This document shows, piece after piece, positions 1 through 64,000 of a DNA stretch of 64,000 nucleotides. The notes under the pieces were generated by a model. It searched no databases. It had not been told where the DNA came from and saw only the letters and a list, made by a program, of their open reading frames with translations. Origin of the DNA: an uncultured Candidatus Actinomarina sp. (GTDB taxonomy: Bacteria > Actinomycetota > Acidimicrobiia > Actinomarinales > Actinomarinaceae); assembly GCA_902628045.1 (NCBI GenBank), contig CACOLU010000003.1, positions 14,039 to 78,038 on the forward strand, in the 5' to 3' direction. The number at the start of each line of letters is the position of its first letter. Within the stretch, counting starts at the first letter, position 1. The translations under genes were made by a program, and so were the position numbers.

Positions 1-470
1 CGTCTACTCCAAACACAAATTTCTTTATATTTATATCTGGCGCAATTGCAATTTCTGCGATGATTCTTCCGGGAATAAGTGGTTCATTTATTCTTGTATT
101 TTTATCAAAATATGAATTTATATTAAAAGCCTTAAATAGTTTTGATACTGCAGTTATATCTATATTTTTATTAGGTTGCATAGTTGGTCTAGTTACATTT
201 AGTAGAGTTTTCTCCTACCTTTTTAAAAAATACAATGATGTTGTAATTAGTGTTCTTATTGGTTTTCTTTTTGGCTCATTGTTTAAAATTTGGCCTTTTT
301 ATGAAGTTTTAGAGTATAACTCAGCTAATGAACCTATATATACATCTCCAATTTTACCAACAGCTAACCAAAGTAATGATTTGGTATTCTTTTTTACATT
401 TGGAGTAATTGGATTCGTTAGTATGTGGTTATTAGAAAAGAAATTTATAGGTTTAAATAAAGAAATTTAG
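1..470 (+). CDS. DUF368-family integral membrane protein, C-terminal part (5-prime end lies upstream of the window)
   Basis: The frame is open from nt 3 through the ATG at 60, so the gene enters from upstream. It has the AMILPGISGS motif and continuous hydrophobic helices typical of DUF368 proteins. Confidence 0.6.
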   Translation, partial: STPNTNFFIFISGAIAISAMILPGISGSFILVFLSKYEFILKALNSFDTAVISIFLLGCIVGLVTFSRVFSYLFKKYNDVVISVLIGFLFGSLFKIWPFYEVLEYNSANEPIYTSPILPTANQSNDLVFFFTFGVIGFVSMWLLEKKFIGLNKEI

Positions 471-487
471 ACTATTAAAATGATCTT

Positions 488-625
488 ATGAGATTAGGAT
501 TACCAGAACTTTTAATAATTTTAACAATATTGCTTCTACTTTTTGGAGCAAAAAGGCTTCCAGGCTTAGCTAAATCATTAGGAAAATCTACTAAAGAATT
601 CAAATCTGCACTTGAAGAAGAATAA
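488..625 (+). CDS. tatA: Twin-arginine translocase subunit TatA/E (45 aa; below the ORF-track size cutoff)
   Basis: Hand translation gives MRLGLPELLIILTILLLLFGAKRLPGLAKSLGKSTKEFKSALEEE. This is an N-terminal TM helix, an FGxxRLP hinge and an amphipathic helix, the canonical TatA layout. ATG at 488, TAA at 623-625. Confidence 0.85.
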   Translation: MRLGLPELLIILTILLLLFGAKRLPGLAKSLGKSTKEFKSALEEE

Positions 626-627
626 AA

Positions 628-915
628 ATGAAAAAAGTTTCCTTATTGTTTCTTTTTTTATTTATTGCATGTGGAGCTCAAGAGACCACTGAACTTACCA
701 CTGGTAAAGAAATTTATACAGCAAGATGTGCAGCATGCCATCAAGCTGATTTTTCAGGTAGAGCTGGTCCTAGTCTAAAAACGGCAAGAGTTTTAGGTAT
801 GCCTGATTCATATTGGCTTCAAACTATTTTGAATGGTAAAGGATCTATGCCAGCAGTAAGGATTACAGAAGAACAAGCACAGCTTGTTATAGATTATGTT
901 AGGGACAGTAATTAG
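628..915 (+). CDS. Small mono-heme c-type cytochrome, probable lipoprotein
   Basis: Signal peptide with lipobox (LFIAC), a single CAACH heme-binding motif and a downstream GSMP distal-Met motif, as in class I cytochrome c. Confidence 0.8.
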   Translation: MKKVSLLFLFLFIACGAQETTELTTGKEIYTARCAACHQADFSGRAGPSLKTARVLGMPDSYWLQTILNGKGSMPAVRITEEQAQLVIDYVRDSN

Positions 916-2396
916 GCTCTATCTGTAGATTTGTTAAGCTTTTCTAAATCTTTTGTTATATTTTTAAGGACATTTAAGTCTTCTAATCTCCAAACCCAAT
1001 TATTTTCTGTTGTTCCTGGAATGTTAAATCTAGCTTCTTTTCCAAGTTCTAATAAGTCTTGGATAGTTGTAACTGCTAATTGACAAGGTGATTCCCAGAC
1101 AAGAGATATAAAGTTCCAAACATCAGATTCGTATAAAAGAGAACTACTTGCTTTGTATTGATTAAAAAATTGAATTTGAATATCATCAACTTCTTTAAGC
1201 CATTGTTTAATTGTTGGACTGTCATGAGTACCTGTATAGGCAGCAATATTAAAATCCCACTCTTTTGGATGGATTTCATTGTGTTTACTGTCGTTAGGTA
1301 TTCTTTGTTGAAGTACTTTCATTCCTGGGATATTAAAGTTACTTAATACGTCAGCAGTTTCTTGTAAGACAACACCAAGATCTTCAGCGAGTAATTTATT
1401 AAAGTCAATTGATTTAGAAACAACATCAAAAAATGTTTTCCACGGACCTGATCTCCAATGACCATTTAGGGCAGGTTCATTTTTAGGAATAGCCCAAAAT
1501 TGAAAAAAACCAACAAAATGATCAATTCTTAAGTAATCATAATTTTTCAAATTATAATCTAATTTTTCAATCCAATATTTATATCCTTCTTCTTTATGAT
1601 TATCCCATTTATAAAGTGCAGTATTCCATACTTGCCCCTCTACAGTAAAGTCATCTGGAACAGCACCTGATACAAAACTCATTTCATTATTATCACCTAA
1701 ATCAAAAAGGTGTTGATTTAGCCATACATCTGCTGAATTATGATTGACATAAATAGGTATATCACCAAGGATTTTTACATTATTACTGTTGGCATATGAC
1801 TTAATATTTTGCCATTGATTATCGAACTCGTATTGTAAATATATATTTTTTGTAAATGTGTTTAAATATTTACTAAATACTTCATCAAAAAGTGATTCTG
1901 AATAGTTTTGGTATTTTTTAGACCAAGTGTTCCATGATCCTTCATAAACTTCACTTAAAGTTAAAAATGTAATGTGTTGTTTCTTTAAATCATTTTCAAT
2001 ATAGTCTCTATATTCTTGGTCGTTGATATTGACTCTTTCGGAAAGTTTCTTGTACAAATTATTTTTATTACTGTAAACCAATTTATAGTCAACTTTGTCA
2101 GAGTTATTTATTTTTATTTCACTTAATTCATCACCAGTAAAAACATTATTTTTTAATTTATTTAATGAAACAATATACGGATTTCCAAGAATAGAGGATT
2201 TGCTTGAATAAGGAGAGTACTCAATATTGTCAGTAATGCCTAATGGCAGTACTTGCCAAACTTGGGTTTTTGATTCGCAAAGTAAGTCAATAAACCTGTA
2301 GCTTTCTTTACCGAAATCTCCAATCCCATAATCACTAGGTAATGAAGTTGGATGTAGAATCAACCCGCTAGATTTATTTATATTCATATGTCTCAA
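912..2396 (-). CDS. malQ: 4-alpha-glucanotransferase (amylomaltase, GH77)
   Basis: 494 aa with GH77 signatures YLRIDHFVGFFQFW, GDIPIYVNHNSADVW and YTGTHDSPT. Confidence 0.9.
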   Translation of the reverse strand: MRHMNINKSSGLILHPTSLPSDYGIGDFGKESYRFIDLLCESKTQVWQVLPLGITDNIEYSPYSSKSSILGNPYIVSLNKLKNNVFTGDELSEIKINNSDKVDYKLVYSNKNNLYKKLSERVNINDQEYRDYIENDLKKQHITFLTLSEVYEGSWNTWSKKYQNYSESLFDEVFSKYLNTFTKNIYLQYEFDNQWQNIKSYANSNNVKILGDIPIYVNHNSADVWLNQHLFDLGDNNEMSFVSGAVPDDFTVEGQVWNTALYKWDNHKEEGYKYWIEKLDYNLKNYDYLRIDHFVGFFQFWAIPKNEPALNGHWRSGPWKTFFDVVSKSIDFNKLLAEDLGVVLQETADVLSNFNIPGMKVLQQRIPNDSKHNEIHPKEWDFNIAAYTGTHDSPTIKQWLKEVDDIQIQFFNQYKASSSLLYESDVWNFISLVWESPCQLAVTTIQDLLELGKEARFNIPGTTENNWVWRLEDLNVLKNITKDLEKLNKSTDRA

Positions 2397-2437
2397 ATAT
2401 AGAGTACAAAATAAAAAAATAATAGTAAATTAAATTT

Positions 2438-4369
2438 ATGGTAGAAGAGCATACTCCAGAATTTGTAGACGCAGGTGAAAAGCAAAAAATTAATTTTTTT
2501 GAAGGAGATGTTCACCTTGGTCATTATGATTTTCGATTTGACTTCAATGACAAAAAACATTTTTCAATATCAAGAGATGGCACAGGAAGAATTAGAGTTC
2601 ATTCTCAAAAAAATATTTCAAAACTTTGGATACTTTTAGAGGATGAAGATTTTAGACCGATCGAGTTAAGGAAGTATGCTGAAACAGATAGATTTATTTT
2701 TTGGGGGACACAAATACAATTCAAATCATCAGTTGCTAAATTTAGCTTTGCTGCAACTACTAATGATCAGTTAAATATATATTTAGGAACTAGCGGCATT
2801 GCTAATTTTATATCTCCCTCAGAAAAATGGGTTTATGATATCAAAACGTTCCATAGACACACAATTCCAGATTGGGTATATGGAGGAGTTATGTATCAAG
2901 TATTTCCTGAAAGATTTGCTAACGGAGATAGTTCTATTAATCCAAAAAATTTAGTTGAGTGGGGTTCAACTCCTACAAGATTAGATTTTCAGGGAGGAGA
3001 TTTATATGGAGTAATTCAAAATTTGGATCATATTGAATCTTTAGGTGTAAATATTGTTTACCTAAATCCAATATTTCTTTCTACTAGTACACACAAGTAT
3101 GATTCGTGGGATCATTTTAAAGTTGAACCATCATTGGGTGGCGACAACGCTTTAAAAGAACTAATTAAAGAGTGCCACAAAAGGGAAATGAAAATAATAT
3201 TGGATTGTTCTCTTAATCATGTTCATCCAAGACACTTTGGATTTCAAGATCTTGTAAAAAATGGTGAAAAATCAAAATACAAAGATTGGTTTACAGTATT
3301 TGATTATCCAGTCAGATATATCCACAGACCACACCTGTATTCAAACACCTATAAAGTTGGTTGGGATGGTAATGAGGAGGAATACAAAAGGTATTTAGAA
3401 AAAACTTTTGAGGAGACAATGGTTCCAGTAGAAATCAAGGATGATGATGGGCCAATTGTTGAGCCATCATTCAAAGCTTGGTGGGGAGTACCAGATATGC
3501 CTAAGGTAAATTTCGAAAACAAAGATGCAAGACAATGGGCACTTGACGTTACTAAGTATTGGATTGAAAACTTTGACATAGACGGATGGAGAATGGATGT
3601 AGCGAAAGAATTAGACTTTTCTTTCTGGAAAGACTTTAGAGATATTGCATATGGTGCAAAAGAGGATGTCTTACTTATATCTGAGATTTTTGGTGATACT
3701 TCACAATGGCTTCAGGGAGATAGGTTTGATGGAACGATGAATTACTCTTTTAGAGAAACCATGACAGATTATTTTGCAACTAAAAGAATAAACAATAAAG
3801 AATTTGCCGATTCTTTAGCAAATTTGTATTCAATGTATTCATTTGAAGCCCTTTCTTCTTGCCAAAACTTACTTAGCTCTCATGATGTTAAAAGATTCTT
3901 AAATCGATCTGGTAACAATGAAGATGGCATTTTAGGTGCAATATTTTTACAAACAACATTCCCAGGTATTGCTGGAATTTATTATGGTGATGAGATTGGA
4001 TTGGGTGGTGCAGATGACCCATTTAATAGAGAACCATTTCCATGGCATGATCAACCATCATGGAATATGACAATTCTTGAATTCACGAAAACTATGATGA
4101 ATATAAAAAATTCTAATACGATATTTAAATATGGAAGATTTGAATTGTTAAATGATACTGAAGATGTAGTTATTTTTAGAAGGATTTTACAGGATGAGTC
4201 TTTACTTTGTATCGTAAACCGCGATAGGCTAACAAAAGATCTTATTATAAATACAAATGCCCACAGCATTGATGTTATATATGGTGATTTCGAAGCAATT
4301 TTAGAAGATGGCTATATTAAAATTACAAAAAACCATGGCGATATTGGTTTAATTATTCACGAAAAATAA
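2438..4369 (+). CDS. GH13 alpha-amylase-family enzyme (neopullulanase / cyclomaltodextrinase / maltogenic amylase-like)
   Basis: All four GH13 conserved regions are visible: DCSLNHV (I), DGWRMDVAKE (II), SEIFGD (III), LLSSHDVKR (IV). There is an N-terminal extra domain of about 140 aa and no signal peptide. Confidence 0.85.
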   Translation: MVEEHTPEFVDAGEKQKINFFEGDVHLGHYDFRFDFNDKKHFSISRDGTGRIRVHSQKNISKLWILLEDEDFRPIELRKYAETDRFIFWGTQIQFKSSVAKFSFAATTNDQLNIYLGTSGIANFISPSEKWVYDIKTFHRHTIPDWVYGGVMYQVFPERFANGDSSINPKNLVEWGSTPTRLDFQGGDLYGVIQNLDHIESLGVNIVYLNPIFLSTSTHKYDSWDHFKVEPSLGGDNALKELIKECHKREMKIILDCSLNHVHPRHFGFQDLVKNGEKSKYKDWFTVFDYPVRYIHRPHLYSNTYKVGWDGNEEEYKRYLEKTFEETMVPVEIKDDDGPIVEPSFKAWWGVPDMPKVNFENKDARQWALDVTKYWIENFDIDGWRMDVAKELDFSFWKDFRDIAYGAKEDVLLISEIFGDTSQWLQGDRFDGTMNYSFRETMTDYFATKRINNKEFADSLANLYSMYSFEALSSCQNLLSSHDVKRFLNRSGNNEDGILGAIFLQTTFPGIAGIYYGDEIGLGGADDPFNREPFPWHDQPSWNMTILEFTKTMMNIKNSNTIFKYGRFELLNDTEDVVIFRRILQDESLLCIVNRDRLTKDLIINTNAHSIDVIYGDFEAILEDGYIKITKNHGDIGLIIHEK

Positions 4370-4485
4370 TATTTGTGCATTTGTGCAATGTTTTTGTATT
4401 TTAATTAGAAATAATTCTATTTATACGTTAGATTGATCATTGTCATTCTTTAAGAATGAATATACGTATATACGAAAGGGAGTAT

Positions 4486-5790
4486 ATGAAAACTAATAAA
4501 TTACGATTAATCGTATTTTTATTGATGTTTTCTTTAGTGGCCGTGGCATGTGGTGGAGATACTGCAGATGATGCAGCAGAAGCACCAGAAGCTACAGAGG
4601 CACCTCAAGAAACATTAGCTGCTCCTGCAACCACAGCGCCACCACCTGAAGTAATAGTGGTATGGGCTGAAGAAAAAGTTGCAAATGCTTTAGATCCATT
4701 AGTTGGCGCTTATGAAGCTGCTGCTGGTGTTGATGTAGAGGTAGTTGTTTATGATTTCGGTGCTATAAGAACAGACGTTCAAACTGCTGGTCCAGCAGGT
4801 GAAGGTCCAGATGTATTCTTAGGAGCACATGACTGGGTTGGAGAATTAGCAGCAAACGGTGTAGTTTCACCATTAGATTTAGGTTCTGTAGCATCTGACT
4901 TATATGAAGTTGGAGTAACAGCTTTTAGTTATGGCGGAGAAGTCTACGGATTTCCTTATGCAACAGAAGCTATTGCCATGTATTACAATGCAGATTTAGT
5001 TGATTCAGTCCCAACAACATGGGAAGACGCAAAAGCTGCTTGTGACGCTGCAGGAACTGAACTTTGCGTTGGTGCACCAGGTGGTGGAGGAGGCGGAGAT
5101 GCATACCACAACCACCCATTTGTCGCATCAGCTGGAGGTTATGTTTTCGCATCTGAAGGCGGATTCGACGCATCAGATGTTGGTTTAGATAATGCTGGAG
5201 CTATTGCTTCTGCTGAATTCCTTGATGGACTTGTTAAAAATGGAACAGTTGCATCCACAGACTATGGTGGCTCTATGACTGCATTCCAAGAAGGTCGTTC
5301 ATTATTCTGGATGACTGGTCCATGGGCTAGAGGAGATGCTAGCGCAGTTAATTATGGTGTTGGATTAATTCCTCAGTTTGACGGAAATGCAGCTACTCCA
5401 TTTGTAGGTGTTAGAGGTGCAATGGTTTCATCATTTAGTAATAAGCAAGTTTTAGCACAGAGCTTTATTCTTGACTTTTTTGCAACTGTTGAAGTTCAAC
5501 AAGCAATGTATGAATCTGACCCAAGACTACCTGCTACAAAATCATTATTTGCAGTAGTCGAAGCTGCTGATCCTATCGCAGCTGTTTTTGCAGCTAGCGC
5601 TGCAAATGGTATTCCTATGCCAAATATTCCAGAAATGGGAAGTGTATGGGGACCATTCGGAGATGCCTTGTTAATAATTAGGGACCAAAACTATGGTACT
5701 AATGAAGAAACAGGTGTAACAGTTAGCAATGCAACTGATGCTATGAAATTAGCAGCAGAACAAATTCGTAATGCAATTGCTGGTGGTTAA
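4486..5790 (+). CDS. Maltose/maltodextrin-type ABC transporter substrate-binding lipoprotein
   Basis: MalE-like family-1 SBP. AAAGGGAG RBS lies before the ATG at 4486. Signal peptide plus lipobox (LVAVAC), then an Ala/Pro/Glu-rich tether. The ORF-track start at 4456 is less likely. Confidence 0.85.
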   Translation: MKTNKLRLIVFLLMFSLVAVACGGDTADDAAEAPEATEAPQETLAAPATTAPPPEVIVVWAEEKVANALDPLVGAYEAAAGVDVEVVVYDFGAIRTDVQTAGPAGEGPDVFLGAHDWVGELAANGVVSPLDLGSVASDLYEVGVTAFSYGGEVYGFPYATEAIAMYYNADLVDSVPTTWEDAKAACDAAGTELCVGAPGGGGGGDAYHNHPFVASAGGYVFASEGGFDASDVGLDNAGAIASAEFLDGLVKNGTVASTDYGGSMTAFQEGRSLFWMTGPWARGDASAVNYGVGLIPQFDGNAATPFVGVRGAMVSSFSNKQVLAQSFILDFFATVEVQQAMYESDPRLPATKSLFAVVEAADPIAAVFAASAANGIPMPNIPEMGSVWGPFGDALLIIRDQNYGTNEETGVTVSNATDAMKLAAEQIRNAIAGG

Positions 5791-5811
5791 TTTTTAATTA
5801 ATCTATATTAA

Positions 5812-5841
5812 ATTGGGGCTCTGTTGAGCCCCAATTTTTTT
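5812..5841 (+). terminator. Rho-independent terminator / intercistronic attenuator between the SBP and permease genes
   Basis: 10-bp stem ATTGGGGCTC / GAGCCCCAAT with loop TGTT, followed by a T-run. It ends 2 nt before the malF-like ATG. Confidence 0.75.
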
Positions 5842-5842
5842 A

Positions 5843-7444
5843 ATGATATATTTAAGTATGACTCTCTCAAAAATTTCAAGGTATGTATTATTAGCTATAT
5901 TCAATGCATTAATTGTCTACACAATACCTCTTGCTTTAACATTTGAATCTTGGTTCTTTTTATCATTAACTTTAGTTATTGGAATTTTAGTAAATGTTGT
6001 TTATTTTACTGATAGATTTCAACCTATGAAATGGATACTTCCAGGTATGATCTTTATGATATCTTTTGTTGTATTTCCCGCTATTTACAATACCTTTGTT
6101 TCTTTTACTAATTGGTCCACTGGACATATTCTTACTAAAGCACAAGCAATAAGTGTTTTAGAAGATCGTGTATTTACACCAGATGATCAAAAAGGACTTG
6201 AATTTGAAATGTATATTCTTCAAGATCAAGATTTAAAATTTTATTATGTTGCTAATTTAGATTCTGATAATATCTTATTTGGAAGGGCAGTTTCAGATGA
6301 TGAGATATTCTCTACATCTTATGCGACCCACGAACCGTCACTTTTTATTAATGGCGAGTTTTCAATACCAGATGGTTTTTATCAACTTTCTGGAAAAGAA
6401 CAAATAGCTAATTCAACGACTTTGCAAGAACTCTCACTTGTAATTGATCAAAATACTCGAGCACAATTATATAAAATATCAGTTTTTGGAGCTTCAACAG
6501 GTCGCCTAACTTCCACTTCACAACTTTATACATATGATGAATTGAACGATGTCTTAATTAATAATGCGACCAATAGTATATGCCCAGTGATAAAAGATAA
6601 TTTTGAATGTGATGGTAATGAGATTGAACCAGGTTGGAGAGTTTATGTTGGTGGTGAAAATTACAGAAAACTTTTTTCTAGTCAGAGAATTAGAGGCCCA
6701 TTAAATATTGTGACTAAATGGACATTTCAATTTGCTTTGCTGTCTGTCATTTTTTCTTTTGCAGTTGGACTTCTCTTAAGTGTGATCTTAAACAAGGATG
6801 GCTTAAAATTTCAAAGAATCTATCGATCTGTCTTTATACTTCCGTATGCTATACCAGCATTTGTTTCAGCCCTTGTATGGAAAGGGTTGTTAAACCCTGA
6901 TTACGGAGTTATTAATTCGTGGCTTGGTCCATTGTATGAAATATTAGATGTAGAGCCTGTGAAATGGCTTAAAACTAAAGAAAGTGCAAGATCTGCTGTT
7001 CTTCTTGTGAATACATGGCTTGGCTTTCCTTATATGTTTTTAATTACAACTGGAGCATTACAATCCATTCCTAAGGAACTTATTGAAGCTGCAAAGGTTG
7101 ATGGTGCAACTGGGCTTCAATCATTTTGGAGGATAACTTTTCCGTTGTTGATGGTCTCTATATCTCCATTACTAATTGGTTCATTTGCATTTAATTTCAA
7201 TAACTTTACTTTGATATTTCTTCTCTCTGGAGGTGGCCCCCCAATTGTTGGTAGTGAGGTTTCTGTAGGATGGACGGATATTTTGATTTCTTTTACTTAC
7301 AAACTTGCAATTTCTGGAGGTAGGGGAAACTTATTTGGACTTGCATCAAGTGTTACAATAATTATTTTTGCTCTTGTTCTAATAATTTCAGCTATTTCAT
7401 TTAGATATACAAAACGATTGGAAAGAATTTATGGAAACATTTAA
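5843..7444 (+). CDS. Maltodextrin ABC transporter permease, MalF-like, with a large extracytoplasmic loop
   Basis: 533 aa. Has the EAA-type motif region (IEAAKVDGATGLQSFWRITFPLL), multiple TM helices and a soluble loop of about 190 aa after the third helix, as in MalF. The start could instead be the Met at 5858. Confidence 0.85.
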   Translation: MIYLSMTLSKISRYVLLAIFNALIVYTIPLALTFESWFFLSLTLVIGILVNVVYFTDRFQPMKWILPGMIFMISFVVFPAIYNTFVSFTNWSTGHILTKAQAISVLEDRVFTPDDQKGLEFEMYILQDQDLKFYYVANLDSDNILFGRAVSDDEIFSTSYATHEPSLFINGEFSIPDGFYQLSGKEQIANSTTLQELSLVIDQNTRAQLYKISVFGASTGRLTSTSQLYTYDELNDVLINNATNSICPVIKDNFECDGNEIEPGWRVYVGGENYRKLFSSQRIRGPLNIVTKWTFQFALLSVIFSFAVGLLLSVILNKDGLKFQRIYRSVFILPYAIPAFVSALVWKGLLNPDYGVINSWLGPLYEILDVEPVKWLKTKESARSAVLLVNTWLGFPYMFLITTGALQSIPKELIEAAKVDGATGLQSFWRITFPLLMVSISPLLIGSFAFNFNNFTLIFLLSGGGPPIVGSEVSVGWTDILISFTYKLAISGGRGNLFGLASSVTIIIFALVLIISAISFRYTKRLERIYGNI

Positions 7445-8297
7445 ATTTTTTAATTGGGTTAAAGAATATGGTTGGAGACATTTTGTAGCATTAATATTTG
7501 TAACATTTGCTATATATCCGATTTTATTTGTTGTAACAAATTCAGTTGCAGATTTTGCTAATTTAACTAATTCAAAATTGATTCCAGAGGGATTTACTTT
7601 AAAGCATTTCAAATTGCTTTCTTCAGATCCTTTAGTTCCTTATTTCAAGTGGCTTTACAATACCTATAAAGTTGCTCTAATAGCCGCTATCTTTAATGTT
7701 TTTCTTGGAACATTAGCCGCATATGCATTTTCTAGACTTCAGTTTAAGGGTCGAAGAGCAAGTTTATTGACATTAGTAATTGTTCAAATGTTTCCATCAT
7801 TCTTAGCATTTGTTGCTATATATCTTCTGTTTTTTCAAATCAGCGACATAGCTCCTTTTATGGGACTTGGTACACATTTTGGATTAATACTTGTATACCT
7901 CGGAGGATCAATCGGTTTCAATTCTTGGCTGATCAAGGGTTTTATGGATACAATTTCACCTTCTCTTGATGAAGCTGCAAAAGTAGATGGTGCAACTGAG
8001 TACCAAATATTTAGGAGAATAATAGCCCCACTTTCTAGACCAATTTTAGTTGTAATTTTTGTAATAACATTTATTGGGATATATTCCGACTTTATTCTTG
8101 CAGCTATATTCTTAAAAGATAAAAATTTATGGACAGTTGCAGTTGGAATTAATACTGTTTTCATTGATGATTTTAATGCAGACTGGGGAGTAATCGCAGC
8201 TTCATCAGTTATAGCTGCAACGCCTATTGCAGTTCTGTTTATCTTTTTTCAAAAGCAAATTACTGGCGGATTAACTGCGGGATCTGTAAAGGGATAA
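7431..8297 (+). CDS. Maltodextrin ABC transporter permease, MalG-like
   Basis: 288 aa, 6 predicted TM helices, EAA motif DEAAKVDGATEYQIFRRIIAPL. Overlaps the preceding permease gene by 14 nt. Confidence 0.9.
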   Translation: METFKFFNWVKEYGWRHFVALIFVTFAIYPILFVVTNSVADFANLTNSKLIPEGFTLKHFKLLSSDPLVPYFKWLYNTYKVALIAAIFNVFLGTLAAYAFSRLQFKGRRASLLTLVIVQMFPSFLAFVAIYLLFFQISDIAPFMGLGTHFGLILVYLGGSIGFNSWLIKGFMDTISPSLDEAAKVDGATEYQIFRRIIAPLSRPILVVIFVITFIGIYSDFILAAIFLKDKNLWTVAVGINTVFIDDFNADWGVIAASSVIAATPIAVLFIFFQKQITGGLTAGSVKG

Positions 8298-8367
8298 ATC
8301 CTAATATTTAATAGCTCATTTACTTTTTTTTAATTAAAATTGAGTATCAGATTCATGGGAGGAAATT

Positions 8368-10293
8368 TTGTCTAAATTACACGATTACTTAAAGTCACAG
8401 GAAAATTTAATTACAGCATCAGTTGAGGGAAAAACCCTTTTAGATTTTATAGATAGGAATGCTGAAGAATACGCAGATTATCCAGCATTAAATACTCCAG
8501 CTAATAGCGAATATTCAGCTTGGGATTCAATATCTTGGTCAGAATATAGAGATGTTTCAAAAAATTTAGCAGCAGGATTAATGACATTAGGCTTAGGCCC
8601 TGGTGATACAGCATTCATAATGTCAAACAACACTAAAGAGCATAATATTTCTGATCTAGGAATAGTTTATTGCGGTGCAACTCCATCGACTTTATACAAG
8701 CAGTTAAAGTCTTCTCAAATAGAATATGTAGCTAATTTGATGGAAGCAAAAGTAGCGATTGTTGGTGACTTAGAATTATTTGCGGAGGTAAACGCTGCTA
8801 AAGAACAATGTCCTAAATTAGAAGCAATAGTATTGATAGATGGATACGATCAGAAAAAAGATTTAGATCATGTACACAGTTATCAAGAATTAATTGAAAA
8901 GGGTAAAAGTATAAATGAAGAAGATAGCTCTAAGTTAGATGAAGCCACCTCCACTGTTACACCAGATTCATTGGCATGTTTAATCTTTACTTCGGGTACA
9001 ACTGGAAAGCCAAAGGGTGTAATGATTTCACATAGAAATGTTCTCTGGACAATAGAGAGCTTATTTGGTCAAATGATACCAGCAAGTAAATTTCCAAGAA
9101 TCGTATCTTATCTGCCTATGGCACATATAGCAGCAAGAGCAGGCGACCACTATCAATCAATTTATAGAGTTGGACAAATTTTTCCAGTCCCAGTTTTAGA
9201 GGATATGAGAGATGCTCTTCCTACAATTAAGCCTTCAGTGTTTTTGGCTGTTCCTAGAGTATGGGAAAGGTTCAAGGGTGGTCTACAAGCAAAAATTGAA
9301 GAAAATCCAAAAAAAGACTTAATAGATAAAGCAATTGCAAATGGATTAGAGAAAGTAGATTACGAACAAAGAGGAGAATCGGTACCACTTGGTATCAAGA
9401 TAAAAGATAAAGTATTTGCCAAACTTGTCTTCTCTAAATTTAAAGAAGGCCTCGGCATTGTGGATACAGAGTATTTTGTGACTGCAGCTGCACCAATGAA
9501 TAAGGATGTTCATAGGTGGTTTCATGCTATTGGAATAGATATAACTGAAATTTATGGGATGACAGAAGACACTGGCCCTGCAACAATTGGTGTGCCAGGA
9601 AATGCAGCAGAATCTTTTTCAAAGAAATTAAAAGTTGATGGTATTGAAATTCCTAGTGTTCTTAACCCAATCGGAAAAGTTGGAATTCCTATTCCAGGAA
9701 CAGAGGTTAAAGTAATGGACGATGGAGAGTTGTGTATCAAAGGTAATCACGTTGCACAAGGCTATTACAAGTCAGATGAGCAGACTGCTGAAACCTTTGA
9801 TGAAGATGGATGGTTGCATACTGGGGATTTAGCTGAAATTGATTCTGAAGGTTATGTAAAAATTATTGGCAGAAAAAAGGAAATTTTAATAACATCTGCT
9901 GGAAAAAATATTGCTCCAGTTGAAATTGAGGACTTAGTAAAACCACATCCATTAATTGGACAAGTGTGTGTTGTAGGGGATGGAAAGAAATTCCTATCAG
10001 CATTAATTGTTCTTGATGGGGATGGTGGAGCTGAAACCTGGGCTTCAGAGAATGGAGTTGAATATTCAATAAAAGATATGGCTAAGAATGAAAAAGTTAT
10101 TCAAGCTGTGCAAGAACAAGTTGATAAAGCTAATTCCCAAGTTGCTAATGTACAAGGCATTAAAAAGTTTGTTCTTCTTGAAAAAGAGTGGACAGATTCA
10201 AGTGGCGAGCTAACACCAACATTAAAATTAAAAAGAAATGTTATTGCAGAGATGTATCATGAACAAATTGAATCAATGTATGAAGGAGTATAA
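8368..10293 (+). CDS. Long-chain fatty-acid--CoA ligase (AMP-forming)
   Basis: 641 aa with the adenylate-forming motif FTSGTTGKPKGV, plus YGMTE and GWLHTGD. GGGAGG RBS before a TTG start. Confidence 0.9.
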   Translation: MSKLHDYLKSQENLITASVEGKTLLDFIDRNAEEYADYPALNTPANSEYSAWDSISWSEYRDVSKNLAAGLMTLGLGPGDTAFIMSNNTKEHNISDLGIVYCGATPSTLYKQLKSSQIEYVANLMEAKVAIVGDLELFAEVNAAKEQCPKLEAIVLIDGYDQKKDLDHVHSYQELIEKGKSINEEDSSKLDEATSTVTPDSLACLIFTSGTTGKPKGVMISHRNVLWTIESLFGQMIPASKFPRIVSYLPMAHIAARAGDHYQSIYRVGQIFPVPVLEDMRDALPTIKPSVFLAVPRVWERFKGGLQAKIEENPKKDLIDKAIANGLEKVDYEQRGESVPLGIKIKDKVFAKLVFSKFKEGLGIVDTEYFVTAAAPMNKDVHRWFHAIGIDITEIYGMTEDTGPATIGVPGNAAESFSKKLKVDGIEIPSVLNPIGKVGIPIPGTEVKVMDDGELCIKGNHVAQGYYKSDEQTAETFDEDGWLHTGDLAEIDSEGYVKIIGRKKEILITSAGKNIAPVEIEDLVKPHPLIGQVCVVGDGKKFLSALIVLDGDGGAETWASENGVEYSIKDMAKNEKVIQAVQEQVDKANSQVANVQGIKKFVLLEKEWTDSSGELTPTLKLKRNVIAEMYHEQIESMYEGV

Positions 10294-10295
10294 AA

Positions 10296-11201
10296 GTGGC
10301 TAAAGTTACATTTGAGAATAGAACAGTAGTTGTTACAGGAGCAGGTAATGGGCTTGGTAAAGCGTATGCTTTAGATTTAGGTGCCCGTGGTGCAAAAGTA
10401 GTTGTTAATGATTTAGGTGGTGCTGTAGATGGATCTGGTTCTGGAAGTACGCCGGCTGATGAAGTTGTAAATGAAATCATAGCTAATGGAGGAGAGGCTG
10501 TTGCTAATTACGACTCAGTTGCAACTAGGGAAGGTGGAGAATCTATTATACAAACTGCGATTGATAATTTTGGCACAGTAGATGCAGTTGTAAACAATGC
10601 TGGTATTTTAAGAGATAAAAGTTTTGCAAACATGTCAGAAGAAGAGTTATCTCTAATTATAGATGTGCATCTAAAAGGCACCTTTTATGTTTCTCAGCCT
10701 GCTTTTAAGGTAATGAAAGAAAATGCATATGGAAGGATAGTAAATGTGGCTTCACCTTCTGGTTTATTTGGTAATTTTGGTCAGTCAAACTATGGTGCGG
10801 CAAAAATGGGTATAGTAGGACTAACTAACGTATTAGCAATTGAAGGTGCAAAATATAATATAAAAGTAAATGTCATTGCTCCAACAGCTTATACACGAAT
10901 GACAGAAGCACTTCTTCCAGAAGATGTAGGAAAATTATTTAGTGCAGAATTAGTAACTCCGATGGTTTCTTATCTAGCATCTGAGGCTTGTGAGCCAAGT
11001 CATGAAATTTTTGGAGTTGCTGCTGGGCGTTTTGCTCGTATTGGAATTATTACTCATGAAGGATATGTAAATACAAGTGCAACTGCCGAAGACATAAATG
11101 ACAATATTGAAGAAATAAGAAATATTGAAAATGGCACGTATCCTCTTAGTAACGAGGATGAGCTGATGATAATTCAGAAAGCTATACAAGGTAATCAATA
11201 A
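10296..11201 (+). CDS. Short-chain dehydrogenase, MFE-2/HSD17B4-like (probable (3R)-hydroxyacyl-CoA dehydrogenase)
   Basis: TGAGNGLGKAYA Rossmann motif, NNAG, and the catalytic YGAAK motif. Overall resemblance to the dehydrogenase domain of type-2 multifunctional beta-oxidation enzymes. Confidence 0.75.
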   Translation: MAKVTFENRTVVVTGAGNGLGKAYALDLGARGAKVVVNDLGGAVDGSGSGSTPADEVVNEIIANGGEAVANYDSVATREGGESIIQTAIDNFGTVDAVVNNAGILRDKSFANMSEEELSLIIDVHLKGTFYVSQPAFKVMKENAYGRIVNVASPSGLFGNFGQSNYGAAKMGIVGLTNVLAIEGAKYNIKVNVIAPTAYTRMTEALLPEDVGKLFSAELVTPMVSYLASEACEPSHEIFGVAAGRFARIGIITHEGYVNTSATAEDINDNIEEIRNIENGTYPLSNEDELMIIQKAIQGNQ

Positions 11202-11225
11202 GATAAATTTGATGTATAATTTCGT

Positions 11226-12443
11226 ATGGTAAAAACTGAAATTAAATACTCTGATGCAGAACAACTGGTAAGAGACAAATTAGATGAACTAATTCAATTC
11301 AGAAATGAAACTGATGACATTAAAGAATTTTGGGGTAAACAATTCGATTTAGGACTTGCTTGGGTTCAATTTCCAGAAGGCGCAGGCGGATTAGGATTAA
11401 ATCCAAAATATCAACTTATAATTACTGAAACTCTAAGGAATGAAGGAATTTCTCAACAAAACAGGATTGCAAATATTCTTGGTATAGGAATGGGTGCACC
11501 AACAATTGTGGAGTATGGCACTCCAGAACAAATTCAACAATACTTAAGACCAATGTTCACTGCTGATGAGATATGGTGCCAATTATTTTCAGAGCCAGGC
11601 TCTGGATCAGATTTAGCAAGTTTATCAACTAAAGCTATAGATGATGGTGATGGTTTTATTGTAAATGGTCAAAAAGTTTGGACAACATTAGGGCATGTAG
11701 CTAAATGGGGCCTAATAGTGACCAGGACAGATCCAGATGTTCCAAAGCATAGGGGATTAACTTTTTTTATAGTTGACATGGAGTCTGATGGTGTAGACGT
11801 AAGGCCTCTTAGACAAATAACTGGTGAAGCAGAGTTTAATGAGGTTTATTTTACTGACGTTAAGGTTCCAAAAGAAAATATTTTAGGAGGCCTTGGAGAT
11901 GGCTGGAGAGTTTCTCTTGCTATATTAATGAATGAAAGAGTTGCTATTGGAGGCAATGTTCGTGAAAGAGGAAGTGGTGCGCCAGGTCACTTAGTTCAAC
12001 TTTGGAATGATAAAAAACTTGATGATCCAGTCTCAAGAGATAAGTTGATAAAACTTTGGATTGAACAGGAAGCAGTGAGATTAACAAATGTTAGAGCATT
12101 TGAAAATAGAGAAAAAGGAACACCTGGCCCAGAAGGCTCTACTAGCAAATTATATGAAGCTGAAATCAACAAAGCATCATATGAGTTTGGTATGGAAATG
12201 CTTGGGAATGATGCGTTATTATTTCCAAGAGGATATGAGTTGACTCAACCTGAATTAAATTTTGAAAATGAGACTTTTGGTTTTACGGATACGCAAAGTC
12301 TTTTTCTAAGATCAAGAGCAAATTCAATAGAGGGTGGAACATCTGAAATAATGAGAAATATTATTGCTGAGAGAGTTCTAGGGCTTCCAAGTGAGCCAAA
12401 ACTAGATAAAGATAAAGCTTGGAAAGATATTCCAAGATCTTAG
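11226..12443 (+). CDS. Acyl-CoA dehydrogenase
   Basis: 405 aa. Motifs CQLFSEPGSGSDLASL and GQKVWTT, with C-terminal IEGGTSEIMRNIIAERVLGLP. Confidence 0.9.
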   Translation: MVKTEIKYSDAEQLVRDKLDELIQFRNETDDIKEFWGKQFDLGLAWVQFPEGAGGLGLNPKYQLIITETLRNEGISQQNRIANILGIGMGAPTIVEYGTPEQIQQYLRPMFTADEIWCQLFSEPGSGSDLASLSTKAIDDGDGFIVNGQKVWTTLGHVAKWGLIVTRTDPDVPKHRGLTFFIVDMESDGVDVRPLRQITGEAEFNEVYFTDVKVPKENILGGLGDGWRVSLAILMNERVAIGGNVRERGSGAPGHLVQLWNDKKLDDPVSRDKLIKLWIEQEAVRLTNVRAFENREKGTPGPEGSTSKLYEAEINKASYEFGMEMLGNDALLFPRGYELTQPELNFENETFGFTDTQSLFLRSRANSIEGGTSEIMRNIIAERVLGLPSEPKLDKDKAWKDIPRS

Positions 12444-13054
12444 TAAATTACGCTAAATAAACCATCTTCACAATTTATTGTTACTTCGTCGCTTATGGAA
12501 ACATTTCTGAGTGTCTTTGTACTACCAGGTTCAACATCTGTTTTATCAAGTTCCCATTTGGCACCTGTAATTGATAATGATTTTAAATGTGTGATTGGTA
12601 TGATGCTAAAATTTGAACCAACTTTCATTTCGATGGAAACATTTCTTTTAAATATAATTTTGTTATCTTTATAGAACCACGTCAAGTTTTCGGCAAATTC
12701 ATAATTAATGAGACTAGAAAAAATTGAAAACAAATGGTCAATTTCTCCCTCTTCTCCGCCAATTAAATAAATATTCTTTTCGTTTGGGTTATCGATAATC
12801 TCAAGGGAAAGTTCAAAATCAGTCTTGTCTTTATCTGTTTCATATTTAATTAAATTTATATCCATACTTTTTATTTTTTCTAGTAATGAAGCTTCAATCG
12901 AATCTAGATCACCTAGAACTATAGTTGGTGTTATTAATCTGTTAAATAAATGTTTAGTGCCTTTATCAACACCTATAATTTCTGTAAAATCTTTATCATT
13001 TAAATCGTGATTGGTTGAGCAATTTCCGCCTAATGATATAAGAATATTTGTCAT
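12440..13054 (-). CDS. Thiamine pyrophosphokinase
   Basis: 204 aa. N-terminal catalytic domain with VLGDLDSI and a beta-rich C-terminal thiamine-binding-like domain. Confidence 0.65.
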   Translation of the reverse strand: MTNILISLGGNCSTNHDLNDKDFTEIIGVDKGTKHLFNRLITPTIVLGDLDSIEASLLEKIKSMDINLIKYETDKDKTDFELSLEIIDNPNEKNIYLIGGEEGEIDHLFSIFSSLINYEFAENLTWFYKDNKIIFKRNVSIEMKVGSNFSIIPITHLKSLSITGAKWELDKTDVEPGSTKTLRNVSISDEVTINCEDGLFSVIY

Positions 13055-13126
13055 ATTTAACTATTATATATAGCTTGTTTAATTTAATAATTTCTCACAT
13101 ATCTCAAATCAGCTAATATAGAACAT

Positions 13127-13753
13127 ATGAGTGAAGAATTTAAATTTAATATTGGTGAAGAAGCTGTACAAACCATAATTGGTCTTCGGGATCAAGAACC
13201 TGGTGACAAAGAGTATGCCTTATTCTTACAAATAGATGGTGTACATGGCAACCAATTCACATACGACCTTAGTTTTTTAGATATCGGTCAAGCTAGGTCT
13301 GATGATAAAAAAATAGATTTTGGAGATCTTCCAGTGATTATTGCATCAAAAGATATTGATAAGTTTGATGGTGCAAGCCTTGATATGTCTGAAGATCCTG
13401 ATGCACCTGGGCTAACAATGGATAATCCAAATACTCCTAGCCCTGCGATGATTGGGAATCCTGATGACCTCCCAGAATTAAAAGGTGAATTAGCTGAAAA
13501 AGTACAAGCTGTATTAGAAAATCAAATAAACCCAGCTATAGCTTCACACGGTGGTGCGGCACAATTAATCGGTGTTGAGGGCAATGATATTTACTTAAGA
13601 CTTGGCGGAGGTTGTCAAGGATGTGGTATGGCACAAGTAACACTAACTCAAGGTATCGAAGCTTCTTTACGTGAAGCTGTTCCTGAAATTGAGAATATTA
13701 TAGATGCAACTGATCATGCAGCTGGCGAAAATCCTTATTTCGCTTCCCACTAG
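13127..13753 (+). CDS. NfuA-like Fe-S cluster carrier (degenerate A-type domain + Nfu domain)
   Basis: C-terminal Nfu domain with the GGCQGCG CxxC motif. The N-terminal domain is IscA/HesB-like and lacks cysteines. Confidence 0.75.
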   Translation: MSEEFKFNIGEEAVQTIIGLRDQEPGDKEYALFLQIDGVHGNQFTYDLSFLDIGQARSDDKKIDFGDLPVIIASKDIDKFDGASLDMSEDPDAPGLTMDNPNTPSPAMIGNPDDLPELKGELAEKVQAVLENQINPAIASHGGAAQLIGVEGNDIYLRLGGGCQGCGMAQVTLTQGIEASLREAVPEIENIIDATDHAAGENPYFASH

Positions 13754-14721
13754 ACACTAATAACTGTTTTACCTATATTTCTTCTAGTTAGAAAATTTTC
13801 AAGAGCCACAGCTGTCTTATCAATTTTATAAATATTTTTTGGAATAATATCAAGTTTTCCATTTTCAACAAATGAAATTAATTCCTTAAAATCTTGTGCA
13901 GTTTCGTCAGGGGAAGTATTCGTCCACCGACCCCACCAAACTCCAACAATTGAAACACCTTTCACGAGTGTTAAATTAAGAGAGATTTTAGGGATTTCAC
14001 CGTTTGCAAAACCAATTACTAAAAGTCTTCCGTTAAATGCAGTAGCTCTTAAAGCCTGCTCGGTTGCATCTCCACCAACAGGATCAATAACAATATCTAC
14101 GCCTTTGCCCCCAGTTAATTCTTTGACAGTTTCTTTCAAGTCAACTTGGTCATAACGAATTATTTCATCTCCACCTATATTTTTGGCATACTTTGCTTTA
14201 TCTTCAGAACCAACAGCACAAATAGTTTTCAGTCCCATCACTTTCGCTAACTGAATAGCAGCAGTTCCAATTCCTCCAGATGCACCCAGGACTAAAAGAC
14301 TTTCACCACTTTGAGCATTTGCTCTTCTTTTCAGTGCATAATATGAAGTTCCATAATTAATTGGTAAGCTCGCTCCAGCCAGGGGATCAAAGCCCTCATT
14401 TACTGGAATTACTAAATTCTTGTTTAAAGAGACGAACTCAGCAAATCCTCCGATCGGAGGAATCCCAATTACTTTGGTTCCCACAGGTATATCAACATTT
14501 TCACCGATTTCTTCAACAATTCCACACACTTCATTGCCAGGAATAAACGGTGGGTCAATTACAATTTGGTATTTTCCTTGAACTAGTAAAGCATCTGGAA
14601 AATTAACTCCAGCAACTTCAACTTTAATTAATACTTCATCCTTACTAATAATTGGTTTATCTACTTCTTTTATCTCTAATAAATTTGGATCACCTAATTT
14701 TGTGCATACGACTGCTTTCAT
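13750..14721 (-). CDS. NADPH:quinone oxidoreductase / zeta-crystallin-type medium-chain dehydrogenase
   Basis: 323 aa. GroES-like N-terminal domain, GASGGIGTAAIQLAK nucleotide-binding motif, and no structural-zinc Cys cluster. Confidence 0.85.
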   Translation of the reverse strand: MKAVVCTKLGDPNLLEIKEVDKPIISKDEVLIKVEVAGVNFPDALLVQGKYQIVIDPPFIPGNEVCGIVEEIGENVDIPVGTKVIGIPPIGGFAEFVSLNKNLVIPVNEGFDPLAGASLPINYGTSYYALKRRANAQSGESLLVLGASGGIGTAAIQLAKVMGLKTICAVGSEDKAKYAKNIGGDEIIRYDQVDLKETVKELTGGKGVDIVIDPVGGDATEQALRATAFNGRLLVIGFANGEIPKISLNLTLVKGVSIVGVWWGRWTNTSPDETAQDFKELISFVENGKLDIIPKNIYKIDKTAVALENFLTRRNIGKTVISV

Positions 14722-14780
14722 TTTTTTCCTTTATGTAATCCTCGATAATTTTAAGTCAAGTCTTTTAAATATCTGTATAG

Positions 14781-15959
14781 TTATATAACTTCAAATAATC
14801 CGGCAGCACCCATGCCACCACCAACACACATTGTAACAACAACGTATTTTGCACCTCTTCTTTTTCCTTCCATAAGAGCATGCATTGTCATTCTTGCACC
14901 AGTCATTCCATATGGATGACCAATGGATATTGAACCACCATTTACATTATAAATTTCATTATCAATACCCAAGTAATCTCGACAATATAAGGCTTGTACT
15001 GCGAATGCTTCATTAAGCTCCCATAATCCTATATCATCAATGCTTAAGTTAAATTTTTCAAGCAATTTAGGAACAGCATATATAGGGCCAATTCCCATTT
15101 CTTCAGGTGCTAAACCTGCAACAGCCATTCCTCTGTAATAGCCAAGGGGAGTTAGGCCTTTGTTTTCTGCAACCTTTGATTCCATAACTACTGCAGATGC
15201 AGACCCATCAGATAGCTGGGATGCATTTCCAGCAGTTATAAACTTACCCTCTCCATATACTGGAACCAAAGATGATAGACCTTCTAAATTTGTTTCTGGT
15301 CTGTTACCTTCATCTTTTTCTAAGGTAGTTTCTTGTTCAGAAATTTCGCCAGATTCTTTATCTTTTACTAACTTTGTAGTAGTAGTTGAAATGATTTCAT
15401 CTTTATAAAGATCTGCTTCTTGAGCAGCAGCTGTTCTTTGCTGACTTTGTAAAGAATACTCATCTTGACTTTCTCTTGTGACATTATATTTTTCAGCAAC
15501 ATGATCTGCAGTTTCAATCATTGGCATATATGCATGTTGTGCGTGAGCAGTAACGTTAGGATCTATATCTACTCTGAAATCAGCAGTTTGAACAAGTGAA
15601 ATAGATTCTACGCCTCCAGCAACCACAATGTCCATGTTATCTGTTATAACCTGTTTTGATGCAGTAGCGATTGCCATCATTCCCGAGGAGCATTGTCTGT
15701 CTATTGTCATGCCCGGAACATTATCTGGTAATCCAGCTGCAATGCCTGATAGCCTTCCAATGTTTATAGCTTGTGTGCCTTGTTGTTGAGCACATCCCAT
15801 GACAACATCCTCAACTTCTTTAGGGTCAATTCCAGCTCTATCAATAGCTTCTTTGATTGAATAGGAAGCTAAAGTTGGAGCTGCAGTTTTGTTGTATGCA
15901 CCCCTATAAGCTTTGCCAATCGGTGTTCGGGCGGCTGATACAATTACTGCTTCTCTCAT
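14781..15959 (-). CDS. Acetyl-CoA C-acyltransferase (thiolase)
   Basis: 392 aa. Active-site DRQCSSGM, plus GHPYGMTGA and CVGGGMG near the C-terminus. Confidence 0.95.
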
Positions 15960-15974
15960 AAATTTCTCCTTTTA

Positions 15975-16436
15975 CTATTCGCTTACAACGTATAAAGTTA
16001 ATGCTTCGACAACCGCTGCAGGTTTTTCTTTGCCCTCAATTTCGATTGTACAAGTTGTTTTCGTAAGCCATCTTCCATTTTTTTTATAATTAACTTCTGC
16101 GAGAACAAAACGACCTCTGATTTTGCTATTTACGGGAACGGCTTCCATAAATCTGACTTTGTCTGCACCGTAATTAATAGCCATCTGAAGCCCTTCTGGC
16201 ATATATCCAATATCAGCTTGAAGATAGGTAAGCAAGCTTAACGTTAAAAACCCATGAGATATTGTTGTTCCCCAAGGTGTTGCCTTTGCCATTTCAGGAT
16301 CTACATGAATAAATTGATGGTCATTTGTTGCTTCAGCAAATTGATTGATTCTTTCTTGAGTTACCTCGAACCAATCAGAAACACCTACTTCTTCACCAAT
16401 ATGATTTTCTAGCTCATTTGCTGGAATAACTTTCAA
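15975..16436 (-). CDS. MaoC-like (R)-specific enoyl-CoA hydratase (hot-dog fold)
   Basis: 153 aa with the DHQFIHVDPEMA hydratase-2 motif. Overlaps the upstream gene by 4 nt. Confidence 0.8.
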   Translation of the reverse strand: MKVIPANELENHIGEEVGVSDWFEVTQERINQFAEATNDHQFIHVDPEMAKATPWGTTISHGFLTLSLLTYLQADIGYMPEGLQMAINYGADKVRFMEAVPVNSKIRGRFVLAEVNYKKNGRWLTKTTCTIEIEGKEKPAAVVEALTLYVVSE

Positions 16437-17455
16437 AATATCTCCTTAAGTAAATTTTTAGCTGATGCTTTTTGTGCAAACCTAAGAGTGCTTTCGCCAA
16501 ATGCCTCAACTTCTTCCTTATCAACATTACCATAATAACCAAGAGAATATCGAACATATACCCCCTCCATTATCATTGCATGTTTCCAAAATGATAGCCT
16601 TACGTAAAATTCAATTTCATTTAGATTAAGTTGAGATTTTTCTTCGTACAAAGTTAGAATTTTATCTCTACTTGGAAATCCATCACTTAAAGAAGGGGAA
16701 TATATAAACGGAGTATCTTTTTCTTTTTTATCTGCCCATGAGGCAATAACAGTTCCTAAATCAGCTAGTGGATCTCCTAATGTACAAAGTTCCCAGTCAA
16801 GTATGGCAGATACATTGTTATTTTTTACTCTGACATTATCTAATCTATAGTCACCATGAACAATACTAACTCTTTGCTGTGTTGGAATTTTTTCCAAAAG
16901 AATATTGGTTGCTATATCTAAATCATTTATTTCTCTAACTTTTTGTGCACTAAATTGTTTATTCCATCTAATCAACTGCCTCTCTACATAACCATCATGT
17001 TTTCCTAAGTCCTTTAAACCAGAACTTTGAACGTCAAAATTGTGTAATTCTGTGAGTGTTGTAATAAATGAATTAGTAATTAATTCCTTATCTTTTTTTG
17101 AAAAATTTTCTGCGATTAAATTATCAGATATTGTCTCACCATCAATATATTCCATAATATAGAAATCATCTTGAGAAATAGTTTTGTCTGCACATAAATG
17201 TACAGGATCAGGAACTTTCAGATTATTTTTACTTAATTCTGTAATAATTTTGTATTCGCGTTGCATATTATGTGCAGATTCAAGCTTGTTTCCAAATGGT
17301 GGTCTTCTTAGAACATAAGTATTTTTTGAATCAAAAATTTTAAATGTTATATTTGATCTTCCAACTTTGAATCTTTCAAAATCAAAATCGATGTTCAAAT
17401 CAATGTTTGAAGATATATATTCTCTTATTTGGTTTGTAAAAAAATTCATTAACAA
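16433..17455 (-). CDS. APH/choline-kinase-like phosphotransferase (ACAD10/11 N-terminal kinase-domain type)
   Basis: 340 aa. Catalytic loop HGDYRLDNV and ILDWELCTLGDPLADL metal-binding segment of the aminoglycoside phosphotransferase fold. Confidence 0.75.
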   Translation of the reverse strand: MLMNFFTNQIREYISSNIDLNIDFDFERFKVGRSNITFKIFDSKNTYVLRRPPFGNKLESAHNMQREYKIITELSKNNLKVPDPVHLCADKTISQDDFYIMEYIDGETISDNLIAENFSKKDKELITNSFITTLTELHNFDVQSSGLKDLGKHDGYVERQLIRWNKQFSAQKVREINDLDIATNILLEKIPTQQRVSIVHGDYRLDNVRVKNNNVSAILDWELCTLGDPLADLGTVIASWADKKEKDTPFIYSPSLSDGFPSRDKILTLYEEKSQLNLNEIEFYVRLSFWKHAMIMEGVYVRYSLGYYGNVDKEEVEAFGESTLRFAQKASAKNLLKEIF

Positions 17456-17507
17456 ATATCTTATGAATTAATTCTCTTGGTCTCAAGTTAATTGATAGAA
17501 TAAAATA

Positions 17508-18713
17508 ATGGATTTTAAATTTTCCCAAAAATCATCAGATCTTCAAGAAAAGATGAATAAATTTTTTGAGGATCATATTTTTCCAAATGAAGAAGCTTAT
17601 GAAAAAGCAATTTTAGATTCAGGGGATTCTTTGCATATTCCTGAACTACTTGATGAATTAAAAGATAAAGCCAGAAAAGAAGACTTGTGGAATTTATTTT
17701 TACCTGACAGTGAACATGGTGCAGGATTAACAAATGTTGACTATGCACCGTTAGCAGAAATAACTGGTCAGGTTTGGTGGGCTCCTGAGGTATTTAATTG
17801 CTCTGCGCCAGATACCGGGAATATGGAGATACTCGCAGAATTTGGAACACAAGACCAAAAAGACCAATGGTTAAGACCATTACTAAGTGGAGATATCAGA
17901 TCTTGTTTTGCCATGACTGAACCAGATGTTGCTTCTTCTGATGCAACCAATATCTCAAGTTCAATAGTTTCAGATGGGGATAACTATGTTATTAATGGAA
18001 GAAAATGGTGGACTTCAAATGCAATTAATCCACGTGCTAAAATATGTATTTTTATGGGAGTAACAAACCCTGAGAATCCACCACATACAAGACAAAGTCA
18101 AGTTCTTGTTCCTATGGACACAGAAGGGATAACTATAGTACGGCCGATGCATGTTTACGGCTACGACGACGGGTACACTGGTCATCCAGAATTAAATTTT
18201 GAAAATGTAGTTGTACCAAAATCCAATATTATAGGTGGTGAAGGTATGGGCTTTAAAATTGCTCAAGCTAGATTAGGGCCCGGAAGAATTCATCACTGCA
18301 TGAGAACAATTGGAATGGCTGAGAGAGCTCTTCAACTTATGATAAAGAGAGCTTTATCTAGGGAAACATTTGGTACAAAAATATCTGATCATGGAGTAGT
18401 ACAAGATTGGATTGCAAGATCAAGAATTAAAATAGAAGAGGCTAGACTTTTAACATTAAAAACAGCATGGCTGATTGACAATGTAGGTAAAGAGCAAGCC
18501 AAAATTGAAATCTCTGCAATAAAAGTTGGAGTAATAGAAGCCGCATCGTATGTAATTGATAAAGCTATTCAAGCACATGGAGCTATGGGAGTTTCACAAG
18601 ACACTCCTTTAGCAAAAATGTCTGCTGGTGTGAGAACATTAAGGATCGCTGACGGTCCAGATGAAGTGCACCTTAGATCTATCGCAAAACGTGAAATAAA
18701 CAAACATTTATGA
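17508..18713 (+). CDS. Acyl-CoA dehydrogenase, ACAD10/ACAD11 (FadE2)-like
   Basis: 401 aa. CFAMTEPDVASSDATNI, GRKWWTSN and C-terminal ADGPDEVH segments characteristic of the ACAD10/11 subfamily. Confidence 0.85.
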   Translation: MDFKFSQKSSDLQEKMNKFFEDHIFPNEEAYEKAILDSGDSLHIPELLDELKDKARKEDLWNLFLPDSEHGAGLTNVDYAPLAEITGQVWWAPEVFNCSAPDTGNMEILAEFGTQDQKDQWLRPLLSGDIRSCFAMTEPDVASSDATNISSSIVSDGDNYVINGRKWWTSNAINPRAKICIFMGVTNPENPPHTRQSQVLVPMDTEGITIVRPMHVYGYDDGYTGHPELNFENVVVPKSNIIGGEGMGFKIAQARLGPGRIHHCMRTIGMAERALQLMIKRALSRETFGTKISDHGVVQDWIARSRIKIEEARLLTLKTAWLIDNVGKEQAKIEISAIKVGVIEAASYVIDKAIQAHGAMGVSQDTPLAKMSAGVRTLRIADGPDEVHLRSIAKREINKHL

Positions 18714-19570
18714 CTGAAAAAGTTGCAGTCATTGGCGGGGGGCAAATGGGCAGCCAAATAGCAGCATTAGCAGCAATGGCTGGTTACAAAACAAATATCT
18801 ATGACGAAAATAAAGAAAATCTAGAATATAGATACAAATTTGTTGAAGAAAATATCAGAAATTTAATAGACAAAAAAATATACTCTGAAGATAAATTAGA
18901 CTCCTACAAAGAAAATTTAGAACTCAATTATTCACTTGAGGAGGTAATAGAAGGAAAATCATTCGTAATTGAAGCTGTAATTGAAAGATTTGACGTAAAG
19001 CTTGAAATTTTTAAACTGATTTCCAAATTAATGAACGAAGACGTTGTAATGGCAACTAATAGTTCTTTTATTCAAGCTTCTGAAATTTCAAATCATTGTG
19101 ACCACCCAGAGAGGTTTATAAATATGCACTTCTTTTACCCACCAATAAGAATGGATTTAATTGAAATTTCATATCCTGTTGATGTATCAAAAAAAGTTTT
19201 AGAACGTACAAAAACTGTTAGTGAAAATATGGGAAGATCAATTGTAGTTCTCAAAAAGGAAACCCCAGGGTTTATTGTAAATAGGATGTTGGCAGCTTTA
19301 GTTGATGAAGCTTATGAACTTTATGATGAAGGAATTGCTGATTTTGAAGACATAGATCTTGCTATTAAAAAAGGATTAAATCATCCTTTGGGCCCATTTG
19401 AACTTTCAGATTATTCAGGATTAGATATACATTATTATGCAAAATTGAAAAAGTACGAAGAATCTGGCGATCCTAAAGATGAGCCTAAAACGTTCCTAAA
19501 AGAGAAAGTTTTAAAGGGTGATTTAGGAGTAAAAACTGGTAAAGGTTTTTACGATTACAAAGAAGACTAA
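18710..19570 (+). CDS. 3-hydroxyacyl-CoA (3-hydroxybutyryl-CoA) dehydrogenase
   Basis: 286 aa. VIGGGQMGSQIA Rossmann motif, plus PGFIVNRM and HPLGPFEL C-terminal domain motifs. ATGA overlap with the upstream ACAD gene. Confidence 0.9.
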   Translation: MTEKVAVIGGGQMGSQIAALAAMAGYKTNIYDENKENLEYRYKFVEENIRNLIDKKIYSEDKLDSYKENLELNYSLEEVIEGKSFVIEAVIERFDVKLEIFKLISKLMNEDVVMATNSSFIQASEISNHCDHPERFINMHFFYPPIRMDLIEISYPVDVSKKVLERTKTVSENMGRSIVVLKKETPGFIVNRMLAALVDEAYELYDEGIADFEDIDLAIKKGLNHPLGPFELSDYSGLDIHYYAKLKKYEESGDPKDEPKTFLKEKVLKGDLGVKTGKGFYDYKED

Positions 19571-19571
19571 A

Positions 19572-19982
19572 TTATTCGAAATCTTCGTCTTTTAGATTAA
19601 AGATTACTTCCTTTTTAGGTTTTATTACCAATATAATTCTTTCGGTTTGTACAGGAAATGGATAAGGCTTTTCCCAATATTTTTGAGATAATTTATCAAT
19701 ATTATCTCTAGCTTCTTTTCCCGAAATTTCTCTAACTACCTCACCTCTTATTTCAACAAATTTAAATGGGTCATCATGTTTCCAAATCATAACTGTCACT
19801 CTCGGATCTTTTAAAACATTTTTGTATTTGAACCTGTGAATCTCCGTATTAATTAAAATATTTTCACCATCTGTATCAACCCACATCACATGAGTTTGAG
19901 GTACACCATTTTGAAATAAAGTTGTTAATGCTGCATAATTTGGACCAGATGCCATTTGAATGGTTTTATTGTCTAACTTCAT
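19572..19982 (-). CDS. PPOX-class (pyridoxamine-5-phosphate-oxidase-fold) probable F420-dependent enzyme
   Basis: 136 aa split-barrel pattern (AALTTLFQNGVPQTHVMWV ... DPRVTVMIW ... VEIRGEV), typical of actinobacterial F420-dependent PPOX-class proteins. Confidence 0.6.
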   Translation of the reverse strand: MKLDNKTIQMASGPNYAALTTLFQNGVPQTHVMWVDTDGENILINTEIHRFKYKNVLKDPRVTVMIWKHDDPFKFVEIRGEVVREISGKEARDNIDKLSQKYWEKPYPFPVQTERIILVIKPKKEVIFNLKDEDFE

Positions 19983-19999
19983 CTGTTAAATTATAGTTT

Positions 20000-20464
20000 A
20001 TGAAAGTTGTTTTGCAGAGAGTTAAAAGTGCATATGTAAAAGTTGGATCAAGTATTGTCTCAGAAATTGATAAGGGTTATTTACTTTTATGGGGTATCGA
20101 GGAATCAGATTCTGAAGTAGAAAGTAAAATTTTAATTAATAAAATTTTAAATTTAAGAATTTTCTCTGACGAAAATTTGAAAATGAATAAATCAATAATT
20201 GATGTCTCTGGGGAAATACTAATTGTAAGTCAATTCACATTAGCTGGAAAACTTTTGAAAGGGAACAGACCTTCGTTTGTAAATGCAAAATCTCCAGAAA
20301 TAGCTGAAAACATGATTTCCAATATTGTTGAAGAATTTTCTAAGCATATAACTGTAAGATCAGGGAGTTTCGGTGCCATGATGGATGTGGGTTTAGTCAA
20401 CGATGGGCCATCAACTTTTGTATTGTCTGCTAAAAATGGAAAATTAATTGATCAAGCAGACTGA
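20000..20464 (+). CDS. dtd: D-aminoacyl-tRNA deacylase
   Basis: 154 aa. MKVVLQRV N-terminus, SQFTLAG, and GAMMDVGLVNDGPSTF C-terminal motif. Confidence 0.9.
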   Translation: MKVVLQRVKSAYVKVGSSIVSEIDKGYLLLWGIEESDSEVESKILINKILNLRIFSDENLKMNKSIIDVSGEILIVSQFTLAGKLLKGNRPSFVNAKSPEIAENMISNIVEEFSKHITVRSGSFGAMMDVGLVNDGPSTFVLSAKNGKLIDQAD

Positions 20465-20880
20465 AGTTTAGCTTTTTTTCCTATTTCTTTTTTGTCTAGC
20501 TGCTTATCAAGATAATATTCTTCTCCAGCCCATAAATGTAGTCCAAGCCCAAGTTTCATAGCACATCTTTTGAAAGAATCTGATTCTGCGTGTTTTGCGT
20601 TACTTCCATCATTTTTTTGATCGTGCTCCACGTCGCCGATAGATGTTACAGTAACTAATTTACCATCTATTTCAACAGTTAATTTTCCAAAGCAACCAAC
20701 AACTGCTCCAGTATTTTCTTGTCGAATTAATTCAACAACTTCCCAATCAAATGGACCGCAAACTTCTAGAAGGCGTTGTGTAATTACTGAATGTGGCACA
20801 TAATTTCCAAACTTACCTTTGGGCGCTTTTTTGATCCAATCTTTTGGAAATTTTCTTGATAGTTCATATAATTGTTTCAT
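20452..20880 (-). CDS. Rad52/Rad22-family single-strand annealing protein (Sak/DdrA-like)
   Basis: By eye it aligns to the Rad52 N-terminal core: YVPHSVITQRLLEVCGPFDWEV vs [22 protein letters not shown], beta-hairpin GAVVGCFGKLTVEIDGK, and AESDSFKRCAMKLGLGLHLW vs [21 protein letters not shown]. The start is set at the ATG that forms an ATGA overlap with the upstream stop (20877-20880). Confidence 0.7.
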   Translation of the reverse strand: MKQLYELSRKFPKDWIKKAPKGKFGNYVPHSVITQRLLEVCGPFDWEVVELIRQENTGAVVGCFGKLTVEIDGKLVTVTSIGDVEHDQKNDGSNAKHAESDSFKRCAMKLGLGLHLWAGEEYYLDKQLDKKEIGKKAKLQSA

Positions 20881-21398
20881 TTTCTTCTCTCCATTTCTTT
20901 CAAATTTTTTGCCCACACTGGTGCAGCATCATTGCTTGTTTGAATAACTTGTAATCTTGGTTCCTCATCCCAAACTTTCTCTATAAAAGTATCTCTTGCT
21001 AATTGCTTATCCATTCCTTTTTTTTCTGCAACTGCATCCAGCCCTCGTAGTTTTGGAACAGAAGCTGTTCCAAAAAGTGCTACTAAGTTTTCAATATCAT
21101 CTTCTGAGAGTTTTTTTCTTGTAGCCCAGTCAATCAATCTCTTTAAATCGATAGTTTTTGATTTATAACTTTTAGAGTAATTAAAAACAGTATCAGATAT
21201 TTTTATTGCTCCTTTTTCTTGAACATCGTGAGCAATCTTATTATCAACAAATTTATTTATTTTATAAGTACTATCTTTTGCCTCTAGAGAGACCCCTCTT
21301 GCAATAAATAATTCATCAGGTTCTTTAATTGTGTGCAATTCAGTGTTTTCTAAAGTTTCTTCACCACTTTTGGCAATATCCCAGATCAAATCTTTCAT
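20877..21398 (-). CDS. Hypothetical protein, translationally coupled partner of the Rad52-like annealase
   Basis: 173 aa intact ORF with an AGGAAA RBS 6 nt upstream. No motif I can assign. It has a short RGLDAV segment, and its size is faintly reminiscent of Mu Gam-type end-binding proteins, but that is unsupported. Confidence 0.5.
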   Translation of the reverse strand: MKDLIWDIAKSGEETLENTELHTIKEPDELFIARGVSLEAKDSTYKINKFVDNKIAHDVQEKGAIKISDTVFNYSKSYKSKTIDLKRLIDWATRKKLSEDDIENLVALFGTASVPKLRGLDAVAEKKGMDKQLARDTFIEKVWDEEPRLQVIQTSNDAAPVWAKNLKEMERRK

Positions 21399-21413
21399 AT
21401 ATTTTCCTATAAC

Positions 21414-21530
21414 TTATGCTGCTTCATCATATACTGTATGACAATCGCATCGGTCATTGTGGTCTAGGCAAATAAAGTTCGCTTTGATCCCAGATATTTC
21501 AAGTAATTTAATTATTTCCTTTTCTTTCAT
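21414..21530 (-). CDS. Small Cys/His-rich ORF (38 aa), first gene of the Rad52-like cassette
   Basis: Hand translation gives MKEKEIIKLLEISGIKANFICLDHNDRCDCHTVYDEAA. It ends 15 nt before the next gene on the same strand. The CxxH-x3-CxCH pattern could bind zinc. Confidence 0.35.
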   Translation of the reverse strand: MKEKEIIKLLEISGIKANFICLDHNDRCDCHTVYDEAA

Positions 21531-21610
21531 AATTTATAATTTAGAAATGCAGTGTGACAAAAAAAATAAAATAACAATCTTTCTAACAAAAACCCATATA
21601 TGATGAGCTT

Positions 21611-22876
21611 GTGATAGTTGAAAATAATCTCTTTGACTCACATATGTATAAAGAAGTCATTGCACAGTATGACGAAGTTTCTGATTTAATTAATCTTGAC
21701 TCCAATATAAAAGAGAGACTTAAATTACCTCAAAGATCTCTAGTAGTAACTTTTCCATTTAGAAGAGATGAATATGATGAGGTTGAGACGGTAACTGGAT
21801 ATAGAGTTCAACATGTTTTATCAATGGGCCCTACTAAAGGTGGTATTCGGTATGCACCAGATGTAAATCTAGGTGAAGTTACAGCCCTAGCTATTCTTAT
21901 GTCTTGGAAGTCTGCAATTGTAGGGTTACCTTATGGTGGTGCAAAAGGTGGTGTAGCGATAGACCCAAAACCTTTGACTCGAGCTGAAAAGCAACGAGTT
22001 ACAAGAAGGTATACAGCTGAATTATTACCAATTATTGGCGTTGATAAAGATATACCCGCTCCTGATCTAGGTACAGATGAGCAAACAATGGCATGGATAA
22101 TGGACACTTATAGTAACTTTGTTGGCTCACCACAGCCTGGAATAGTGACTGGAAAACCCGTTTCTCTTGGTGGCTCAATAACTAGACGAGAATCAACAGG
22201 TAGGGGTGCAGTTGCTGTTGGTCAAGCAGCTATGGAAAAAATAGGTAAAAGTTATAAAGATTCAAGAGTCGTAATTCAAGGATTTGGAAATGTTGGTAGG
22301 TTTGCAGCTTTAGATTCATATGAAAGAGGAGCAAAAGTTATAGCAGTAAACGATTTAGGTGGTGCTGTAATAAATAATAATGGTCTTAACATCCCTGAAC
22401 TTTTTAAACATATTGCCAAAAGCCAATCGGTTAAAGGATTTTCAGGTGGAGAGGAATATGATGGGGAAATCCTTGAAGTTGATTGCGATGTTTTAATACC
22501 TGCAGCTATTGGAGGAGTTCTTACCTCTAGCAATGCTGATAAAATTAAAGCTAATGTAGTAATCGAAGGTGCTAATTCTCCTACAACAACAAATGCAGAT
22601 AAAATCTTAAGAGAAAATGGCATAATGCTTATTCCAGATATTCTTGCTAATGCCGGCGGAATTACTGCAAGCTACTTTGAGTGGGTACAAAATACACAGA
22701 ATTATTTATGGAAAGAAAAAGAACTTCAAGAAAAATTGATTGACGTTATGCTGACTGCTTTCGAAGAAGTTTGGACAATTTCACAAAAACAAAATTGCGA
22801 TTTACGTACAGCCGCACTTATCAAAGGCATTAAAAGAGTAGCTGCAGCAAAATTGACTAGAGGTTTATTTCCCTAA
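21611..22876 (+). CDS. gdhA: NAD(P)-specific glutamate dehydrogenase
   Basis: 421 aa. Motifs KGGIRY, GLPYGGAKGG and GFGNVG. GTG start. Confidence 0.95.
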   Translation: MIVENNLFDSHMYKEVIAQYDEVSDLINLDSNIKERLKLPQRSLVVTFPFRRDEYDEVETVTGYRVQHVLSMGPTKGGIRYAPDVNLGEVTALAILMSWKSAIVGLPYGGAKGGVAIDPKPLTRAEKQRVTRRYTAELLPIIGVDKDIPAPDLGTDEQTMAWIMDTYSNFVGSPQPGIVTGKPVSLGGSITRRESTGRGAVAVGQAAMEKIGKSYKDSRVVIQGFGNVGRFAALDSYERGAKVIAVNDLGGAVINNNGLNIPELFKHIAKSQSVKGFSGGEEYDGEILEVDCDVLIPAAIGGVLTSSNADKIKANVVIEGANSPTTTNADKILRENGIMLIPDILANAGGITASYFEWVQNTQNYLWKEKELQEKLIDVMLTAFEEVWTISQKQNCDLRTAALIKGIKRVAAAKLTRGLFP

Positions 22877-23836
22877 TAGTTCTTCTATTTCAGACTGAAT
22901 AGTGACTTTTTTTTCTTCTAATTCTGATATCTGTAACTTAATATTTTTTTTACCGTTATTTCCAATTGGACTTCCTTTAGGAAGCTCATTCTCATTTTTA
23001 AACATATCTAAAACTTGAAATTCTTCTTCTAGTTCTATAATTGCTTCATTAATAATCCTTAGTTCCTCGGTGCTAGGGGGGTTCTCATTAAATTCTGGAC
23101 ATATTGGTTTGTAGTAACACCAATCACAGAGATTATTTTTTACTGCTGGGAATTTATTTTCTTTATATGCTTTTTTAATATTGGTCCATATTTCTAATAT
23201 TTCTCTTCTTGCAGTGTTTAAATCTTCTTCATTAATTTTTAAAGTATGAATCGTCGAATTCTTTAGATAAATTAATTTCAATTCTGCAGGCATTTCACCA
23301 AGCTCTTCTTTTATTAAAAGCGCGTAGAGTTTTAAAGCAAAAAATCTTGGTTCTTTATATTTAGCCATAGGCGCTTTCCCACTTTTGTAATCAACAATAA
23401 TAAGTTCTCCATTTCTGTTCCTATCCATCCTGTCTAGAATGCCTCTTAAATTTAAATCTTCAATACTTCCTCTTACCCAACGTTCACGTTCTAATGGATT
23501 AAAGGTTGTTGGATCTTCTATTGTCATGTAATTATTTAATAATTTAAGTCCATCTATACCCCAGTCTCTTTCTTCTTCAACAGATGAAAAGAGATTATGA
23601 TGCTCGTCCGTTCCTCTTACTTTGGTCCAAGCATCTCTAAACAAATCATGTAGTTTTTCAATACTTCTCTCGTCCTGAGGTAAGTCAAATAAATCTTCTA
23701 ATGCTTGATGAACAGTTGTACCTTTTGCTTGAACCTCATTTGTTGGTTCCTTTAATTTATCTACGTTTGCATATTTAAACTGTTGAGGGCATGTTTTAAA
23801 CTGTGACGCTCTTGAAGGTGATAAATTTTTAATCAT
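22865..23836 (-). CDS. PD-(D/E)XK nuclease with Cas4/AddB-like Fe-S cysteines and a C-terminal coiled-coil tail
   Basis: GILDRMD ... LIIVDYKSGK nuclease motifs. One N-terminal Cys (FKTCPQQ) plus C-terminal CDWCYYKPIC give the Cys4 pattern of RecB-family Fe-S nucleases. The last ~70 aa are E/K/L-rich. Confidence 0.75.
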   Translation of the reverse strand: MIKNLSPSRASQFKTCPQQFKYANVDKLKEPTNEVQAKGTTVHQALEDLFDLPQDERSIEKLHDLFRDAWTKVRGTDEHHNLFSSVEEERDWGIDGLKLLNNYMTIEDPTTFNPLERERWVRGSIEDLNLRGILDRMDRNRNGELIIVDYKSGKAPMAKYKEPRFFALKLYALLIKEELGEMPAELKLIYLKNSTIHTLKINEEDLNTARREILEIWTNIKKAYKENKFPAVKNNLCDWCYYKPICPEFNENPPSTEELRIINEAIIELEEEFQVLDMFKNENELPKGSPIGNNGKKNIKLQISELEEKKVTIQSEIEELLGK

Positions 23837-23882
23837 GTCTAAATTATATATATATTAAATGACAAAATTGTAAAATGTGTTT

Positions 23883-23996
23883 GTGAGTAAGTTTATTAAA
23901 ATTCTGCAAATTATTGGAATCATCACTTTTGTAATGTATTTTGTGATTGGCATGCTATATAACTCATTTAGTTGGTTTAATTATCTACTTAATTGA
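23883..23996 (+). CDS. Possible small hydrophobic peptide (37 aa) upstream of ino1
   Basis: GTG-initiated ORF translating to SKFIKILQIIGIITFVMYFVIGMLYNSFSWFNYLLN after the initiator. It lies in the only long (200 bp) intergenic gap in this region. No RBS seen. Confidence 0.2.
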   Translation: MSKFIKILQIIGIITFVMYFVIGMLYNSFSWFNYLLN

Positions 23997-24037
23997 TCTT
24001 TTAAAAATATAAAACTCACTCTTGCTAAAGTAAAAAA

Positions 24038-25111
24038 ATGGAAAATAACATAAAAGTTGCAATATTGGGTGTGGGCAATTGTGCCAGCTCATTTGTTCAA
24101 GGAATCGAGCATTACAGTAATTCTGATAATGAAGATGGTCTTATCTCTGACATCATTGGAGGTTATAAGGTTTCTAATATTGAAGTAGTAGCGGCATATG
24201 ATATTAATACTTCAAAAGTTGGTAAAGATTTAAGTGAAGCTATATTTGCAGAACCAAACAACACAATTAAGTTTTGTGATGTATCAAAAACGGGTGTAAT
24301 AGTTGAGCCGGGGGTAGTGAATGATGGTGTTGGAAAATTTGTTAAAGATATTATCACAACTTCACCTGACTCAGAGAATTTTGAAGGTTCTTTAAAAGAT
24401 TCAGGTGCAGAAATACTAATTAACTTACTACCAGTAGGATCTGACGAGGCAGTAAAATTCTACGCTCAATCCGCTATTAATGTCGGTGTAGGGTTTATTA
24501 ATTGTATTCCTGTTTTTATAGCTAGAGATAAAGAATGGTATCAAAAGTTTAAAGATGCTGGAGTACCACTAATCGGCGATGATATTAAAAGCCAAGTTGG
24601 AGCAACAATTGTTCATAGAGTTTTAGCGCAATTATTTTCTGATAGAGGAGTCAATCTTGAAAACACTTATCAACTTAATGTTGGTGGGAATATGGACTTT
24701 CTCAATATGCTTGAAGAAGACCGTCTGGAAACAAAAAGAACAAGCAAAACTTCTTCTGTTACATCTGTAGCTAATAAAGGGAAAGGTATATCACCTGATA
24801 ATGTAAGGATTGGACCTTCTGACTATGTAAGGTGGTTGGAAGATAGAAAAAAAGCATTTATAAGACTTGAAGGAAAAGGTTTTGGAGGGGCACCACTTAA
24901 TTTAGAAGTTCAATTAGAAGTTTGGGATTCACCAAATAGCGCAGGAGTAACGATTGATGCAGTCAGGTATATGAAGTTTTTCAAAGAAAAAAATGATCTA
25001 GATTCTCTAGATTTAGTTTCAGCTTGGTTAATGAAAGCTCCATTTAAGCCTGTAAAAGATGGAGATGTATTAAGGCAGCTTCATGAGCTTACTCATGTTG
25101 AATCTGATTAA
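24038..25111 (+). CDS. ino1: myo-Inositol-3-phosphate synthase
   Basis: 357 aa. VAILGVGNCASSFVQGI N-terminus and overall match to the actinobacterial/archaeal short MIPS type. Confidence 0.9.
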   Translation: MENNIKVAILGVGNCASSFVQGIEHYSNSDNEDGLISDIIGGYKVSNIEVVAAYDINTSKVGKDLSEAIFAEPNNTIKFCDVSKTGVIVEPGVVNDGVGKFVKDIITTSPDSENFEGSLKDSGAEILINLLPVGSDEAVKFYAQSAINVGVGFINCIPVFIARDKEWYQKFKDAGVPLIGDDIKSQVGATIVHRVLAQLFSDRGVNLENTYQLNVGGNMDFLNMLEEDRLETKRTSKTSSVTSVANKGKGISPDNVRIGPSDYVRWLEDRKKAFIRLEGKGFGGAPLNLEVQLEVWDSPNSAGVTIDAVRYMKFFKEKNDLDSLDLVSAWLMKAPFKPVKDGDVLRQLHELTHVESD

Positions 25112-26370
25112 ATCAAAGATTCACTGAAAATTTCTAAAGCTTCTTCTACCTGATTAATTGGTGTAGTTAAAGGACCCATAAACCTAATAACATTCCCAAA
25201 CTCACCACAAGAAACAAGAAGTAAACCTTTTTCCTTACATTTGGTAATAATTTTTTGAGTTTTTTCTTTATCAGGAGTTTTAGATTCTTTATCATTTACA
25301 ATTTCTACACCAATCATTGGACCGTAACCTCTCACATCCCCAACAAAATTAAATTCATTCAATAAGTTTGATAGAACTTTGTTCATTATTTTTGCTTGCT
25401 TGTTTGCATTTTTTAAAATGTTTTCATTATCAAACGCATCTAGTACTCCTAATGCCGCAGCACAGGATATAGGTGAGGCACCAAAAGTACTTCCAATACC
25501 AGAGTCATGAATCGAATCCATAATTTCTGATTTACCTAAAACTGCAGCTAGAGGAAAACCACCTGCAATTCCTTTGGCCAATGTAACCATGTCTGGGACT
25601 ACTCCCACTGTTTCTGCACCGAACATATTTCCTGTTCGTCCATATCCTGTTTGCACTTCGTCAAAAATTAATAAGATATTATGTTTGTCACAAATATCTC
25701 TGAGTTGCGATAAAAAATAACTTGAAGCTGGAATATACCCTCCTTCCCCAAGTTCTACTTCAATCACAATTGCTGCTGTGTCATTTGGATCAAGAGTATT
25801 GTTAAATACTTCATTGACGCTCAGCAATGCATCTTCATCTGAAATATCTCTGTAGCTGTATGGGTAAATAGCATGTTTAACAAATTCGGGAAATGGTCCA
25901 AATCCTTCTTTATAAGGCTTGTCTTTTCCGGTCAACCCCATTGCAAGATAAGTTCTTCCGTGGAAACCACCTTTAAAAGATAAAATTGCTTTTTTGTTTG
26001 TAAAATATCTTGCAATCTTAACTGCATTTTCTACGGCCTCAGCACCGCTATTAACCATAAAAGTTTTAGTTTCAGTGTCTATTGGATATCTTTTATTAAG
26101 TTCTTCGGATAGTTTTACAGCATTTTCATGTGGTGCAAACGCAAAACATGAATGTGAAAAGTTATCAAGCTGATTTTTGACTCTATCGACAACTCTTGGA
26201 TGAAGATGGCCAGTGTTTAAAACAGCGTATCCTCCAACATAATCTAAATATCGATTACCTTCGGAATCCCATATTTCAGCATTTTTACCCTTAACAATAA
26301 AATTTTCTAAGGTGCTATACCAGGCACTTGGGACATTCGATTGTATTTGATCATTTTGAATGTAAACCAT
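25108..26370 (-). CDS. Class III PLP aminotransferase (4-aminobutyrate aminotransferase-like)
   Basis: 420 aa. Motifs GGFHGRT, LIFDEVQTGYGRTG and TLAKGIAGGFP (PLP lysine). Confidence 0.8.
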   Translation of the reverse strand: MVYIQNDQIQSNVPSAWYSTLENFIVKGKNAEIWDSEGNRYLDYVGGYAVLNTGHLHPRVVDRVKNQLDNFSHSCFAFAPHENAVKLSEELNKRYPIDTETKTFMVNSGAEAVENAVKIARYFTNKKAILSFKGGFHGRTYLAMGLTGKDKPYKEGFGPFPEFVKHAIYPYSYRDISDEDALLSVNEVFNNTLDPNDTAAIVIEVELGEGGYIPASSYFLSQLRDICDKHNILLIFDEVQTGYGRTGNMFGAETVGVVPDMVTLAKGIAGGFPLAAVLGKSEIMDSIHDSGIGSTFGASPISCAAALGVLDAFDNENILKNANKQAKIMNKVLSNLLNEFNFVGDVRGYGPMIGVEIVNDKESKTPDKEKTQKIITKCKEKGLLLVSCGEFGNVIRFMGPLTTPINQVEEALEIFSESLI

Positions 26371-26432
26371 TATTAATTCACTGTAACTGAATAATTATTA
26401 ATACTCAATTTTGTAACCACTAAAATAAAACC

Positions 26433-26801
26433 ATGGATTTTTATTTTTTAGAATTACCCTCATATATAAGCCTTTCTATTTGTGGTTTAGTTGGTTTATT
26501 TTTGCTCGTAATACATTTAGGTAAGTATAAAGTAAAATTAAAAGTTACTAATTCATTAATACTATTTGCATTAATTTCAGTACTTTTACAAGTCTTGTTT
26601 GTTGTTTATTATTCACAAAATAATGAAATAGGGTCCTTCAGTCTTTTCTATAATATTGTCAATCTTTTTGTTTTGACATTTCTTTATATTTATAGGAATG
26701 AAATGGAATTGAATTATTATCTTTACTGGTCATTTGCGTTACTCTTTTTAATGGGAATGGAAATCAGAGCAATACAGACACTAGGTATGGGACTAAATTA
26801 A
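26433..26801 (+). CDS. Hypothetical 4-TM membrane protein
   Basis: 122 aa, four hydrophobic segments. Its stop overlaps the next start (TAATG). Confidence 0.55.
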   Translation: MDFYFLELPSYISLSICGLVGLFLLVIHLGKYKVKLKVTNSLILFALISVLLQVLFVVYYSQNNEIGSFSLFYNIVNLFVLTFLYIYRNEMELNYYLYWSFALLFLMGMEIRAIQTLGMGLN

Positions 26802-27508
26802 TGGGCTACAAGATTTTAAGTGATGACCTAACATTTGCCAACGTAAATTCCGATTCTCCAAAAGTTTGCTTTTTGCATGGATGGGGAACAAGTGGAAAAG
26901 ATTTTAGTAAAATTGATCCTTATTTTGAATCTATAACAATTGACATCCCGGGTTTTGGTAAGTCTGTTCCTTTTACAATTAGTTTCTCACCAAAGAAATA
27001 TGCAGAGTATCTTTATAAATTAATTCCTGATTCAGTTGAGATAGTTGTTGGCCATTCATTTGGAGGAAGGATTGCTGCTCATTTATCACAGCTCAAAAAC
27101 TATGAAAAAATAGTTATTATTGCTTCACCACTGATAAAAATTAAAAATTCAAAGAAAAGCATTTCTTTTTTCAATATTTTTAAATTTATGAATAAGTTAA
27201 ATTTACTAAGTGACAACAGACTTGACTCAATGAGAAATAAATATGGTTCTGAAGATTATAGAAAAGCCTCCAAAGTATTAAAAGATACATTAGTTATGGC
27301 CGTAAATGACGATCTGTCATCTATTCTTCCATCAATCAATACAAAAGTTGAATTAATTTATGGTCAAGATGATTTGGTAGTACCAGTAAAAGTAGGTCTT
27401 GATTCAAATAATATAATTCCTAATTCTGAATTAACTATAATTCCGAATGAAGGTCACAATATGCTAAGAAGTAGTTCAAAGAAAATAGTTGAGATTATTT
27501 TAAGATGA
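26801..27508 (+). CDS. Alpha/beta-fold hydrolase
   Basis: 235 aa. HGWG oxyanion region, nucleophile elbow GHSFGG, late Asp (QDD) and His (EGHNM). Confidence 0.8.
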   Translation: MGYKILSDDLTFANVNSDSPKVCFLHGWGTSGKDFSKIDPYFESITIDIPGFGKSVPFTISFSPKKYAEYLYKLIPDSVEIVVGHSFGGRIAAHLSQLKNYEKIVIIASPLIKIKNSKKSISFFNIFKFMNKLNLLSDNRLDSMRNKYGSEDYRKASKVLKDTLVMAVNDDLSSILPSINTKVELIYGQDDLVVPVKVGLDSNNIIPNSELTIIPNEGHNMLRSSSKKIVEIILR

Positions 27509-29028
27509 GTTTTATTTATATAGTTGTAATTTCATTACTTACATTGAGTTCTTGTATCAATTCCATAAGGTGGGAAAGAATTGCACAAAGAGAGCACTAT
27601 ATTTCAGGATATGTTACGAAATTTTACTTTAGGTGGGTTAGGTTAGTCCCATTTAACAATATATATTTTTTTATTGCTTTTGTTTTAGCATTCTTAAGCC
27701 TTTGGTCACCTTATCCAGCAATTGTTTTATCAATTGTCACAATACTTACACCAACTGGTTTAGGTTATAAATATCGAACATCAAAAGTGCAAACAACTGA
27801 AAGGCTGATGAGGTTGAATATAACTTATTATTTATTGATTGTTGTAATTTCTTCTATTTCTCTTTTTATAGGTTATGGCTATTTTCTTGCATTGCTTGTG
27901 AATTTATTTTCATTTTATGTTTACGATCAAGCACTAAGATTGACAAAAAGTTTTGAAAAAAATTCATCACAAAAATATATTGATTCAGCCGAAAAAGCAT
28001 TAAAAATATTTAAAGGACCGATTATTGCAATTACTGGGTCATATTCAAAAACAACTACTAAAAATGTTTTATCTCAAATACTTTCACAACATAATAAAAC
28101 TTTTGCCACACCAGAAAGTTTTAATAATCGATTGGGCATTGCTAAAGCTATAAATGAAAATTTAAAAAAAGAGGATGAATTTGCAATTATTGAAATGGGC
28201 ACCTACGGATTTGGAGAAATACGAGAGATGTGTTCATGGGTAAGGCCTCATATATCCGTCATCACCGGAATTGCCCCTGTTCACTTAGAAAGAATGAAAA
28301 CTTTAGAAAATATACTTGATGCAAAATCTGAAATAGTTGACTTAACTGGTTCTGTGATAATTAATGGTGACGATCCTCTTCTTCTTAGTCAAGCTAGATT
28401 GTGGACTGCTCAAAAAATGGTAATTGACTGCTCAACCACTTACGAGAGAGCAGCAGTATATGTTGACTACAAAAATGAAAAACATCAAATTTTTATTGGA
28501 GGTGATTACATAGGAGAAGTATCTGGTCCAAAAATATTACAATTGTCTATTTCATTATCAGTTGGCGTCATGGTTGCACTTGAGATGGATGTGAAATCTT
28601 ATATTCAAAATATAAATACTTTAGAAAAGACTGATCATAGACAGACAATCTTAAAAGGAAATATGGGACAAACAATTATTGATAATTCTTTTAATTCAAA
28701 CCCAATATCCTGTCTTGCTTCACTTGATGCACTTCAGAATATCGAAACCGATGGAATGAAATACCTCATTACTCCGGGAATGGTTGAGTTAGGCTCAGAA
28801 CAGTTTAGTTATAATTATGAGTTTGCTTACAATGCAAGTGAAGTCATAGACGAAGCTTTGGTTGTTGGCTTTACAAATAAAGGTCCTCTAATGCTTGCAT
28901 TTGAGGACAATAATATTCCGGTAAAATATTTTAAGAATAGAGATTTAGCTGTTTCTTATCTAAACTCTGTTGTGAATGAAAATGATGTTGTATTATTTGA
29001 AAACGATTTACCTGACCATCATCCTTAA
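27505..29028 (+). CDS. MurF-like Mur ligase with a polytopic membrane N-terminal region replacing canonical domain 1
   Basis: P-loop GSYSKTTTK at aa 177-185, IIEMGTYGFGEI, ITGIAPVHLERM and DNSFNSNP (the MurF DDSYNANP equivalent). The first ~165 aa contain about four hydrophobic helices. Confidence 0.7.
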   Translation: MSFIYIVVISLLTLSSCINSIRWERIAQREHYISGYVTKFYFRWVRLVPFNNIYFFIAFVLAFLSLWSPYPAIVLSIVTILTPTGLGYKYRTSKVQTTERLMRLNITYYLLIVVISSISLFIGYGYFLALLVNLFSFYVYDQALRLTKSFEKNSSQKYIDSAEKALKIFKGPIIAITGSYSKTTTKNVLSQILSQHNKTFATPESFNNRLGIAKAINENLKKEDEFAIIEMGTYGFGEIREMCSWVRPHISVITGIAPVHLERMKTLENILDAKSEIVDLTGSVIINGDDPLLLSQARLWTAQKMVIDCSTTYERAAVYVDYKNEKHQIFIGGDYIGEVSGPKILQLSISLSVGVMVALEMDVKSYIQNINTLEKTDHRQTILKGNMGQTIIDNSFNSNPISCLASLDALQNIETDGMKYLITPGMVELGSEQFSYNYEFAYNASEVIDEALVVGFTNKGPLMLAFEDNNIPVKYFKNRDLAVSYLNSVVNENDVVLFENDLPDHHP

Positions 29029-29031
29029 ACC

Positions 29032-30114
29032 ATGACTGAATCAATTGCTGTAATATTTGGTGGTCCTTCTGACGAGCATGATATATCTATATTGACTGGT
29101 TTGCAGTCTTCAAGAATTTTATCCAGTAAATATGATGTTCTTAATATATATTGGTCAAAAGAAAATAAATGGTATTTAGTTAAAAATGACCTTGAGTCAA
29201 TAGATTTTGTTGATAATAGCGATATTTTTAAGAATGAATTAACAATAAAGTATGACTCTAAGTCAGGTTTCTACTTAAAAAAGAAAAAAATTACATTTAA
29301 AATTGCAGTGAATGCTTGCCATGGAGGTCCAGGAGAAGATGGAACTCTTCAGAGTTTACTTAGTTTATTAAAAATTAATTACACAGGACCCACATTAACT
29401 ACTTCACAAATAGGAATGGATAAGTTTGTTTTTTATACCTTAATGAAAGAAAGTGGAATACCTGTTTTAGATAAACATTTAGTAAGCATAAATTCTAAGC
29501 CTGATTTTTCTGGACCTTATATTTTAAAACCAAGATTTGGAGGTTCTTCAATTGGGGTAGAGGTTGTTGAGGACTATGAAACAGCTTTAAAACTTACTAG
29601 TAATTCTAGAATTTATAGTCAAGGATCAACAGTAGAGAAATTCCTTGAAAATTCTCACGATTTACTTATTGGAATCAGAACTTACCCAAACTTAGATTTT
29701 TCAGAAATTGAAAAACCAATCAGAACAAGTAATTTTGAGTTATTTTCTTACAATGACAAATATCTTGACAATGGTGGATTAGAGGGATCAAAAAGAGAAC
29801 TACCCGCAAATATTAGCCCAGAAATTCAAACTCAAATTCAAGAGATACTTAAATTATTTGTTAAGCAAATTGAAATAAGAGGAATTTCAAGAGTAGATTT
29901 TTTGTATCACAATGAAAGTTTGTATTTAAACGAAGTTAATACAATTCCTGGAAGTCATGCATTATATCTTTGGCAAAATATTGGAAAAAGTAAATTTGAA
30001 CTTTTAAATGACATGGTAGAAGAGGCCAAAAATAATAATACTCATTGGAGTACAGTTGGTTCTGATGGGGTAGCTCTTAAAAGTGCTAAAGATATTCAAA
30101 GCAAATTAGGTTAA
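29032..30114 (+). CDS. ddl: D-alanine--D-alanine ligase
   Basis: 360 aa. Motifs FGGPSDEHDIS, HGGPGEDGTLQSLL, KPRFGGSSIGV and RVDFLY...EVNTIPG. Confidence 0.9.
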   Translation: MTESIAVIFGGPSDEHDISILTGLQSSRILSSKYDVLNIYWSKENKWYLVKNDLESIDFVDNSDIFKNELTIKYDSKSGFYLKKKKITFKIAVNACHGGPGEDGTLQSLLSLLKINYTGPTLTTSQIGMDKFVFYTLMKESGIPVLDKHLVSINSKPDFSGPYILKPRFGGSSIGVEVVEDYETALKLTSNSRIYSQGSTVEKFLENSHDLLIGIRTYPNLDFSEIEKPIRTSNFELFSYNDKYLDNGGLEGSKRELPANISPEIQTQIQEILKLFVKQIEIRGISRVDFLYHNESLYLNEVNTIPGSHALYLWQNIGKSKFELLNDMVEEAKNNNTHWSTVGSDGVALKSAKDIQSKLG

Positions 30115-30121
30115 TTAATTT

Positions 30122-30757
30122 ATGGTTGGCATTTATTGGGACTGCGACGGAACCCTAATGGATACTGAAACATCGTATGGTTTAGCATGGAAAGAGCACC
30201 TCAGTAATTTTGGACTTAAGATATCTGAAGAGGAAACAAGACAATGGGTAGGTATTGATGATAGATTGGTGCACAGTTTTTATTCGAAGATTATTGATTT
30301 AGAAAATTTTGACAAAACTATGGCATCTCTTGGAAAAATCATAGAGAGCACCTTGAACGAGCAACTTTTGTTTCAAGATGCGAAAACATTACTAGAGGAG
30401 TCTGACAAGAGGGGATGGACGTCTGCGTGTGTTTCAGCAAGTCCTTATGAATTATTAAAAAATAAATTACTAAAGGCAAATATTTATGAATATTTTTCAT
30501 ACGTTATAGGGGGCGATTTAGTTAAAAGAAATAAACCATATCCAGATATATATAATAAAGCAATTAGTGAACTTCAAACTACAAAGAATATAGTCATTGA
30601 AGACAGCCCTCCTGGTATTTCATCTGGAAAGGCATCGGGTACTTTTGTAGTTGCAATTGATAGAGGCATATTTTCAAAAAATGAATTAGACAAAGCAGAC
30701 TTAGTAATTGATAAATTATCAATTGATGTTCTTGAAAAAGTTTTGAATAGCCTTTAA
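30122..30757 (+). CDS. HAD-superfamily phosphatase (beta-phosphoglucomutase-like subfamily IA)
   Basis: 211 aa. DCDGTLMDTE motif I, a Ser/Thr motif II, KPYPDIY and EDSPPG motifs. Confidence 0.8.
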   Translation: MVGIYWDCDGTLMDTETSYGLAWKEHLSNFGLKISEEETRQWVGIDDRLVHSFYSKIIDLENFDKTMASLGKIIESTLNEQLLFQDAKTLLEESDKRGWTSACVSASPYELLKNKLLKANIYEYFSYVIGGDLVKRNKPYPDIYNKAISELQTTKNIVIEDSPPGISSGKASGTFVVAIDRGIFSKNELDKADLVIDKLSIDVLEKVLNSL

Positions 30758-30810
30758 ACATTGATGAAAATCAAAATAAATTACAAAACTGACTTAGGCG
30801 CAAAAATAGA

Positions 30811-31233
30811 CTAAGATAAATTCAATATCAAAACTGGTATTTTTCGTTCTGTTCTTTGCTGATAATTGGAGTATCCTCCTTTATTCATATAATCCATTTT
30901 TGACCACCAATCTTCACGTTCTTCATTGAATATTTCTTTTGCAACTGCTGTATATTTATTTTTTCCAATTTGAATTTCACAGTTTGGATTAGCTTTTAAA
31001 TTATGATACCAACCTGGATTTGTAGGACTTCCACCTTTTGATGCCACTAGGCAAATCTCATCGCCTTCTTTCATGAATACAAGTACATTTTTTCTTAACA
31101 AATTGGTTTTTGCACCGGTTGAGAAAAGAATTAAACAAGGACGACCTTGTAGAAATTTTCCTATTCTTCCATTTGAGTAGATATAAATATAATTATGAAA
31201 AAACAAAAAAATAAAAATTAAATATCTTCTCAT
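30811..31233 (-). CDS. Deazaflavin (F420)-dependent nitroreductase-family (DDN/FDOR-A) protein
   Basis: GRPCLILFSTGAKTN ... ASKGGSPTNPGWYHNLKANP ... match the DDN family signature. The start is placed at the Met forming an ATGA overlap with the upstream photolyase-like stop (31230-31233). Confidence 0.75.
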   Translation of the reverse strand: MRRYLIFIFLFFHNYIYIYSNGRIGKFLQGRPCLILFSTGAKTNLLRKNVLVFMKEGDEICLVASKGGSPTNPGWYHNLKANPNCEIQIGKNKYTAVAKEIFNEEREDWWSKMDYMNKGGYSNYQQRTERKIPVLILNLS

Positions 31234-32429
31234 AAACTTAACTTTATCTTTTTTCTCCATGAACTAAAACTTGTAGGATAAAAATTAATTGGTTCTGCAA
31301 GTCTTAATGCTGGAAATTCAACTGATGGAATATTTTGTTTTGTGATTTTTTTGTATTTTGGTACTGGTGCAAATGTAGATGCAAAATTTTTATTTTGTAA
31401 ATAGTCTTCAGGATTAGCTAAATAAACCTGTAATTCTCTTTTGCTATTTATTTCTTTTAAACAGTCAATTAAAAAATTTAATCTTTTAGTCGATAATTGT
31501 AATTTACTTAATAATTCCTTATCGAAAATAAAAATTACGGGAAGTTCGTAATAATAACTCATAGCCGGATCACTGTCGCCAATTGATTCACCTGTAATCC
31601 ACACAAATGATGGAGGAGTGCTGTTGTTTTCTTTTATTTCTTTTGGACCAAATACTTTTTGTTCGTCTACTTTAAAATCATGATCTATTTTTCCAGAAAT
31701 ATTAGTATCAGGCCAATCTTGTATGGGGCAGTTATATTTCAATTCACAACCATTACATAACTGTGGTCCTCTCTTTTCAACTTGAAATTTAGAAAATCCA
31801 TATGGCTTTCCCGTTTGAGATCCCATTACCCAATGCCAACCTAATCTGTTTGCAAAACGTGAACCATCAATCAAATGTTGAAACATATAATCCTCATATT
31901 TATTCCAATCATTACCAACTCTTAAAGAATTATGAGATGCAAACCACATTCGCGTTTGATTAACCATGTAACCTGTTTTTTCTAGCTCATCTTCGATTGC
32001 AGTAATACAATTCATATTTTTATAATTATCCGCATTTGAATTAGGTTTTTCTATTTTGTAGTTGAGAAATTTTTTTGATTTTTTACCAATTATTGCGTAC
32101 AAATGTCTTGAAAACTCCTGCCAAAGAAGTTCATCTTGGAATTTAGTTCTATCTTTATATTCAAATTTCTCAACTGCTCGCCATACTTCAGAAAGACTTA
32201 GTAAGCCGTGTCGTATATAAGGTGATAGATAAGATGAACCCCTTGAATTTGTAGGGTATACATTATTCCGTTTTGTAGCGTATTTGTTAATATCTAGCTG
32301 ATTTAATGCATTATCAGCATTTGATTGGCCACCTGACAAAAATGGATAGGTGAAGTCATCGCAACAAAGTCCACTAAAGTATTTTTTTATTATTTCTGCA
32401 TTATCAAGTTGTAGATCAATTAAAGACAT
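31230..32429 (-). CDS. Photolyase/cryptochrome-superfamily protein with inverted domain order (NewPHL-like)
   Basis: aa 1-240 carry FAD-binding-domain motifs: GGQSNADNAL, SYLSPYIRHGLLS, ELLWQEFSRH, GYMVNQTRMWFASH, DGSRFANRLGWHWVMG. aa ~275-399 look like the photolyase alpha/beta domain (FVWITGESIGDSDPA...VIFIFD). Cys141, Cys225, Cys228 and Cys234 form a possible Fe-S pattern. Confidence 0.7.
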   Translation of the reverse strand: MSLIDLQLDNAEIIKKYFSGLCCDDFTYPFLSGGQSNADNALNQLDINKYATKRNNVYPTNSRGSSYLSPYIRHGLLSLSEVWRAVEKFEYKDRTKFQDELLWQEFSRHLYAIIGKKSKKFLNYKIEKPNSNADNYKNMNCITAIEDELEKTGYMVNQTRMWFASHNSLRVGNDWNKYEDYMFQHLIDGSRFANRLGWHWVMGSQTGKPYGFSKFQVEKRGPQLCNGCELKYNCPIQDWPDTNISGKIDHDFKVDEQKVFGPKEIKENNSTPPSFVWITGESIGDSDPAMSYYYELPVIFIFDKELLSKLQLSTKRLNFLIDCLKEINSKRELQVYLANPEDYLQNKNFASTFAPVPKYKKITKQNIPSVEFPALRLAEPINFYPTSFSSWRKKIKLSL

Positions 32430-32438
32430 TAAACGTAT

Positions 32439-32654
32439 TTAGTACTTATCTTGTCCGATTCGTATATTTACAACTGTTAAAACTTCCTCAATATTTTCTA
32501 TATCAAAATTTACTCTCTGCCCCTGCCTTAGTGTTCTAAATATAGATCCTTTTAAGGATCCAGGTGCAAGAAAGACTTCTGTTTTATCAGTGTCTAATAA
32601 AATAATTCCATTACCCGTATTTGGGTCATAAGACTTAACAACACCTTGAGCCAT
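32439..32654 (-). CDS. Cold-shock-domain-like small OB-fold protein
   Basis: 71 aa. GVVKSYDPNTGNGIILLD resembles a divergent CSD N-terminus. TAATG overlap with rpmB. Confidence 0.5.
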   Translation of the reverse strand: MAQGVVKSYDPNTGNGIILLDTDKTEVFLAPGSLKGSIFRTLRQGQRVNFDIENIEEVLTVVNIRIGQDKY

Positions 32655-32890
32655 TAAACTTTTTCGCCTCTACTTCTAATTTCTTTAACTACAGACTCAA
32701 TTCCACGCTTGTCAATTACTTTGTTGCCTTTTGTACTAACTTTAAGCTTTACCCATCTATTTTCACTTGCAAGCCAATATTTTTTAGTTTGAATATTTGG
32801 TTTAAACCATCGATTGTTTCTTTTATGAGAAAAAGATACATGTTTACCTGATCTCGGCTCTCTTCCAGTTACTTGACATCTATTTGACAT
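32654..32890 (-). CDS. rpmB: 50S ribosomal protein L28
   Basis: 78 aa. MSNRCQVTGREPRSGKHVSFSHKRNNRWFKPNIQ is canonical L28. Confidence 0.95.
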   Translation of the reverse strand: MSNRCQVTGREPRSGKHVSFSHKRNNRWFKPNIQTKKYWLASENRWVKLKVSTKGNKVIDKRGIESVVKEIRSRGEKV

Positions 32891-32975
32891 TATATTTTCC
32901 TCTAAATTACATTTATAACTATAACTAATTTATTAATTTGTAGGTACTTTCATTTTAAAACTTTTTAGGTAATGT

Positions 32976-35102
32976 TTGATTGTGGTTGAAAGAAGCTTAA
33001 ATTACTTGGATAATATAAAACTTGATTCTTTAAAGGGATTGGGTGAAAAAAGATATTCAAATCTTAAAAAAAACAACCTTTCTTCTGTTACTGATTTGAT
33101 TAGATATTATCCAAAAAAGCATATTGATAGATCAAAAATAAAGTCAGTTCAGGAAATTGATCAATCAGATATTGAAAAAGATGTAACAATAATTGGTACG
33201 ATAGTAAATGTATCGGTTTTTACAACTAAATCGCGGTTAAGAATAACAACTCTTTCAATAAAAGACAGTACGGGTTCATTAAAAGCGAAGTGGTTTGGTC
33301 CCCAATACATCGAATCTAGGTTTAAGGAGGGCGAAGATGTTGCTATTTCTGGAAAACCCGAAATAAAAAAAAGAGGCTCTATAGAATTTAAAAATCCTAC
33401 AATTGAAAAATTTGCTGATATTGAAGAACTAAGTGAGACAGGATCTTTAATTCCAATGTACCCAAAAGTAGATGGTGTTTCAAGTGGTGTGATTAGAAAA
33501 GCAGTAAAAGACGCATTGGCAATTATAGATATTGCAAAAGAGGAGTTTCAGCCCGGAATTGAAGATATGCTTCCGGATGAGATTGTAAAGAAAAATTCGC
33601 TTTTTACCAGAACTCAAAGCTTTAAATCAATTCATTTTCCTAAAACTATTGAAGAATATCAACAAGCAAGGGAAAGACTTGCACTAGATGAATTTATTTA
33701 CTTACGTTCCATATTTGAAAATTTGAAATCTGAGTTTAAAACTAAAAATAAAGGACCCAAATATAATTTTAAGAATTCATTTGTTGATTCTTTTGTAAAA
33801 GACTTACCCTTCATTCTTACTAAATCACAAGTAAAAGCTTATGAAGAAATCCTTGAAGATTTGAAAAATGATTATCCTATGAAAAGGTTGCTTCAAGGTG
33901 AAGTTGGTTCGGGAAAAACTGTTGTTGCTGCAATTTCAATATATGCTGTCGTAAATTCTGGTTATCAAGTTGCACTTATGGCACCAACAGAAGTATTGGC
34001 TGAACAACATTTGAATTCATTAAATGAGTTTTTAAGAGATACAGATATTGAAATTAATTTTTTAACATCCTCTGTTAAAGATAGGAGCCAAGTCATGAAT
34101 AATATATCTGATGGCAAGCCAGGATTATTTATAGGTACGCATGCTTTAATACAAGATAAAATATACTTTACCAATTTAGGTCTTGTAATTATTGATGAGC
34201 AACAAAGATTTGGAGTTGATCAAAGAAAAAAACTAATTTCAGATTCTCAAATAACTCCTGATCAACTTGTAATGACAGCAACACCAATACCAAGAACTAC
34301 TGCTTTATCTTTATATGGTGATCTTGAAATATCATCAATAAACGAATTACCACCCGGTAGGAAGCCTATTATTTCACATTTATATAGTGGTTTAAAAAAA
34401 GATAATGAGAAAGTTTTCGAAAAATGCGCAAAACACTTAGACGATAATTCACAGATATTTGTAGTTTGTCCATACATAGAAGAGAGCGAATCGTCTGATA
34501 TACAGGCAGCAGAAAAGGTTTTTTTAGAATATTCAAAAAGATTTATGAAATATAACGTTGTTCTTTTGCATGGAAAGATGTCATACGAGCAAAAAGAAAT
34601 GATTATGAGATCAATGCAGGAGGGCTCAATAGATATTCTTGTCTCAACTGTAGTAATAGAGGTAGGTATAGATATTCCAAATGCCACATTAATGATTATT
34701 GAAAGTGCTGAGAGATTTGGCCTTAATCAATTGCACCAACTAAGAGGTAGGGTCGGAAGAGGTGAAAAACAATCAGAGTGTATATTTCATGTTACAAATA
34801 AAAAATCTCTCAACACTATTAATGAAGAAGGCGTAAAAAGACTAGAAGCTATTTCAACAATGAGTGACGGTTTTAAATTATCAGAAATAGATTTAGAAAT
34901 ACGAGGTGAGGGAAAAGTGACAGGTAAGAACCAATCAGGAAGATCAGACTTAAAAATAGCTGATTTACGTTACGATTATGCCCTACTACTTCAATCCAAG
35001 AAAATTTATGATCATATTAGAAGTTCAGAATCGTCAAATAAAGTCTTTGAAGAAGCGAAATTATTATTTCCAAATTATTTTCAAGCAGATGGCACTACAT
35101 GA
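32976..35102 (+). CDS. recG: ATP-dependent DNA helicase RecG
   Basis: 708 aa. Wedge/OB N-terminal domain, GEVGSGKTVVA, DEQQRFGV, TATPIPRT and QLRGRVGRG motifs. TTG start. Confidence 0.95.
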   Translation: MIVVERSLNYLDNIKLDSLKGLGEKRYSNLKKNNLSSVTDLIRYYPKKHIDRSKIKSVQEIDQSDIEKDVTIIGTIVNVSVFTTKSRLRITTLSIKDSTGSLKAKWFGPQYIESRFKEGEDVAISGKPEIKKRGSIEFKNPTIEKFADIEELSETGSLIPMYPKVDGVSSGVIRKAVKDALAIIDIAKEEFQPGIEDMLPDEIVKKNSLFTRTQSFKSIHFPKTIEEYQQARERLALDEFIYLRSIFENLKSEFKTKNKGPKYNFKNSFVDSFVKDLPFILTKSQVKAYEEILEDLKNDYPMKRLLQGEVGSGKTVVAAISIYAVVNSGYQVALMAPTEVLAEQHLNSLNEFLRDTDIEINFLTSSVKDRSQVMNNISDGKPGLFIGTHALIQDKIYFTNLGLVIIDEQQRFGVDQRKKLISDSQITPDQLVMTATPIPRTTALSLYGDLEISSINELPPGRKPIISHLYSGLKKDNEKVFEKCAKHLDDNSQIFVVCPYIEESESSDIQAAEKVFLEYSKRFMKYNVVLLHGKMSYEQKEMIMRSMQEGSIDILVSTVVIEVGIDIPNATLMIIESAERFGLNQLHQLRGRVGRGEKQSECIFHVTNKKSLNTINEEGVKRLEAISTMSDGFKLSEIDLEIRGEGKVTGKNQSGRSDLKIADLRYDYALLLQSKKIYDHIRSSESSNKVFEEAKLLFPNYFQADGTT

Positions 35103-35635
35103 GAGTTTTAGCAGGAACTTACAAGTCTAAAAAGATTGAGACAATTAATAGCCCAGACACAAGGCCAATGATGAGTAAAGTTAGAGAAGCAATTTTTAAT
35201 TCAATCCAGTTCATGATTGAAGAAAAAGATATTCTTGATTTATATTCTGGTTCAGGAAGTTTGGGTATTGAAGCATTGAGTAGGGGTGCAAATTATGTTA
35301 CATTTGTTGATTTTTCTAAAGAATGTATTTTAATTCTTAATAAAAATGTTGAAAATATATCAAATAACTTAAGTATTGTAAATTCATCTGTTAATTCCTT
35401 TATTAAAAATTCTATCAATCAATATGAACTTATTTTTTACGACCCTCCTTTTGAACTTGATACAGAGATCGTGAACGAAGAAATTTTAATCATTGAACAA
35501 ATTTTAATCAATAATGGGCTTTTAATTATTCATAGGCATAAATCTTCGGAAAAAATAAATTTTTCAAAAAATTATGAATTACATAAGGAAAAAAATTACG
35601 GGCAAAGTAAAATTCTTATATTGAGGAGAATATGA
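35099..35635 (+). CDS. rsmD: 16S rRNA (guanine966-N2)-methyltransferase
   Basis: 178 aa. DLYSGSGSLGIEALSRGA SAM motif and DPPF motif. ATGA overlap with recG. Confidence 0.85.
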   Translation: MRVLAGTYKSKKIETINSPDTRPMMSKVREAIFNSIQFMIEEKDILDLYSGSGSLGIEALSRGANYVTFVDFSKECILILNKNVENISNNLSIVNSSVNSFIKNSINQYELIFYDPPFELDTEIVNEEILIIEQILINNGLLIIHRHKSSEKINFSKNYELHKEKNYGQSKILILRRI

Positions 35636-36096
35636 AAATTTTAATTCCTGGTTCATTTGATCCACCTACTAACGGTCACATAGATGTAATCAATAGGTGT
35701 TCTGAAATTTTTAATGAGATTATCGTTGGAGTTGTTGTTAATCCATCAAAGGAGTCATTATTTACACCAGAAGAAAGATCGGAAATGCTTTTAGAAATTT
35801 GTAAAGAAAAAGAAAATGTAAAAGTAAAAAGCTTTGAAGGCCTGTTAGTTGATTTTGCTTCATCAGAATCAGTTAACGCTATTGTCAAAGGACTAAGAGC
35901 AATGACAGATTTTGACTACGAATTTCAAATGGCACAAGCTAATTCAACTTTAAAAGGATATGAAACAATATTTATTCCATCTTCTCCTGAATATGGTTAC
36001 TTATCAAGTTCAATGGTGAAAGAAATTCATTCATATGGTGGAGACATCAAGTCTTTAGTACCTGAATATGTATTAGAGAGAATGAACAATGTCTGA
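35632..36096 (+). CDS. coaD: Phosphopantetheine adenylyltransferase
   Basis: 154 aa. PGSFDPPTNGHIDVI (T/HxGH motif), and SSSMVKE near the C-terminus. Confidence 0.95.
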   Translation: MKILIPGSFDPPTNGHIDVINRCSEIFNEIIVGVVVNPSKESLFTPEERSEMLLEICKEKENVKVKSFEGLLVDFASSESVNAIVKGLRAMTDFDYEFQMAQANSTLKGYETIFIPSSPEYGYLSSSMVKEIHSYGGDIKSLVPEYVLERMNNV

Positions 36097-36586
36097 AGCA
36101 GAAATTAATTTCGAAGATATTGCAAAAGGTAAAGTCAGGATAGATATAGTTGATAAACTAGAAAATTTACGGGCAAGTCTCGAATCAAATTCACTTACTG
36201 GAAGAGTCAATAAAAAAGAAATTATAAACAATATAGATGAAATAATTGACACAATTCCAGTGGAACTTCGAACTGCAAGATGGATTGTCAGAGAGCAGGA
36301 GTCATTTATAAGTAAGGCAAAGGATGAGTCCAAGGAGATTGTTGAAGAAGCAAGGCGTGAATCCGAAAAGTTAATTCAAGAATCTTATGTACTGCAAGAG
36401 GCAGTAGTTGAAGCAAATGCAATAATTAAACAAACTGAGTTAGAAGCTCAATCTTACAGAGCAAATATTGAAGATACTGTAGATAATAAGATGGAGGAAA
36501 TTCAAAGCAAAATTAATCAGTTAATAGATTTTTTGGATAAAGAGAGAACAAAACTCAGGCAACCACGTGATATAGAGAAACCTTAA
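36089..36586 (+). CDS. Conserved coiled-coil protein (ATP-synthase-b/DivIVA-like annotation class)
   Basis: 165 aa, E/K/Q-rich heptad-like sequence. It sits between coaD and the DUF177 gene. Confidence 0.45.
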   Translation: MSEAEINFEDIAKGKVRIDIVDKLENLRASLESNSLTGRVNKKEIINNIDEIIDTIPVELRTARWIVREQESFISKAKDESKEIVEEARRESEKLIQESYVLQEAVVEANAIIKQTELEAQSYRANIEDTVDNKMEEIQSKINQLIDFLDKERTKLRQPRDIEKP

Positions 36587-36587
36587 A

Positions 36588-37085
36588 ATGAAATTAAATA
36601 CCAAAATTAAGTCAATTGACTTGATCTCCTCAAAGGATAAGATATATTTCGATCGCGAAGGTACATTCCCCATCAATTACGGTAATAATGTTATTGATGA
36701 TAATCAGCAAATAAATTTTCACTCGGAAATTGAAATAATTGATGGTAGGCTAACTTGTTTAATTGACATTAATTTTAAATATCAGAGAAATTGCGGTAGA
36801 TGTTTAGAAATTTCAAATACCGATGATATAAATTCATCAACAATAACTTTGAATATTTATGGAGAAAATGATTATGAAATAAATTATGGCGATGAATATT
36901 ATGATTTATCACCTTTTATTTCTGAAATGATTATAGAAAAAATGGATATAAATTATATTTGTGATCAAAAATGTAAGGGACTTTGCTCATTTTGTGGGAT
37001 AAATAAAAATAATTTTAGTTGCAATCATAATGAAAAAAATTCAAAAGAAAGTCCATTTTCTTCTCTAAGTCAGCTAGATTTGTAG
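36588..37085 (+). CDS. yceD: YceD/DUF177 family protein (large-subunit ribosomal accumulation protein)
   Basis: 165 aa. CGRC ... C...CKGLCSFCG cysteine pattern, and the conserved position directly upstream of rpmF. Confidence 0.75.
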   Translation: MKLNTKIKSIDLISSKDKIYFDREGTFPINYGNNVIDDNQQINFHSEIEIIDGRLTCLIDINFKYQRNCGRCLEISNTDDINSSTITLNIYGENDYEINYGDEYYDLSPFISEMIIEKMDINYICDQKCKGLCSFCGINKNNFSCNHNEKNSKESPFSSLSQLDL

Positions 37086-37103
37086 TTTGAAAGGAATATA
37101 ACT

Positions 37104-37286
37104 ATGGCAGTACCAAAGAAAAAAATGTCTAAATCTAGAACTAGACGTAGAAAAGCAACTCATAAAGTTTCAAAACCGCATTTTGTAGTTGACCCAGAGA
37201 CTGGTGTTGCAAAACAGTCGCATAGGGTTAATCCTACAGATGGAACTTATAACGGTCGACAAGTTAAAGAACCAGAAGTAAGCTAA
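37104..37286 (+). CDS. rpmF: 50S ribosomal protein L32
   Basis: 60 aa. MAVPKKKMSKSRTRRRKA is a canonical L32 N-terminus. Confidence 0.95.
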   Translation: MAVPKKKMSKSRTRRRKATHKVSKPHFVVDPETGVAKQSHRVNPTDGTYNGRQVKEPEVS

Positions 37287-37293
37287 AAAAATT

Positions 37294-38265
37294 ATGAATA
37301 CTATTGCCGTAGATGCAATGGGTGGTGATTCAGCACCTGTAGAAACTGTCAAAGGTGCAATTAAAGCAAAAGAAAATGGCGTTAATGTTGTATTGTGTGG
37401 TGACGAAAATTTAATCAAACCTTATCTAGGTTCTACAGAAATACCTGTCTACCATTTTCCTCAGGTAATTTCAATGGACGAAGATCCACTTAAAGCTGTA
37501 AGGTCTAAAAAAGAAGCATCAATAAATGGATGTATGCAGTTGTTAAAAGAAAAAAAGGTAGAGGCAGTATTTTCTGCGGGATCTACCGGAGCAACCCTAA
37601 TAAGCGCAATTACAATTTTAGGAAAGCAAAAAGGCGTAATTAGACCCGCAATTGCTTCAGTCTTACCAACTGTTGAAAGAAATGTGATATTGCTTGACTC
37701 AGGTGCAAGTTTAGATGTTAAACCTAAAGTCCTTTATCAATTTGCTGTCATGGGATCAAAGCTCGCCGAAGCTCTTTTTGATATTGAATCTCCAAAAATT
37801 GGACTATTAAATAATGGTGAAGAAGAGTCTAAGGGTAGAGAACTAGAAAAATCTGCATTTAAACTTTTAAATTCAAGTTCTTTAAACTTCGTTGGAAATA
37901 TAGAAGGTAGAGATTTTGCAACTAATAAGGTTGATGTATTTGTTACTGATGGATTTACAGGTAATGTCGTATTAAAAACTTTAGAGGGAACTGCAAAACT
38001 TCAACAAAACCTAATATCTGCTTCTCTGAAACAAAATCTATTTAAACCTTTATTACCATCAGTCAAGAAAGCATTAAAACCTGTGAGGGATCAATTAAAC
38101 CCTGATAAAACAAATGCTTCTTACTTATTAGGCGTAGATGGTTTAGTAACAATTGGCCATGGTTCATCTAAGCAGGAAGCAATTATGAATGGTATTCAAT
38201 ACACAAGTGAATCCATCAAGAAAGATTTTATTGGTAAATTTTCTGACGCCATTAAAGAGTTATGA
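37294..38265 (+). CDS. plsX: Phosphate acyltransferase PlsX
   Basis: 323 aa. IAVDAMGGDSAP N-terminus and FVGNIEGRD, DGFTGNVVLKT motifs. Confidence 0.95.
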   Translation: MNTIAVDAMGGDSAPVETVKGAIKAKENGVNVVLCGDENLIKPYLGSTEIPVYHFPQVISMDEDPLKAVRSKKEASINGCMQLLKEKKVEAVFSAGSTGATLISAITILGKQKGVIRPAIASVLPTVERNVILLDSGASLDVKPKVLYQFAVMGSKLAEALFDIESPKIGLLNNGEEESKGRELEKSAFKLLNSSSLNFVGNIEGRDFATNKVDVFVTDGFTGNVVLKTLEGTAKLQQNLISASLKQNLFKPLLPSVKKALKPVRDQLNPDKTNASYLLGVDGLVTIGHGSSKQEAIMNGIQYTSESIKKDFIGKFSDAIKEL

Positions 38266-38939
38266 GTAATTTAGAAGATTTAGAAAAAAATATTGGCTAC
38301 AAATTTAAAAATATAACTTTTTTAAAGATTGCTTTAACACATAAATCATATTTAGATGAGTATCCAAACTTACAATCAAATCAAAGATTTGAATTTTTTG
38401 GTGATGCAATACTAGATTTTGATCTAACGGAATATTTATTTGAAAATTATCCAGAATTGGACGAAGGAAGTCTTACGAAAATTAGATCTAGCGCTGTTAA
38501 TCAGTTTTATCTTGTTGAATTAGGAAAAAAAATAAATATTGGCAAGTATCTTTATTTAGGCTCAGCAGAAGATTCAACCGGAGGAAGACATAAAGATTCA
38601 ATTATTGAAGATGCTCTGGAAGCTTTAATTGCTGCTTTATATTTTGATGGTGGTCTAAAAGCTGTAAATGATTTTGTTTCAAAATTTATTTATCCAAGCA
38701 TAAAGGACCTATCTCTAAATCCTGGACAAAAAGATTACAAAACAAGATTACAAGAATACTTTGCTAAAAAGGGGTTAAAAGTAATTTATCAAGATAGTTC
38801 ACATGGTCCTGACCATAATAAAAATTTTTCATCTGAAGTTTTATTAAATGATGAGATAATTGGCGCTGGAGATGGAAAATCTAAAAAAAGTGCTCAACAA
38901 TCTGCTGCAAAAGATGCTTTAGCTAAATTAGATGCCTGA
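38262..38939 (+). CDS. rnc: Ribonuclease III
   Basis: 225 aa. FEFFGDAILD catalytic signature and a C-terminal dsRBD (GDGKSKKSAQQSAAKDAL). Confidence 0.95.
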   Translation: MSNLEDLEKNIGYKFKNITFLKIALTHKSYLDEYPNLQSNQRFEFFGDAILDFDLTEYLFENYPELDEGSLTKIRSSAVNQFYLVELGKKINIGKYLYLGSAEDSTGGRHKDSIIEDALEALIAALYFDGGLKAVNDFVSKFIYPSIKDLSLNPGQKDYKTRLQEYFAKKGLKVIYQDSSHGPDHNKNFSSEVLLNDEIIGAGDGKSKKSAQQSAAKDALAKLDA

Positions 38940-39735
38940 ATTACCTGAAGTTGAATCTATACGAAGAGTTTTAAAAAATTCTTTAATAAATCAGAAATTA
39001 CAAAAATATAAAATATTTGATCAACGAATAAATAGATTTAACATTGTTAATCCTAGAAACTTAGGAGTTTTACTTGAGATAAATAGAAAAGGAAAGATTT
39101 TACAATTTAACTTTAAAAACAATTCAATATTTTTTCATTTAGGAATGAGTGGAAGATTAGATCTAAATGGTATAAAAAATAAACATACACACGGTATATT
39201 TTTTTTTGATAAAGACATTTTACTTTATGATGATATTCGAAAGTTTGGATATATAAAGATTCTTAAAAATGATCTAGCAAATAAACAATTTTCCACTCTA
39301 GGTCCAGACGCACTTTCATTGTCAAAAATAGATAAATTCTTTGTAATGAATAAAGCAAAAAAAAGTTCGACGAGTATTAAAAAATTCTTACTAAATCAAA
39401 AAAATATAAGCGGACTAGGAAATATTTATGTTAATGAAATTTTATTTCTTGCTGGCATTCATCCACACTCAGTATCTTTTAAATTAAAAGACATAAATTG
39501 GAATGATATATTTTTATATACAAAGAAAGTTTTAAAAAAGGCTATTAAAAATAATGGAACAACCTTAAGTGATATGACTTATGTTCTACCACAAGGTGTA
39601 TATGGTAACAACCAAAATAATTTGTATATTTATTCAAAAGATAAGTGTTTTTCATGTTCAAATAAAATTGATAAGATATTTATAGATTCTAGAGCTACTT
39701 ATGTGTGTAAAAAATGTCAGAAGATAATAAATTAA
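38932..39735 (+). CDS. mutM: Formamidopyrimidine-DNA glycosylase
   Basis: 267 aa. MPELPEVE N-terminus, H2TH region, and a C-terminal CxxC...CxxC zinc finger. Confidence 0.9.
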   Translation: MPELPEVESIRRVLKNSLINQKLQKYKIFDQRINRFNIVNPRNLGVLLEINRKGKILQFNFKNNSIFFHLGMSGRLDLNGIKNKHTHGIFFFDKDILLYDDIRKFGYIKILKNDLANKQFSTLGPDALSLSKIDKFFVMNKAKKSSTSIKKFLLNQKNISGLGNIYVNEILFLAGIHPHSVSFKLKDINWNDIFLYTKKVLKKAIKNNGTTLSDMTYVLPQGVYGNNQNNLYIYSKDKCFSCSNKIDKIFIDSRATYVCKKCQKIIN

Positions 39736-40649
39736 CAGTTAATTTATATAGGGATGGTTCTATAGAGTCTTCTCATGAAGTAAATCTTTACTCAAACAAA
39801 AAACAATATGACGATTATTTTTTTCCTAGGTCTTCAGTCAAACCAATGCAAGTGATTCCTTTATTGCTGGAGGCATCAAATCAAAATATTGAATTTACTT
39901 CTGAAGAGATAGCCTTGTTTGCAGCATCACATTCTGGTCAAGTTGAGCATATAGAACTATTAAAAGAAACAGCAAAAAAATTTAAAGTTGATTTAGATAA
40001 CATAATTTGTGGGCCACAGCGACCTTTTCATGATGAAACTGCAGATAATTTGCTAATTTTAGGTGAGAAATATACTAAATTGCACAACAATTGTTCTGGC
40101 AAGCATTTATCAATGTTGATATTTTCTAAATTATTATCTGTTGATAGCAGTAATTACTATGATTTAATTCATAAAACCCAAGAAATCACAAAGCAGTACT
40201 TTATCGAAATATTTGAAAATGAAGATATTGGATTTGGTATTGATGGATGTGGTCTGCCAGCAATTAATTTAAATGTAACAAATTTTTTAAACTCGATAAA
40301 ATTTATGCAAAAAACTCGAAGTGCTGAATCTTGGAATAAAGTATTTCAAGCTTATTTAGCTCATCCAGAAATAATAGGTGGCGAAAATAGAACGGATACA
40401 AATATAATAATAAATTCAGAACGAAAACTTTTAGCAAAATCAGGTGCAGAAGGAGTATTGTTTGTTACTGATAATAGCGAATCCTTTATATTTAACTGTA
40501 CAGACGGTAGCAAAAGAGGAGTAGATTTGGCTGCGTCTTACTTTTTATATTCAAATGGCTGGATAAATAAAAAGCCTTTTGAATATCTTGATAATATATA
40601 CACATCAAACAGGCAAAATACGCGTGCTGTAGAAATAGAAGTAGTTTAA
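39714..40649 (+). CDS. Asparaginase II-family protein (Rhizobium-type, PF06089-like)
   Basis: 311 aa. Motifs PRSSVKPMQ, ASHSGQVEH, NNCSGKH, GIDGCGLP and KSGAEGV. Confidence 0.75.
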   Translation: MSEDNKLTVNLYRDGSIESSHEVNLYSNKKQYDDYFFPRSSVKPMQVIPLLLEASNQNIEFTSEEIALFAASHSGQVEHIELLKETAKKFKVDLDNIICGPQRPFHDETADNLLILGEKYTKLHNNCSGKHLSMLIFSKLLSVDSSNYYDLIHKTQEITKQYFIEIFENEDIGFGIDGCGLPAINLNVTNFLNSIKFMQKTRSAESWNKVFQAYLAHPEIIGGENRTDTNIIINSERKLLAKSGAEGVLFVTDNSESFIFNCTDGSKRGVDLAASYFLYSNGWINKKPFEYLDNIYTSNRQNTRAVEIEVV

Positions 40650-40715
40650 AAAAAATTCAAAAATAAGAAATTTAATCCAATTATTACTAATATATAAGTA
40701 ACAACAGGGTAATAA

Positions 40716-43361
40716 ATGTATTTAAAATCATTAGATATTAATGGGTTCAAGTCTTTTGCAGAAAAGACAACTATTCAATTATCAGACGAAGTAAATGTTA
40801 TTGTTGGACCTAATGGTTCAGGCAAGTCAAATGTAGTAGATGCAATATCTTGGGTATTGGGAACCCAAAGCCCCGCCACTCTTAGAACTAACAAGATGGA
40901 AGATGTGATATTTGCTGGTACTGAAAAATTATCAGAAAAAGGATTTGCTGAAGTCTATTTAAATTTCGAAGTTGATGAACAAAAATTTAACGGAAATAGT
41001 GAAATTTCCATAGGAAGAAAACTGTTTAGAGATGGTACTTCTGAATACTTTATGAATGGCTTAAATTGCAGATTGTTAGATATTCAAGAGTTTTTAAGTG
41101 ACGTAGGTATAGGTAAACAGCAACATATCATAATTTCACAAGGTCAAATCGCTGAAATATTGAATTCAAAGCCTGAGGATCACAGATTAACAATTGAAGA
41201 AGCTTCAGGAATTTTACCTTTAAGATCGAAAAAAGAAAAAGCGCTCAAGAGAATTGAATCTGGTGATAAAGAAATCAAAAGAGCTAAAGATGTTTTACGT
41301 GAGATTAGAAAACAACTGAAGCCTCTACAGGAACAAGCTGAGCAGGCAAGGCTTCATGAAGATGTAACAAATCAACTAAAAGATAGAAATATAAAACTAC
41401 ATACTTTGCTTTATAGAAAATTTCAAAATGAATATGAAGATTTAAAAATCAAAGAAAATGAACTTTCAAATTCAATTGAGTCTATTGAGTTAAAAGTTGA
41501 AAATTTGAAAAAAGAAAAACTAAGAATAAATAATGAACTTGGCGATGGAGTTTCCATTGGCTCTACATTTAAAGAATATTCCTCAAAAATTAACAATGTT
41601 ACTGAACAATTAAGATCAATTGCTCAAGTGGCAAATGAAAGAAAAGATAATTTAGAACGTGAAGATTTTAGGAATATAGAGCAAATTAATAAAATTTCAA
41701 AAAAAATAGATCAAAATTCAGATCAGATAAATATGCTTTCTAATCAGTTGGTGTCTAAACAATATTCTTTAAAGAATCTTCAATCAACTTATGATGATTT
41801 AAAAACACAACTCGAGTCTGTTATTAAGAAATCTTCTGCATCAAAAGAAGTAAATGAAGCATTGCTAGAAAATGAAATTAAGTCATTACAAAAGAACATA
41901 TCTGAAACATCACAAGATTTAGGAGTACTAAATCTTGAACTTAGTAAGTGGGAGAGCGATGTTAAAAATTCAGAAGACCTTTTACAGAAATTTAATAATG
42001 ATATTAAAAGCACTGAATTTAATATTTCTTCAAAAGATGAATATGTTACTTTTCATCAAAATATCTTGAATAGGGAATTTAACTCATCAAAAGAAAAAAT
42101 AAATCAAATAACTTCTAAGAATGAAACTATGGAAAGAGAATTAAGTCAAAAAGAAGTATTGCTTTCTGGAATTAATCAAAATGAAGAGTTCAAAATTGAT
42201 ATAAATAATCAAAAGATTGATTTAGAAAAACAGATTGAAAATTTAGAAAATCAAATAACTTCAATTTCTAACCAATTAGTCACTTCTCAAGAAAGAATCA
42301 AAAATCTTACGGAACAAAATAATGAATTTCTTAATGAAAAAGAAAAAATCTCATCTACTAAAAATGCCACTTCAAAATCAGATTTAGAAAAGCTTGTTTC
42401 TGAAATAAAAGACTTTATTACATTTACAAATAAAACGAGTAATTTATTAGCTCAAAAATCTGAAGAGTTTGATGATAAGTATGGAAATACTAATAAAAAA
42501 ATTCAGAAAATTGATTCAGAAATTGAACAGTTAAATAAAAATTATTTTGATATAAAAGAGGAAAAAACCGCAGTAGTAATTAAACTATCTGAAAATCAAG
42601 TTTCTACTTCATCTCATTTTTCTACATTAAAAAATATTTATGGTTTGAATGACGAAAGTCTTATTCATGTACAAACTGATGGATTGATTCAACATACTTT
42701 AGAAAATGAAATAAAAAATTATGAGACTCAATTAGAAAATATAGGTACAGTAAATTATTTAGCTAAAGAAGATTTTGAAACCTTAAATTCAAGACATGAA
42801 GAAATAACAGGAAACATAGAAGACTTAAATTTAGCCAAAAAAGAATTGAATTCACACATTAAAGAAATTGAAAATGAAATATCATTTAGAATTGAATCTT
42901 CATTTAATTCAATTTCAGTGCATTTTTCTGAAATATTTGAAACTTTGTTCCCTGGAGGAAAAGGATCTTTGTCATTCACAGATAAAGAAAATATTTTAGA
43001 AACTGGAATTGATATTTCGGTACAACCTAAAGGTAAAAAGGTTAAGAAATTAAGTTTATTATCTGGTGGAGAAAAATCTTTAGCTGCAATAGCATTCTTA
43101 TTCTCTATATTTAAGTCATTCCCAAGCCCTTTTTATATACTTGATGAAGTTGAAGCTGCACTCGATGATGCTAATTTACATAGAATGATTAACTTATTAA
43201 AGCATGTAAAGGGAGATGCTCAATATATTATTGTTACACACCAACAGCAGACTATGCATGCTGGAGATGTTTTATATGGGGTTACTATGGAGCCAGGTTC
43301 TGGATCAAGAGTGTTTACAAAAACTAAAGCAGATTTTGAAGAGTTGATAAACAAATCATGA
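40716..43361 (+). CDS. smc: SMC-family chromosome partition ATPase, unusually short (881 aa)
   Basis: Canonical N-terminal Walker A head (GPNGSGKSNVVDAISWVLG) and C-terminal signature/Walker B (LSGGEKSLAAIAF...ILDEVEAALD). The intervening ~540 aa are continuous coiled-coil-like sequence. Syntenic position after rnc-mutM. Confidence 0.85.
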   Translation: MYLKSLDINGFKSFAEKTTIQLSDEVNVIVGPNGSGKSNVVDAISWVLGTQSPATLRTNKMEDVIFAGTEKLSEKGFAEVYLNFEVDEQKFNGNSEISIGRKLFRDGTSEYFMNGLNCRLLDIQEFLSDVGIGKQQHIIISQGQIAEILNSKPEDHRLTIEEASGILPLRSKKEKALKRIESGDKEIKRAKDVLREIRKQLKPLQEQAEQARLHEDVTNQLKDRNIKLHTLLYRKFQNEYEDLKIKENELSNSIESIELKVENLKKEKLRINNELGDGVSIGSTFKEYSSKINNVTEQLRSIAQVANERKDNLEREDFRNIEQINKISKKIDQNSDQINMLSNQLVSKQYSLKNLQSTYDDLKTQLESVIKKSSASKEVNEALLENEIKSLQKNISETSQDLGVLNLELSKWESDVKNSEDLLQKFNNDIKSTEFNISSKDEYVTFHQNILNREFNSSKEKINQITSKNETMERELSQKEVLLSGINQNEEFKIDINNQKIDLEKQIENLENQITSISNQLVTSQERIKNLTEQNNEFLNEKEKISSTKNATSKSDLEKLVSEIKDFITFTNKTSNLLAQKSEEFDDKYGNTNKKIQKIDSEIEQLNKNYFDIKEEKTAVVIKLSENQVSTSSHFSTLKNIYGLNDESLIHVQTDGLIQHTLENEIKNYETQLENIGTVNYLAKEDFETLNSRHEEITGNIEDLNLAKKELNSHIKEIENEISFRIESSFNSISVHFSEIFETLFPGGKGSLSFTDKENILETGIDISVQPKGKKVKKLSLLSGGEKSLAAIAFLFSIFKSFPSPFYILDEVEAALDDANLHRMINLLKHVKGDAQYIIVTHQQQTMHAGDVLYGVTMEPGSGSRVFTKTKADFEELINKS

Positions 43362-43750
43362 ATGATCAAGAATTAGCACAATTAGCTAGAGATACTGCAA
43401 AAAAAGCTTATGCACCATATTCAAATTTTAGAGTTGGAGCAGCACTTATTGCAGATTCAGGAAATGTATATACAGGTTGCAATATAGAAAATGTATCTTA
43501 TCCGGCAACTGTTTGTGGAGAGGATGTAGCTGTACTCAAAGCCATTTCAGAAGGTGAAACAAAAATTGATATATTAGCTGTGGCATGTATTGATGCAGAT
43601 GAAGAAGCAATATTTCCTTGTGGTGTTTCTAGACAGCGAATGTCAGAGTTTGGTGTTGAGGATGTAATTGTTGTTCACAAGGACAGTTTTGAAAAATATA
43701 AATTCGACGATGTGCTCCCGTACAATAATAAAATTCAGTTTAAAGATTAA
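43358..43750 (+). CDS. cdd: Cytidine deaminase (tetrameric-type), with one zinc ligand substituted
   Basis: 130 aa. Motifs YAPYSNFRVGAAL, NIENVSYPATVCGE (CAE-type motif) and PCGVSRQ (normally PCGxCRQ). Confidence 0.8.
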   Translation: MNDQELAQLARDTAKKAYAPYSNFRVGAALIADSGNVYTGCNIENVSYPATVCGEDVAVLKAISEGETKIDILAVACIDADEEAIFPCGVSRQRMSEFGVEDVIVVHKDSFEKYKFDDVLPYNNKIQFKD

Positions 43751-44664
43751 ATATTGTCGTTCAATTTAGGTATAACACTTAGCGTGTCACCGACTATGCC
43801 TAAATCTGCTAATTGAAAAATAGGGGCTTCCTCATCCTTATTAATAGCTATCACAAATTTTGAATCTTTCATACCAACTTGATGCTGAGTTGCTCCAGAA
43901 ATCCCACATGCAATATATACATCTGGCTTTACAGTTTTTCCTGTTTGTCCTACTTGTTGTGAATAAGGCATCCAACCAGCATCAACTATTGCTCTAGTAC
44001 CACCAATAGCTGCATTTAATTTTGAAGCTAGTGTTTCAATTAATTCCAAATTCTCTTTGTCAACCATGCCTCTACCAGCTGATATAACAACTTTAGAATC
44101 TTCAAGTTGTGGACCAGATTTTTCTTCAATAAATATATCAAAAACTTCTAAATCACTGCCGTCTAAATCAATAGTTTCAAAATCGTCATTAAAATTTACC
44201 TCAACAGGGTCAAATGCTTTTGGTCTTATTAGTAATAATGATTGATCTGAATTAATTTTTGTTTTGTATAAACTTTCCCCACCATTTATAGAATTCACAG
44301 TGGATACATTTCCTGATGCAACATCAAAATCAATAACATTTGATACTGGACTACTGTTTAAATCTACAGATAAAAATGAAATTAAATCCCTGCACATGTA
44401 TGTTGAAGATCCAAGAATTAAATTGATTTCCTCATTTTTAATTATTTCAGAAATTTTTGTTGCAGCTTTTGATAAATTTAATGAATTGTTTTGTCTTTTT
44501 AGATAAGTTTGTTTACAAAGATCAACACCGATTGATGGATTTTCGTCACTGCCGACAGTTACAACTTGAACATCTAATTCTAAGGACTTTGCTTTACCTA
44601 ATATTTCCAAAGTTCCAGAACTTAGGTTGTTATTTATAATTTCTCCAATTATTAAAGTTTTCAT
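43747..44664 (-). CDS. etfA: Electron transfer flavoprotein, alpha subunit
   Basis: 305 aa. C-terminal FAD-binding motif YIACGISGATQHQVGM. Confidence 0.9.
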   Translation of the reverse strand: MKTLIIGEIINNNLSSGTLEILGKAKSLELDVQVVTVGSDENPSIGVDLCKQTYLKRQNNSLNLSKAATKISEIIKNEEINLILGSSTYMCRDLISFLSVDLNSSPVSNVIDFDVASGNVSTVNSINGGESLYKTKINSDQSLLLIRPKAFDPVEVNFNDDFETIDLDGSDLEVFDIFIEEKSGPQLEDSKVVISAGRGMVDKENLELIETLASKLNAAIGGTRAIVDAGWMPYSQQVGQTGKTVKPDVYIACGISGATQHQVGMKDSKFVIAINKDEEAPIFQLADLGIVGDTLSVIPKLNDNI

Positions 44665-45410
44665 ATTACTTTTAACTCTTTCAATTTATTTACAATTTCT
44701 TGATAGGCTTCACCTTCATCAGTAATTTTCTCACCGGATTTAGAATTTTCGACTGTTTCAATATCTATGAATTCAAGATTCTGAGTTGTGTTAATGCTTA
44801 AGTCACTGATTGAAACTTGTTCTATTGGTTTGGACTTAGCTGCCATAATATCTTTAAAGTTTGGGTATCTTGGTTCAACCCCACCTGCAGTTACAGATAT
44901 AACGCATTTTTCTGGCATATTTAATTTTTCAGAGCCTTCTACAGTTTGTCTAGTTAATGTAACGTTATCATTAATTTCAACTGCTTTTACATATGAAATA
45001 CATTCTAAGTCAAGATATCTTGAAACTTGCTGTGGAACGGTGCCAGAATAACCATCTGTAGACTCAGTGCCAAATATTACAATATCTGCTGACAGGGATT
45101 TAGCTAATTCACTAAGAACATTTGCAGTCATTAATGAGTTCGCACCTTTTAAGGATTCGTCATCAACAAATACAGCTTTGTCTGCGCCCATTTGAAGTGC
45201 TTGTTGAAGACCCTTCTGTGTTCCAGATGGTCCCATTGAGATTATTGTGACTTCTGCATCAAATTTTTCTTTTAACTGAAGAGCAACTTCAATTCCATAT
45301 CTGTCGGTATCATCTAAGACTTGTTCTTCAGGTCTTTCAATTGTTCCATTACTGTAGGTAACTTCATTTGCTGGATCAGGGATTTGTTTGGCACAAACTG
45401 CAATTTTCAT
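44661..45410 (-). CDS. etfB: Electron transfer flavoprotein, beta subunit
   Basis: 249 aa. MKIAVCAKQIPD N-terminus, typical EtfB. 4-nt overlap with etfA. Confidence 0.9.
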   Translation of the reverse strand: MKIAVCAKQIPDPANEVTYSNGTIERPEEQVLDDTDRYGIEVALQLKEKFDAEVTIISMGPSGTQKGLQQALQMGADKAVFVDDESLKGANSLMTANVLSELAKSLSADIVIFGTESTDGYSGTVPQQVSRYLDLECISYVKAVEINDNVTLTRQTVEGSEKLNMPEKCVISVTAGGVEPRYPNFKDIMAAKSKPIEQVSISDLSINTTQNLEFIDIETVENSKSGEKITDEGEAYQEIVNKLKELKVI

Positions 45411-45432
45411 ATCTATATTTTAATTTATGTTT

Positions 45433-46257
45433 TTAATTATCTGAATTTAATTCAGATAAAAATTCCTTCATAAACCCTTGTAGTTTTTGTTTTGACTTAT
45501 CAGCAATTTCAACAACTTCTTCATGGTTTAGTGGATCTTTACTTATTCCTGCTGCAAGATTTGTAACAAGAGAAAAAGCACTGATTTCCATACCAGCATG
45601 TTTGGCAACTATTGCTTCAGGAACAGTTGACATTCCAACTAAGTCAGCTCCAATATTTTTTGCATATTGAACTTCTGCTGGCGTTTCGTACGATGGTCCC
45701 GTGAACCATGCATAAATTCCTGTCTTAAATTGAAAATGATTTTCTGATACCTTCTCGGCAAGTTTTAAGAAATTTCTACTATAAACTTCAGACATATCTG
45801 GAAATCTTGGACCAAATGTATCAAGGTTCTTGCCAATTAATGGATTATCTCCGGTTAAATTTATATGGTCCGTGATTGAAATTATATCTCCAGGAACATA
45901 ATTATCTGATATACCACCAGCTGCATTTGTTAGTACAAGGTTTTTTACACCAAGCAATGAAAAAGCTCTAATAGGAATTACGAGTTCTTGGATAGGGTAT
46001 CCTTCATAATAATGTGCTCTTCCTGACAAAATTGCAGTTAATTTATTATTAATAGACACTAAAGATAACTTACCGGCATGTCCTTCAATTGATGGAGTTA
46101 AAAAATTAGGAATATCTGAGTAATCTACTTGGCTTAATGGTTCATAGTTATTTTCAAAACCCCCCATCCCTGAACCTAAAACAATCATCGTATCTATGTT
46201 TTTATTATTGGTAAATGTACTTATAAAGTCTTTAGCTTCGTTTATTTTTTCAATCAT
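45433..46257 (-). CDS. Purine nucleoside phosphorylase (trimeric PNP/PunA family)
   Basis: 274 aa. Motifs GSGMGG, GRAHYYEG, LTNAAGG, GPSYETPAE and GADLVGMSTVPE. Confidence 0.9.
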   Translation of the reverse strand: MIEKINEAKDFISTFTNNKNIDTMIVLGSGMGGFENNYEPLSQVDYSDIPNFLTPSIEGHAGKLSLVSINNKLTAILSGRAHYYEGYPIQELVIPIRAFSLLGVKNLVLTNAAGGISDNYVPGDIISITDHINLTGDNPLIGKNLDTFGPRFPDMSEVYSRNFLKLAEKVSENHFQFKTGIYAWFTGPSYETPAEVQYAKNIGADLVGMSTVPEAIVAKHAGMEISAFSLVTNLAAGISKDPLNHEEVVEIADKSKQKLQGFMKEFLSELNSDN

Positions 46258-46276
46258 ATGTTTACAGATTAATAAT

Positions 46277-47428
46277 CTATATTTGATTTAAAAAGCTTTT
46301 ACCAGGGAATATATTTTCTAAATTAAAAAATTCTGAAACAGTAGAGGCTATATTTGCAAAGCTTTCAACATCTCCAATATAATTTGCTTTACCGTTATTT
46401 TTATACGCAACAAATGGAACATATTCCCTTGAATGGTCAGTTTTTCCATCTGTTGGATCTGTACCGTGATCTCCAGTTAAAATAAGCAAGTCATTTTCGT
46501 TTAATAATTCAATAACTTTTTCTATACCTTTATCGATTATTTGTAAACCTTTGTAATAACCATCAGGATCTTCTCTGTGTCCATACAACATATCTAGGTC
46601 AACTAAATTAACAAAAGTAAAATCATTATCTCCGGATTCAACTTCTTTTAACAAAAAGTCAATACCATTTTGATCTCCTTCAGTGTGGACATAACTACTA
46701 AGAAATTCAGTTCCAAACAAATCAGTAATCTTTCCTATTCCGTAAGTTTTTAAATTATTTTTTGATACATAACTTAGAAGTGTTTCTCCAGGTGGATTCA
46801 TTCCAAAATCTTTCCTATCATAAGTTCGTTCAAAAGCGTTAATAGGACCTCTAAATGGTCTAGCGATGACTCTTCCTATATTGTATTGATTGCAGTGCTT
46901 TCTAGAGATCTCACAAATTCTATAAAGCTCTTCAAGACTGCATATTTCTTCATGGGCAGCTATTTGAAAAACTGAGTCACCAGATGTGTATAAAATAAGT
47001 TCTTTGGTTTGAATGTGTTGTTCACCAAGGTCTTTAATAATTTCAGTACCTGAAGCATGAATATTCCCAATAAATTTATAATCAATTTCATCTTCTATCT
47101 TGCTGATAAGTTCATGAGGAAATCCATCAGGAAATGTTTCAAACTCCTGTGTTGTAATTAAACCTGCAATTTCCCAATGCCCCGTGGTTGAGTCGTTTCC
47201 TATAGATACTTCAGAAAGCCTACCAACAGTTGCATTGTGCTCAGTACCTAGTCCTAAAACATTAGTAATCTTCCCAAATCCTAATTTATCAAAAGTGGGT
47301 AAATCTACACCTTGAACATGCTTTGCGACATTACCAAGTGTATTTACACCTTCGTCTCCATATTGTTTTGCATCTGGTGCTTCACCAACACCTAAAGAAT
47401 CTATTACAACAAGAAAACACCTTTTCAT
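46277..47428 (-). CDS. deoB: Phosphopentomutase
   Basis: 383 aa. VIDSLGVGEAPDA N-terminus, plus GHWE and TGDHGTDP metal-binding motifs. Confidence 0.9.
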   Translation of the reverse strand: MKRCFLVVIDSLGVGEAPDAKQYGDEGVNTLGNVAKHVQGVDLPTFDKLGFGKITNVLGLGTEHNATVGRLSEVSIGNDSTTGHWEIAGLITTQEFETFPDGFPHELISKIEDEIDYKFIGNIHASGTEIIKDLGEQHIQTKELILYTSGDSVFQIAAHEEICSLEELYRICEISRKHCNQYNIGRVIARPFRGPINAFERTYDRKDFGMNPPGETLLSYVSKNNLKTYGIGKITDLFGTEFLSSYVHTEGDQNGIDFLLKEVESGDNDFTFVNLVDLDMLYGHREDPDGYYKGLQIIDKGIEKVIELLNENDLLILTGDHGTDPTDGKTDHSREYVPFVAYKNNGKANYIGDVESFANIASTVSEFFNLENIFPGKSFLNQI

Positions 47429-48051
47429 TAGGTTGTTCCGAAAAGCCTGTCTCCCATATCACCTAGTCCAGGAACTATGTACCAATTCTCATTAAGTTTT
47501 TCATCTATTTTTGCAGTTACTAAGGTAATGTCACTGTGCTCCTTTTTCAATCTTTCAATACCTTCTGGAGCAGAGATAACTGTTAAAGCAATTATGCTTT
47601 TAGGATTGTGTTCTTTGACCTTGTCTATTGCAAATGAAAGAGAACCGCCAGTAGCAAGCATAGGTTCTAGAATAAAAACATTTTTATTTTCTAAGTTTGG
47701 TAAATTCTCGTAATAATACTCAGGCGTAGCGGTCTCTTCATTTCTTTGAACTCCGATGTATCCAAAAGATGTACTAGGTAGTAGGTTTTTTACACCATCA
47801 ACAAGTCCTAGGCCTGCTCTTAAAACTGCTATAGCAACATTCTCATTTTCAATTTCTACTCCATTCATGCTTGTTAGAGGTGTCTCTATAGATTTTATTT
47901 TTGTTGATATATTTTTTGTACCTTCAATAAAAAGTAAATATGACAATTTAGAAGAGTACTCTCTAAAATTCTCAAAATCTGTTTGCTTGTCTCGAATTAT
48001 CGTTAGATAGTGATCTTTTAAAGGATGTGAAATTTCAATTACTTGCATCAA
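47428..48051 (-). CDS. upp: Uracil phosphoribosyltransferase
   Basis: 207 aa. AVLRAGLG, PRPP loop LEPMLATGGS, and C-terminal YIVPGLGDMGDRLFGT. Confidence 0.95.
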   Translation of the reverse strand: MMQVIEISHPLKDHYLTIIRDKQTDFENFREYSSKLSYLLFIEGTKNISTKIKSIETPLTSMNGVEIENENVAIAVLRAGLGLVDGVKNLLPSTSFGYIGVQRNEETATPEYYYENLPNLENKNVFILEPMLATGGSLSFAIDKVKEHNPKSIIALTVISAPEGIERLKKEHSDITLVTAKIDEKLNENWYIVPGLGDMGDRLFGTT

Positions 48052-48175
48052 AATTAGGTTAGCAAAACATTAAATCTTTTCTAGTTATTTTTATGAAGAA
48101 GTTAATCTATTTTATATACGTTTTATGTCACACTTCATGTAAGATAATGTATTGCAATTTAAATAAAGGAAATTA

Positions 48176-48580
48176 ATGCCTGTAAGAATAAGACTTGCTC
48201 AAAGAGGTAAGAAAAAAAATAGAACATTTCGTGTGATTGTTGCTGACTCTCGATCACCTAGGGACGGTAAATTTATTGAAGATTTAGGTTTTTACGATCC
48301 ACACCACAATCCATCAATGGTTGAGATAGATGTAGACAAAGCTGTAGATTGGTTAGATAAAGGAGCACAACCTTCAGAAAGGGCTCAAAAAATATTAGAA
48401 ATTTCAGGTGCATGGGCTCAATGGCGCTCTACTAAAGGGGAGGTTGTTTCAGTACCACAAGCTCCTGAAGAAAAAATTAAAAGCAGTTCAAAAGCTAATA
48501 AGAAGCAGCAAGAAAATGATTTAAAAGAAGAGAATAACAATGAATCAGAAGAAGAGTCATCTAGTAAGGAAGAAGAATAA
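48176..48580 (+). CDS. rpsP: 30S ribosomal protein S16 with an acidic/lysine-rich C-terminal extension
   Basis: MPVRIRLAQRGKKKNRTFRVIVADSRSPRDGKFIE is the canonical S16 core. About 45 aa of low-complexity tail follow. Confidence 0.95.
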   Translation: MPVRIRLAQRGKKKNRTFRVIVADSRSPRDGKFIEDLGFYDPHHNPSMVEIDVDKAVDWLDKGAQPSERAQKILEISGAWAQWRSTKGEVVSVPQAPEEKIKSSSKANKKQQENDLKEENNNESEEESSSKEEE

Positions 48581-48831
48581 TGGCGTCAGGTACAATTGTT
48601 AAAAATGTTGTTGAATACATTGTGAATCAGATCGTAGAAGATACTAAATCTGTCAAAGTTGATGTCGCAGACTCTGATGACGAAAATATAACTATAGAGG
48701 TTAGGACTTCTCCTGACGATATGGGAAGAGTCATTGGTAAAAGAGGAAGAGTCGCTAGAGCAATCAGAACTGTTGCACAAGCTGCAGCTGATGAAGAAGG
48801 ATTACAATCCTCTGTAGAATTTATTGACTAA
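48580..48831 (+). CDS. KH-domain RNA-binding protein (YlqC/UPF0109)
   Basis: 83 aa with MGRVIGKRGRVARAIRTV (the GxxG KH motif). TAATG overlap with rpsP. Confidence 0.9.
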   Translation: MASGTIVKNVVEYIVNQIVEDTKSVKVDVADSDDENITIEVRTSPDDMGRVIGKRGRVARAIRTVAQAAADEEGLQSSVEFID

Positions 48832-49303
48832 TCAAAACTATTTTCTTATAGGCAAATTAGGTAAACCACATTCCTTAAAAGGTTTTCAATATATAAATAT
48901 TGAACACTTTTTTCGTAATTTTGATTTAAAAGAAATTACATTACAGATTGATGGCGTTAATTTTGTAGTTGAGGAATTTAAAAGACATTTAAAAAATAGA
49001 AATTTAATTAAATTTCATTCTTATGACACGATTGAGTCAATTAGTGAATTAAGAAATATGGATGTAAAAATTAATAAAAATTTACTCAGTACATTTATTA
49101 ATGAAGATAAATTACCTTGGCCTGGTTTTTTTACAGGTCAAGAATTAGAATGTAACAATTACAAGTTGTTAAGTTATGAGGTGTTAAATAACATTTATTT
49201 TTGCAAAATTAGTGGTATAGAAATGAGTGTCCCGTATAACAGTAGTTTTTTTAATTTCAAAAACAATAATTTAACACTATTAGATAGCAGCTTAACTATT
49301 TAA
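48824..49303 (+). CDS. rimM: 16S rRNA processing protein RimM
   Basis: 159 aa. IGKLGKPHSLKGF N-terminal motif and conserved position after rpsP-KH. TTG start. Confidence 0.8.
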   Translation: MTNQNYFLIGKLGKPHSLKGFQYINIEHFFRNFDLKEITLQIDGVNFVVEEFKRHLKNRNLIKFHSYDTIESISELRNMDVKINKNLLSTFINEDKLPWPGFFTGQELECNNYKLLSYEVLNNIYFCKISGIEMSVPYNSSFFNFKNNNLTLLDSSLTI

Positions 49304-49996
49304 CCATCCAAACAATTTTATGCTTACAGGATCTTCAAGCATGTTCTCTGGATGCCATTGTATTCCTACTGCATCCCATCCACTTGTTACTTCTACACCC
49401 TCAATAACACCATCAGATGATTTAGCAGTTATCTTTAAGTCTTGACCTAGTTTGTTTATTGCCTGATGATGAATTGAGTTGACTTGTATTTTATTTTCCT
49501 GAATTATTTTATATAATTTTGAATTATCCTCAATATTTATATCATGAATATGCGAACGTGCATCATCAAAAGGTTTGTCATGATCAACTTTAGTGAATCC
49601 ATTATCTTTAAGATCTTGATATAGTGTTCCGCCTTTATAAACATTCAGTAATTGATGTCCTCTACATATAGCAAGTGTTTTAACATTGTGTTCTTCTGCA
49701 GATTTAAGCATTGCTAATTCAGTGTTATCCCTATGATCTGAAATTCTTATTGTTTTTTCAAGCTTTTCTTCTCCATAAGAATTTGGGTTAATATCACCAC
49801 CACCTGAAATTATTATCGCATCAAATTTTGATACGTCTATTGATTTTGAATTTTCGTGTGGACCAAAAATTACGGCAGTATTTCCATAATTGTTACATGC
49901 TTTAACAAAATCTGTATTTATAACAACACATGGAATATTACCAGGTGCCATGTCTACATTTTTAAGACCAGTAGATATTCCTATTAATTTACTCAT
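49292..49996 (-). CDS. Class I glutamine amidotransferase-like peptidase C26 (gamma-glutamyl-GABA hydrolase PuuD-like)
   Basis: Catalytic LAICRGHQLLN (Cys) and GIQWHPE (His/Glu). The start is taken at MSKLIGIS. Confidence 0.8.
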   Translation of the reverse strand: MSKLIGISTGLKNVDMAPGNIPCVVINTDFVKACNNYGNTAVIFGPHENSKSIDVSKFDAIIISGGGDINPNSYGEEKLEKTIRISDHRDNTELAMLKSAEEHNVKTLAICRGHQLLNVYKGGTLYQDLKDNGFTKVDHDKPFDDARSHIHDINIEDNSKLYKIIQENKIQVNSIHHQAINKLGQDLKITAKSSDGVIEGVEVTSGWDAVGIQWHPENMLEDPVSIKLFGWLNS

Positions 49997-50405
49997 GGAT
50001 AAAAACACACTGAACTTCTACACATACATTTAATGGAAGGCTGGAAACACCAACAGCTGATCGTGTTGATTTTTCATTAAAGTATTCTGAAAGTTTATCT
50101 GTAAATCCGTTAAGGACTTTTGCGTGGTCCTCAAAACCTTCGTTTGCATTTACAAAACCAATAACATTAACAGGCTGCAAGTTTTGAATAGACCCATGTT
50201 TTTTGATTGTTGCAATTGTAAGTTCAGCACATAACTCTGCAGCTTTATAAGCTTCATCTATAGAAATCTCAGTTGGTACTTTTCCTACATATTTATATTC
50301 TTCAGTAATAGGAACATGTCCAGATGTGTAAACGTAGTTTCCAATTTTTTTATAGGTAACATAATTTCCAATAGCTTCAGGAGCGATTGGAAAATCTTTA
50401 TCCAT
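49989..50405 (-). CDS. RidA/YjgF/L-PSP family protein
   Basis: 138 aa. GNYVYTSGHVP ... RSAVGVSSLPLNVCVEV pattern of the RidA fold. Confidence 0.8.
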   Translation of the reverse strand: MDKDFPIAPEAIGNYVTYKKIGNYVYTSGHVPITEEYKYVGKVPTEISIDEAYKAAELCAELTIATIKKHGSIQNLQPVNVIGFVNANEGFEDHAKVLNGFTDKLSEYFNEKSTRSAVGVSSLPLNVCVEVQCVFIHE

Positions 50406-51402
50406 TATTTAAAAGATTTCCTATAAGATCCACAACTCTGTTTGAATAACCCCATTCATTGTCATACCAGCATACTACTTTGACATGATTTCCATCTAGC
50501 AATTGAGTTGATGATGCATCGTAAATACTTGAATGTGGATTATTTAATATATCAGTTGATACAAGCGGAATGTCGGAATACTCTAAAATACCCTTTAGCT
50601 CGTTATCTGAAGCGTGTTTCACAGCTAAATTTATATCTTCAATTGTTACTGACTTTTCTAATTCAACTACTAAATCAACAACACTTCCATTTGGTACTGG
50701 AACTCTCATAGCCATTCCATCTAATTTACCGTTTAATTCAGGTAAAACCATACCAACAGCTTTAGCTGCACCTGTTGAAGTAGGGATTATATTTTGGGTA
50801 GCACTTCGGCCTCTTCTAAAGTCACTATGGGTAGTTTCAGCTAATGCTTGGTCGTTAGTATATGCATGAACTGTGGTCATAAGACCAGATTTGATTCCAA
50901 AATTATCATCTAGAACTTTAGCTATAGGAGCTAAACAATTTGTAGTACATGAAGCATTAGATACAATTTTATCATCAGGATTCAAATCTCCATCATTCAC
51001 ACCCAGAACTATAGTTGCATCAATTTCATCTTTTGGAGGAACAGTAAGCAATACTTTTTTAGCACCTGCATTCAGATGCTTGTTAAGAGATTCATTATCT
51101 CTAAAAATTCCTGTCGATTCAATTACAACATCAACTTCTAACTCACTCCATGGAAGTTCAGCAGGATCTTTTATCGAAGTAAGCTTTATTATTCTTTCAT
51201 CAACTAAAAGTTTATCTCCATCAACTCGCACATCACTATCTAATATGCCCATAACAGAGTCGTGTTTTAAAAGATATGCAAGGTTTTCATAATTGCCCAA
51301 ATCATTAATGGCAACGACATTGATATCAGAATTACTTTCAACAATAATTCTTAATATAGAACGTCCAATTCTACCAAAACCATTAATGGCTACATTACCC
51401 AT
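50398..51402 (-). CDS. gap: Glyceraldehyde-3-phosphate dehydrogenase (type I, catalytically complete)
   Basis: 334 aa. Motifs INGFGRIGR, SNASCTTNCLAP (Cys152), TTVHAYT, STGAAKAV, MRVPVP and WYDNEWGYS. Confidence 0.95.
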   Translation of the reverse strand: MGNVAINGFGRIGRSILRIIVESNSDINVVAINDLGNYENLAYLLKHDSVMGILDSDVRVDGDKLLVDERIIKLTSIKDPAELPWSELEVDVVIESTGIFRDNESLNKHLNAGAKKVLLTVPPKDEIDATIVLGVNDGDLNPDDKIVSNASCTTNCLAPIAKVLDDNFGIKSGLMTTVHAYTNDQALAETTHSDFRRGRSATQNIIPTSTGAAKAVGMVLPELNGKLDGMAMRVPVPNGSVVDLVVELEKSVTIEDINLAVKHASDNELKGILEYSDIPLVSTDILNNPHSSIYDASSTQLLDGNHVKVVCWYDNEWGYSNRVVDLIGNLLNNG

Positions 51403-52407
51403 CTAAAACACCTGCCCCAGTTTTTTTACTGTATCGACAATTCTAGCCGCATAACCCCATCCATTATCGAACCATATAATGAGCTTAATTTTTTTATTTT
51501 TAATAACCATAGTGGCTAATCCATCTACTAAACCAGAGAGTGTACTTCTTACAACATCTGAGGAAACAATTGGATCATACGTTAATCCAATAATATTTTT
51601 TAATTCTGATTTAGAAGCATTCTCAATAATTCTATTAATATCTTCAATACTGGACTCGTTTTTGATATCAATTGTCAAATCAACTGTACTTCCATCAGGA
51701 ATGGGTACTGTCATTGAAGATGAAGCAATTTTACCTTCAATGAATGGAAGAACATTTGCTATAACTTCAGAGGATTTAGTAATATTTGGGATAATATTTT
51801 CACCAGCTGCTCTGTTAAGTCTGAATCCTTCACCTGCAACATCTGCTAAACGATTTGAATTTGAATATCCGTGAACAGTTGTAAGAAATGCTCTTTCAAC
51901 CCCAACTTTACTTTCTAAAGCTTTAAGAATAGGTGCAACTGCATTTGCTGTATTAGAACCTAAGGAAAATGCATTTGAGTTTAAATTTATATCTTCATCA
52001 TTTGCACCAGGGACATATATTTGAATATCTTTAAAATCTTCTGGAGTTGATGCTACGATAACTTTTTTACAACCTTTTGATAAATGTTTTTCAACATCTT
52101 CTTTTGTTTTAGGTTTGCCAGTTGCAAGAACTACGACATCAGTATTGAGTTTATCCCATTTAGCATCATCGCCATCTTTCCAAGTATTAAAAACTATTTC
52201 TTTACCATTTACAACAATACCTGTCTCGGAATCTTCAATTTCTGCATCAAGCTGTCCATATATAGTGTCGTACTTTAATAAATAAATTAAATTTGCTTTG
52301 TCGGCAGTATCTGAAATTGACACAATGTTAATGTCTTCATCATTCAATGTTTGTCTAAATAGATCTCGGCCTATTCTTCCAAATCCAACTAGTGAAATAT
52401 TTGTCAT
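51403..52407 (-). CDS. GAPDH-like paralog lacking the catalytic cysteine (probable pseudoenzyme or neofunctionalised)
   Basis: 334 aa and colinear with gap. VGFGRIGR, TTVHGYS and WFDNGWGYA are retained. The active-site SCTTNC is SNTANA (Asn152; codon AAT at 51952-51954, checked). TGAAKAV is replaced by TKSSEVI, and MRVP by MTVP. Confidence 0.85.
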   Translation of the reverse strand: MTNISLVGFGRIGRDLFRQTLNDEDINIVSISDTADKANLIYLLKYDTIYGQLDAEIEDSETGIVVNGKEIVFNTWKDGDDAKWDKLNTDVVVLATGKPKTKEDVEKHLSKGCKKVIVASTPEDFKDIQIYVPGANDEDINLNSNAFSLGSNTANAVAPILKALESKVGVERAFLTTVHGYSNSNRLADVAGEGFRLNRAAGENIIPNITKSSEVIANVLPFIEGKIASSSMTVPIPDGSTVDLTIDIKNESSIEDINRIIENASKSELKNIIGLTYDPIVSSDVVRSTLSGLVDGLATMVIKNKKIKLIIWFDNGWGYAARIVDTVKKLGQVF

Positions 52408-52476
52408 TAACCCTCACAAGACTATCGAAAAATTGTTGTTACAATCAACTAATAATATACCTTAAAACAATAATTT

Positions 52477-53595
52477 ATGACAGAATTAACAAGAAATATT
52501 CATGATTCAATCTTTGGATCTATGTCCACTGAAGAACTATTAGCTAAAGCATTTGAAAAAAAAGTGAATTACTTTGGAGATAATATAACTTATAGCCCCA
52601 AAGTTTTTATTCCGTTAACAACAATGTGTAGAGATAATTGTGGATACTGTACATTTGTAAAATCTCCAAAACAAGGTGGTACCTATTTGAATCAAGCAGA
52701 TGTTATATCAATAGCTCGAGCTGGTGACAACGCTGGTTGCTATGAGGCTTTGTTTACATTAGGGGATAAGCCAGAACTTAAATGGAATTTTGCTTTAAAC
52801 CAACTTAACGAGCTAGGCCACTCCTCAACTCATGATTACCTAATTAATTCAATGAAGGTTGTTAATGAAAGATTTAATATATTTCCACATGCAAATCCTG
52901 GCTTGATGAGCCGAAAAGAAATTAAAGACTTAAAAAAATATTCACCGTCTGGTGGAATTATGATTGAATCATTTTCAAAAAATATACATGAAAAAGGAAA
53001 AGCTCATTACAAAACTAAAACAAAACATATTGATTTAAGGTTAAAAACTCTAAACTATGCATTCGAAGAGAAATATCCAGTTACGACTGGATTACTTCTT
53101 GGAGTAACTACAACAAAAGAAGAAATGGTAAACGATATTGCCAATTTAATAACTTATATGAATGAGAATTTAGCAATTCAAGAAGTAATATTACAAAATT
53201 TTAGAGCAAAGAAAAACACATTAATGAAAAATGAATCTGAAATAACGAACGATTTATTTTTAAGAATTATTGCAACAACTCGAATTTATGCTCCTGCACA
53301 TATTTCTTTACAAGTTCCACCAAATCTTTCACCAGATATAATGATATTTTTAAAAAGTGGAATTAATGATTTAGGTGGAATATCTCCACTAACTATAGAT
53401 TGGGTAAATCCAGACCATTTGTGGCCAAATATAAATAAATTAAAATTAGATGTTTCAAGCACAGGCCAGGTTCTTAAAAAAAGGCTTCCCGTTTATCCTG
53501 AATTTATAAAAAAAGAATGGTTAAACAGTAAAATTTACGAAAAAGTGAATAATATTATTGATACAGATGGATATCCAAAAGAGCAAGATGAATAA
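52477..53595 (+). CDS. cofG: FO (7,8-didemethyl-8-hydroxy-5-deazariboflavin) synthase subunit CofG, radical SAM
   Basis: 372 aa. CRDNCGYC radical-SAM triad at aa 51-58. Overall CofG-like and adjacent to cofH. Confidence 0.8.
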   Translation: MTELTRNIHDSIFGSMSTEELLAKAFEKKVNYFGDNITYSPKVFIPLTTMCRDNCGYCTFVKSPKQGGTYLNQADVISIARAGDNAGCYEALFTLGDKPELKWNFALNQLNELGHSSTHDYLINSMKVVNERFNIFPHANPGLMSRKEIKDLKKYSPSGGIMIESFSKNIHEKGKAHYKTKTKHIDLRLKTLNYAFEEKYPVTTGLLLGVTTTKEEMVNDIANLITYMNENLAIQEVILQNFRAKKNTLMKNESEITNDLFLRIIATTRIYAPAHISLQVPPNLSPDIMIFLKSGINDLGGISPLTIDWVNPDHLWPNINKLKLDVSSTGQVLKKRLPVYPEFIKKEWLNSKIYEKVNNIIDTDGYPKEQDE

Positions 53596-55420
53596 TATAT
53601 CATTTCTTCGAATCAGACCGTGTGATAACGACAATGAAATATATTTAAACTCAAGAAAAAAAGAGGGCACTTCTACATTTTTATTAAAAAGTAATGTATC
53701 AATTAACACAAATGAATTAAACAAAAAAGGATTTCAAACTGTATCTAGAGATATAGATACTGATTCAGATGCGTGGATAATTACTGACAAAAATTGGGAA
53801 AAATTTAAATCAATAAATCCAAAAAGACTAATTTATATTTATAAAAATAATATTGAAACTGCACTAGAGATCATTGATAGATTAAAGCCGCATACTATAT
53901 TAATCTCATCTAGTTCAGACCTTCAATTTCTCAAGTCCATCAACTCAAAAACTAATTTTATTACATCAACTTATGTTGAAACAATTGAAGAAGCAATAGA
54001 ATTTGCCAATGCAGGAGTTTCAGATTTACTTCTTAGAGACTGGAGCTCAGAACAAATATTAGAACTTCAAAAGGTTGAAGGTTTAAATTTCTATGAAAGA
54101 ACATTGTTATCACCTATATTTTCAATTGATGAGGCAAGAATTGAATTTGATAAAGAACGATTTTTTAGATTTTTGAATACAAGAAATGTTAGAGGTTTTA
54201 AAAGAAAAGAAACAAGCTGGTCTCCGGGAAGTGGAAAAAATATTCCAAGTTTAGATAATTTTGTTTTCAATAATAGAAGCCAAATTAGTCACTCAGAAAT
54301 TGACTCATTGTTAGAAAGAATATTAGATGGTTACCAAATTAGTAATAACGACTTAAGAATCTTGTTTAATACAGCAGGAAAGAAAATAAATGATATAGCA
54401 GCTGTGGCGAATGAGTTAAATTTTATAAAAAACGGAAATAATGTTTCATATGTTAAAAATAGAAATATTAATTATACAAATCAATGTTATTACAAATGTG
54501 GTTTTTGTGGATTCTCAAAAGGCCCCAACAGTTTAAATTTAAAGGAGAAACCTTACGCTATTGATATACAGGAAGTAGTTGATAGAACTGTTGAGGCATA
54601 TGAAATGGGTGCATCCGAGGTATGTTTACAGGGAGGAATTCATCCCGACTATACGGGAGATTTTTATCTAAAAATGGTTGAAGATATAAAATCAGCAGTT
54701 CCTAAAATGCATATTCATGGTTTTACTCCTTTAGAGATATGGCAAGGTGCAGAGACAATTAACTTAAGTGTTGAAGACTATTTAAGTCAATTAAAAAAAG
54801 CTGGACTTAATACACTCCCAGGCACTGCAGCTGAAATTTTAGATGACAGAGTTAGGAAATATTTGTGTCCCGACAAAATTACTTCTTCGCAATGGGCATA
54901 TGTAATGGAAGTGGCACATAATTTGGGTATTAAATCAACTGCAACAATTATGTTTGGTCACATTGATGATATTGATTCTTGGGTTAATCATTTTTCATTA
55001 ATTAAAAATGTTCAAAATAAAACACATGGATTTACTGAAGTTGTACCACTTCCTTTTGTTCATATGGGTTCTCCAATATATTTAAGAGGTAAAAGTATGC
55101 CAGGACCTACTTGGGATGAGATCGTTCTTATACATTCTTTAGCTCGGATTTACTTTGTAAATTTAATAGATAACATTCAAGCAAGTTGGGTGAAGCTTGG
55201 TCATGATGGTGCAGGTAAGCTTTTGCATGCTGGCGTAAATGATCTTGGTGGTACTTTAATTAATGAAAACATAAGCCGAGCATCAGGAGCAGACCATGGA
55301 CAAGAAACTACACAAGATCAATTCATACAGATAATTGAGTCCGAGAATAAAAACCCTGTTTTGAGAAATACACTGTACACAGAGTTTATAGAAACTAAAA
55401 ATTCTTTAGAAAAAAGATGA
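53558..55420 (+). CDS. cofH: FO synthase subunit CofH, radical SAM, with a ~230-aa N-terminal extension
   Basis: CYYKCGFC triad at aa 310-317, followed by GGIHPD and a CofH-like C-terminal half. The start is uncertain (53558, 53567 or 53588); 53588 gives an 8-nt overlap with the cofG stop. Confidence 0.8.
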   Translation: MIQMDIQKSKMNNISFLRIRPCDNDNEIYLNSRKKEGTSTFLLKSNVSINTNELNKKGFQTVSRDIDTDSDAWIITDKNWEKFKSINPKRLIYIYKNNIETALEIIDRLKPHTILISSSSDLQFLKSINSKTNFITSTYVETIEEAIEFANAGVSDLLLRDWSSEQILELQKVEGLNFYERTLLSPIFSIDEARIEFDKERFFRFLNTRNVRGFKRKETSWSPGSGKNIPSLDNFVFNNRSQISHSEIDSLLERILDGYQISNNDLRILFNTAGKKINDIAAVANELNFIKNGNNVSYVKNRNINYTNQCYYKCGFCGFSKGPNSLNLKEKPYAIDIQEVVDRTVEAYEMGASEVCLQGGIHPDYTGDFYLKMVEDIKSAVPKMHIHGFTPLEIWQGAETINLSVEDYLSQLKKAGLNTLPGTAAEILDDRVRKYLCPDKITSSQWAYVMEVAHNLGIKSTATIMFGHIDDIDSWVNHFSLIKNVQNKTHGFTEVVPLPFVHMGSPIYLRGKSMPGPTWDEIVLIHSLARIYFVNLIDNIQASWVKLGHDGAGKLLHAGVNDLGGTLINENISRASGADHGQETTQDQFIQIIESENKNPVLRNTLYTEFIETKNSLEKR

Positions 55421-56052
55421 ATTCATATAATGTAATTACGCTATTTCCTGAATTGATAGAAGAATGGAAAAATACTGGGATTATTAACAAGGCATTAAAA
55501 AATAATTTGGTAAATATATTTCCTATAAATTTACGAGATTTTGGCATTGGAACATATAAACAAGTTGACGATGCACCCTATGGTGGAGGCCCTGGAATGG
55601 TTTTAATGCCCGAACCATTAGATAAAGCTATTCGTTCAACTAAATCAGATGTTAATGTTTTTTTAACTCCATCCGGTCAACAATTAAATGAAAATATTAT
55701 CAACAACTTGCTTGAATATAAATCAATTAATTTGGTATGTGGAAGGTATGAGGGTTTTGATCAACGAATATTAGAAATTCATTCAGATTATGAAATTTCA
55801 ATTGGTCAATCAGTTGTTTCTGGGGGAGAGATACCGGCTTTATATCTTCTGGAAGCAATGATTAGAAAAATTCCAAATGTTTTAGGTAACCCTGAATCTC
55901 TACTAAGCGAGACTTTCACCGACAACAAAATTGATTTTCCAGTCTATACAAGGCCTGAAGTTTTTAGAGACAAAAAAGTTCCAGAGGTACTTTTATCCGG
56001 AAATCATCAGAAAATAGAAGAATGGAAAAAGAATAATTTAAAAGACATATAA
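55417..56052 (+). CDS. trmD: tRNA (guanine37-N1)-methyltransferase
   Basis: 211 aa. Motifs DDAPYGGGPGMV, CGRYEGFDQR and SGNHQKIEEW. ATGA overlap with cofH. Confidence 0.95.
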   Translation: MNSYNVITLFPELIEEWKNTGIINKALKNNLVNIFPINLRDFGIGTYKQVDDAPYGGGPGMVLMPEPLDKAIRSTKSDVNVFLTPSGQQLNENIINNLLEYKSINLVCGRYEGFDQRILEIHSDYEISIGQSVVSGGEIPALYLLEAMIRKIPNVLGNPESLLSETFTDNKIDFPVYTRPEVFRDKKVPEVLLSGNHQKIEEWKKNNLKDI

Positions 56053-56089
56053 ACTTATATTAATTATATAATTCTCCACTGGAGCAAAT

Positions 56090-56434
56090 ATGGACTTAAT
56101 TAAAAGCATCGAAAACGAATTCCTAAAGGAAGACCTACCTTCTTTTAGTTCTGGTGATACTGTAAAGGTAAATGTAAAAGTATCTGAAGGAAATAGAGAA
56201 AGAATTCAGACTTTTGAAGGTGTAATTATTGCAGTTAATGGTGTGGGTGTTAATAAAACTATTACAGTAAGAAAGCTTTCTTTTGGTGTGGGAGTTGAAA
56301 GAATTTTTCCAGTCCACGCGCCAATTGTTGATTCAATTGAAGTCATTAGAAAAGGTAAAGTAAGAAGATCTAAACTTTATTATCTGCGAGATCGTGTTGG
56401 TAAATCAGCCAAAATAAAAGAAAATCGTAATTAA
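56090..56434 (+). CDS. rplS: 50S ribosomal protein L19
   Basis: 114 aa. [26 protein letters not shown] is canonical L19. Confidence 0.95.
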
Positions 56435-56494
56435 ACTTATTTCATTATTAAAAAATTTTTTAAATCAATTCTGATAATTTTAATAGCTATTGTT

Positions 56495-57031
56495 ATGGCA
56501 ACATTAGTTAGAACATTTTTTATACAAATTTATTATATTCCCTCATCCTCTATGGAGCCAACTTTGCAGGTGAATGACAGAGTTTTAGTAGTAAAGAATA
56601 CATTTTTAGAAACAAATATATCTACGGGTGATGTTGTTGTATTTTATGGTCCTCAAACAGAGTTTGATGAAAATTATTATGACCAATTTCTGGAGTCTTT
56701 ACAGATTTGGAAATTAAACAATGATCAGACTTATTTAAATTCTGCATTAATTAAAAGAGTTGTCGGTATCGGTGGTGATGAAGTATTTATAAATCAATCG
56801 GGTGAAGTATTTGTCAATAACAAAAAATTTACAGTTCTTAATATCGATGAAGGAAGATACTTTAAAGACCAAACCTATGTTGTTCCCAATAGTGAGATAT
56901 TTGTTTTAGGCGACAATAGAATAAATAGTCAAGACTCTAGATACATTGGAACAATTCCTTTTAAAAATATTGTAGGAAAAGCACATTATGTAATTTTCCC
57001 ATTTGAAAATTTTACAAATATAAATGATTGA
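56495..57031 (+). CDS. lepB: Signal peptidase I (true start probably upstream at a non-canonical codon)
   Basis: IPSSSMEPTL (catalytic Ser box), IKRVVGIGGDEV (Lys box) and GDNRINSQDSRY. Starting at ATG 56495 would remove the membrane anchor that is encoded in-frame upstream. Confidence 0.85.
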   Translation: MATLVRTFFIQIYYIPSSSMEPTLQVNDRVLVVKNTFLETNISTGDVVVFYGPQTEFDENYYDQFLESLQIWKLNNDQTYLNSALIKRVVGIGGDEVFINQSGEVFVNNKKFTVLNIDEGRYFKDQTYVVPNSEIFVLGDNRINSQDSRYIGTIPFKNIVGKAHYVIFPFENFTNIND

Positions 57032-57611
57032 AGATAAAGTTTGGTTGGAAGATCCTAGTAAATTTATTATTGGTTCGGATGAAGTAGGTAGAGGATCTTT
57101 TGCTGGTCCAATATGTGCTGCAGCAGTCAAAATTAATTACTCACATCTAGAATTTCTTATTAACGTAAAAGATTCTAAAAAACTTAGTGTTAAGAAAAGA
57201 GAAGAAATTTTTTCTATAGTCCAAGAAAAAAATATTGATTATTCTTTTAAGGAATCATCGAATACCTTTATTGATCAATTTGGGATTAAAAATGCTAATG
57301 AAAAAGTATTGTCAGAGTCTATTTCTGATCTTTATACCGGCAATGAAATAGTTTATGTAGATCATTTTAAAATTAATGATTTTAAATCAATCTCTGTGGT
57401 TCGTGGGGAAGATAATTGTAGAGCTATAGCATTGGCAAGTATTGTCGCAAAAGTAATAAGGGATAATATAATGATTAAATTTTCAGAAAAATATCCTGAA
57501 TATTCATTTGAAAAGAATAAAGGATATGGAACAAAGGATCATAGAGAGGCAATTTCTAAACATGGATTATCCAAAATTCATAGAAAATCTTTTAACTTAA
57601 AGCCCATATAA
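57024..57611 (+). CDS. rnhB: Ribonuclease HII
   Basis: 195 aa. GSDEVGRGSFAGPI (DEVGRG catalytic motif), DSKKLS and ASIVAK. Confidence 0.9.
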   Translation: MIEDKVWLEDPSKFIIGSDEVGRGSFAGPICAAAVKINYSHLEFLINVKDSKKLSVKKREEIFSIVQEKNIDYSFKESSNTFIDQFGIKNANEKVLSESISDLYTGNEIVYVDHFKINDFKSISVVRGEDNCRAIALASIVAKVIRDNIMIKFSEKYPEYSFEKNKGYGTKDHREAISKHGLSKIHRKSFNLKPI

Positions 57612-57699
57612 TGACTGCTGTCGTAAGAATAAAAGCAAAAATAATATTTATGTAGTCAGTTTTGTTTGCTTTATAAGGCTTGTTTGGATCAAATCCCAT
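57592..57699 (-). CDS. Possible 35-aa single-TM peptide
   Basis: Hand translation gives MGFDPNKPYKANKTDYINIIFAFILTTAVIIWALS. It fills an otherwise empty 125-bp gap. The 3-prime end overlaps rnhB convergently. No supporting motif. Confidence 0.2.
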   Translation of the reverse strand: MGFDPNKPYKANKTDYINIIFAFILTTAVIIWALS

Positions 57700-57736
57700 A
57701 CCTACATTCTAAATTAAAATATATTAAACTTGAAAT

Positions 57737-58492
57737 ATGGCCCTTGAATCAAAAATTGAAAATGACATAAAATATATATTTTTTAATGATGAAAGTTCTT
57801 TAAATGCAATCAGTTCAGGAGACTGGAAGTCATTAAAAGCCGAAATTGAATCTTTTGAAAAAAGTGACCAAAAGTATTTAGTTATAAAGCATATAAATGG
57901 TAATTATTCTGCAGGAGCACAACTGGGTGAGAATATTAACTCCTTAATGGAAGATGTTTCAAATGCTGCAGAAACATTATGGAATTGTAAAAAACCAGTA
58001 ATCTCACTTGTTAATGGAATAGCCGCTGGAGCTGGATCGAATATGATGCTTTTGAGCGATTTTATAATTGCCACTCCAGAGACAAGATTTATTGAAGTCT
58101 TCGTTAGGAGGGGACTTGTTGTAGATTTTGGTGGTTCGTGGGTTTTACCGAGAATTATCGGTATTCAAAAAGCAAAATCTTTAATGATGACTTCAAATGA
58201 AATAAATGGCACAGAACTTCATAACCTTGGAGTTTTACATAAGCTGTGTTCCCTAGAAGATATGGATCTAGAATTTGAATCGTTAATAGAAAGCTTAAAC
58301 AAACAAAGTTTTATATCTATATGTATGATTAAACAACAAATACGAGAAGGTTTAGACAAAACATTTAGTGAATCATTAGATCTTGAAACAGTAAACCAAA
58401 ATAAAAGATTTCTTCATACAGATGCTGCTGAGGGAATGGCAGCATTTCTAGAAAAAAGACCTCCAGCTTATAAAAATACATTGGATGAATAA
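57737..58492 (+). CDS. Enoyl-CoA hydratase/isomerase (crotonase) family protein
   Basis: 251 aa. Crotonase fold segments VNGIAAGAGSNMMLLSDF and EGMAAFLEKRPP. Confidence 0.85.
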   Translation: MALESKIENDIKYIFFNDESSLNAISSGDWKSLKAEIESFEKSDQKYLVIKHINGNYSAGAQLGENINSLMEDVSNAAETLWNCKKPVISLVNGIAAGAGSNMMLLSDFIIATPETRFIEVFVRRGLVVDFGGSWVLPRIIGIQKAKSLMMTSNEINGTELHNLGVLHKLCSLEDMDLEFESLIESLNKQSFISICMIKQQIREGLDKTFSESLDLETVNQNKRFLHTDAAEGMAAFLEKRPPAYKNTLDE

Positions 58493-58500
58493 AAAATATG

Positions 58501-58532
58501 TATAATTATGCATGTATATGCATTTTTATGCA
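58501..58532 (+). promoter_or_regulatory. TATAAT box followed by three TATGCA repeats phased exactly 10 bp apart (candidate promoter/operator)
   Basis: TATAAT at 58501-58506. TATGCA at 58507, 58517 and 58527. All lie 35-60 nt upstream of the GTG start of the amino-acid SBP gene, whose GGAGG RBS is at 58555-58559. Confidence 0.4.
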
Positions 58533-58566
58533 ATAATCAATACTTAAGAAAACGGAGGTTTACTAA

Positions 58567-59454
58567 GTGAAAACTAAGAAATCGCTCCTTTTAATTTTTG
58601 TTCTCGCATTGGTTGCAGCTGCGTGTGGAGGCGCTGACGCTACACCTTGTGATGAGGTAGAAATTACAACAGGAGAAAATGGATTACCTGATCTAGGTGG
58701 ATGTGAATTTACATTTGCTGTAGAAAATGCGTATCTTCCATTTAATTACATTGATGCCGCTGATGGTGAAGCAAAAGGTTGGGACTACGATGTCTTTAAT
58801 CATATGGGTGAGTTAATGAACTTTACACCAGTTTACATACCAGCAGCATGGGATGGAATGATACAAGCAGTTGCTGACGGTCAGTTCATGGTCGCAGGTG
58901 ATGGAATTACTATTACAGCTGAAAGAGATGAAATTATTGACTTTTCAGATGGATATATTAATTTAGCCCAAAGAGTACTTGTAGCAGTTGGAAACACTGA
59001 AATTACAAGTATCGATGATCTAAAAAATGGAGACTACACAGTAGCAACTCAAAAAGGTACTACAAACTATGAGTTTGCAGTTTCAGAACTTGGAGAAGAT
59101 AAAGTTCAAGCTTTTGATGATTTTAACTTTGCAATCCAAGCTGTAATTTCTGGTGATGCAGATGCATCAATCATTGATGAAACAGCTGGTTTAGGTTACA
59201 TGGGAGCCAACAAAGACCAAGTAAAATTGGTTGGTGGTGACTTAACTTCTGAACAACTCGGATTCGCATTTCCTAATGGAAGCCCATTAGTAGATGTTGT
59301 TAATCAGGGATTGGCAGCCATGAAAGATAGTGGAAAACTTGCTGAAATTAATGCGAAGTTTTTCTCACCTGACTTTTCTGTAACTTATGATGACATCGCG
59401 GAATGTGATGAAAACATTCCAGAAGAATATCGACCAGAAGGTTGCGAAGTATAA
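58567..59454 (+). CDS. Polar amino-acid ABC transporter substrate-binding lipoprotein
   Basis: 295 aa. Signal peptide with lipobox (LVAAAC), and PBP type-2 amino-acid-binding family pattern (FAVENAYLPFNY ... WDGMIQAVADGQ ... ITITAERDE). GTG start after GGAGG. Confidence 0.85.
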   Translation: MKTKKSLLLIFVLALVAAACGGADATPCDEVEITTGENGLPDLGGCEFTFAVENAYLPFNYIDAADGEAKGWDYDVFNHMGELMNFTPVYIPAAWDGMIQAVADGQFMVAGDGITITAERDEIIDFSDGYINLAQRVLVAVGNTEITSIDDLKNGDYTVATQKGTTNYEFAVSELGEDKVQAFDDFNFAIQAVISGDADASIIDETAGLGYMGANKDQVKLVGGDLTSEQLGFAFPNGSPLVDVVNQGLAAMKDSGKLAEINAKFFSPDFSVTYDDIAECDENIPEEYRPEGCEV

Positions 59455-59482
59455 GTAAACAAATACTTATATTTTAATTTGT

Positions 59483-59508
59483 AATAGGCACGGAATTCCG
59501 TGCCTATT
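59483..59508. promoter_or_regulatory. Perfect 26-nt palindrome (11-bp GC-rich stem, AATT loop) between the SBP and permease genes
   Basis: AATAGGCACGGAATTCCGTGCCTATT is identical to its reverse complement. No T-run follows, so it is more likely an mRNA-stabilising or attenuating hairpin, or a protein-binding site, than a full terminator. Confidence 0.6.
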
Positions 59509-59526
59509 GCTTTACTATGGTTAACA

Positions 59527-60282
59527 ATGAAAATAAAAAATCTTTTTAAACCAGATAATTGGTGGATACTCATATTAAGTGGAGTGATAGCTTATATGCT
59601 ATTCATGATTTATTCAGAACCTGAGTACAACAAAGCTTTTAATTTTATCCTTCCTGGACTCACAATTACATTTTTATCTACTTTTATTTCTTTTATAATT
59701 GCATTGTTTCTTGGTTTAATTTCTGGAATTGGAAGAATTTCTCAAAATAAATTTGCACGAACAATCTCTAGAACATACATTGAATTTATTCGTGGTGTAC
59801 CTGTTCTGATACTTATATTCACAATTGCTTTTGTAGTAGTTGTTAGAGCAGCAGAATTTTTTAATATAAATAATGGTAATGTACCAATGTTGGTTAGAGC
59901 TATAATTGCACTCTCAGTTTTTTATGGTGCATATATAGCTGAAGTATTTAGAGCCGGAATTGAATCTGTACCTGTTGGTCAGAGAGAGGGTGGTGCATCA
60001 TTAGGTTTATCTAATAGACAGGTAATGCGGCATATAGTTTTACCTCAAGCATTTCGAAACATGCTTCCTGCACTTGGAAATGATTTTATTTCAATGATGA
60101 AAGACTCATCATTACTTTCAGTTTTAGCAGTAGAAGATCTCACATATAGGGGGAGGTTATATTCAGGAAGTACATTTAGATTTGCTGAAACATATTTAGT
60201 TCTTACAGTTATGTATTTAATAATTACACTTATCCTATCTGGATTACAAAGAAGACTTGAGAAAAGACTTGAAGCTAGATAA
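59527..60282 (+). CDS. Polar amino-acid ABC transporter permease (HisM/GlnP type)
   Basis: EAA-type loop GGASLGLSNRQVMRHIVLPQAFRNMLPALGN, about 5 TM helices. The ATG at 59527 is preferred over the ORF-track GTG at 59500, which lies inside the palindrome. Confidence 0.85.
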   Translation: MKIKNLFKPDNWWILILSGVIAYMLFMIYSEPEYNKAFNFILPGLTITFLSTFISFIIALFLGLISGIGRISQNKFARTISRTYIEFIRGVPVLILIFTIAFVVVVRAAEFFNINNGNVPMLVRAIIALSVFYGAYIAEVFRAGIESVPVGQREGGASLGLSNRQVMRHIVLPQAFRNMLPALGNDFISMMKDSSLLSVLAVEDLTYRGRLYSGSTFRFAETYLVLTVMYLIITLILSGLQRRLEKRLEAR

Positions 60283-61126
60283 TAAGAACAATCAAAAAGA
60301 AATTTTAAATAAATATTTAAATTCACTTGAGAATATAAATAATTATTCCCAAAACACAATTAAATCATACAAAAATGACATTACTCAGTATTTAAATGAA
60401 GAAAGCCAGATTGGAGAATTTTCAAATTTTTTAAAAATCTGTTTTAAAAAAAATTATTCAAAATCCACTATCAACAGAAAAATAACGTCCATTAAGTCTT
60501 TTCTACTATGGAGTGCTGAAAATGATTATTTTGACAGAAATTTGATAAAACCAATAACAAATTTAAAAATAGATAAAAAACTTCCAAATGTGTTAACAAC
60601 AAATTATATTAATGAACTTTTGGATTCTTTACCTGTTATTAAAAGCAAAGATATTAGAGATAAAGCTATATTAGAACTAATGTATTCTTCTGGCTTACGA
60701 GTAAGTGAAGTAAGTAACCTTAATATGAAAGATATCAGAAGCAATAAATCTGTAAAAGTTTTAGGTAAAGGAAGTAAAGAAAGAATTTTACCTTTAACTG
60801 AGCGTGCATTTAATAGTATTAATAACTATGTAAAAATTTCTAGAGATACATTTGCTAACGAAAAATCTGGACAATATATGTTTTTAGGTGTTAGGGGCGG
60901 CAAGTTAAGTGATAGGGAAATAAGAAGAATTGTAAAGTTAAGAGTTGGAACATTTCCTCATAGTTTAAGGCATACATTCGCAACACATTTACTAGATGGC
61001 GGAGCTGATTTGCGAATAGTGCAGGAGTTATTGGGGCACAATGACCCAAATACTACACAGATATATACACATGTATCAAAAAAGCAAATGAAGAAAAAAT
61101 ATAAACAATCTCACCCAAGGGGTTGA
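60257..61126 (+). CDS. xerC: Tyrosine recombinase XerC/XerD (chromosome dimer resolution)
   Basis: 289 aa. N-terminal SAM-like core-binding domain. Catalytic residues in GLRVSE, HSLRHTFATHLL and LGHNDPNTTQIYTHV. Conserved position upstream of rpsB. Confidence 0.85.
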   Translation: MRKDLKLDNKNNQKEILNKYLNSLENINNYSQNTIKSYKNDITQYLNEESQIGEFSNFLKICFKKNYSKSTINRKITSIKSFLLWSAENDYFDRNLIKPITNLKIDKKLPNVLTTNYINELLDSLPVIKSKDIRDKAILELMYSSGLRVSEVSNLNMKDIRSNKSVKVLGKGSKERILPLTERAFNSINNYVKISRDTFANEKSGQYMFLGVRGGKLSDREIRRIVKLRVGTFPHSLRHTFATHLLDGGADLRIVQELLGHNDPNTTQIYTHVSKKQMKKKYKQSHPRG

Positions 61127-61255
61127 TTAATACAGCATTAATATTAGAATTTTTAGAGAAAATAGACACCACATTTACAAGTTTCCTTGGTGAACGAAAG
61201 TTTGGAAACCGCTTATGCAAGAAATGTGGGATGAATTAACCAAAGGAGAAATTAG

Positions 61256-61966
61256 ATGACTACATCAATGAAAGACTTGCTTGAAGCAGGTGTGCATTTT
61301 GGCCATCAAACACAAAGATGGAACCCTAAAATGGACAAATATATTTACGGTTCAAAAAGCGGTATTCATATTCTTGACTTAAGAATTACATATGATGCTA
61401 TAGAACAAGCGCAAGAGTATATTCAAAAATTAGTAGCTAATAGTGGAAAAGTTCTTTTTGTTGGTACCAAACCTCAGGCTCAGCAAGTCATAGAAGATCA
61501 AGCAAATAGAGCAGGAATGCCATATGTAAATTTTCGATGGCTTGGTGGAATGCTGACAAATTTTAAAACAATTATTAAAAGAGTTGTATATCTTAAAGAA
61601 TTGGAATCTTTAGAATCCTCAGGAGAGATTAATGCTTATACAAAATCTGAAAGACTCAAGATAAAAAGAGAAATTGAAAAATTAAATAAATCTATTGGTG
61701 GGATAGTTAATCTTAACAAGCTTCCTGATGCTTTATTTGTTGTAGATCTTGCAAATGAAACTACAGCTATAACAGAAGCTCAAAAGCTAGGAATTCCGGT
61801 AATTGGCTTAGCTGATTCTAATGTAAATCCTGAAGGAATAGATTTTTTAATTCCAGGAAATGATGATGCAATTAGATCAATTGAACTAATTTCATCAGCA
61901 ATAGCTGATGCTTGCTTAAAAGGTTCAGGTAAAAGAGACCAAGTCGAAAACAAGGAGGATGAGTAA
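61256..61966 (+). CDS. rpsB: 30S ribosomal protein S2
   Basis: 236 aa. LLEAGVHFGHQTQRWNPKM is canonical S2. Confidence 0.97.
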   Translation: MTTSMKDLLEAGVHFGHQTQRWNPKMDKYIYGSKSGIHILDLRITYDAIEQAQEYIQKLVANSGKVLFVGTKPQAQQVIEDQANRAGMPYVNFRWLGGMLTNFKTIIKRVVYLKELESLESSGEINAYTKSERLKIKREIEKLNKSIGGIVNLNKLPDALFVVDLANETTAITEAQKLGIPVIGLADSNVNPEGIDFLIPGNDDAIRSIELISSAIADACLKGSGKRDQVENKEDE

Positions 61967-62574
61967 TGACAATTTCAGCTTCTGATGTTAAAAAATTACG
62001 TGATATGACAGGCGCAGGAATGATGGATGCCAAAAAAGCTCTTTCTGAAAGTTCTGGCGATTTTGAAAAGGCAGTTAAATTTCTTAGAGAAAAGGGTTTA
62101 GCAGATTCAAAAAAAAGAGCTGATAAAGATGCTAATCAAGGCACAATTGGTGATTATATACACTATCAACAAGATAGAGCTGTATCAGGTGTTTTAGTTG
62201 AACTTGCCTGTGAAACTGATTTTGTTGCTAAATCAGAAGAGTTTAAAAATGTTGCAAAACAAATTGCAATGCATGTTGCTGCATTAAAACCAGAGTTTGT
62301 AAATATTGATGAAGTCCCCCAAACAAGAATAGATGATGAGAAAGACATAATTCAAAAACAATCTGAAAACGAGGGAAAACCTGCTGAAGTAATTGAAAAA
62401 ATTGTTGAAGGTAAGATTTCATCCTTTTATAAAGATTATGTATTAAACGAACAAACTTTTTGTAATCCTGAGTTTTACGAAGGTCAAGTAGGTACAATGA
62501 TTGAAGAACTTTCTGGTAGATTAGGCGAAAAAATCTATATTAAGAAATTTTCACGTTTAGAAGTGGGAGTCTAA
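61966..62574 (+). CDS. tsf: Elongation factor Ts (short form)
   Basis: 202 aa. VKKLRDMTGAGMMDAKKAL UBA-like N-terminus and VELACETDFVAK. The start overlaps the rpsB stop. Confidence 0.95.
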   Translation: MTISASDVKKLRDMTGAGMMDAKKALSESSGDFEKAVKFLREKGLADSKKRADKDANQGTIGDYIHYQQDRAVSGVLVELACETDFVAKSEEFKNVAKQIAMHVAALKPEFVNIDEVPQTRIDDEKDIIQKQSENEGKPAEVIEKIVEGKISSFYKDYVLNEQTFCNPEFYEGQVGTMIEELSGRLGEKIYIKKFSRLEVGV

Positions 62575-62577
62575 ATT

Positions 62578-63279
62578 ATGAGCAGGATTCTTCTCAAACT
62601 TTCCGGAGAATCATTTGCAGATCCGGATTCTAAATTCGGTATTCATCCAGAAACAATTGAAAGAATAGCTTCTGAAATAACAGAAGCTAATAAAAAAGGT
62701 ACTGAGGTTGGTGTTGTTGTAGGCGGTGGAAACTTTTTTAGAGGAGTACAAGAATCTGCAAAAAATATGGCACAAGCTAATGCTGATTATATGGGAATGC
62801 TTGCAACAGTAATTAATGCTATAGCTTTAAAAGATGCTTTAGACAAAAATGGAACTCAAACAAGAGTCCAATCTGCAATCACAATGACAGCGGTAGCTGA
62901 ACCATATATAAGACTGAGAGCAATCAGACATTTAGAAAAGGGAAGAGTTGTTATTTTTGCTGCTGGAACAGGTAATCCATATTTTACAACTGATACAGCA
63001 GCTTCTTTGAGAGCTGCTGAAATCGAAGCTAATTTAATGCTTAAGTCTACAAGAGTAGATGGTGTGTTTGATAAAGATCCGGAAGTAGATAAAGGTGCAA
63101 AAAAATTTGATGAGGTATCCTACAAAGATGTTGTTTCAAGCAAACTCAAAGTGATGGATCTTACAGCTATTACGTTATGTGAAGAAAACAAGATGCCAAT
63201 AAGGGTGTTTAATGGCACATCAGCAGGTAATATATACAAAGCTTTAACTGGTGAATCTCTAGGAACATTAATAAGATAG
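62578..63279 (+). CDS. pyrH: UMP kinase
   Basis: 233 aa. Motifs [17 protein letters not shown] and [14 protein letters not shown]. Confidence 0.97.
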
Positions 63280-63283
63280 ATTT

Positions 63284-63835
63284 ATGTCCGATACATTAAT
63301 TAAAGAAGTTGAAAACAAAATGCTCACTACTATTAATCATTTAGTAGATGAATTCTCAACAATTAGAACCGGAAGAGCTAATCCAGCATTAGTAGATAAG
63401 CTTTCAGTTGAATATTACGGAACAAAAACCCCTCTTCAGCAACTTGCAACAATATCAGTTCCTGATCCAAAGTTATTAGTTATACAACCTTTTGACAAAA
63501 ACTCTTTAGATGAAATAGAAAAAGCAATATTGAATGCTGATATAGGTCTTAACCCGACTAATGATGGCGAAGTAGTACGTTTACCAATTCCCGCTCTTTC
63601 AGAAGAAAGAAGAAAAGAATTAGGTAAGGTTGCATCAAAAGCCTCAGAAGATGCAAAGGTATCAATCAGGACTCACAGAAGATTTGGAATTGATGAAATA
63701 TCTAAATTAAAAGATGATCATTCTGCTGATGAAATAAAACGTTTAGAAACTAAAGTACAAGATATCACTGACGATTTTATAAAAAAAATCGAAGAGTTGC
63801 TTACGGTAAAGCAAAATGAACTTCTTGAAGTTTAA
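63284..63835 (+). CDS. frr: Ribosome recycling factor
   Basis: 183 aa. Motifs FSTIRTGRANPALVD and IRTHRR. Confidence 0.97.
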   Translation: MSDTLIKEVENKMLTTINHLVDEFSTIRTGRANPALVDKLSVEYYGTKTPLQQLATISVPDPKLLVIQPFDKNSLDEIEKAILNADIGLNPTNDGEVVRLPIPALSEERRKELGKVASKASEDAKVSIRTHRRFGIDEISKLKDDHSADEIKRLETKVQDITDDFIKKIEELLTVKQNELLEV

Positions 63836-64000
63836 TAAGTATTTACAGTCTGACAACGATGGAACATTTTGGCCTGGTTATATTGAAATCCCTGATGATG
63901 AAGGCTTACCAAGTGAATATGAATCTGGCAATAAAGAAAAACGAACTAGGTTTTCATCCAATCCAAGAGTGTTTACAGGTTTAGGGCTACTTTTAGTTGT
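63816..64000 (+). CDS. N-terminal fragment of a membrane protein, possibly phosphatidate cytidylyltransferase (runs off the window)
   Basis: The ATG at 63816 overlaps the frr 3-prime end. The ORF is open to the window edge and ends in a hydrophobic stretch (VFTGLGLLLV). The call rests only on the common frr-cdsA synteny. Confidence 0.3.
   Translation, partial: MNFLKFNKYLQSDNDGTFWPGYIEIPDDEGLPSEYESGNKEKRTRFSSNPRVFTGLGLLLV

What the first reader, a model, noticed from the sequence alone, without database searches (positions are those of the whole stretch)
20452..21530. Chromosomal Rad52-family annealase in a compact three-gene cassette with no phage context
Seen: three minus-strand ORFs (38 aa Cys/His-rich, 173 aa unknown, ~142 aa Rad52-like) are tightly linked. 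There is a 15-nt gap with an AGGAAA RBS, then an ATGA overlap at 20877-20880. The last protein aligns by eye with the Rad52 N-terminal DNA-annealing core (YxxxxxVIxxLxExxGxxxW, the beta-hairpin, and the KRxxxxxGxGLxLW helix). Established: bacterial Rad52-type SSAPs (Sak-like) are overwhelmingly prophage-encoded, with Deinococcus DdrA as a chromosomal exception. Here the cassette sits between dtd (13-nt convergent overlap) and gdh, with no integrase, att repeats, or structural or lysis genes. Inference: this is a domesticated recombination or end-protection module, and the 173-aa partner may be an undescribed accessory factor.
Basis: partly seen in the sequence, partly recalled or inferred. Interest (0 to 1): 0.65.

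Follow-up and report, generated by a model that had tools for sequence, protein, structure and literature searches.

The report
Domesticated phage annealase operon in Actinomarina
One of the ocean's most abundant and most genome-reduced bacteria keeps, as a conserved and actively transcribed chromosomal operon, a DNA-strand-annealing protein of the Rad52 type plus an unknown helper protein that otherwise occur together only in phages, so it looks like a viral recombination kit turned into a host DNA-repair tool.

Summary
Three tightly linked minus-strand genes (38 aa, 173 aa, 142 aa) lie between dtd and gdh. The 142-aa protein belongs to the Rad52 family: Pfam PF04098 scores above its cut-off, and the AlphaFold model matches RAD52 and Mgm101.

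The window comes from Ca. Actinomarina. All 26 related Actinomarinales loci I fetched carry the cassette in the same synteny, with no phage genes, tRNA, att repeats or GC anomaly nearby. All three genes are under purifying selection. The annealase has dN/dS of 0.015-0.045, as low as or lower than gdh.

Outside this lineage, both the annealase (38-57% identity) and the 173-aa partner (31-46%) are found in phage or phage-like contigs. There they co-occur, and in three low-GC contigs they overlap in the same order. This points to a single capture of a phage module. The partner's fold has no PDB match.

Two further findings:
- A conserved TTGTCACAC-8nt-TAAATT promoter lies 7 nt before the ATG. It has the architecture of the actinobacterial RecA-independent (PafBC) DNA-damage promoter and implies a leaderless mRNA.
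- Marine metatranscriptomes show that the operon is transcribed. In some samples its depth is 5-15 times that of its neighbours.

A role in repair or annealing is inferred, not shown.

The parts
21538..21560 (-). Conserved promoter: TTGTCACAC - 8 nt - TAAATT. The -10 element ends 7 nt before the ATG of the 38-aa ORF, which implies a leaderless mRNA. It has the same architecture as the actinobacterial RecA-NDp/PafBC promoter.
   Evidence: The sequence is. The element is conserved in all 24 aligned upstream regions (window plus 23 Actinomarinales loci) while the flanking intergenic sequence diverges. The consensus tTGTCRgtg-8nt-TannnT is quoted in PMC5656591. RNA contigs end at 21525, and none cover 21531-21628. 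The pattern alone is not statistically significant.
21414..21530 (-). 38-aa Cys/His micro-protein, the first gene of the operon. The conserved motif is I-C-x-[DN]-H-[NS]-[DN]-x-C-[DN]-C-H ... A-A. It is probably a small metal-binding protein; a regulatory leader peptide is the alternative.
   Evidence: It is present at exactly 38 aa in all Actinomarinales loci, at 47-100% identity, with C21, H24, C28, C30 and H31 kept. dN/dS is 0.08-0.39. It is transcribed at the highest depth of the operon. It has no family hit and no homologue in the phage loci.
21399..21413 (-). 15-nt spacer carrying the AGGAAA ribosome-binding site for the 173-aa gene.
   Evidence: Read directly from the sequence.
20877..21398 (-). 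173-aa partner protein. It belongs to an uncharacterised, phage-derived family that co-occurs with Rad52-like SSAPs.
   Evidence: It has no Pfam, NCBIfam or PDB match. The family is small: 42 representatives among 1.84 billion proteins. Homologues lie next to a Rad52-like SSAP in L027, L029/L030, L032, L042, L043 and L044. The AF2 model has pLDDT 90.5. BFVD matches are uncharacterised phage proteins and actinophage Cas4-family exonucleases. dN/dS is 0.06-0.12.
20452..20880 (-). 142-aa minimal Rad52-fold single-strand annealing protein (SSAP). It is translationally coupled to the partner through an ATGA overlap.
   Evidence: PF04098 scores 27.8 bits, above the GA cut-off of 20.3. It hits PHROG 3290 and 1097. 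The AF2 model has pLDDT 87.5. Foldseek top hits are Mgm101 and human RAD52 NTD, with E of 2.5e-6 to 2e-4 (the best about 1e-6 to 1e-5), probability 1.0 and TM 0.54-0.59. A marginal profile hit to the Sak3-type DUF1071 structure 8qe9 shares the KRC...GLGL.hW/Y motif. dN/dS is 0.015-0.045.
22865..23836 (-). 323-aa PD-(D/E)XK / Cas4-family nuclease with a Cys cluster. It is a conserved neighbour beyond gdh and a possible, unproven, resection partner. It is not part of the operon.
   Evidence: PDDEXK_1 E=7e-34 and Cas_Cas4. The same position is kept in L001 and L005. It aligns with the nuclease domain of actinophage TIN4 gp36 (E=1e-11), whose full-length protein was matched by the partner model in Foldseek; an hhalign that is not significant places that match in its C-terminal domain. 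Against a link: its TTGTCA element is not conserved, and its RNA depth does not rise with the operon.

Best explanation
An ancestor of Ca. Actinomarinales captured a two-gene phage recombination module: an accessory protein followed by a minimal Rad52-fold single-strand annealing protein. The lineage has kept it as a core chromosomal operon and added a lineage-specific 38-aa Cys/His micro-protein in front.

The operon is transcribed as a leaderless mRNA. Its conserved promoter has the layout of the actinobacterial RecA-independent (PafBC-type) DNA-damage promoter.

Proposed mechanism:
- When ssDNA is exposed at breaks or gaps (these are sunlit-surface cells), the operon is switched on.
- The annealase oligomerises on ssDNA and pairs complementary strands, giving single-strand-annealing or gap repair that needs only short homology.
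- The 173-aa partner acts as its cofactor. It sits where Gam, gp157, DUF1351 or DUF2483 proteins sit in other phage SSAP modules, so it most likely binds or protects DNA ends or loads the annealase.

Shown here:
- Rad52 family membership and predicted fold.
- Phage ancestry of both proteins and their co-occurrence.
- Synteny conserved across the lineage.
- Strong purifying selection.
- Transcription in situ, with a 5' end at or near the first ATG.
- Conservation of the promoter.

Inferred: annealing activity, the partner's role, metal binding by the micro-protein, and damage induction.
For: Rad52 membership:
- Pfam above its cut-off, PHROG SSAP families and fold matches to Mgm101 and RAD52.
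- The invariant K96, S100, D101, R105, G111, G113 block is SDxFKRCxxxxGLGLHLW. It aligns with the KRC..GLGL motif of the solved Sak3-type protein.

Host and fixation:
- L007, a Ca. Actinomarina single-cell genome, is 99% identical. Twenty GTDB species representatives carry the cassette.
- The same gene order, gdh/38aa/partner/SSAP/dtd, holds in L001 (SSAP 75% and partner 47% identical) and in L005, which lies on a 1.01-Mb contig.
- dN/dS is 0.015-0.045 for the SSAP, 0.06-0.12 for the partner, 0.03-0.07 for gdh and 0.10-0.24 for dtd.

Phage origin:
- SSAP relatives at 50-57% identity lie in contigs with portal, holin, terminase and endolysin genes.
- Partner relatives lie beside an SSAP in L027, L029, L032, L042, L043 and L044.
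- The IMG/VR contig L044 reads primase, exonuclease, partner, SSAP, DUF669 SSB-like, endolysin. Partner and SSAP overlap there as they do in the window.

Promoter:
- TTGTC[A/T/G][C/T]AC-8nt-TAnnTT is conserved in all 24 aligned upstream regions (window plus 23 loci) while the flanks diverge.
- It matches every upper-case position of tTGTCRgtg-8nt-TannnT (PMC5656591).

Expression:
- RNA contigs cover 20406-21525 and stop there.
- Operon depth is 44-137 in X3 and X4 against a neighbour median of about 3-10. It is about 10 in X1 and X2, from the same study.
- The operon was detected in 8 metatranscriptomes from 3 studies. In X17 it is almost the only part of a 7-kb region that was seen.
Against: - There is no biochemical evidence of any kind.
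- The promoter pattern alone is not significant in 64 kb. TGTC-N12-TANNNT-N7-DTG has 1 hit against 0.76 expected, and the looser pattern has 5 against 1.8. The 'gtg' of the mycobacterial consensus is CAC here.
- I could not check whether Actinomarina encodes PafBC, or whether its recA and uvr genes carry the same element.
- Expression comes from assembler contig depth, which is a poor measure, and sample metadata are coded. 'Variable' is therefore shown, but 'damage- or light-induced' is not.
- The operon lacks the SSB and exonuclease genes that accompany SSAPs in phages.
- The nearby PD-(D/E)XK nuclease is neither co-regulated nor shares a conserved promoter element.
- The protein is only 142 aa and lacks the C-terminal tail that many SSAPs use to contact SSB.
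Confidence: 0.6

Rival explanations
1. A DdrA-like end-protection system. The Rad52-fold protein, with the partner, binds 3' ssDNA ends and shields them from exonucleases until repair can proceed. It does not catalyse annealing itself.
For: The only established chromosomal bacterial precedent, Deinococcus DdrA, is a Rad52-family protein. It is induced by damage and protects ends (PMC515370, listed; the details are from my own knowledge). The protein here is a minimal core with no obvious SSB-interaction tail. The partner occupies the position held by Gam-type end binders in phage modules (PMC8093625).
Against: The closest relatives are phage SSAPs sitting in exonuclease-SSAP-SSB modules typical of annealing recombination. 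The RAD52-type DNA-binding helix motif is invariant. The sequence alone cannot separate the two activities.
Confidence: 0.2
2. A constitutive recombination or replication helper, not a damage response. The annealase promotes RecA-independent recombination of short or diverged ssDNA, for example incoming DNA or lagging-strand gaps. This would contribute to the unusually strong homologous-recombination signal that keeps Actinomarina species cohesive. On this reading the promoter's resemblance to RecA-NDp is coincidental.
For: Lopez-Perez et al. 2020 infer recombination at the top of the bacterial range for this order (PMC7771536). The operon is expressed at levels similar to its neighbours in X1, X2 and X6. 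The promoter motif is not significant on its own.
Against: Depth differs 5-15-fold relative to neighbours between samples of one study. An upstream element 8 nt from the -10 is strictly conserved, which is unusual for a plain housekeeping promoter.
Confidence: 0.13
3. An anti-phage or superinfection-exclusion function. The host keeps a phage recombination pair to interfere with, or act as a decoy for, the recombination machinery of infecting phages.
For: Both proteins have their relatives in phages, including low-GC marine phage contigs that could infect similar hosts. Phage SSAPs are known targets of Abi systems (PMC8093625).
Against: No cassette protein has a convincing PADLOC defence-family hit; the only hit is a weak one for the partner (PDC-S02, E=0.005, 14 bits). 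The cassette sits in the syntenic core rather than in a flexible island. Its very low dN/dS is the opposite of arms-race evolution.
Confidence: 0.04
4. An inert remnant of an old prophage with no host function.
For: The two larger genes have phage ancestry.
Against: The three ORFs are intact, of equal length and translationally coupled in 26 loci spanning up to 53% partner divergence. dN/dS is 0.015-0.12. Transcription is high. The genome is about 1 Mb and extremely streamlined (PMC7771536).
Confidence: 0.02

Closest known systems
Deinococcus radiodurans DdrA (chromosomal Rad52-family protein)
   Same: It is a bacterial, chromosomal Rad52-family protein that is fixed in a lineage rather than carried by a prophage. 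It is linked to the DNA-damage response. Here that link rests only on the promoter architecture and on variable expression.
   Different: The phylum and the regulatory system differ. The gene here is in an operon with a 173-aa partner and a 38-aa Cys/His protein, neither of which DdrA has. Here the closest relatives are identifiable phage SSAPs. Orthology to DdrA was not tested because no DdrA sequence was on hand; NCBIfam gave no hit.
Phage Rad52-type SSAPs (Sak of ul36, Sak3/DUF1071, Erf, mEp235 Rad52/22; Mycobacterium phage Marvin gp63; Polaribacter phage P12002L)
   Same: It is in the same superfamily by HMM and by fold. tblastn gives 29-32% identity to Marvin gp63, the P12002L protein and the mEp235 protein. 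Uncultured phage relatives reach 57% identity.
   Different: It is not in a phage. It has no adjacent exonuclease (Marvin has gp62) and no adjacent SSB (L044 has DUF669). It is shorter than most of these proteins: 142 aa against 350 aa for Marvin gp63.
Eukaryotic RAD52 N-terminal domain and mitochondrial Mgm101
   Same: They are the best structural matches to the predicted fold. The beta-beta-beta-alpha core is shared, with TM 0.54-0.59 and probability 1.0. The K/R-rich helix motif is conserved.
   Different: Sequence identity is only 16-20%. The protein here has no C-terminal RPA/RAD51-interaction region. Ring formation was not tested.
Gam (Mu), Sipho_Gp157, DUF1351, DUF2483: genes found immediately upstream of erf/sak4-ssb modules
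   Same: The 173-aa partner occupies the same position, immediately upstream of the SSAP-SSB pair, in L044 (PMC8093625). There is a weak Foldseek match to a Gp157 protein (probability 0.51).
   Different: It shows no sequence relationship to any of these Pfam families. No Ku/Gam-like structure appears among the 50 PDB fold matches listed. It is a separate family.
Actinophage Cas4-family / RecB-like exonucleases with a C-terminal extension (Tsukamurella phage TIN4 gp36, Arthrobacter phage KellEzio, Gordonia phages)
   Same: The partner model matches the full-length proteins in Foldseek (E=5e-3 to 9e-3, probability 1.0, TM 0.41-0.46). A co-linear hhalign places partner residues 13-155 on TIN4 gp36 residues 264-397, the domain that follows the nuclease and Cys cluster. 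The window's separate 323-aa nuclease aligns with the N-terminal nuclease domain of the same protein.
   Different: The hhalign score is not significant (E=0.24). The partner has no invariant acidic or lysine residues and so is not a nuclease itself. The 'split exonuclease' reading is a lead, not a result.
RecA-NDp / P1 promoter of the mycobacterial PafBC DNA-damage regulon
   Same: TTGTCA, the 8-nt spacer measured after a 9-nt element, and the TAnnnT -10 all match. As in many actinobacterial genes, the transcript would be leaderless.
   Different: The 'gtg' positions are CAC. The regulator was not shown to exist in Actinomarina, and induction was not shown.

Membership tests
Rad52/Rad22 family (Pfam PF04098; Rad52 SSAP superfamily) | Sequence match to the family profile above the curated threshold | tested here: met
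   27.8 bits against a gathering cut-off of 20.3, E=2.8e-6, covering residues 6-121. PHROG SSAP families score 3.6e-13 and 2.6e-10.
Rad52/Rad22 family (Pfam PF04098; Rad52 SSAP superfamily) | Beta-beta-beta-alpha annealing-domain fold | tested here: met
   The AF2 model (pLDDT 87.5) has the order H30-41, E45-53, E60-71, E74-83, H91-109. The top 17 Foldseek PDB hits are all Mgm101 or RAD52 NTD, with E of 2.5e-6 to 2e-4. The structure is predicted, not solved.
Rad52/Rad22 family (Pfam PF04098; Rad52 SSAP superfamily) | Conserved basic ssDNA-binding residues on the long helix | tested here: inconclusive
   K96, S100, D101 and R105 are invariant and K104 nearly so, in SDxFKRC...GLGLHLW. The motif aligns with KRC..GLGL of the solved DUF1071 protein 8qe9, but only at E=0.19. 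Its equivalence to human RAD52 K152/R153 rests on my memory of that sequence.
Rad52/Rad22 family (Pfam PF04098; Rad52 SSAP superfamily) | Oligomeric ring or filament on ssDNA and strand-annealing activity | not testable with these tools
   This needs purified protein, examined by EM or SEC-MALS and by an annealing assay.
DdrA-type chromosomal end-protection protein | A Rad52-family protein encoded in the core chromosome, not in a prophage | tested here: met
   Synteny is conserved across 26 loci with no phage genes nearby.
DdrA-type chromosomal end-protection protein | Induced by DNA damage | tested here: inconclusive
   There is a conserved RecA-NDp-like promoter, and depth relative to neighbours varies 5-15-fold between metatranscriptomes. 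The sample conditions are unknown.
DdrA-type chromosomal end-protection protein | Orthology to Deinococcus DdrA; binding and protection of 3' ends | not tested
   No DdrA sequence was available. NCBIfam gave no hit. The activity needs biochemistry.
Phage SSAP recombination module (exonuclease-SSAP-SSB) | Located in a phage or prophage | tested here: not met
   There is no integrase and no structural or lysis gene. There is also no tRNA, no att repeat and no GC shift. The relatives do meet this feature.
Phage SSAP recombination module (exonuclease-SSAP-SSB) | SSAP gene adjacent to an exonuclease and/or SSB gene | tested here: not met
   In the window the operon contains only the 38-aa ORF, the partner and the SSAP. 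The nearest nuclease is 1.3 kb away, across gdh, and is separately transcribed. The phage contig L044 does meet this feature.
RecA-NDp / PafBC-regulated promoter | tTGTCRgtg - 8 nt - TannnT upstream of the gene | tested here: met
   TTGTCACAC-8nt-TAAATT matches all upper-case positions and the spacing, but 'gtg' is CAC. It is conserved in 24 of 24 aligned upstream regions, window plus 23 loci. It is not significant as a single-window pattern.
RecA-NDp / PafBC-regulated promoter | PafBC (WYL) regulator present, and the same element upstream of recA/uvr genes of the organism | not tested
No WYL gene was seen among the window ORFs that I annotated. No paper covers the question.
Gam / Gp157 / DUF1351 / DUF2483 (genes upstream of SSAP-SSB) | Sequence or fold membership in one of these families | tested here: not met
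   There was no Pfam hit at E<=1. No PDB fold match reached E<=0.001. The only link is a weak Gp157 match in BFVD (probability 0.51). The position is analogous, but the family is not the same.

The most novel reading that the evidence does not exclude
The 173-aa protein founds a new class of SSAP cofactor. It is shared by marine and actinobacterial phages and was captured, together with a minimal Rad52 annealase, by Ca. Actinomarinales. With the 38-aa zinc micro-protein, the two form a damage-induced break-repair pathway under PafBC-type control in a free-living actinobacterium whose genome is only about 1 Mb. That would be a second, independent and ecologically dominant case, after DdrA, of bacteria adopting Rad52-type repair. 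It might also help explain the order's exceptionally strong recombination signal.
Probability: 0.3. Interest if true: 0.75.

Novelty: new variant of a known kind. Interest (0 to 1): 0.62.

Why it matters
Bacterial Rad52-type annealases are regarded as phage equipment, and DdrA is the textbook chromosomal exception. Here a whole order of very abundant surface-ocean bacteria keeps such a protein as one of its most constrained genes. Their genomes are about 1 Mb, and little that is dispensable survives in them. The gene is also highly expressed in situ.

Three things follow:
- The cassette is a natural experiment in how phage recombination modules are domesticated.
- The conserved partner family becomes a testable candidate cofactor for Rad52-type SSAPs. 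That is relevant to recombineering tools, where host compatibility of SSAPs is the bottleneck.
- The result points to a specific DNA-repair adaptation in sunlit, streamlined plankton, and to a possible PafBC-type regulon outside the well-studied Actinomycetes.

Tried and rejected
1. The gene upstream of the SSAP in phage contigs L004 and L028 (246 and 238 aa) is not a partner homologue (BLASTP E=13; HMM). It has no Pfam or NCBIfam hit. Its PD-(D/E)XK look rests on motifs read by eye only.

2. The Marvin gp62 exonuclease is unrelated to the partner.

3. The TTGTCA-N11-TATAAT element upstream of the 323-aa nuclease (23865-23843) looked like a second RecA-NDp site. It is present only in the window and its 99% twin L007, so it is a chance match. 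Only the -10 and the leaderless spacing are conserved.

4. I tested the idea that the partner equals the C-terminal domain of actinophage Cas4-family exonucleases, using seven sequences and hhalign. The alignment is co-linear but not significant (probability 0.25%, E=0.24). I keep it as a lead.

5. A profile search of the 5.8-billion-protein set with alignment A1 listed only Actinomarina-type proteins in its top 120. It revealed no fusion architectures.

6. The tandem 334-aa genes at 50398-52407 were checked as possible pafB and pafC. They are two GAPDH paralogues.

7. PADLOC gave no defence hit for the cassette. Rfam gave nothing. No att-like repeats were found.

8. A viral-contig scan with P0212 found nothing.

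9. Literature searches found no paper linking Actinomarina with Rad52 or with PafBC or the proteasome.
Full report
**Observation.**
- The 38-aa ORF is at 21530-21414.
- A 15-nt spacer with AGGAAA follows.
- The 173-aa ORF is at 21398-20877.
- An ATGA overlap links it to the next gene.
- The 142-aa ORF is at 20880-20452, and its end overlaps the convergent dtd gene by 13 nt.

The mechanical ORF list extends the last gene to a GTG at 20916, but homologues are 142 aa and begin MKQLYEL. dtd, gdh, the PNPOx-like gene and the other neighbours were confirmed by Pfam.

**The 142-aa protein is a Rad52-family annealase.** It scores 27.8 bits on Pfam Rad52_Rad22 against a cut-off of 20.3, and has a weaker Mgm101 hit. 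It matches the PHROG 'single strand annealing protein' and 'Erf-like' families at 3.6e-13 and 2.6e-10. An AlphaFold2 model built on 28 homologues (pLDDT 87.5) has the helix, three long strands and long helix of the Rad52 core. In Foldseek, the 17 hits with E<=0.001 are all yeast Mgm101 or human RAD52 N-terminal domain, with E of 2.5e-6 to 2e-4, probability 1.0 and TM 0.54-0.59. The family alignment has an invariant block, K96...S100-D101-x-F-K-R105-C...G111-L-G113-L-H-L-W. A profile search of PDB sequences aligns this block, marginally (E=0.12-0.19), with the KRC...GLGL motif of a solved DUF1071 (Sak3-type) protein.

**Host and context.** The window is Ca. Actinomarina.
- A single-cell genome, AH-287-A16, is 99% identical.
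- Twenty GTDB species representatives labelled Ca. Actinomarina, OCS155 or Actinomarinales carry the 173-aa gene.
- HMM searches of all fetched loci found partner and annealase adjacent in every one of 26 Actinomarinales loci.
- The 38-aa ORF is present in all of them at exactly 38 aa.
- The order (PD-(D/E)XK nuclease)-gdh | 38aa-partner-SSAP | dtd-PNPOx-3HCDH-ACAD is the same in a 1.01-Mb contig (L005) and in a more divergent lineage (L001-L003), where the annealase is 75% and the partner 47% identical.
- Within 6 kb on either side there is no integrase and no structural or lysis gene. There is no tRNA in 64 kb, no GC anomaly and no att-like repeat.

The published analysis of this order reports that prophages are rare, that about 80% of genes are core, and that the homologous-recombination signal is very strong. 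It does not mention this cassette (PMC7771536). No paper pairs Actinomarina with Rad52.

**Selection.** I computed pairwise Nei-Gojobori dN/dS between the window and six Actinomarina loci.

| Gene | dN/dS |
|---|---|
| Annealase | 0.015-0.045 |
| Partner | 0.06-0.12 |
| 38-aa ORF | 0.08-0.39 |
| gdh | 0.03-0.07 |
| dtd | 0.10-0.24 |

The annealase is thus at least as constrained as a central metabolic enzyme. That excludes an inert remnant.

**Phage ancestry and the partner.** Outside Actinomarinales, annealase relatives at 50-57% identity lie in contigs with Mu-type portal, holin, terminase, amidase and WhiB genes (L004, L027, L028). Cultured relatives at about 30% identity include Mycobacterium phage Marvin gp63, which is preceded by an exonuclease, as well as Polaribacter phage P12002L and mEp235.

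The 173-aa protein has no Pfam, NCBIfam or PHROG family. Only 42 cluster representatives among 1.84 billion proteins match it. Its distant members (26-46% identity) are again in phage-like contigs, and wherever enough flank is available a Rad52-like SSAP lies beside them:
- L029/L030: the SSAP is immediately upstream and overlapping, and a VRR-NUC gene is downstream.
- L032: the SSAP is about 430 bp downstream.
- L027: the SSAP is about 820 bp downstream.
- L042, L043 and L044 (low-GC contigs): partner then SSAP, overlapping exactly as in the window.

L044 is an IMG/VR viral contig. It reads primase, exonuclease (phrog_284), 86-aa ORF, partner, SSAP, DUF669 SSB-like protein, endolysin.

The partner-SSAP pair is therefore a phage module. 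The SSAP can also occur without the partner (L004, L028). The monophyly implied by identity values (>=71% within Actinomarinales, <=57% to anything else) together with the fixed insertion site argues for a single capture.

**What the partner looks like.** Its AF2 model is confident (pLDDT 90.5). It has a long helix (27-62), a three-stranded sheet, four helices and a beta-hairpin.
- It has no PDB match at E<=0.001.
- BFVD matches are uncharacterised phage proteins (E about 3e-4) and full-length actinophage Cas4-family/RecB-like exonucleases (TIN4 gp36, KellEzio; probability 1.0, TM 0.41-0.46). There is also a weak match to a Siphovirus Gp157 protein.
- TIN4 gp36 consists of a PD-(D/E)XK domain (5-261) followed by a roughly 135-aa C-terminal domain.
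- An hhalign of the partner family against seven such exonucleases places partner residues 13-155 co-linearly on TIN4 264-397, but without statistical support (E=0.24).
- The family has no invariant acidic or lysine residues; the invariant positions are W91, F138 and P160. It is therefore not itself a nuclease.

In Firmicutes phages, the slot immediately upstream of erf/sak4-ssb is occupied by Gam, Gp157, DUF1351 or DUF2483, which are thought to be functionally analogous (PMC8093625). The partner occupies that slot in L044.

The window's separate 323-aa Cas4-family nuclease (22865-23836) aligns with the nuclease domain of TIN4 gp36 (E=1e-11) and is a conserved neighbour. A 'split exonuclease' reading is therefore possible, but it is unproven. 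It is also not supported by co-expression.

**The 38-aa ORF.** It is specific to Actinomarinales, with no counterpart in the phage loci. It keeps the motif C21-x2-H24-x3-C28-x-C30-H31 and the C-terminal AA. It is the most deeply covered part of the operon in RNA contigs (134-197 against 45-90 downstream). I read it as a small metal-binding protein. A leaderless regulatory uORF is the alternative, but sequence conservation along its whole length favours a functional peptide.

**Promoter and transcription.** Upstream of the 38-aa ORF lies TTGTCACAC-TGCATTTC-TAAATT-ATAAATT-ATG (21560-21528).
- Across the 24 aligned upstream regions (window plus 23 loci), TGTC and the TAnnTT hexamer are invariant. 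The spacing is fixed, while the surrounding intergenic sequence diverges.
- The -10 element lies 6-8 nt before the ATG, so the mRNA should be leaderless.
- This layout is that of the actinobacterial RecA-independent promoter, tTGTCRgtg-8nt-TannnT. [quoted passage not shown] All upper-case positions match, but 'gtg' is CAC.
- On its own the pattern is not significant in this AT-rich window. A second apparent site before the nuclease gene is not conserved.

Marine metatranscriptome contigs cover the operon from 20406 to 21525 and then stop. Nothing covers 21531-21628. This fits a transcription start at the ATG and argues against DNA contamination.

In two runs of one study the operon is by far the most deeply covered part of a 20-kb stretch, at 44-137 against a median of about 3-10. 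In two other runs of the same study it is at the level of its neighbours, about 10. It was detected in four further runs from two other studies, and in one of them it was almost alone. Contig depth is a crude measure and the sample conditions are coded. I therefore claim 'expressed and variable', not 'damage-induced'.

**Mechanism.** The best-supported reading is a domesticated phage single-strand-annealing module that serves host DNA repair or recombination. The promoter architecture suggests it is switched on by DNA damage. The annealase would coat ssDNA and pair complementary strands. The partner would act as a cofactor at DNA ends or in loading. The rivals are:
- a DdrA-like, purely protective role;
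- a constitutive recombination role connected with the order's strong recombination signal;
- an anti-phage role, for which there is no PADLOC support and which the core location and low dN/dS contradict;
- an inert remnant, which is refuted.

**Novelty and limits.** Chromosomal Rad52-family proteins have a precedent in DdrA, and phage Rad52-type SSAPs are well known, so this is not a new kind of system. What is new:
- order-wide domestication in a dominant, streamlined marine lineage;
- the three-gene operon;
- the previously undescribed partner family and its linkage to SSAPs in phages;
- the PafBC-type promoter.

Three things were not established: any biochemical activity, the presence of PafBC or a regulon, and induction conditions. 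I also could not show presence in all Actinomarinales genomes, because only pattern-matched loci were retrieved.

Noticed in passing
window 50398-51402 and 51403-52407 (both minus strand): Two adjacent 334-aa glyceraldehyde-3-phosphate dehydrogenase paralogues lie in tandem, with Gp_dh_C E=1.8e-68 and 1.7e-39. This is unexpected redundancy in a genome of about 1 Mb.
   Followed up: no
window 23836-23865 and the same region in L005-L026: The PD-(D/E)XK/Cas4-family nuclease gene has a conserved TATAAT/TATAGT 6-7 nt before its ATG in most Actinomarina loci (not in L026 or L001-L003), so it is probably leaderless too. The TTGTCA upstream of it exists only in this strain and in L007.
   Followed up: yes
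window 21414-21530 versus 20877-21398, in RNA runs X3 and X4: RNA contig depth over the 38-aa ORF (134-197) is 2-4 times that over the partner gene (45-90). This may reflect attenuation after the small ORF, a separate short transcript, or only an assembly artefact.
   Followed up: no
window 21408 (spacer between the 38-aa ORF and the partner gene): RNA contigs from X3 and X4 carry a 2-nt deletion in the 15-nt spacer. Co-occurring strains therefore differ in the spacing between the stop codon and the RBS.
   Followed up: no
L041 1267-2677 (35.8% GC, 2.8-kb marine contig): This contig holds the closest non-Actinomarina partner homologue (46% identity). It is followed not by an SSAP but by a 163-aa protein with an N-terminal CxxC...HH..C motif and a 131-aa protein with a nuclease-like ExK motif read by eye. 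Neither has a Pfam hit. The partner may therefore work with other DNA enzymes as well.
   Followed up: partly
window 31230-32429(-), 32976-35102(+), 40716-43361(+): A photolyase-like FAD_binding_7 protein, RecG and an SMC protein lie 10-20 kb from the cassette. None has the TTGTC-type promoter element.
   Followed up: partly
window 32430-32975: This 546-nt stretch has no ORF of 100 aa or more. It holds small minus-strand ORFs that look, by eye, like ribosomal protein L28 and a small cold-shock-like protein. I did not check this with a family search.
   Followed up: no
proteins P0048, P0065, P0083, P0088, P0089: Some metagenomic gene calls join part of the annealase sequence (31-58% of it, at 74-98% identity) to unrelated Pfam domains: sulfotransferase, PF01799, pterin dehydratase, PF07230 and dtd. 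These are probably mis-calls across the convergent overlap or chimeric contigs. Alternatively they could mark strains with different neighbours.
   Followed up: no

Follow-up and report, generated by a model that had tools for sequence, protein, structure and literature searches.

A conserved three-gene module pairs a MurF-class ligase carrying a predicted membrane domain with a serine hydrolase and Ddl

Is there a MurF that is embedded in the membrane, or does a membrane-anchored MurF-like ligase belong to a separate envelope-modification system? This question is raised by a locus from an uncultured Candidatus Actinomarina sp. (the window, that is, the whole 64,000-nucleotide stretch of DNA analyzed). 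An earlier note had described five packed genes here, centered on a Mur ligase with a hydrophobic N-terminus. We find that three of them, encoding an alpha/beta hydrolase, the ligase, and a D-alanine–D-alanine ligase (Ddl), form a conserved and apparently undescribed module, which in another phylum, Candidatus Poribacteria, occupies the normal murF position. Full-text literature searches found no description of the membrane-domain ligase family or of the module.

Three of the five packed genes form a conserved module

The five ORFs lie on the same (+) strand, with the domain families and junctions that the earlier note gave. ORF1 (26433..26801) encodes a small polytopic (4-TM) membrane protein of 122 aa with hydrophobic segments and no Pfam or NCBIfam family. 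It overlaps, through TAATG at 26799–26803, the gene for a 235-aa alpha/beta-fold serine hydrolase (26801..27508), whose stop codon in turn overlaps the start of the 507-aa MurF-like ligase (27505..29028) through ATGA at 27505–27508. Gaps of 3 nt and 7 nt separate the ligase from the 360-aa Ddl (29032..30114) and Ddl from a 211-aa HAD-IA phosphatase-like protein (30122..30757; Pfam HAD_2).

Linkage of the ligase with the hydrolase and Ddl is conserved. The hydrolase gene immediately precedes the ligase gene in 74 of 79 related loci, and does so in Poribacteria dcw clusters too; Ddl is directly downstream in 65 of the 79, while six loci with downstream room have no Ddl nearby. These linkages are found in Acidimicrobiia, Nocardioides, Microbacteriaceae, Modestobacter, Arsenicicoccus, and other taxa. 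The clustering of the three genes is thus far from chance, as it recurs across Actinomycetota classes and Poribacteria.

The proposal that all five genes act as one operonic unit did not hold. Co-occurrence across relatives extends to the hydrolase, ligase, and Ddl, but not to the 4-TM protein and the HAD phosphatase, which adjoin the core only in Actinomarina. Other Acidimicrobiia carry the 4-TM homologue ~3.4 kb upstream, behind dehydrogenase and histidine kinase genes, and have no HAD gene at the module. A HAD homologue follows Ddl only in Actinomarina loci (L001–L003, L083, and L084); elsewhere, the genes after Ddl are an AsnC-type regulator, csp, rpmB, and recG. ORF1 is also unrelated to the membrane domain of the ligase. 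The functional unit is therefore three genes rather than five, with Ddl as its third member and the HAD phosphatase as a lineage-specific neighbor.

The ligase joins a MurF-class catalytic part to a predicted membrane domain

Residues 169–507 of the ligase (28009..29028) comprise the central ATP-binding and C-terminal domains. Pfam Mur_ligase_M (PF08245) matches at 95.5 bits (5e-27), and Mur_ligase_C (PF02875) reaches 27.7 bits, just below its gathering score of 28.4; the latter family is on record for most homologues. The top NCBIfam model is murF (TIGR01143), matched over model positions 56–403 at 177.9 bits, which is below the curated cut-off of 288.6; homologues from Nocardioides and Poribacteria (L075) score 197 and 249, respectively. 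MurF structures (4qf5, 3zl8, 4cvm, and 1gg4) are the best Foldseek matches, with E values of 1e-18 to 1e-21 (2.7e-21 for MurF), and a PDB profile search returns MurF at 1e-31 to 1e-38.

Equivalents of the E. coli MurF P-loop (T106–K115), E158, H188-L-E190, K202, and D330/N334/N336 are all conserved. Two motifs reported earlier, ITGIAPVHLERM and DNSFNSNP, are indeed present, at residues 253–264 and 393–400, respectively. The P-loop GSYSKTTTK is present as well, although at residues 178–186 and not at 177–185 as had been reported. The MurF-type D-[DN]-[ST]-[FY]-N-[SA]-N-P residues are retained too. On these sequence and profile matches, we assign the ligase to the MurF class from about residue 153 onward.

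The N-terminal part (residues 1–168; 27505..28008) is different. Its hydrophobic character, claimed for ~165 aa, is evident from Kyte–Doolittle segments at residues 1–22, 45–81, and 103–139. The claim that MurF domain 1 has been lost also stands, with HMM alignment and structure prediction both indicating a polytopic membrane domain in place of a soluble one. The murF HMM, PDB MurF sequences, and E. coli MurF align to the ligase only from about residue 153–166 onward. AlphaFold2 predicts the first ~165 aa to be all-helical (pLDDT 91–93), with helices at residues 3–29, 36–47, 49/51–64, 70–81, 99–122, 127–134, and 136–168. Loops 23–50 and 82–100 contain five and four Lys or Arg residues, respectively, and turns 65–69 and 122–126 contain none. 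This positive-inside charge distribution fits an N-out, C-in orientation, and the model suggests roughly five membrane helices.

Fifteen N-domain positions are invariant among 42 sequences with identity down to 35%: W23, R25, Q28, R29, E30, Y32, F40, R43, W44, P83, G85, T98, R100, D141, and E151. In the predicted topology, the polar residues among them would face the cytoplasm. The domain matches no Pfam family, and a fold search of the PDB gave no match below E 0.9. A profile search of 1.84 billion representative proteins recovered 406 representative clusters. The best 150 of these are either ~500-aa proteins that begin with the domain or shorter fragments; all eight clusters compared with Pfam carry Mur-ligase or hydrolase domains. 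Among the matches listed (best 150 of 406), the domain is thus confined to this ligase family. It is homologous to the N-domain of the Poribacteria ligase (87% probability in hhalign, E 3.9e-6), which shares the invariant Q28, Y32, T98, R100, and E151.

Could this domain be an artefact, either of a mis-called start or of a soluble MurF domain 1 that appears hydrophobic through AT-rich composition? The host genome is indeed AT-rich (~31% GC), a composition that raises the share of Ile, Phe, Leu, Lys, and Asn. However, homologues of 60–70% GC carry this domain with identical invariant residues, and an ATGA overlap with the hydrolase gene, conserved in most loci, fixes where the ligase begins. 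The predicted helical bundle is also unlike the alpha/beta fold of MurF domain 1, and the MurF alignments begin too late to include it. An ordinary soluble domain 1 or a mis-called start is refuted by these observations, and we give this reading practically no credence.

The hydrolase and Ddl retain their catalytic residues

The hydrolase passes Pfam Abhydrolase_1/6 and, having no hydrophobic segment in its hydropathy profile, is predicted to be cytoplasmic. It has a GxSxG nucleophile elbow and an Asp/His triad, and S86 (GHSFGG), D191, and H219 are 99–100% conserved among 77 homologues. Across the same set, an HGW oxyanion motif and a family-specific G149-S-x-D-Y153 motif are 90–100% conserved. 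Position 161 is basic, being Arg in 99% of the 77 homologues and Lys in the window protein. No NCBIfam subfamily cut-off is reached; the best model is EstV lipase (95 versus 300). Its conservation and its position beside the ligase suggest that the hydrolase is an obligate partner of that enzyme.

Ddl passes both Pfam Dala_Dala_lig_N and Dala_Dala_lig_C, and scores 195.6 bits against TIGR01205, under the cut-off of 245.65. The E. coli DdlB residues E15, S150, K215, Y216, R255, D257, E270, and N272 are kept; Y216 is the omega-loop Tyr that marks D-Ala-D-Ala specificity.

The module occupies the murF position in Poribacteria

The ligase family is widespread in Actinomycetota (at least 586 matches among species genomes), yet patchy rather than universal. 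In this phylum, the module is set at the ddl-rpmB-recG housekeeping locus and also at some non-housekeeping loci. It lies outside the dcw cluster, and not between murE and mraY, in the window and in the Actinomycetota loci examined. At one actinomycete locus (L089), a gene for a VanX-like M15 peptidase and another gene of the MurF class lie beside the module. The latter scores 334.5 bits against TIGR01143, above the cut-off, and is N-truncated, with most of domain 1 missing. In Arsenicicoccus, a GNAT gene lies between ligase and ddl.

Candidatus Poribacteria harbor a homologous ligase clade with the same architecture. Three Poribacteria loci have the order rsmH-ftsL-PBP-murE-hydrolase-ligase-ddl-mraY-murD-ftsW-murG-murC, with no canonical murF in the slot between murE and mraY. 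The earlier note had left open whether the ligase is a membrane-embedded MurF or part of a separate system. The Poribacteria placement favors the former for the family, and either may hold for the window organism; the second MurF-class gene and VanX-like peptidase at L089 mean that an accessory role is possible in some Actinomycetota.

A probable membrane-anchored enzyme of peptidoglycan precursor synthesis

We consider it probable that the module encodes a peptidoglycan-precursor enzyme that is anchored in the membrane, adds D-Ala-D-Ala, and has the serine hydrolase as its obligate partner. Ddl would make D-Ala-D-Ala. The ligase would be seated in the membrane, its ATP-binding and C-terminal domains projecting into the cytoplasm. 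There it would activate a muramyl-tripeptide precursor at its free carboxylate, forming an acyl phosphate, and add the dipeptide. The MurF reaction would thereby take place at the membrane surface, beside MraY. Holding the acceptor, the task of the lost UDP-binding domain, may now fall to the membrane domain and its invariant Gln, Tyr, Thr, Arg, and Glu residues, which are predicted to face the cytoplasm; the acceptor could be either UDP-MurNAc-tripeptide or a lipid-linked tripeptide. The hydrolase, which is predicted to be catalytically competent, would act just before or just after ligation. To our knowledge, ordinary MurF chemistry does not need a hydrolase, which counts against a MurF reaction. 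Other observations that count against it are the sub-cut-off TIGR01143 score, the missing UDP-binding domain, the non-dcw position in Actinomycetota, the second MurF-class gene at L089, and the six loci without nearby Ddl.

A possible, though less probable, alternative is that the ligase is an accessory paralogue. A canonical dcw murF would then make UDP-MurNAc-pentapeptide, and the membrane ligase and hydrolase would form a separate repair or remodeling system. Stems cut back to, for example, tri- or tetrapeptides, whether attached to lipid I/II or from recycled material, could be lengthened again with the Ddl dipeptide after trimming by the hydrolase, in a possible parallel to LdcA and Mpl in recycling. 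The non-dcw location of every Actinomycetota locus examined, the patchy distribution in that phylum, the gene content of L089, and the GNAT gene in Arsenicicoccus all fit this alternative, and by analogy with MurT/GatD a membrane domain may suit a lipid-linked acceptor. However, the Poribacteria triad fills the murF slot of a cluster that has no canonical murF, and the module has been kept in the highly streamlined genome of the window organism.

It is improbable, although conceivable, that the ligase catalyzes a different reaction, using another amine or a membrane acceptor other than peptidoglycan (a lipid, a teichoic-type polymer, or a protein, for example). In that case, adjacency to Ddl would stem from a gene order inherited with the actinobacterial ddl-recG locus, not from shared function. 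Mur-ligase-fold enzymes do act on many carboxylates (FolC, CapB, CphA, CfbE, and MurT), the score is under the murF cut-off, the PDB search yielded no structural relative for the novel N-domain, and Ddl is missing from the vicinity in a minority of loci. Nevertheless, the MurF-type C-terminal motif and the pattern of best matches point to MurF, Ddl adjacency is kept across two phyla and differing genomic settings, including non-housekeeping loci, and the Poribacteria module is set among murE, mraY, and murD.

Comparison with known systems

Extra murF2-type genes occur beside van genes in Actinobacteria, linked to D-Ala-D-X ligase and dipeptidase genes (PMC8698665). L089 resembles these loci through its VanX-like peptidase, a likeness of gene linkage. 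Neither the annotated neighbors of Actinomarina locus L083 nor the window ORFs scanned include vanH, vanX, vanR, or vanS. A VanA-type glycopeptide-resistance cluster is ruled out by the lack of van genes among these neighbors and ORFs, by Y216 of Ddl, and by its best score as a D-Ala-D-Ala ligase.

In murein-peptide recycling, too, a Mur ligase (Mpl) acts jointly with a serine-type hydrolase (LdcA), which prepares the peptide. Mpl is a soluble, UDP-dependent enzyme resembling MurC; mpl and ldcA are not neighboring genes, and LdcA does not belong to the alpha/beta hydrolases. The resemblance to the module may be one of analogy only. The poly-gamma-glutamate synthetase PgsB/CapB, likewise of Mur-ligase fold, is an amide ligase that associates with the membrane; it has a single anchor helix and PgsC/A as partners. 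It shares fold and membrane association with the module ligase, but differs in its one helix, its reaction, and its partners, and CapB/PgsB is not among the NCBIfam matches listed for the ligase.

The lipid II isoglutaminyl synthase MurT/GatD has a Mur-ligase-fold subunit without the canonical N-terminal nucleotide-binding domain. That subunit is encoded beside its partner, a small hydrolase-type protein, and the two modify a lipid-linked precursor at the membrane. The module ligase likewise has no canonical N-terminal domain and is encoded beside a hydrolase-type partner, and MurT structures are among its fold and sequence matches. MurT is soluble, with a Cys4 zinc ribbon, a DUF1727 C-domain, and a glutamine amidotransferase partner, whereas the partner in the module is a Ser-Asp-His alpha/beta hydrolase. 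We rejected assignment of the ligase as MurT, based on this partner and on the NF045635 score of only 20.3 bits versus a cut-off of 800 (murF, 178).

MurF itself (EC 6.3.2.10; TIGR01143; PDB 1GG4, 4QF5, 3ZL8, and 4CVM) differs from the ligase in having an alpha/beta UDP-binding domain 1, present in every solved MurF, where the ligase has ~165 aa of helical membrane domain. The ligase also differs in its putatively obligate alpha/beta-hydrolase partner and, in Actinomycetota, in its location outside the dcw cluster. The two have in common the central ATP-binding and C-terminal domains, the P-loop, the catalytic residues, and the DD(S/T)(Y/F)N(A/S)NP motif. As with MurF, the ligase gene partners with Ddl and, in Poribacteria, lies between murE and mraY.

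The window ligase combines a MurF-type catalytic part with a membrane domain

We find five ORFs on the same strand, at exactly the positions proposed in the earlier note: ORF1, a 4-TM protein (26433-26801, +); an alpha/beta hydrolase (26801-27508, +); a Mur ligase best matched by the murF model (27505-29028, +); a D-Ala-D-Ala ligase, Ddl (29032-30114, +); and a HAD-IA hydrolase (30122-30757, +). The junctions described between them, with TAATG and ATGA overlaps and gaps of 3 and 7 nt, are all present in the window sequence. Pfam and NCBIfam agree with the families first assigned to the last four genes; ORF1 matches no family in either. The window has a GC content of ~31%, and its nearest named relatives, among the matches listed, are Candidatus Actinomarina and Acidimicrobiia MAGs. 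Promoter and terminator scans were uninformative in its AT-rich DNA, where promoter-like sites were fewer than in shuffles.

The catalytic part of the ligase resembles MurF at the level of models, profiles, and predicted fold. TIGR01143 (murF) aligns ligase aa 153-498 with model positions 56-403 at 177.9 bits, under its cut-off of 288.6, and the MurD, MurE, MurC, and MurT models score far below murF on this protein. Against the PDB, the family profile recovers MurF sequences at 1e-31 to 1e-38, only from profile position ~160. With the AlphaFold2 model (pLDDT 91.2, pTM 0.84), the top Foldseek matches are MurF structures (E down to 2.7e-21, ~365 columns), and the alignment to E. coli MurF starts near residue 91. 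The P-loop, E158, H188-L-E190, K202, and the D330/N334/N336 motif of the E. coli enzyme are conserved. The ligase motifs quoted in the earlier note were found, although the P-loop lies at aa 178-186, one residue from where it had been placed. Given these matches and conserved residues, the ligase is predicted to keep the intact catalytic machinery of a MurF-type enzyme.

The N-terminal ~165 aa had been claimed to differ from the soluble, UDP-binding alpha/beta domain of canonical MurF (domain 1), and this proved correct. These 165 residues are strongly hydrophobic, the MurF matches start after most of them, and AlphaFold2 predicts helices only (3-29, 36-47, 49-64, 70-81, 99-122, 127-134, and 136-168), with a pLDDT of 91-93 both in the full-length ligase and when the domain is modelled alone. 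Loops 23-50 and 82-100 are enriched in Lys and Arg, and turns 65-69 and 122-126 contain neither, a distribution that fits an N-out, C-in topology with cytoplasmic ligase domains. Fifteen residues are invariant in 42 homologues, down to 35% identity (W23, R25, Q28, R29, E30, Y32, F40, R43, W44, P83, G85, T98, R100, D141, and E151). The majority map to predicted cytoplasmic loops, which argues that the domain is more than an anchor.

The membrane domain matches no Pfam family, and a Foldseek search of the PDB gave no fold relative (best E 0.9, TM-scores ≤0.35); DPMS and MATE were among the weak, non-significant matches and were rejected. ORF1 was likewise ruled out as a relative of the domain (hhalign probability 0.15%). 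Among 1.84 billion representative proteins, the domain profile finds 406 clusters only, and the best 150 of these are ~500-aa proteins with the N-terminal domain, or shorter fragments. This count understates the family, because the actinobacterial profile gives the Poribacteria type only 10-23 bits.

The ligase is linked to a hydrolase and Ddl across Actinomycetota

Scanning a single genome from each species yielded at least 586 relatives of the ligase. The best 80 of these loci come from Actinomarina, many Acidimicrobiia, Nocardioides, Microbacteriaceae, Modestobacter, Frankiales, Propionibacteriaceae, and Egibacteraceae. In 74 of 79 loci, the gene immediately before the ligase is the hydrolase, mostly with an identical 4-nt overlap. 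Ddl is the gene immediately after the ligase in 65 of 79; 74 of the 79 loci have room downstream. Every other neighbour is conserved in at most about one-third of loci. The linkage of the ligase to these two partners is thus upheld across relatives, but the five-gene unit of the earlier note is not. The HAD, myo-inositol-phosphate synthase, and aminotransferase neighbours occur in Actinomarina only, and in other Acidimicrobiia the ORF1 homologue lies ~3.4 kb upstream, with a short-chain dehydrogenase and a histidine kinase in between.

The surrounding genes are housekeeping genes (csp, rpmB, recG, rsmD, coaD, plsX, rnc, and smc). Named isolates with the hydrolase-ligase-Ddl module are Nocardioides spp., Arsenicicoccus dermatophilus, where a GNAT gene sits between ligase and ddl, and a cluster that takes its name from a Gordonia isolate. 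Three apparent hydrolase-ligase fusions in the database (P0183, P0223, and P0267) were rejected as Rosetta stones; they appear to be frameshifted translations, carry the Arg/Pro/Ala-rich stretches typical of such translation in high-GC DNA, and are probably gene-call artefacts over the 4-nt overlap.

In one actinomycete locus (L089), the module has as its neighbour a divergent MurF-class gene of 381 aa (5983-7128, -) that passes the murF cut-off (TIGR01143, 334.5 bits) yet lacks most of domain 1. Some actinomycetes therefore have more than one MurF-class gene, and in Actinomycetota the membrane ligase may be either the sole MurF or a paralogue. Downstream of Ddl, the same locus encodes an unassigned protein of 394 aa and a VanX-like Peptidase_M15 (10705-12599, +), and it may represent an accessory cluster centred on D-Ala-D-Ala.

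Both partners appear to be functional enzymes. The hydrolase has no hydrophobic segment, and its HGW oxyanion motif, S86 (GHSFGG), D191, and H219 are kept in 90-100% of 77 homologues; on these grounds it is predicted to be a working cytoplasmic serine hydrolase. It carries a family-specific G-S-x-D-Y motif, and no curated subfamily claims it. Ddl keeps residues E15, S150, K215, Y216, R255, D257, E270, and N272 of E. coli DdlB and, by this residue pattern, is a true D-Ala-D-Ala ligase. A Van-type resistance cluster was considered for the window and rejected.

The module occupies the murF position in Poribacteria

One of the best 80 loci, L075, lies on a contig with 38.7% GC (CAXXTN010000005.1) from a MAG labelled Candidatus Poribacteria. 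The genes there run in the order rsmH, PBP, murE, hydrolase, IS transposase, membrane ligase, ddl, mraY, murD, ftsW, murG, and murC, placing the module between murE and mraY, in the murF slot of the cell-wall and division (dcw) cluster. The transposase, of the ISKra4 family (8400-9719), splits the otherwise coupled hydrolase and ligase. Homologues of this ligase form a large clade of 540- to 555-aa proteins (at least 120 clusters at ≥60% identity) encoded on Poribacteria chromosomes of 4-6 Mb, and two of them are named MurF by NCBI. Two further Poribacteria loci have the identical order murE-hydrolase-ligase-ddl-mraY, with no canonical murF in either dcw cluster. The Poribacteria ligases have their architecture and Q28, Y32, T98, R100, and E151 in common with the actinobacterial clade. 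Profile-profile comparison of the two N-terminal domains (probability 87%, E 3.9e-6, 143 columns) likewise indicates that they are homologous.

Search for an Acidimicrobiia dcw cluster

Apart from this ligase, the 64 kb of the window encode no Mur ligase, and dcw genes are absent. When metagenome contigs were scanned with an AT-biased MraY motif, the 120 loci obtained came from other taxa (SAR11-like contigs with MurE-MurF fusions of roughly 948 aa, Gammaproteobacteria, an Elusimicrobia sequence, and further Gram-negative types), and no Actinomarina or Acidimicrobiia dcw cluster was recovered; tetranucleotide similarity among these loci did not single out Actinomarina.

Many of these loci, including L092, L096, L104, L110, and L125, are low-GC marine contigs (24-27% GC) in which a MurE-MurF fusion gene of ~943-956 aa immediately precedes mraY; L177 instead has two pieces, of 540 and 390 aa, in this region. 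Seven other low-GC marine loci (L150, L164, L183, L184, L195, L204, and L210) have mraY without murE or murF, and in most of them a short murD (~390-400 aa) follows mraY. This group also has an opposite-strand gene of ~491 aa upstream of mraY, which is iPGM in L150. In L150, the pair is followed by tuf-nusG-rplA, and L183 encodes a secretin.

Other genes of the window

Immediately upstream of the module, a myo-inositol-1-phosphate synthase gene (24038-25111, +) converges, with a 4-nt overlap, on a class-III aminotransferase gene (25108-26370, -), a pair conserved only in Actinomarina loci. Directly after the HAD gene, an ORF at 30811-31260 (-) has a homologue with an F420H2_quin_red domain in another Actinomarina locus (L083). 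Its start is overlapped by 31 nt by a 399-aa ORF (31230-32429, -), for which L083 has no matching gene call. Radical-SAM CofG/CofH-type genes for F420 chromophore synthesis lie at 52477-55420 (+). The presence of both kinds of gene within one window suggests F420 use in this streamlined actinobacterium. Two glyceraldehyde-3-phosphate dehydrogenase paralogues of 334 aa each are adjacent in tandem (50398-51402 and 51403-52407, -), and Pfam Gp_dh_C scores far better in one than in the other (229 vs 135 bits).

A putative membrane-embedded D-Ala-D-Ala-adding enzyme

The triad behaves as a peptidoglycan-precursor module, with the ligase as a putative membrane-embedded D-Ala-D-Ala-adding enzyme. The loss of the UDP-binding domain and the gain of a membrane domain whose conserved polar residues are predicted to face the cytoplasm would fit two acceptors: UDP-MurNAc-tripeptide retained at the membrane and passed on to MraY, or, by analogy with MurT/GatD and lipid II, a lipid-linked tripeptide. 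We regard as rather unlikely a fuller version of the lipid-linked reading, in which D-Ala-D-Ala would be added to undecaprenyl-PP-MurNAc-tripeptide instead of UDP-MurNAc-tripeptide, with the membrane domain binding the polyprenyl-pyrophosphate head group and the serine hydrolase catalysing a coupled step. On that view, the final "cytoplasmic" step of peptidoglycan precursor synthesis would take place after MraY in Poribacteria and in many Acidimicrobiia, and Actinomarina would have no MurF other than the membrane ligase.

The accepted view of MurF, which is an antibiotic target, is of a soluble and UDP-dependent enzyme. In full-text searches on MurF, on MurF-like ligases of Actinobacteria, and on the peptidoglycan of Actinomarina, and in papers on Mur chimeras, the evolution of Mur ligases, the lipocone superfamily, the distribution of van genes, and Actinomarinales genomes, we found no membrane-anchored MurF and nothing on this ligase family. 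The novelty appears to lie in a ligase of the MurF class that carries a new membrane domain and has an obligate hydrolase partner; it is present in hundreds of species and, in one phylum, in the murF slot. IMG, and for some members NCBI, label these ligases MurF; pathway reconstructions therefore silently count them as canonical. If our assignment holds, the D-Ala-D-Ala-adding enzyme can be an integral membrane protein without the UDP-binding domain and with a serine hydrolase adjacent. This would bear on the coupling between the cytoplasmic stages of cell-wall synthesis and those at the membrane, on whether the stem peptide can be completed on lipid-linked intermediates, and on the cell wall of aquatic Acidimicrobiia, for which PMC7771536 describes both structure and composition as unknown.

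For the role of the hydrolase, two known pairs, MurT/GatD and Mpl/LdcA, offer analogies only. MurT/GatD uses lipid II.

What the first reader, a model, noticed from the sequence alone, without database searches (positions are those of the whole stretch)
50398..52407. Tandem GAPDH genes, the upstream copy lacking the catalytic cysteine and phosphate-site residues
Seen: two 334-aa GAPDH-fold genes abut with zero intergenic bases (TAG at 51403-51405, ATG at 51400-51402). They align colinearly. The downstream copy has every catalytic signature. The upstream copy keeps the NAD-binding GFGRIGR, His (TTVHGYS) and WFDNGWGY motifs. It has Asn in place of the nucleophile Cys152 (SCTTNC becomes SNTANA; codon checked). 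It also has Thr in place of the phosphate-site Arg (MRVP becomes MTVP), and TGAAKAV becomes TKSSEVI. Established: the thiohemiacetal/thioester mechanism of GAPDH requires that cysteine. Inference: this is a conserved full-length pseudoenzyme or a neofunctionalised dehydrogenase or binding subunit, possibly forming hetero-oligomers with the active copy in a streamlined genome that should not keep junk.
Basis: partly seen in the sequence, partly recalled or inferred. Interest (0 to 1): 0.65.

Follow-up and report, generated by a model that had tools for sequence, protein, structure and literature searches.

The report
Cysteine-less GAPDH partner gene, widespread
A marine actinobacterium carries, directly upstream of its normal GAPDH gene, a well-conserved sister gene that has lost the catalytic cysteine and phosphate-binding residues; the same coupled gene pair occurs in about ten bacterial phyla, so these bacteria probably run this glycolytic step with a two-protein enzyme that nobody appears to have described.

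Summary
Two 334-aa GAPDH-fold genes abut on the minus strand. The upstream one (gapX, 52407..51403) has Asn for Cys149, Thr for Arg231, Leu for Arg195, Lys for Gly209 and Gly for Glu314 (B. stearothermophilus numbering). The downstream one (gapA) is fully canonical.

gapX is neither an error nor decay. Asn and Thr are invariant in 112 relatives (68-99% identity). dN/dS is 0.06-0.12. Metatranscriptome contigs cover it.

The pair is not peculiar to this genome. An "X" paralog lies immediately upstream of an "A"-type canonical GAPDH in MAGs labelled as about ten phyla. Of 80 complete pairs, 62 have overlapping stop and start codons. X is monophyletic (99/100 bootstraps) and co-diverges with A (r=0.88). 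It has lost Arg231 almost everywhere. Ancestral X had Cys149, and it was lost at least six separate times (to N, S, A, V, I, P or G).

In X, constraint is lifted at the catalytic and phosphate loops but kept at the NAD site, His176 and the inter-subunit S-loop.

Best explanation (about 0.6): X is a non-catalytic, NAD-binding subunit that forms a hetero-tetramer with A. Physical association was not tested. I found no prior description.

The parts
51403..52407 (-). gapX: 334-aa GAPDH-fold paralog lacking Cys149, Arg195, Gly209, Arg231 and Glu314 (B. stearothermophilus numbering). Proposed non-catalytic partner subunit.
50398..51402 (-). gapA: canonical type I phosphorylating GAPDH of the 'A-type' clade (TVPPKDEID in place of the usual SAP motif). 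All catalytic residues are present.
   Evidence: (TIGR01534 444 bits > 367)
51400..51405 (-). Junction: gapX stop TAG (51405..51403) directly followed by gapA ATG (51402..51400). Zero spacer, which implies translational coupling.
   Evidence: the equivalent junction overlaps by 1-8 nt in 62 of 80 pairs elsewhere
51952..51954 (-). Codon AAT = Asn152, at the position of the nucleophile Cys149.
   Evidence: invariant Asn in 112 relatives
51709..51711 (-). Codon ACA = Thr233, at the position of the phosphate-site Arg231.
   Evidence: Thr invariant in Actinomarinales; Asn in 81 of 93 X proteins overall
51817..51819 (-). Codon CTT = Leu197, at the position of Arg195. The flanking Arg194 and Arg197 equivalents are kept.
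   Evidence: numbering
51775..51777 (-). Codon AAA = Lys211, at the position of Gly209 in the Pi-site loop (TGAAK becomes TKSSE).
51460..51462 (-). Codon GGA = Gly316, at the position of Glu314 (WYDNEWGY becomes WFDNGWGY). A family-wide X signature.
51871..51873 (-). Codon CAC = His179 (His176 equivalent). Retained, and invariant in 93 of 93 X proteins.
52366..52386 (-). GFGRIGR dinucleotide-binding motif of gapX. Retained, and Asp33 (Asp32 equivalent) is also kept.
52446..52483 (-). Putative promoter and transcript 5' end. -35-like CTGTCA (52483..52478) and -10-like TATATT (52459..52454). Metatranscriptome contigs from three runs end at 52446, 39 nt upstream of the gapX ATG.
   Evidence: The count of promoter-like sites in the region is not above chance; only the positional coincidence is suggestive.
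49989..50405 (-). RidA/YjgF-family gene overlapping the gapA stop by 8 nt. Part of the same operon in Actinomarinales only.
49292..50008 (-). Peptidase C26 / class I glutamine amidotransferase gene overlapping the RidA gene by 20 nt. Last gene of the Actinomarinales operon.

Best explanation
gapX is the non-catalytic member of an ancient two-gene GAPDH module. A tandem duplication of an A-type GAPDH gave a paralog (X) that lost the substrate-phosphate site (Arg231->Asn/Thr, Glu314->Gly, Pi loop rewritten). The now useless nucleophile Cys149 was then lost repeatedly; it is Asn in Actinobacteria, including this genome. X still folds as a GAPDH subunit. It keeps the NAD pocket, His176 and the S-loop that forms the inter-subunit contact of GAPDH tetramers. 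It is made in step with A by translational coupling from one mRNA. I infer that X and A assemble into a mixed tetramer, most simply A2X2. In that tetramer only the A subunits turn over glyceraldehyde-3-phosphate. X would serve as an NAD(H)-binding structural or allosteric subunit that A has come to depend on. Shown here: sequence lesions, conservation, purifying selection, co-inheritance, coupling, transcription, glycolytic gene context. Inferred: NAD binding, hetero-oligomer formation, dependence of A on X.
For: 1. X lacks residues that established GAPDH chemistry requires and falls below every NCBIfam equivalog cut-off.
2. It is under purifying selection. dN/dS is 0.06-0.12 in unsaturated Actinomarinales pairs, and 0.03-0.05 for gapA. 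Asn152 and Thr233 are invariant in 112 relatives.
3. Every Cys-less relative found by exhaustive HMMER search whose contig extended past the gene's 3' end (P0125, P0127, P0129, P0130, P0136) is followed at once by a GAPDH gene; the partner is canonical in the two cases where the contig reaches its active site.
Nearly all hold X then A on one strand. Of 80 complete pairs, 62 have stop/start overlaps of 1, 4 or 8 nt.
5. Starting from the A side gives the same answer: two of three A-like representatives have an X gene overlapping upstream.
6. X is monophyletic in 99 of 100 NJ bootstraps and is closer to A than to other GAPDHs (0.95 against 1.23). X-X and A-A distances correlate at r=0.88.
7. Position 149 is C31/N23/S21/A8/V4/I3 of 93. 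Parsimony puts Cys at the root, with at least 6 losses.
8. Column entropy in X is high at the active-site segment (1.42, against 0.05 in A) and the Pi loop (2.16, against 0.28). It is low at the GxGxxG motif (0.62), the Asn313 region (0.76) and the S-loop (0.95); the X mean is 1.59.
9. The AF2 model is a confident GAPDH fold (pLDDT 86.7; TM 0.93 to 1GD1). Only the S-loop is disordered in the monomer.
10. Metatranscriptome contigs cover both genes and span the junction.
11. Neighbouring genes in other phyla are PFK, PGK, class II aldolase, pyruvate kinase and glycerate-kinase-like genes.
Against: No direct evidence of a physical X-A complex exists. Coupling and co-inheritance would also fit two separate proteins acting in one pathway. 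His176, Ser148, Thr150, Arg194 and Arg197 are invariant or nearly so in X. A third of X proteins keep Cys149. X could therefore retain some ligand binding or a residual or different activity. I could not check whether A is the only GAPDH in these genomes. Start codons in the 120 loci were assigned by a heuristic, so individual spacer lengths are approximate. The RNA evidence is from assembled contigs of related strains (90-99% identity), and such libraries can contain DNA.
Confidence: 0.6

Rival explanations
1. X is a stand-alone, neofunctionalised NAD(P)-dependent enzyme or metabolite-binding protein. It would use His176 and the retained Ser148, Thr150, Arg194 and Arg197, without a thiol, on another substrate of the same pathway. 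Its link to A would be only operonic.
For: The NAD motif, Asp32, Asn313 and His176 are invariant or nearly so in 93 X proteins. Selection is strongly purifying. The gene context is glycolytic.
Against: The residues lining the substrate pocket are among the least constrained in X. Position 149 takes eight different residues, positions 151-153 vary, and the 208-216 loop has entropy 2.16, above the protein mean of 1.59. An enzyme with a defined substrate should conserve its pocket. In one lineage even the Asn313 motif is gone (L134).
Confidence: 0.2
2. X is a redox- or NAD(H)-sensing regulator that binds A, or another target, only transiently, in the manner of CP12 or Rex-type control. It would not be a stable subunit.
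For: The NAD pocket is retained. Cys149 is kept in about a third of lineages, and a reactive thiol could act as a redox switch there.
Against: Cys is dispensable in at least six lineages. Stop/start overlap suggests roughly equimolar production, which is more typical of a stable subunit than of a regulator. The S-loop interface element is conserved.
Confidence: 0.12
3. X is a decaying duplicate, or the Asn codon is a sequencing or assembly artefact.
For: None beyond the loss of catalytic residues.
Against: The gene is full-length and Asn152 is invariant in 112 independent metagenomic and single-cell sequences. AAT is two substitutions from a Cys codon. dN/dS is about 0.1. The gene is transcribed and retained in a roughly 1-Mb streamlined genome with conserved synteny.
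Confidence: 0.01

Closest known systems
Type I phosphorylating GAPDH (e.g. Geobacillus stearothermophilus GAPDH, PDB 1GD1)
   Same: Same fold (TM 0.93) and same length. 38-39% identity. Keeps the Rossmann GxGxxG motif, Asp32, His176, Asn313 and the S-loop. Descends from the same family.
   Different: Lacks Cys149, Arg195, Gly209, Arg231 and Glu314. Falls below the TIGR01534 cut-off. It cannot perform thiohemiacetal/thioester catalysis, according to established GAPDH enzymology.
Chloroplast A2B2 GAPDH (GapA/GapB hetero-tetramer)
   Same: A GAPDH made from two paralogous subunits in one tetramer. This is the architecture proposed here.
   Different: Both chloroplast subunits are catalytic, and GapB carries a regulatory C-terminal extension. 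X has no extension and no nucleophile. The chloroplast subunits are nuclear-encoded eukaryotic genes, not an operon. Basis: my own knowledge of the plant enzyme; not tested here.
'Prozyme' pseudoenzyme partners (trypanosomatid AdoMetDC/prozyme and deoxyhypusine synthase/DHSp)
   Same: A catalytically dead paralog kept under selection because it forms a hetero-oligomer with the active paralog (PMC6221367 and PMC3663545, abstracts seen).
   Different: Those are eukaryotic, lineage-restricted, unlinked genes with experimentally shown activation. Here the pair is bacterial, operonic and spread over many phyla, and the complex is only inferred.
Trypanosome flagellar GAPDH-like protein (TbGAPDHL)
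   Same: A GAPDH homolog predicted to be catalytically inactive, in which the cofactor site may be retained for ligand binding (PMC4106842).
   Different: It is a flagellar structural component interpreted as an evolutionary relic, poorly conserved among trypanosomatids, and not paired with an active GAPDH gene.
Erythrose-4-phosphate dehydrogenase (Epd) and ArsJ-associated GAPDH
   Same: Specialised bacterial GAPDH paralogs. They appear among the weak NCBIfam hits of gapX.
   Different: Both use the catalytic Cys. gapX is far below their cut-offs (205 against 530, and 247 against 450). There is no pdx or arsJ gene context.

Membership tests
Type I phosphorylating GAPDH (EC 1.2.1.12; TIGR01534) | Two-domain GAPDH fold (Gp_dh_N + Gp_dh_C) | tested here: met
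   Pfam E=6e-25 and 2e-39. AF2 pLDDT 86.7; Foldseek TM 0.93 to 1GD1.
Type I phosphorylating GAPDH (EC 1.2.1.12; TIGR01534) | Nucleophilic Cys149 | tested here: not met
   Asn (AAT) at this position. Invariant Asn in 112 relatives.
Type I phosphorylating GAPDH (EC 1.2.1.12; TIGR01534) | General base His176 | tested here: met
   His179 in gapX. 93 of 93 X proteins.
Type I phosphorylating GAPDH (EC 1.2.1.12; TIGR01534) | Anion sites: Ps (Thr179, Arg195, Arg231) and Pi (Ser148, Thr150, Thr208, Gly209) | tested here: not met
   Arg195->Leu, Arg231->Thr, Gly209->Lys and Thr179->Ser. Ser148, Thr150 and Thr208 are kept.
Type I phosphorylating GAPDH (EC 1.2.1.12; TIGR01534) | Score above the curated equivalog cut-off | tested here: not met
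   274.1 bits against a cut-off of 367.2. gapA scores 444.4.
Type I phosphorylating GAPDH (EC 1.2.1.12; TIGR01534) | NAD(P)-linked oxidation of glyceraldehyde-3-phosphate | not testable with these tools
   Needs an enzyme assay.
Pseudoenzyme partner subunit ('prozyme'-type dead paralog) | Paralog of an active enzyme encoded in the same genome | tested here: met
   38% identical to the adjacent gapA. X groups with the A clade rather than with other GAPDHs.
Pseudoenzyme partner subunit ('prozyme'-type dead paralog) | Loss of essential catalytic residues | tested here: met
Pseudoenzyme partner subunit ('prozyme'-type dead paralog) | Maintained by purifying selection and expressed | tested here: met
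   dN/dS 0.06-0.12. Metatranscriptome contigs cover the gene.
Pseudoenzyme partner subunit ('prozyme'-type dead paralog) | Co-inheritance and co-expression with the active paralog | tested here: met
   62 of 80 pairs have overlapping stop and start codons. Distance correlation r=0.88. An RNA contig spans the junction.
Pseudoenzyme partner subunit ('prozyme'-type dead paralog) | Physical hetero-oligomer with the active paralog | not testable with these tools
   No multimer prediction was available. Needs co-purification or a structure.
Pseudoenzyme partner subunit ('prozyme'-type dead paralog) | The partner changes the activity, stability or regulation of the active subunit | not testable with these tools
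   Needs biochemistry.
Chloroplast-type A2B2 GAPDH | Second subunit is catalytic and carries a CP12-like C-terminal extension | tested here: not met
   gapX is 334 aa, the same length as gapA, with no extension and no Cys149.
Erythrose-4-phosphate dehydrogenase (TIGR01532) | Equivalog score and catalytic Cys | tested here: not met
   205.5 bits against a cut-off of 530.55, and no Cys.

The most novel reading that the evidence does not exclude
The X subunit is not an inert scaffold. Its preserved NAD pocket, with His176, Ser148, Thr150, Arg194 and Arg197, would be a working ligand site. That site would give an obligate A2X2 GAPDH a property no homotetramer has. One possibility is built-in NAD+/NADH or 1,3-bisphosphoglycerate sensing that gates glycolytic against gluconeogenic flux. 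Another is a thiol-independent side reaction on a triose-phosphate derivative. Under this reading the heteromer is the sole GAPDH of abundant uncultured marine and sediment lineages (Actinomarinales, Marinimicrobia, Thermoanaerobaculia, sediment Desulfobacterales).
Probability: 0.2. Interest if true: 0.85.

Novelty: new variant of a known kind. Interest (0 to 1): 0.66.

Why it matters
GAPDH is among the most studied enzymes and is treated as a homotetramer in bacteria.

This work finds a conserved, translationally coupled pair of one active and one degenerate subunit. It occurs in about ten phyla, including very abundant ocean lineages with minimal genomes. If the two proteins assemble, a core glycolytic step there is run by a heteromeric enzyme that annotation pipelines collapse into 'two GAPDH genes'.

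Three consequences follow:
- Metabolic reconstructions and gene-copy counts for these lineages would need correcting.
- It would be a natural example of a dead paralog retained in central metabolism. That bears on GAPDH half-of-sites behaviour and on how paralog heteromers become entrenched.
- It offers a simple two-gene operon that can be expressed in E. coli to test these ideas.

X proteins are currently named 'type I GAPDH', 'NAD-binding domain-containing protein' or 'hypothetical protein', so a dedicated family model would improve annotation.

Tried and rejected
- **Sequencing error or pseudogene.** Rejected.
- **Epd or ArsJ-type GAPDH.** Rejected on scores and gene context.
- **Complex prediction.** No multimer tool was available. 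I considered a fused X-A chain and dropped it: a missing linker and an unpaired alignment would make the result uninterpretable.
- **First bootstrap script.** Timed out. I replaced it with my own numpy neighbour-joining code.
- **Monophyly of A.** A is not monophyletic with respect to X (0 of 100 bootstraps). X appears to arise from within or beside the A clade, so I do not claim reciprocal monophyly.
- **Literature searches.** Four searches and two papers read found no description of a bacterial Cys-less GAPDH partner. This covers only the held library.
- **Search for a cultured host.** Using a Desulfobacterales X as query returned only metagenomic and MAG sequences.
- **Limits of the genome scan.** Five of the 120 loci (L053, L065, L098, L107, L128) gave no GAPDH ORF of at least 150 aa. 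These may be locus-edge cases or chance matches; I did not follow them up.
- **Circularity of the scan pattern.** The pattern itself required the Gly314 motif. Family-wide Gly314 therefore rests on the pattern-independent members.
- **Neighbour analysis.** No gene besides A is conserved next to X across phyla.
Full report
**1. The observation**

The window (32% G+C) carries two 334-codon ORFs on the minus strand. I call them gapX (52407..51403) and gapA (51402..50398). The TAG of gapX is directly followed by the ATG of gapA.

Both proteins match the two Pfam GAPDH domains. They align end to end at 38% identity.

gapA has every catalytic signature and passes the NCBIfam type I GAPDH equivalog (444 bits against a cut-off of 367). 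gapX fails it (274 bits) and fails every other GAPDH-family equivalog.

I translated window positions into B. stearothermophilus numbering using the alignment to 1GD1/1NQ5 and the residue numbers in PDB titles. In that numbering, gapX has these differences:
- Cys149 -> Asn (AAT, two substitutions from a Cys codon)
- Arg195 -> Leu
- Gly209 -> Lys
- Arg231 -> Thr
- Glu314 -> Gly
- Thr179 -> Ser

It keeps the GxGRxGR motif, Asp32, Ser148, Thr150, His176, Arg194, Arg197, Thr208 and Asn313.

Its one slip is to count WFDNGWGY as an intact motif.

**2. Not an error and not decay**

A word-indexed search found more than 112 full-length relatives at 68-99% identity. They come from marine metagenomes, single-cell genomes and MAGs labelled Candidatus Actinomarina or Actinomarinales.
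- In all of them position 152 is Asn and position 233 is Thr.
- In a second genus (68% identity) the whole neighbourhood is the same: cofH-cofG divergent, then gapX-gapA-RidA-amidotransferase, with gapX and gapA overlapping by 8 nt.
- Nei-Gojobori dN/dS for gapX is 0.12 (window against L086, dS 0.65) and 0.08 (L076 against L103, dS 0.07). For gapA the values are 0.05 and 0.05. More distant pairs are saturated at synonymous sites.
- Contigs from four marine metatranscriptome runs lie on both genes. One spans the junction (51358-51510).
- Contigs from three of those runs end at 52446, seven bases downstream of a -10-like TATATT.

**3. The pair is a widespread module**

An exhaustive HMMER search of 1.84 billion representatives showed that the close gapX group collapses to a single full-length 50%-identity representative plus a few fragments. 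The next-best hits (36-44% identity) are enriched in GAPDH-like proteins with N, S, A, V or P at position 149 and no Arg231.

I looked up the contigs of six of these proteins:
- In five, a GAPDH gene starts within -4 to +38 nt of the stop. Where enough sequence is present, that gene has canonical SCTTNC.
- The sixth contig ends at the gene.

I then scanned one genome per GTDB species for the DNA pattern encoding W[FY]DNGWG. The record titles name Actinomycetota, Acidobacteriota (Thermoanaerobaculia, Holophagales, Ca. Multivorans), Neomarinimicrobiota, Eisenbacteria, Krumholzibacteriia, Desulfobacterales, Planctomycetota, Bdellovibrionales, Myxococcota, Fibrobacteraceae/Fidelibacterota and Gammaproteobacteria. 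These are submitters' labels.

In nearly all of these loci, two GAPDH ORFs lie head to tail. A weaker-scoring X comes first and a strong-scoring A second.

The spacing between X stop and A start in the 80 complete pairs is shown below. Start codons were assigned by a heuristic, but gene-caller coordinates show the same overlaps.

| Spacing (nt) | Pairs |
|---|---|
| -4 | 39 |
| -1 | 18 |
| -8 | 5 |
| 0 to +5 | 9 |
| longer | 9 |

I also approached the module from the A side. Two of the three database representatives that cluster with A have an X gene overlapping upstream by 4 nt. One of those X genes sits directly after pyruvate kinase.

**4. Anatomy of the X family**

In 93 X proteins:
- The NAD motif, His176, Arg194 and Arg197 are invariant or nearly so. 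Asp32 is kept as Asp in 90 and as Glu in 3.
- Arg231 is replaced by N (81), T (8), K (2) or S (1), with R in only one.
- Gly209 is replaced by N, W, K, D, F or H.
- Position 149 is C (31), N (23), S (21), A (8), V (4) or I (3), with a few P and G.

The 94 partner A proteins are invariant at all catalytic positions. They share a TVP[APS]KDEID motif.

The scan pattern forced Gly314. However, members found without the pattern also lack Glu314. One of them has even lost the Asp312-Asn313 motif.

An HMM built from 25 diverse X proteins retrieves 2,283 database proteins at E<1e-60. This count may include canonical GAPDHs. The top 120 are mostly Cys-retaining, and all carry generic GAPDH names.

**5. 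Evolution**

- In neighbour-joining trees of 72 X, 72 A and 60 other GAPDHs, X is a clade in 99 of 100 bootstraps.
- X plus A, plus three database representatives, form a group apart from other GAPDHs. Two of those three proved to be X-partnered A proteins. A itself is not separated from X.
- Mean corrected distances are X-A 0.95, X-other 1.23 and A-other 0.88.
- X evolves faster than A (48% against 65% mean pairwise identity). The two distance matrices correlate at r=0.88.
- Fitch parsimony on the X tree puts Cys at the root, with at least six independent losses and ten state changes. The Asn state unites Acidimicrobiia, Actinomarinales and one Holophagales MAG. Marinimicrobia have Ser or Ala, and Bdellovibrionales and Myxococcota have Ile.

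The order of events therefore seems to be:
1. Tandem duplication of an A-type gene.
2. Loss of the phosphate site in X.
3. Repeated erosion of the now unneeded nucleophile.

**6. Where constraint remains**

Column entropies for A and X:

| Region | A | X |
|---|---|---|
| Active-site segment (148-158) | 0.05 | 1.42 |
| Pi loop (208-216) | 0.28 | 2.16 |
| GxGxxG | 0.25 | 0.62 |
| Asn313 region | 0.35 | 0.76 |
| S-loop | 0.43 | 0.95 |
| Whole protein | 1.08 | 1.59 |

Selection on X has been released at the chemistry. It is kept at cofactor binding and at the loop that, in solved GAPDH tetramers, crosses to the neighbouring subunit. That last point is established structural knowledge, not tested here.

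The AF2 model fits this. It is a confident GAPDH fold (pLDDT 86.7, pTM 0.87; TM 0.93 to 1GD1). Only residues 182-206, the S-loop, have low confidence in the isolated chain.

**7. Context**

Beyond A, no neighbour is shared across phyla. The recurrent neighbours are glycolytic:
- phosphofructokinase downstream in 13 loci
- phosphoglycerate kinase
- class II aldolase
- a DUF4147/MOFRL glycerate-kinase-like gene
- pyruvate kinase

In Actinomarinales the operon continues with RidA and a peptidase-C26 amidotransferase.

**8. Interpretation**

The most economical reading is that X is a non-catalytic, probably NAD-binding subunit made stoichiometrically with A and assembled with it into a mixed tetramer. 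Its persistence even in 1-Mb genomes is explained if A has become dependent on it for assembly, stability or regulation. I give this about 0.6.

The rivals are:
- A free-standing new enzyme (about 0.2), weakened by the variable pocket.
- A transient regulator (about 0.12).
- Decay or artefact (about 0.01).

The physical complex is the untested step.

**9. Relation to known systems**

gapX belongs to the GAPDH superfamily by fold. It fails the defining catalytic features of type I GAPDH, Epd and ArsJ-type enzymes.

In logic it resembles the trypanosomatid 'prozymes' (abstracts seen). In architecture it resembles chloroplast A2B2 GAPDH, whose subunits are both active. A catalytically dead GAPDH-like protein is known from trypanosome flagella (PMC4106842), but it is unpaired and poorly conserved.

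I found no report of a bacterial Cys-less GAPDH partner in the searchable library.

**10. Verdict**

This is a real, conserved, expressed feature. It is a new variant of a known kind: a pseudoenzyme partner subunit, here in bacterial core glycolysis. Interest is about 0.66.

Noticed in passing
window 52477-55420 (+): F420 FO-synthase genes are split as cofG (372 aa) and cofH (620 aa), divergent from gapX. In cofH the radical-SAM domain only begins at residue 304. The first ~300 residues have no Pfam hit, and the ORF overlaps the end of cofG by 38 nt. The same 617-aa form occurs in Ca. Actinomarina (L002).
   Followed up: partly
window 49292-50405 (-): A RidA/YjgF-family gene and a peptidase-C26/class I amidotransferase gene follow gapA with 8-nt and 20-nt overlaps. 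This gives a four-gene overlapping operon that is conserved only within Actinomarinales. Why a RidA-type deaminase and a gamma-glutamyl hydrolase-like protein ride with GAPDH is unexplained.
   Followed up: partly
window 51384 -> 52084: Metatranscriptome contigs from two runs (X2, X3) show a joint that skips 699 bases, from the 5' part of gapA to the 5' third of gapX, with only 21 nt on the shorter side. It is probably an assembler chimera between the two paralogs, but I did not check it.
   Followed up: no
L134:1982-3004 (+): An X homolog found from the A side is far more degenerate. It has GLGHIGR instead of GFGRIGR, Ala at position 149, and WHSTLGH instead of WYDNEWGY, so NAD binding may be lost too. 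Its start coincides with the stop of a pyruvate kinase gene, and it overlaps its canonical partner by 4 nt.
   Followed up: partly
P0124 (2089 aa), P0142 (1455 aa), P0256 (1862 aa): Very long proteins contain one to four GAPDH-like stretches. P0124 has four. These may be multi-domain or tandem GAPDH fusions of unknown origin.
   Followed up: no
L002-L004: about 10367-12165: In three long Actinomarina assemblies, the uracil phosphoribosyltransferase and 'Metalloenzyme' genes next to the operon are called as two or three fragments in some assemblies and intact in others. These look like frameshift errors in the assemblies rather than biology.
   Followed up: no
L135/L136: 3001-4023: P0143, a canonical GAPDH that clusters near the A clade, stands alone. 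It has no X upstream and sits in a Bacteroidota-like context (TonB receptor, Por secretion tail, GH16). Either A-like enzymes can exist without X, or the clustering is spurious.
   Followed up: partly
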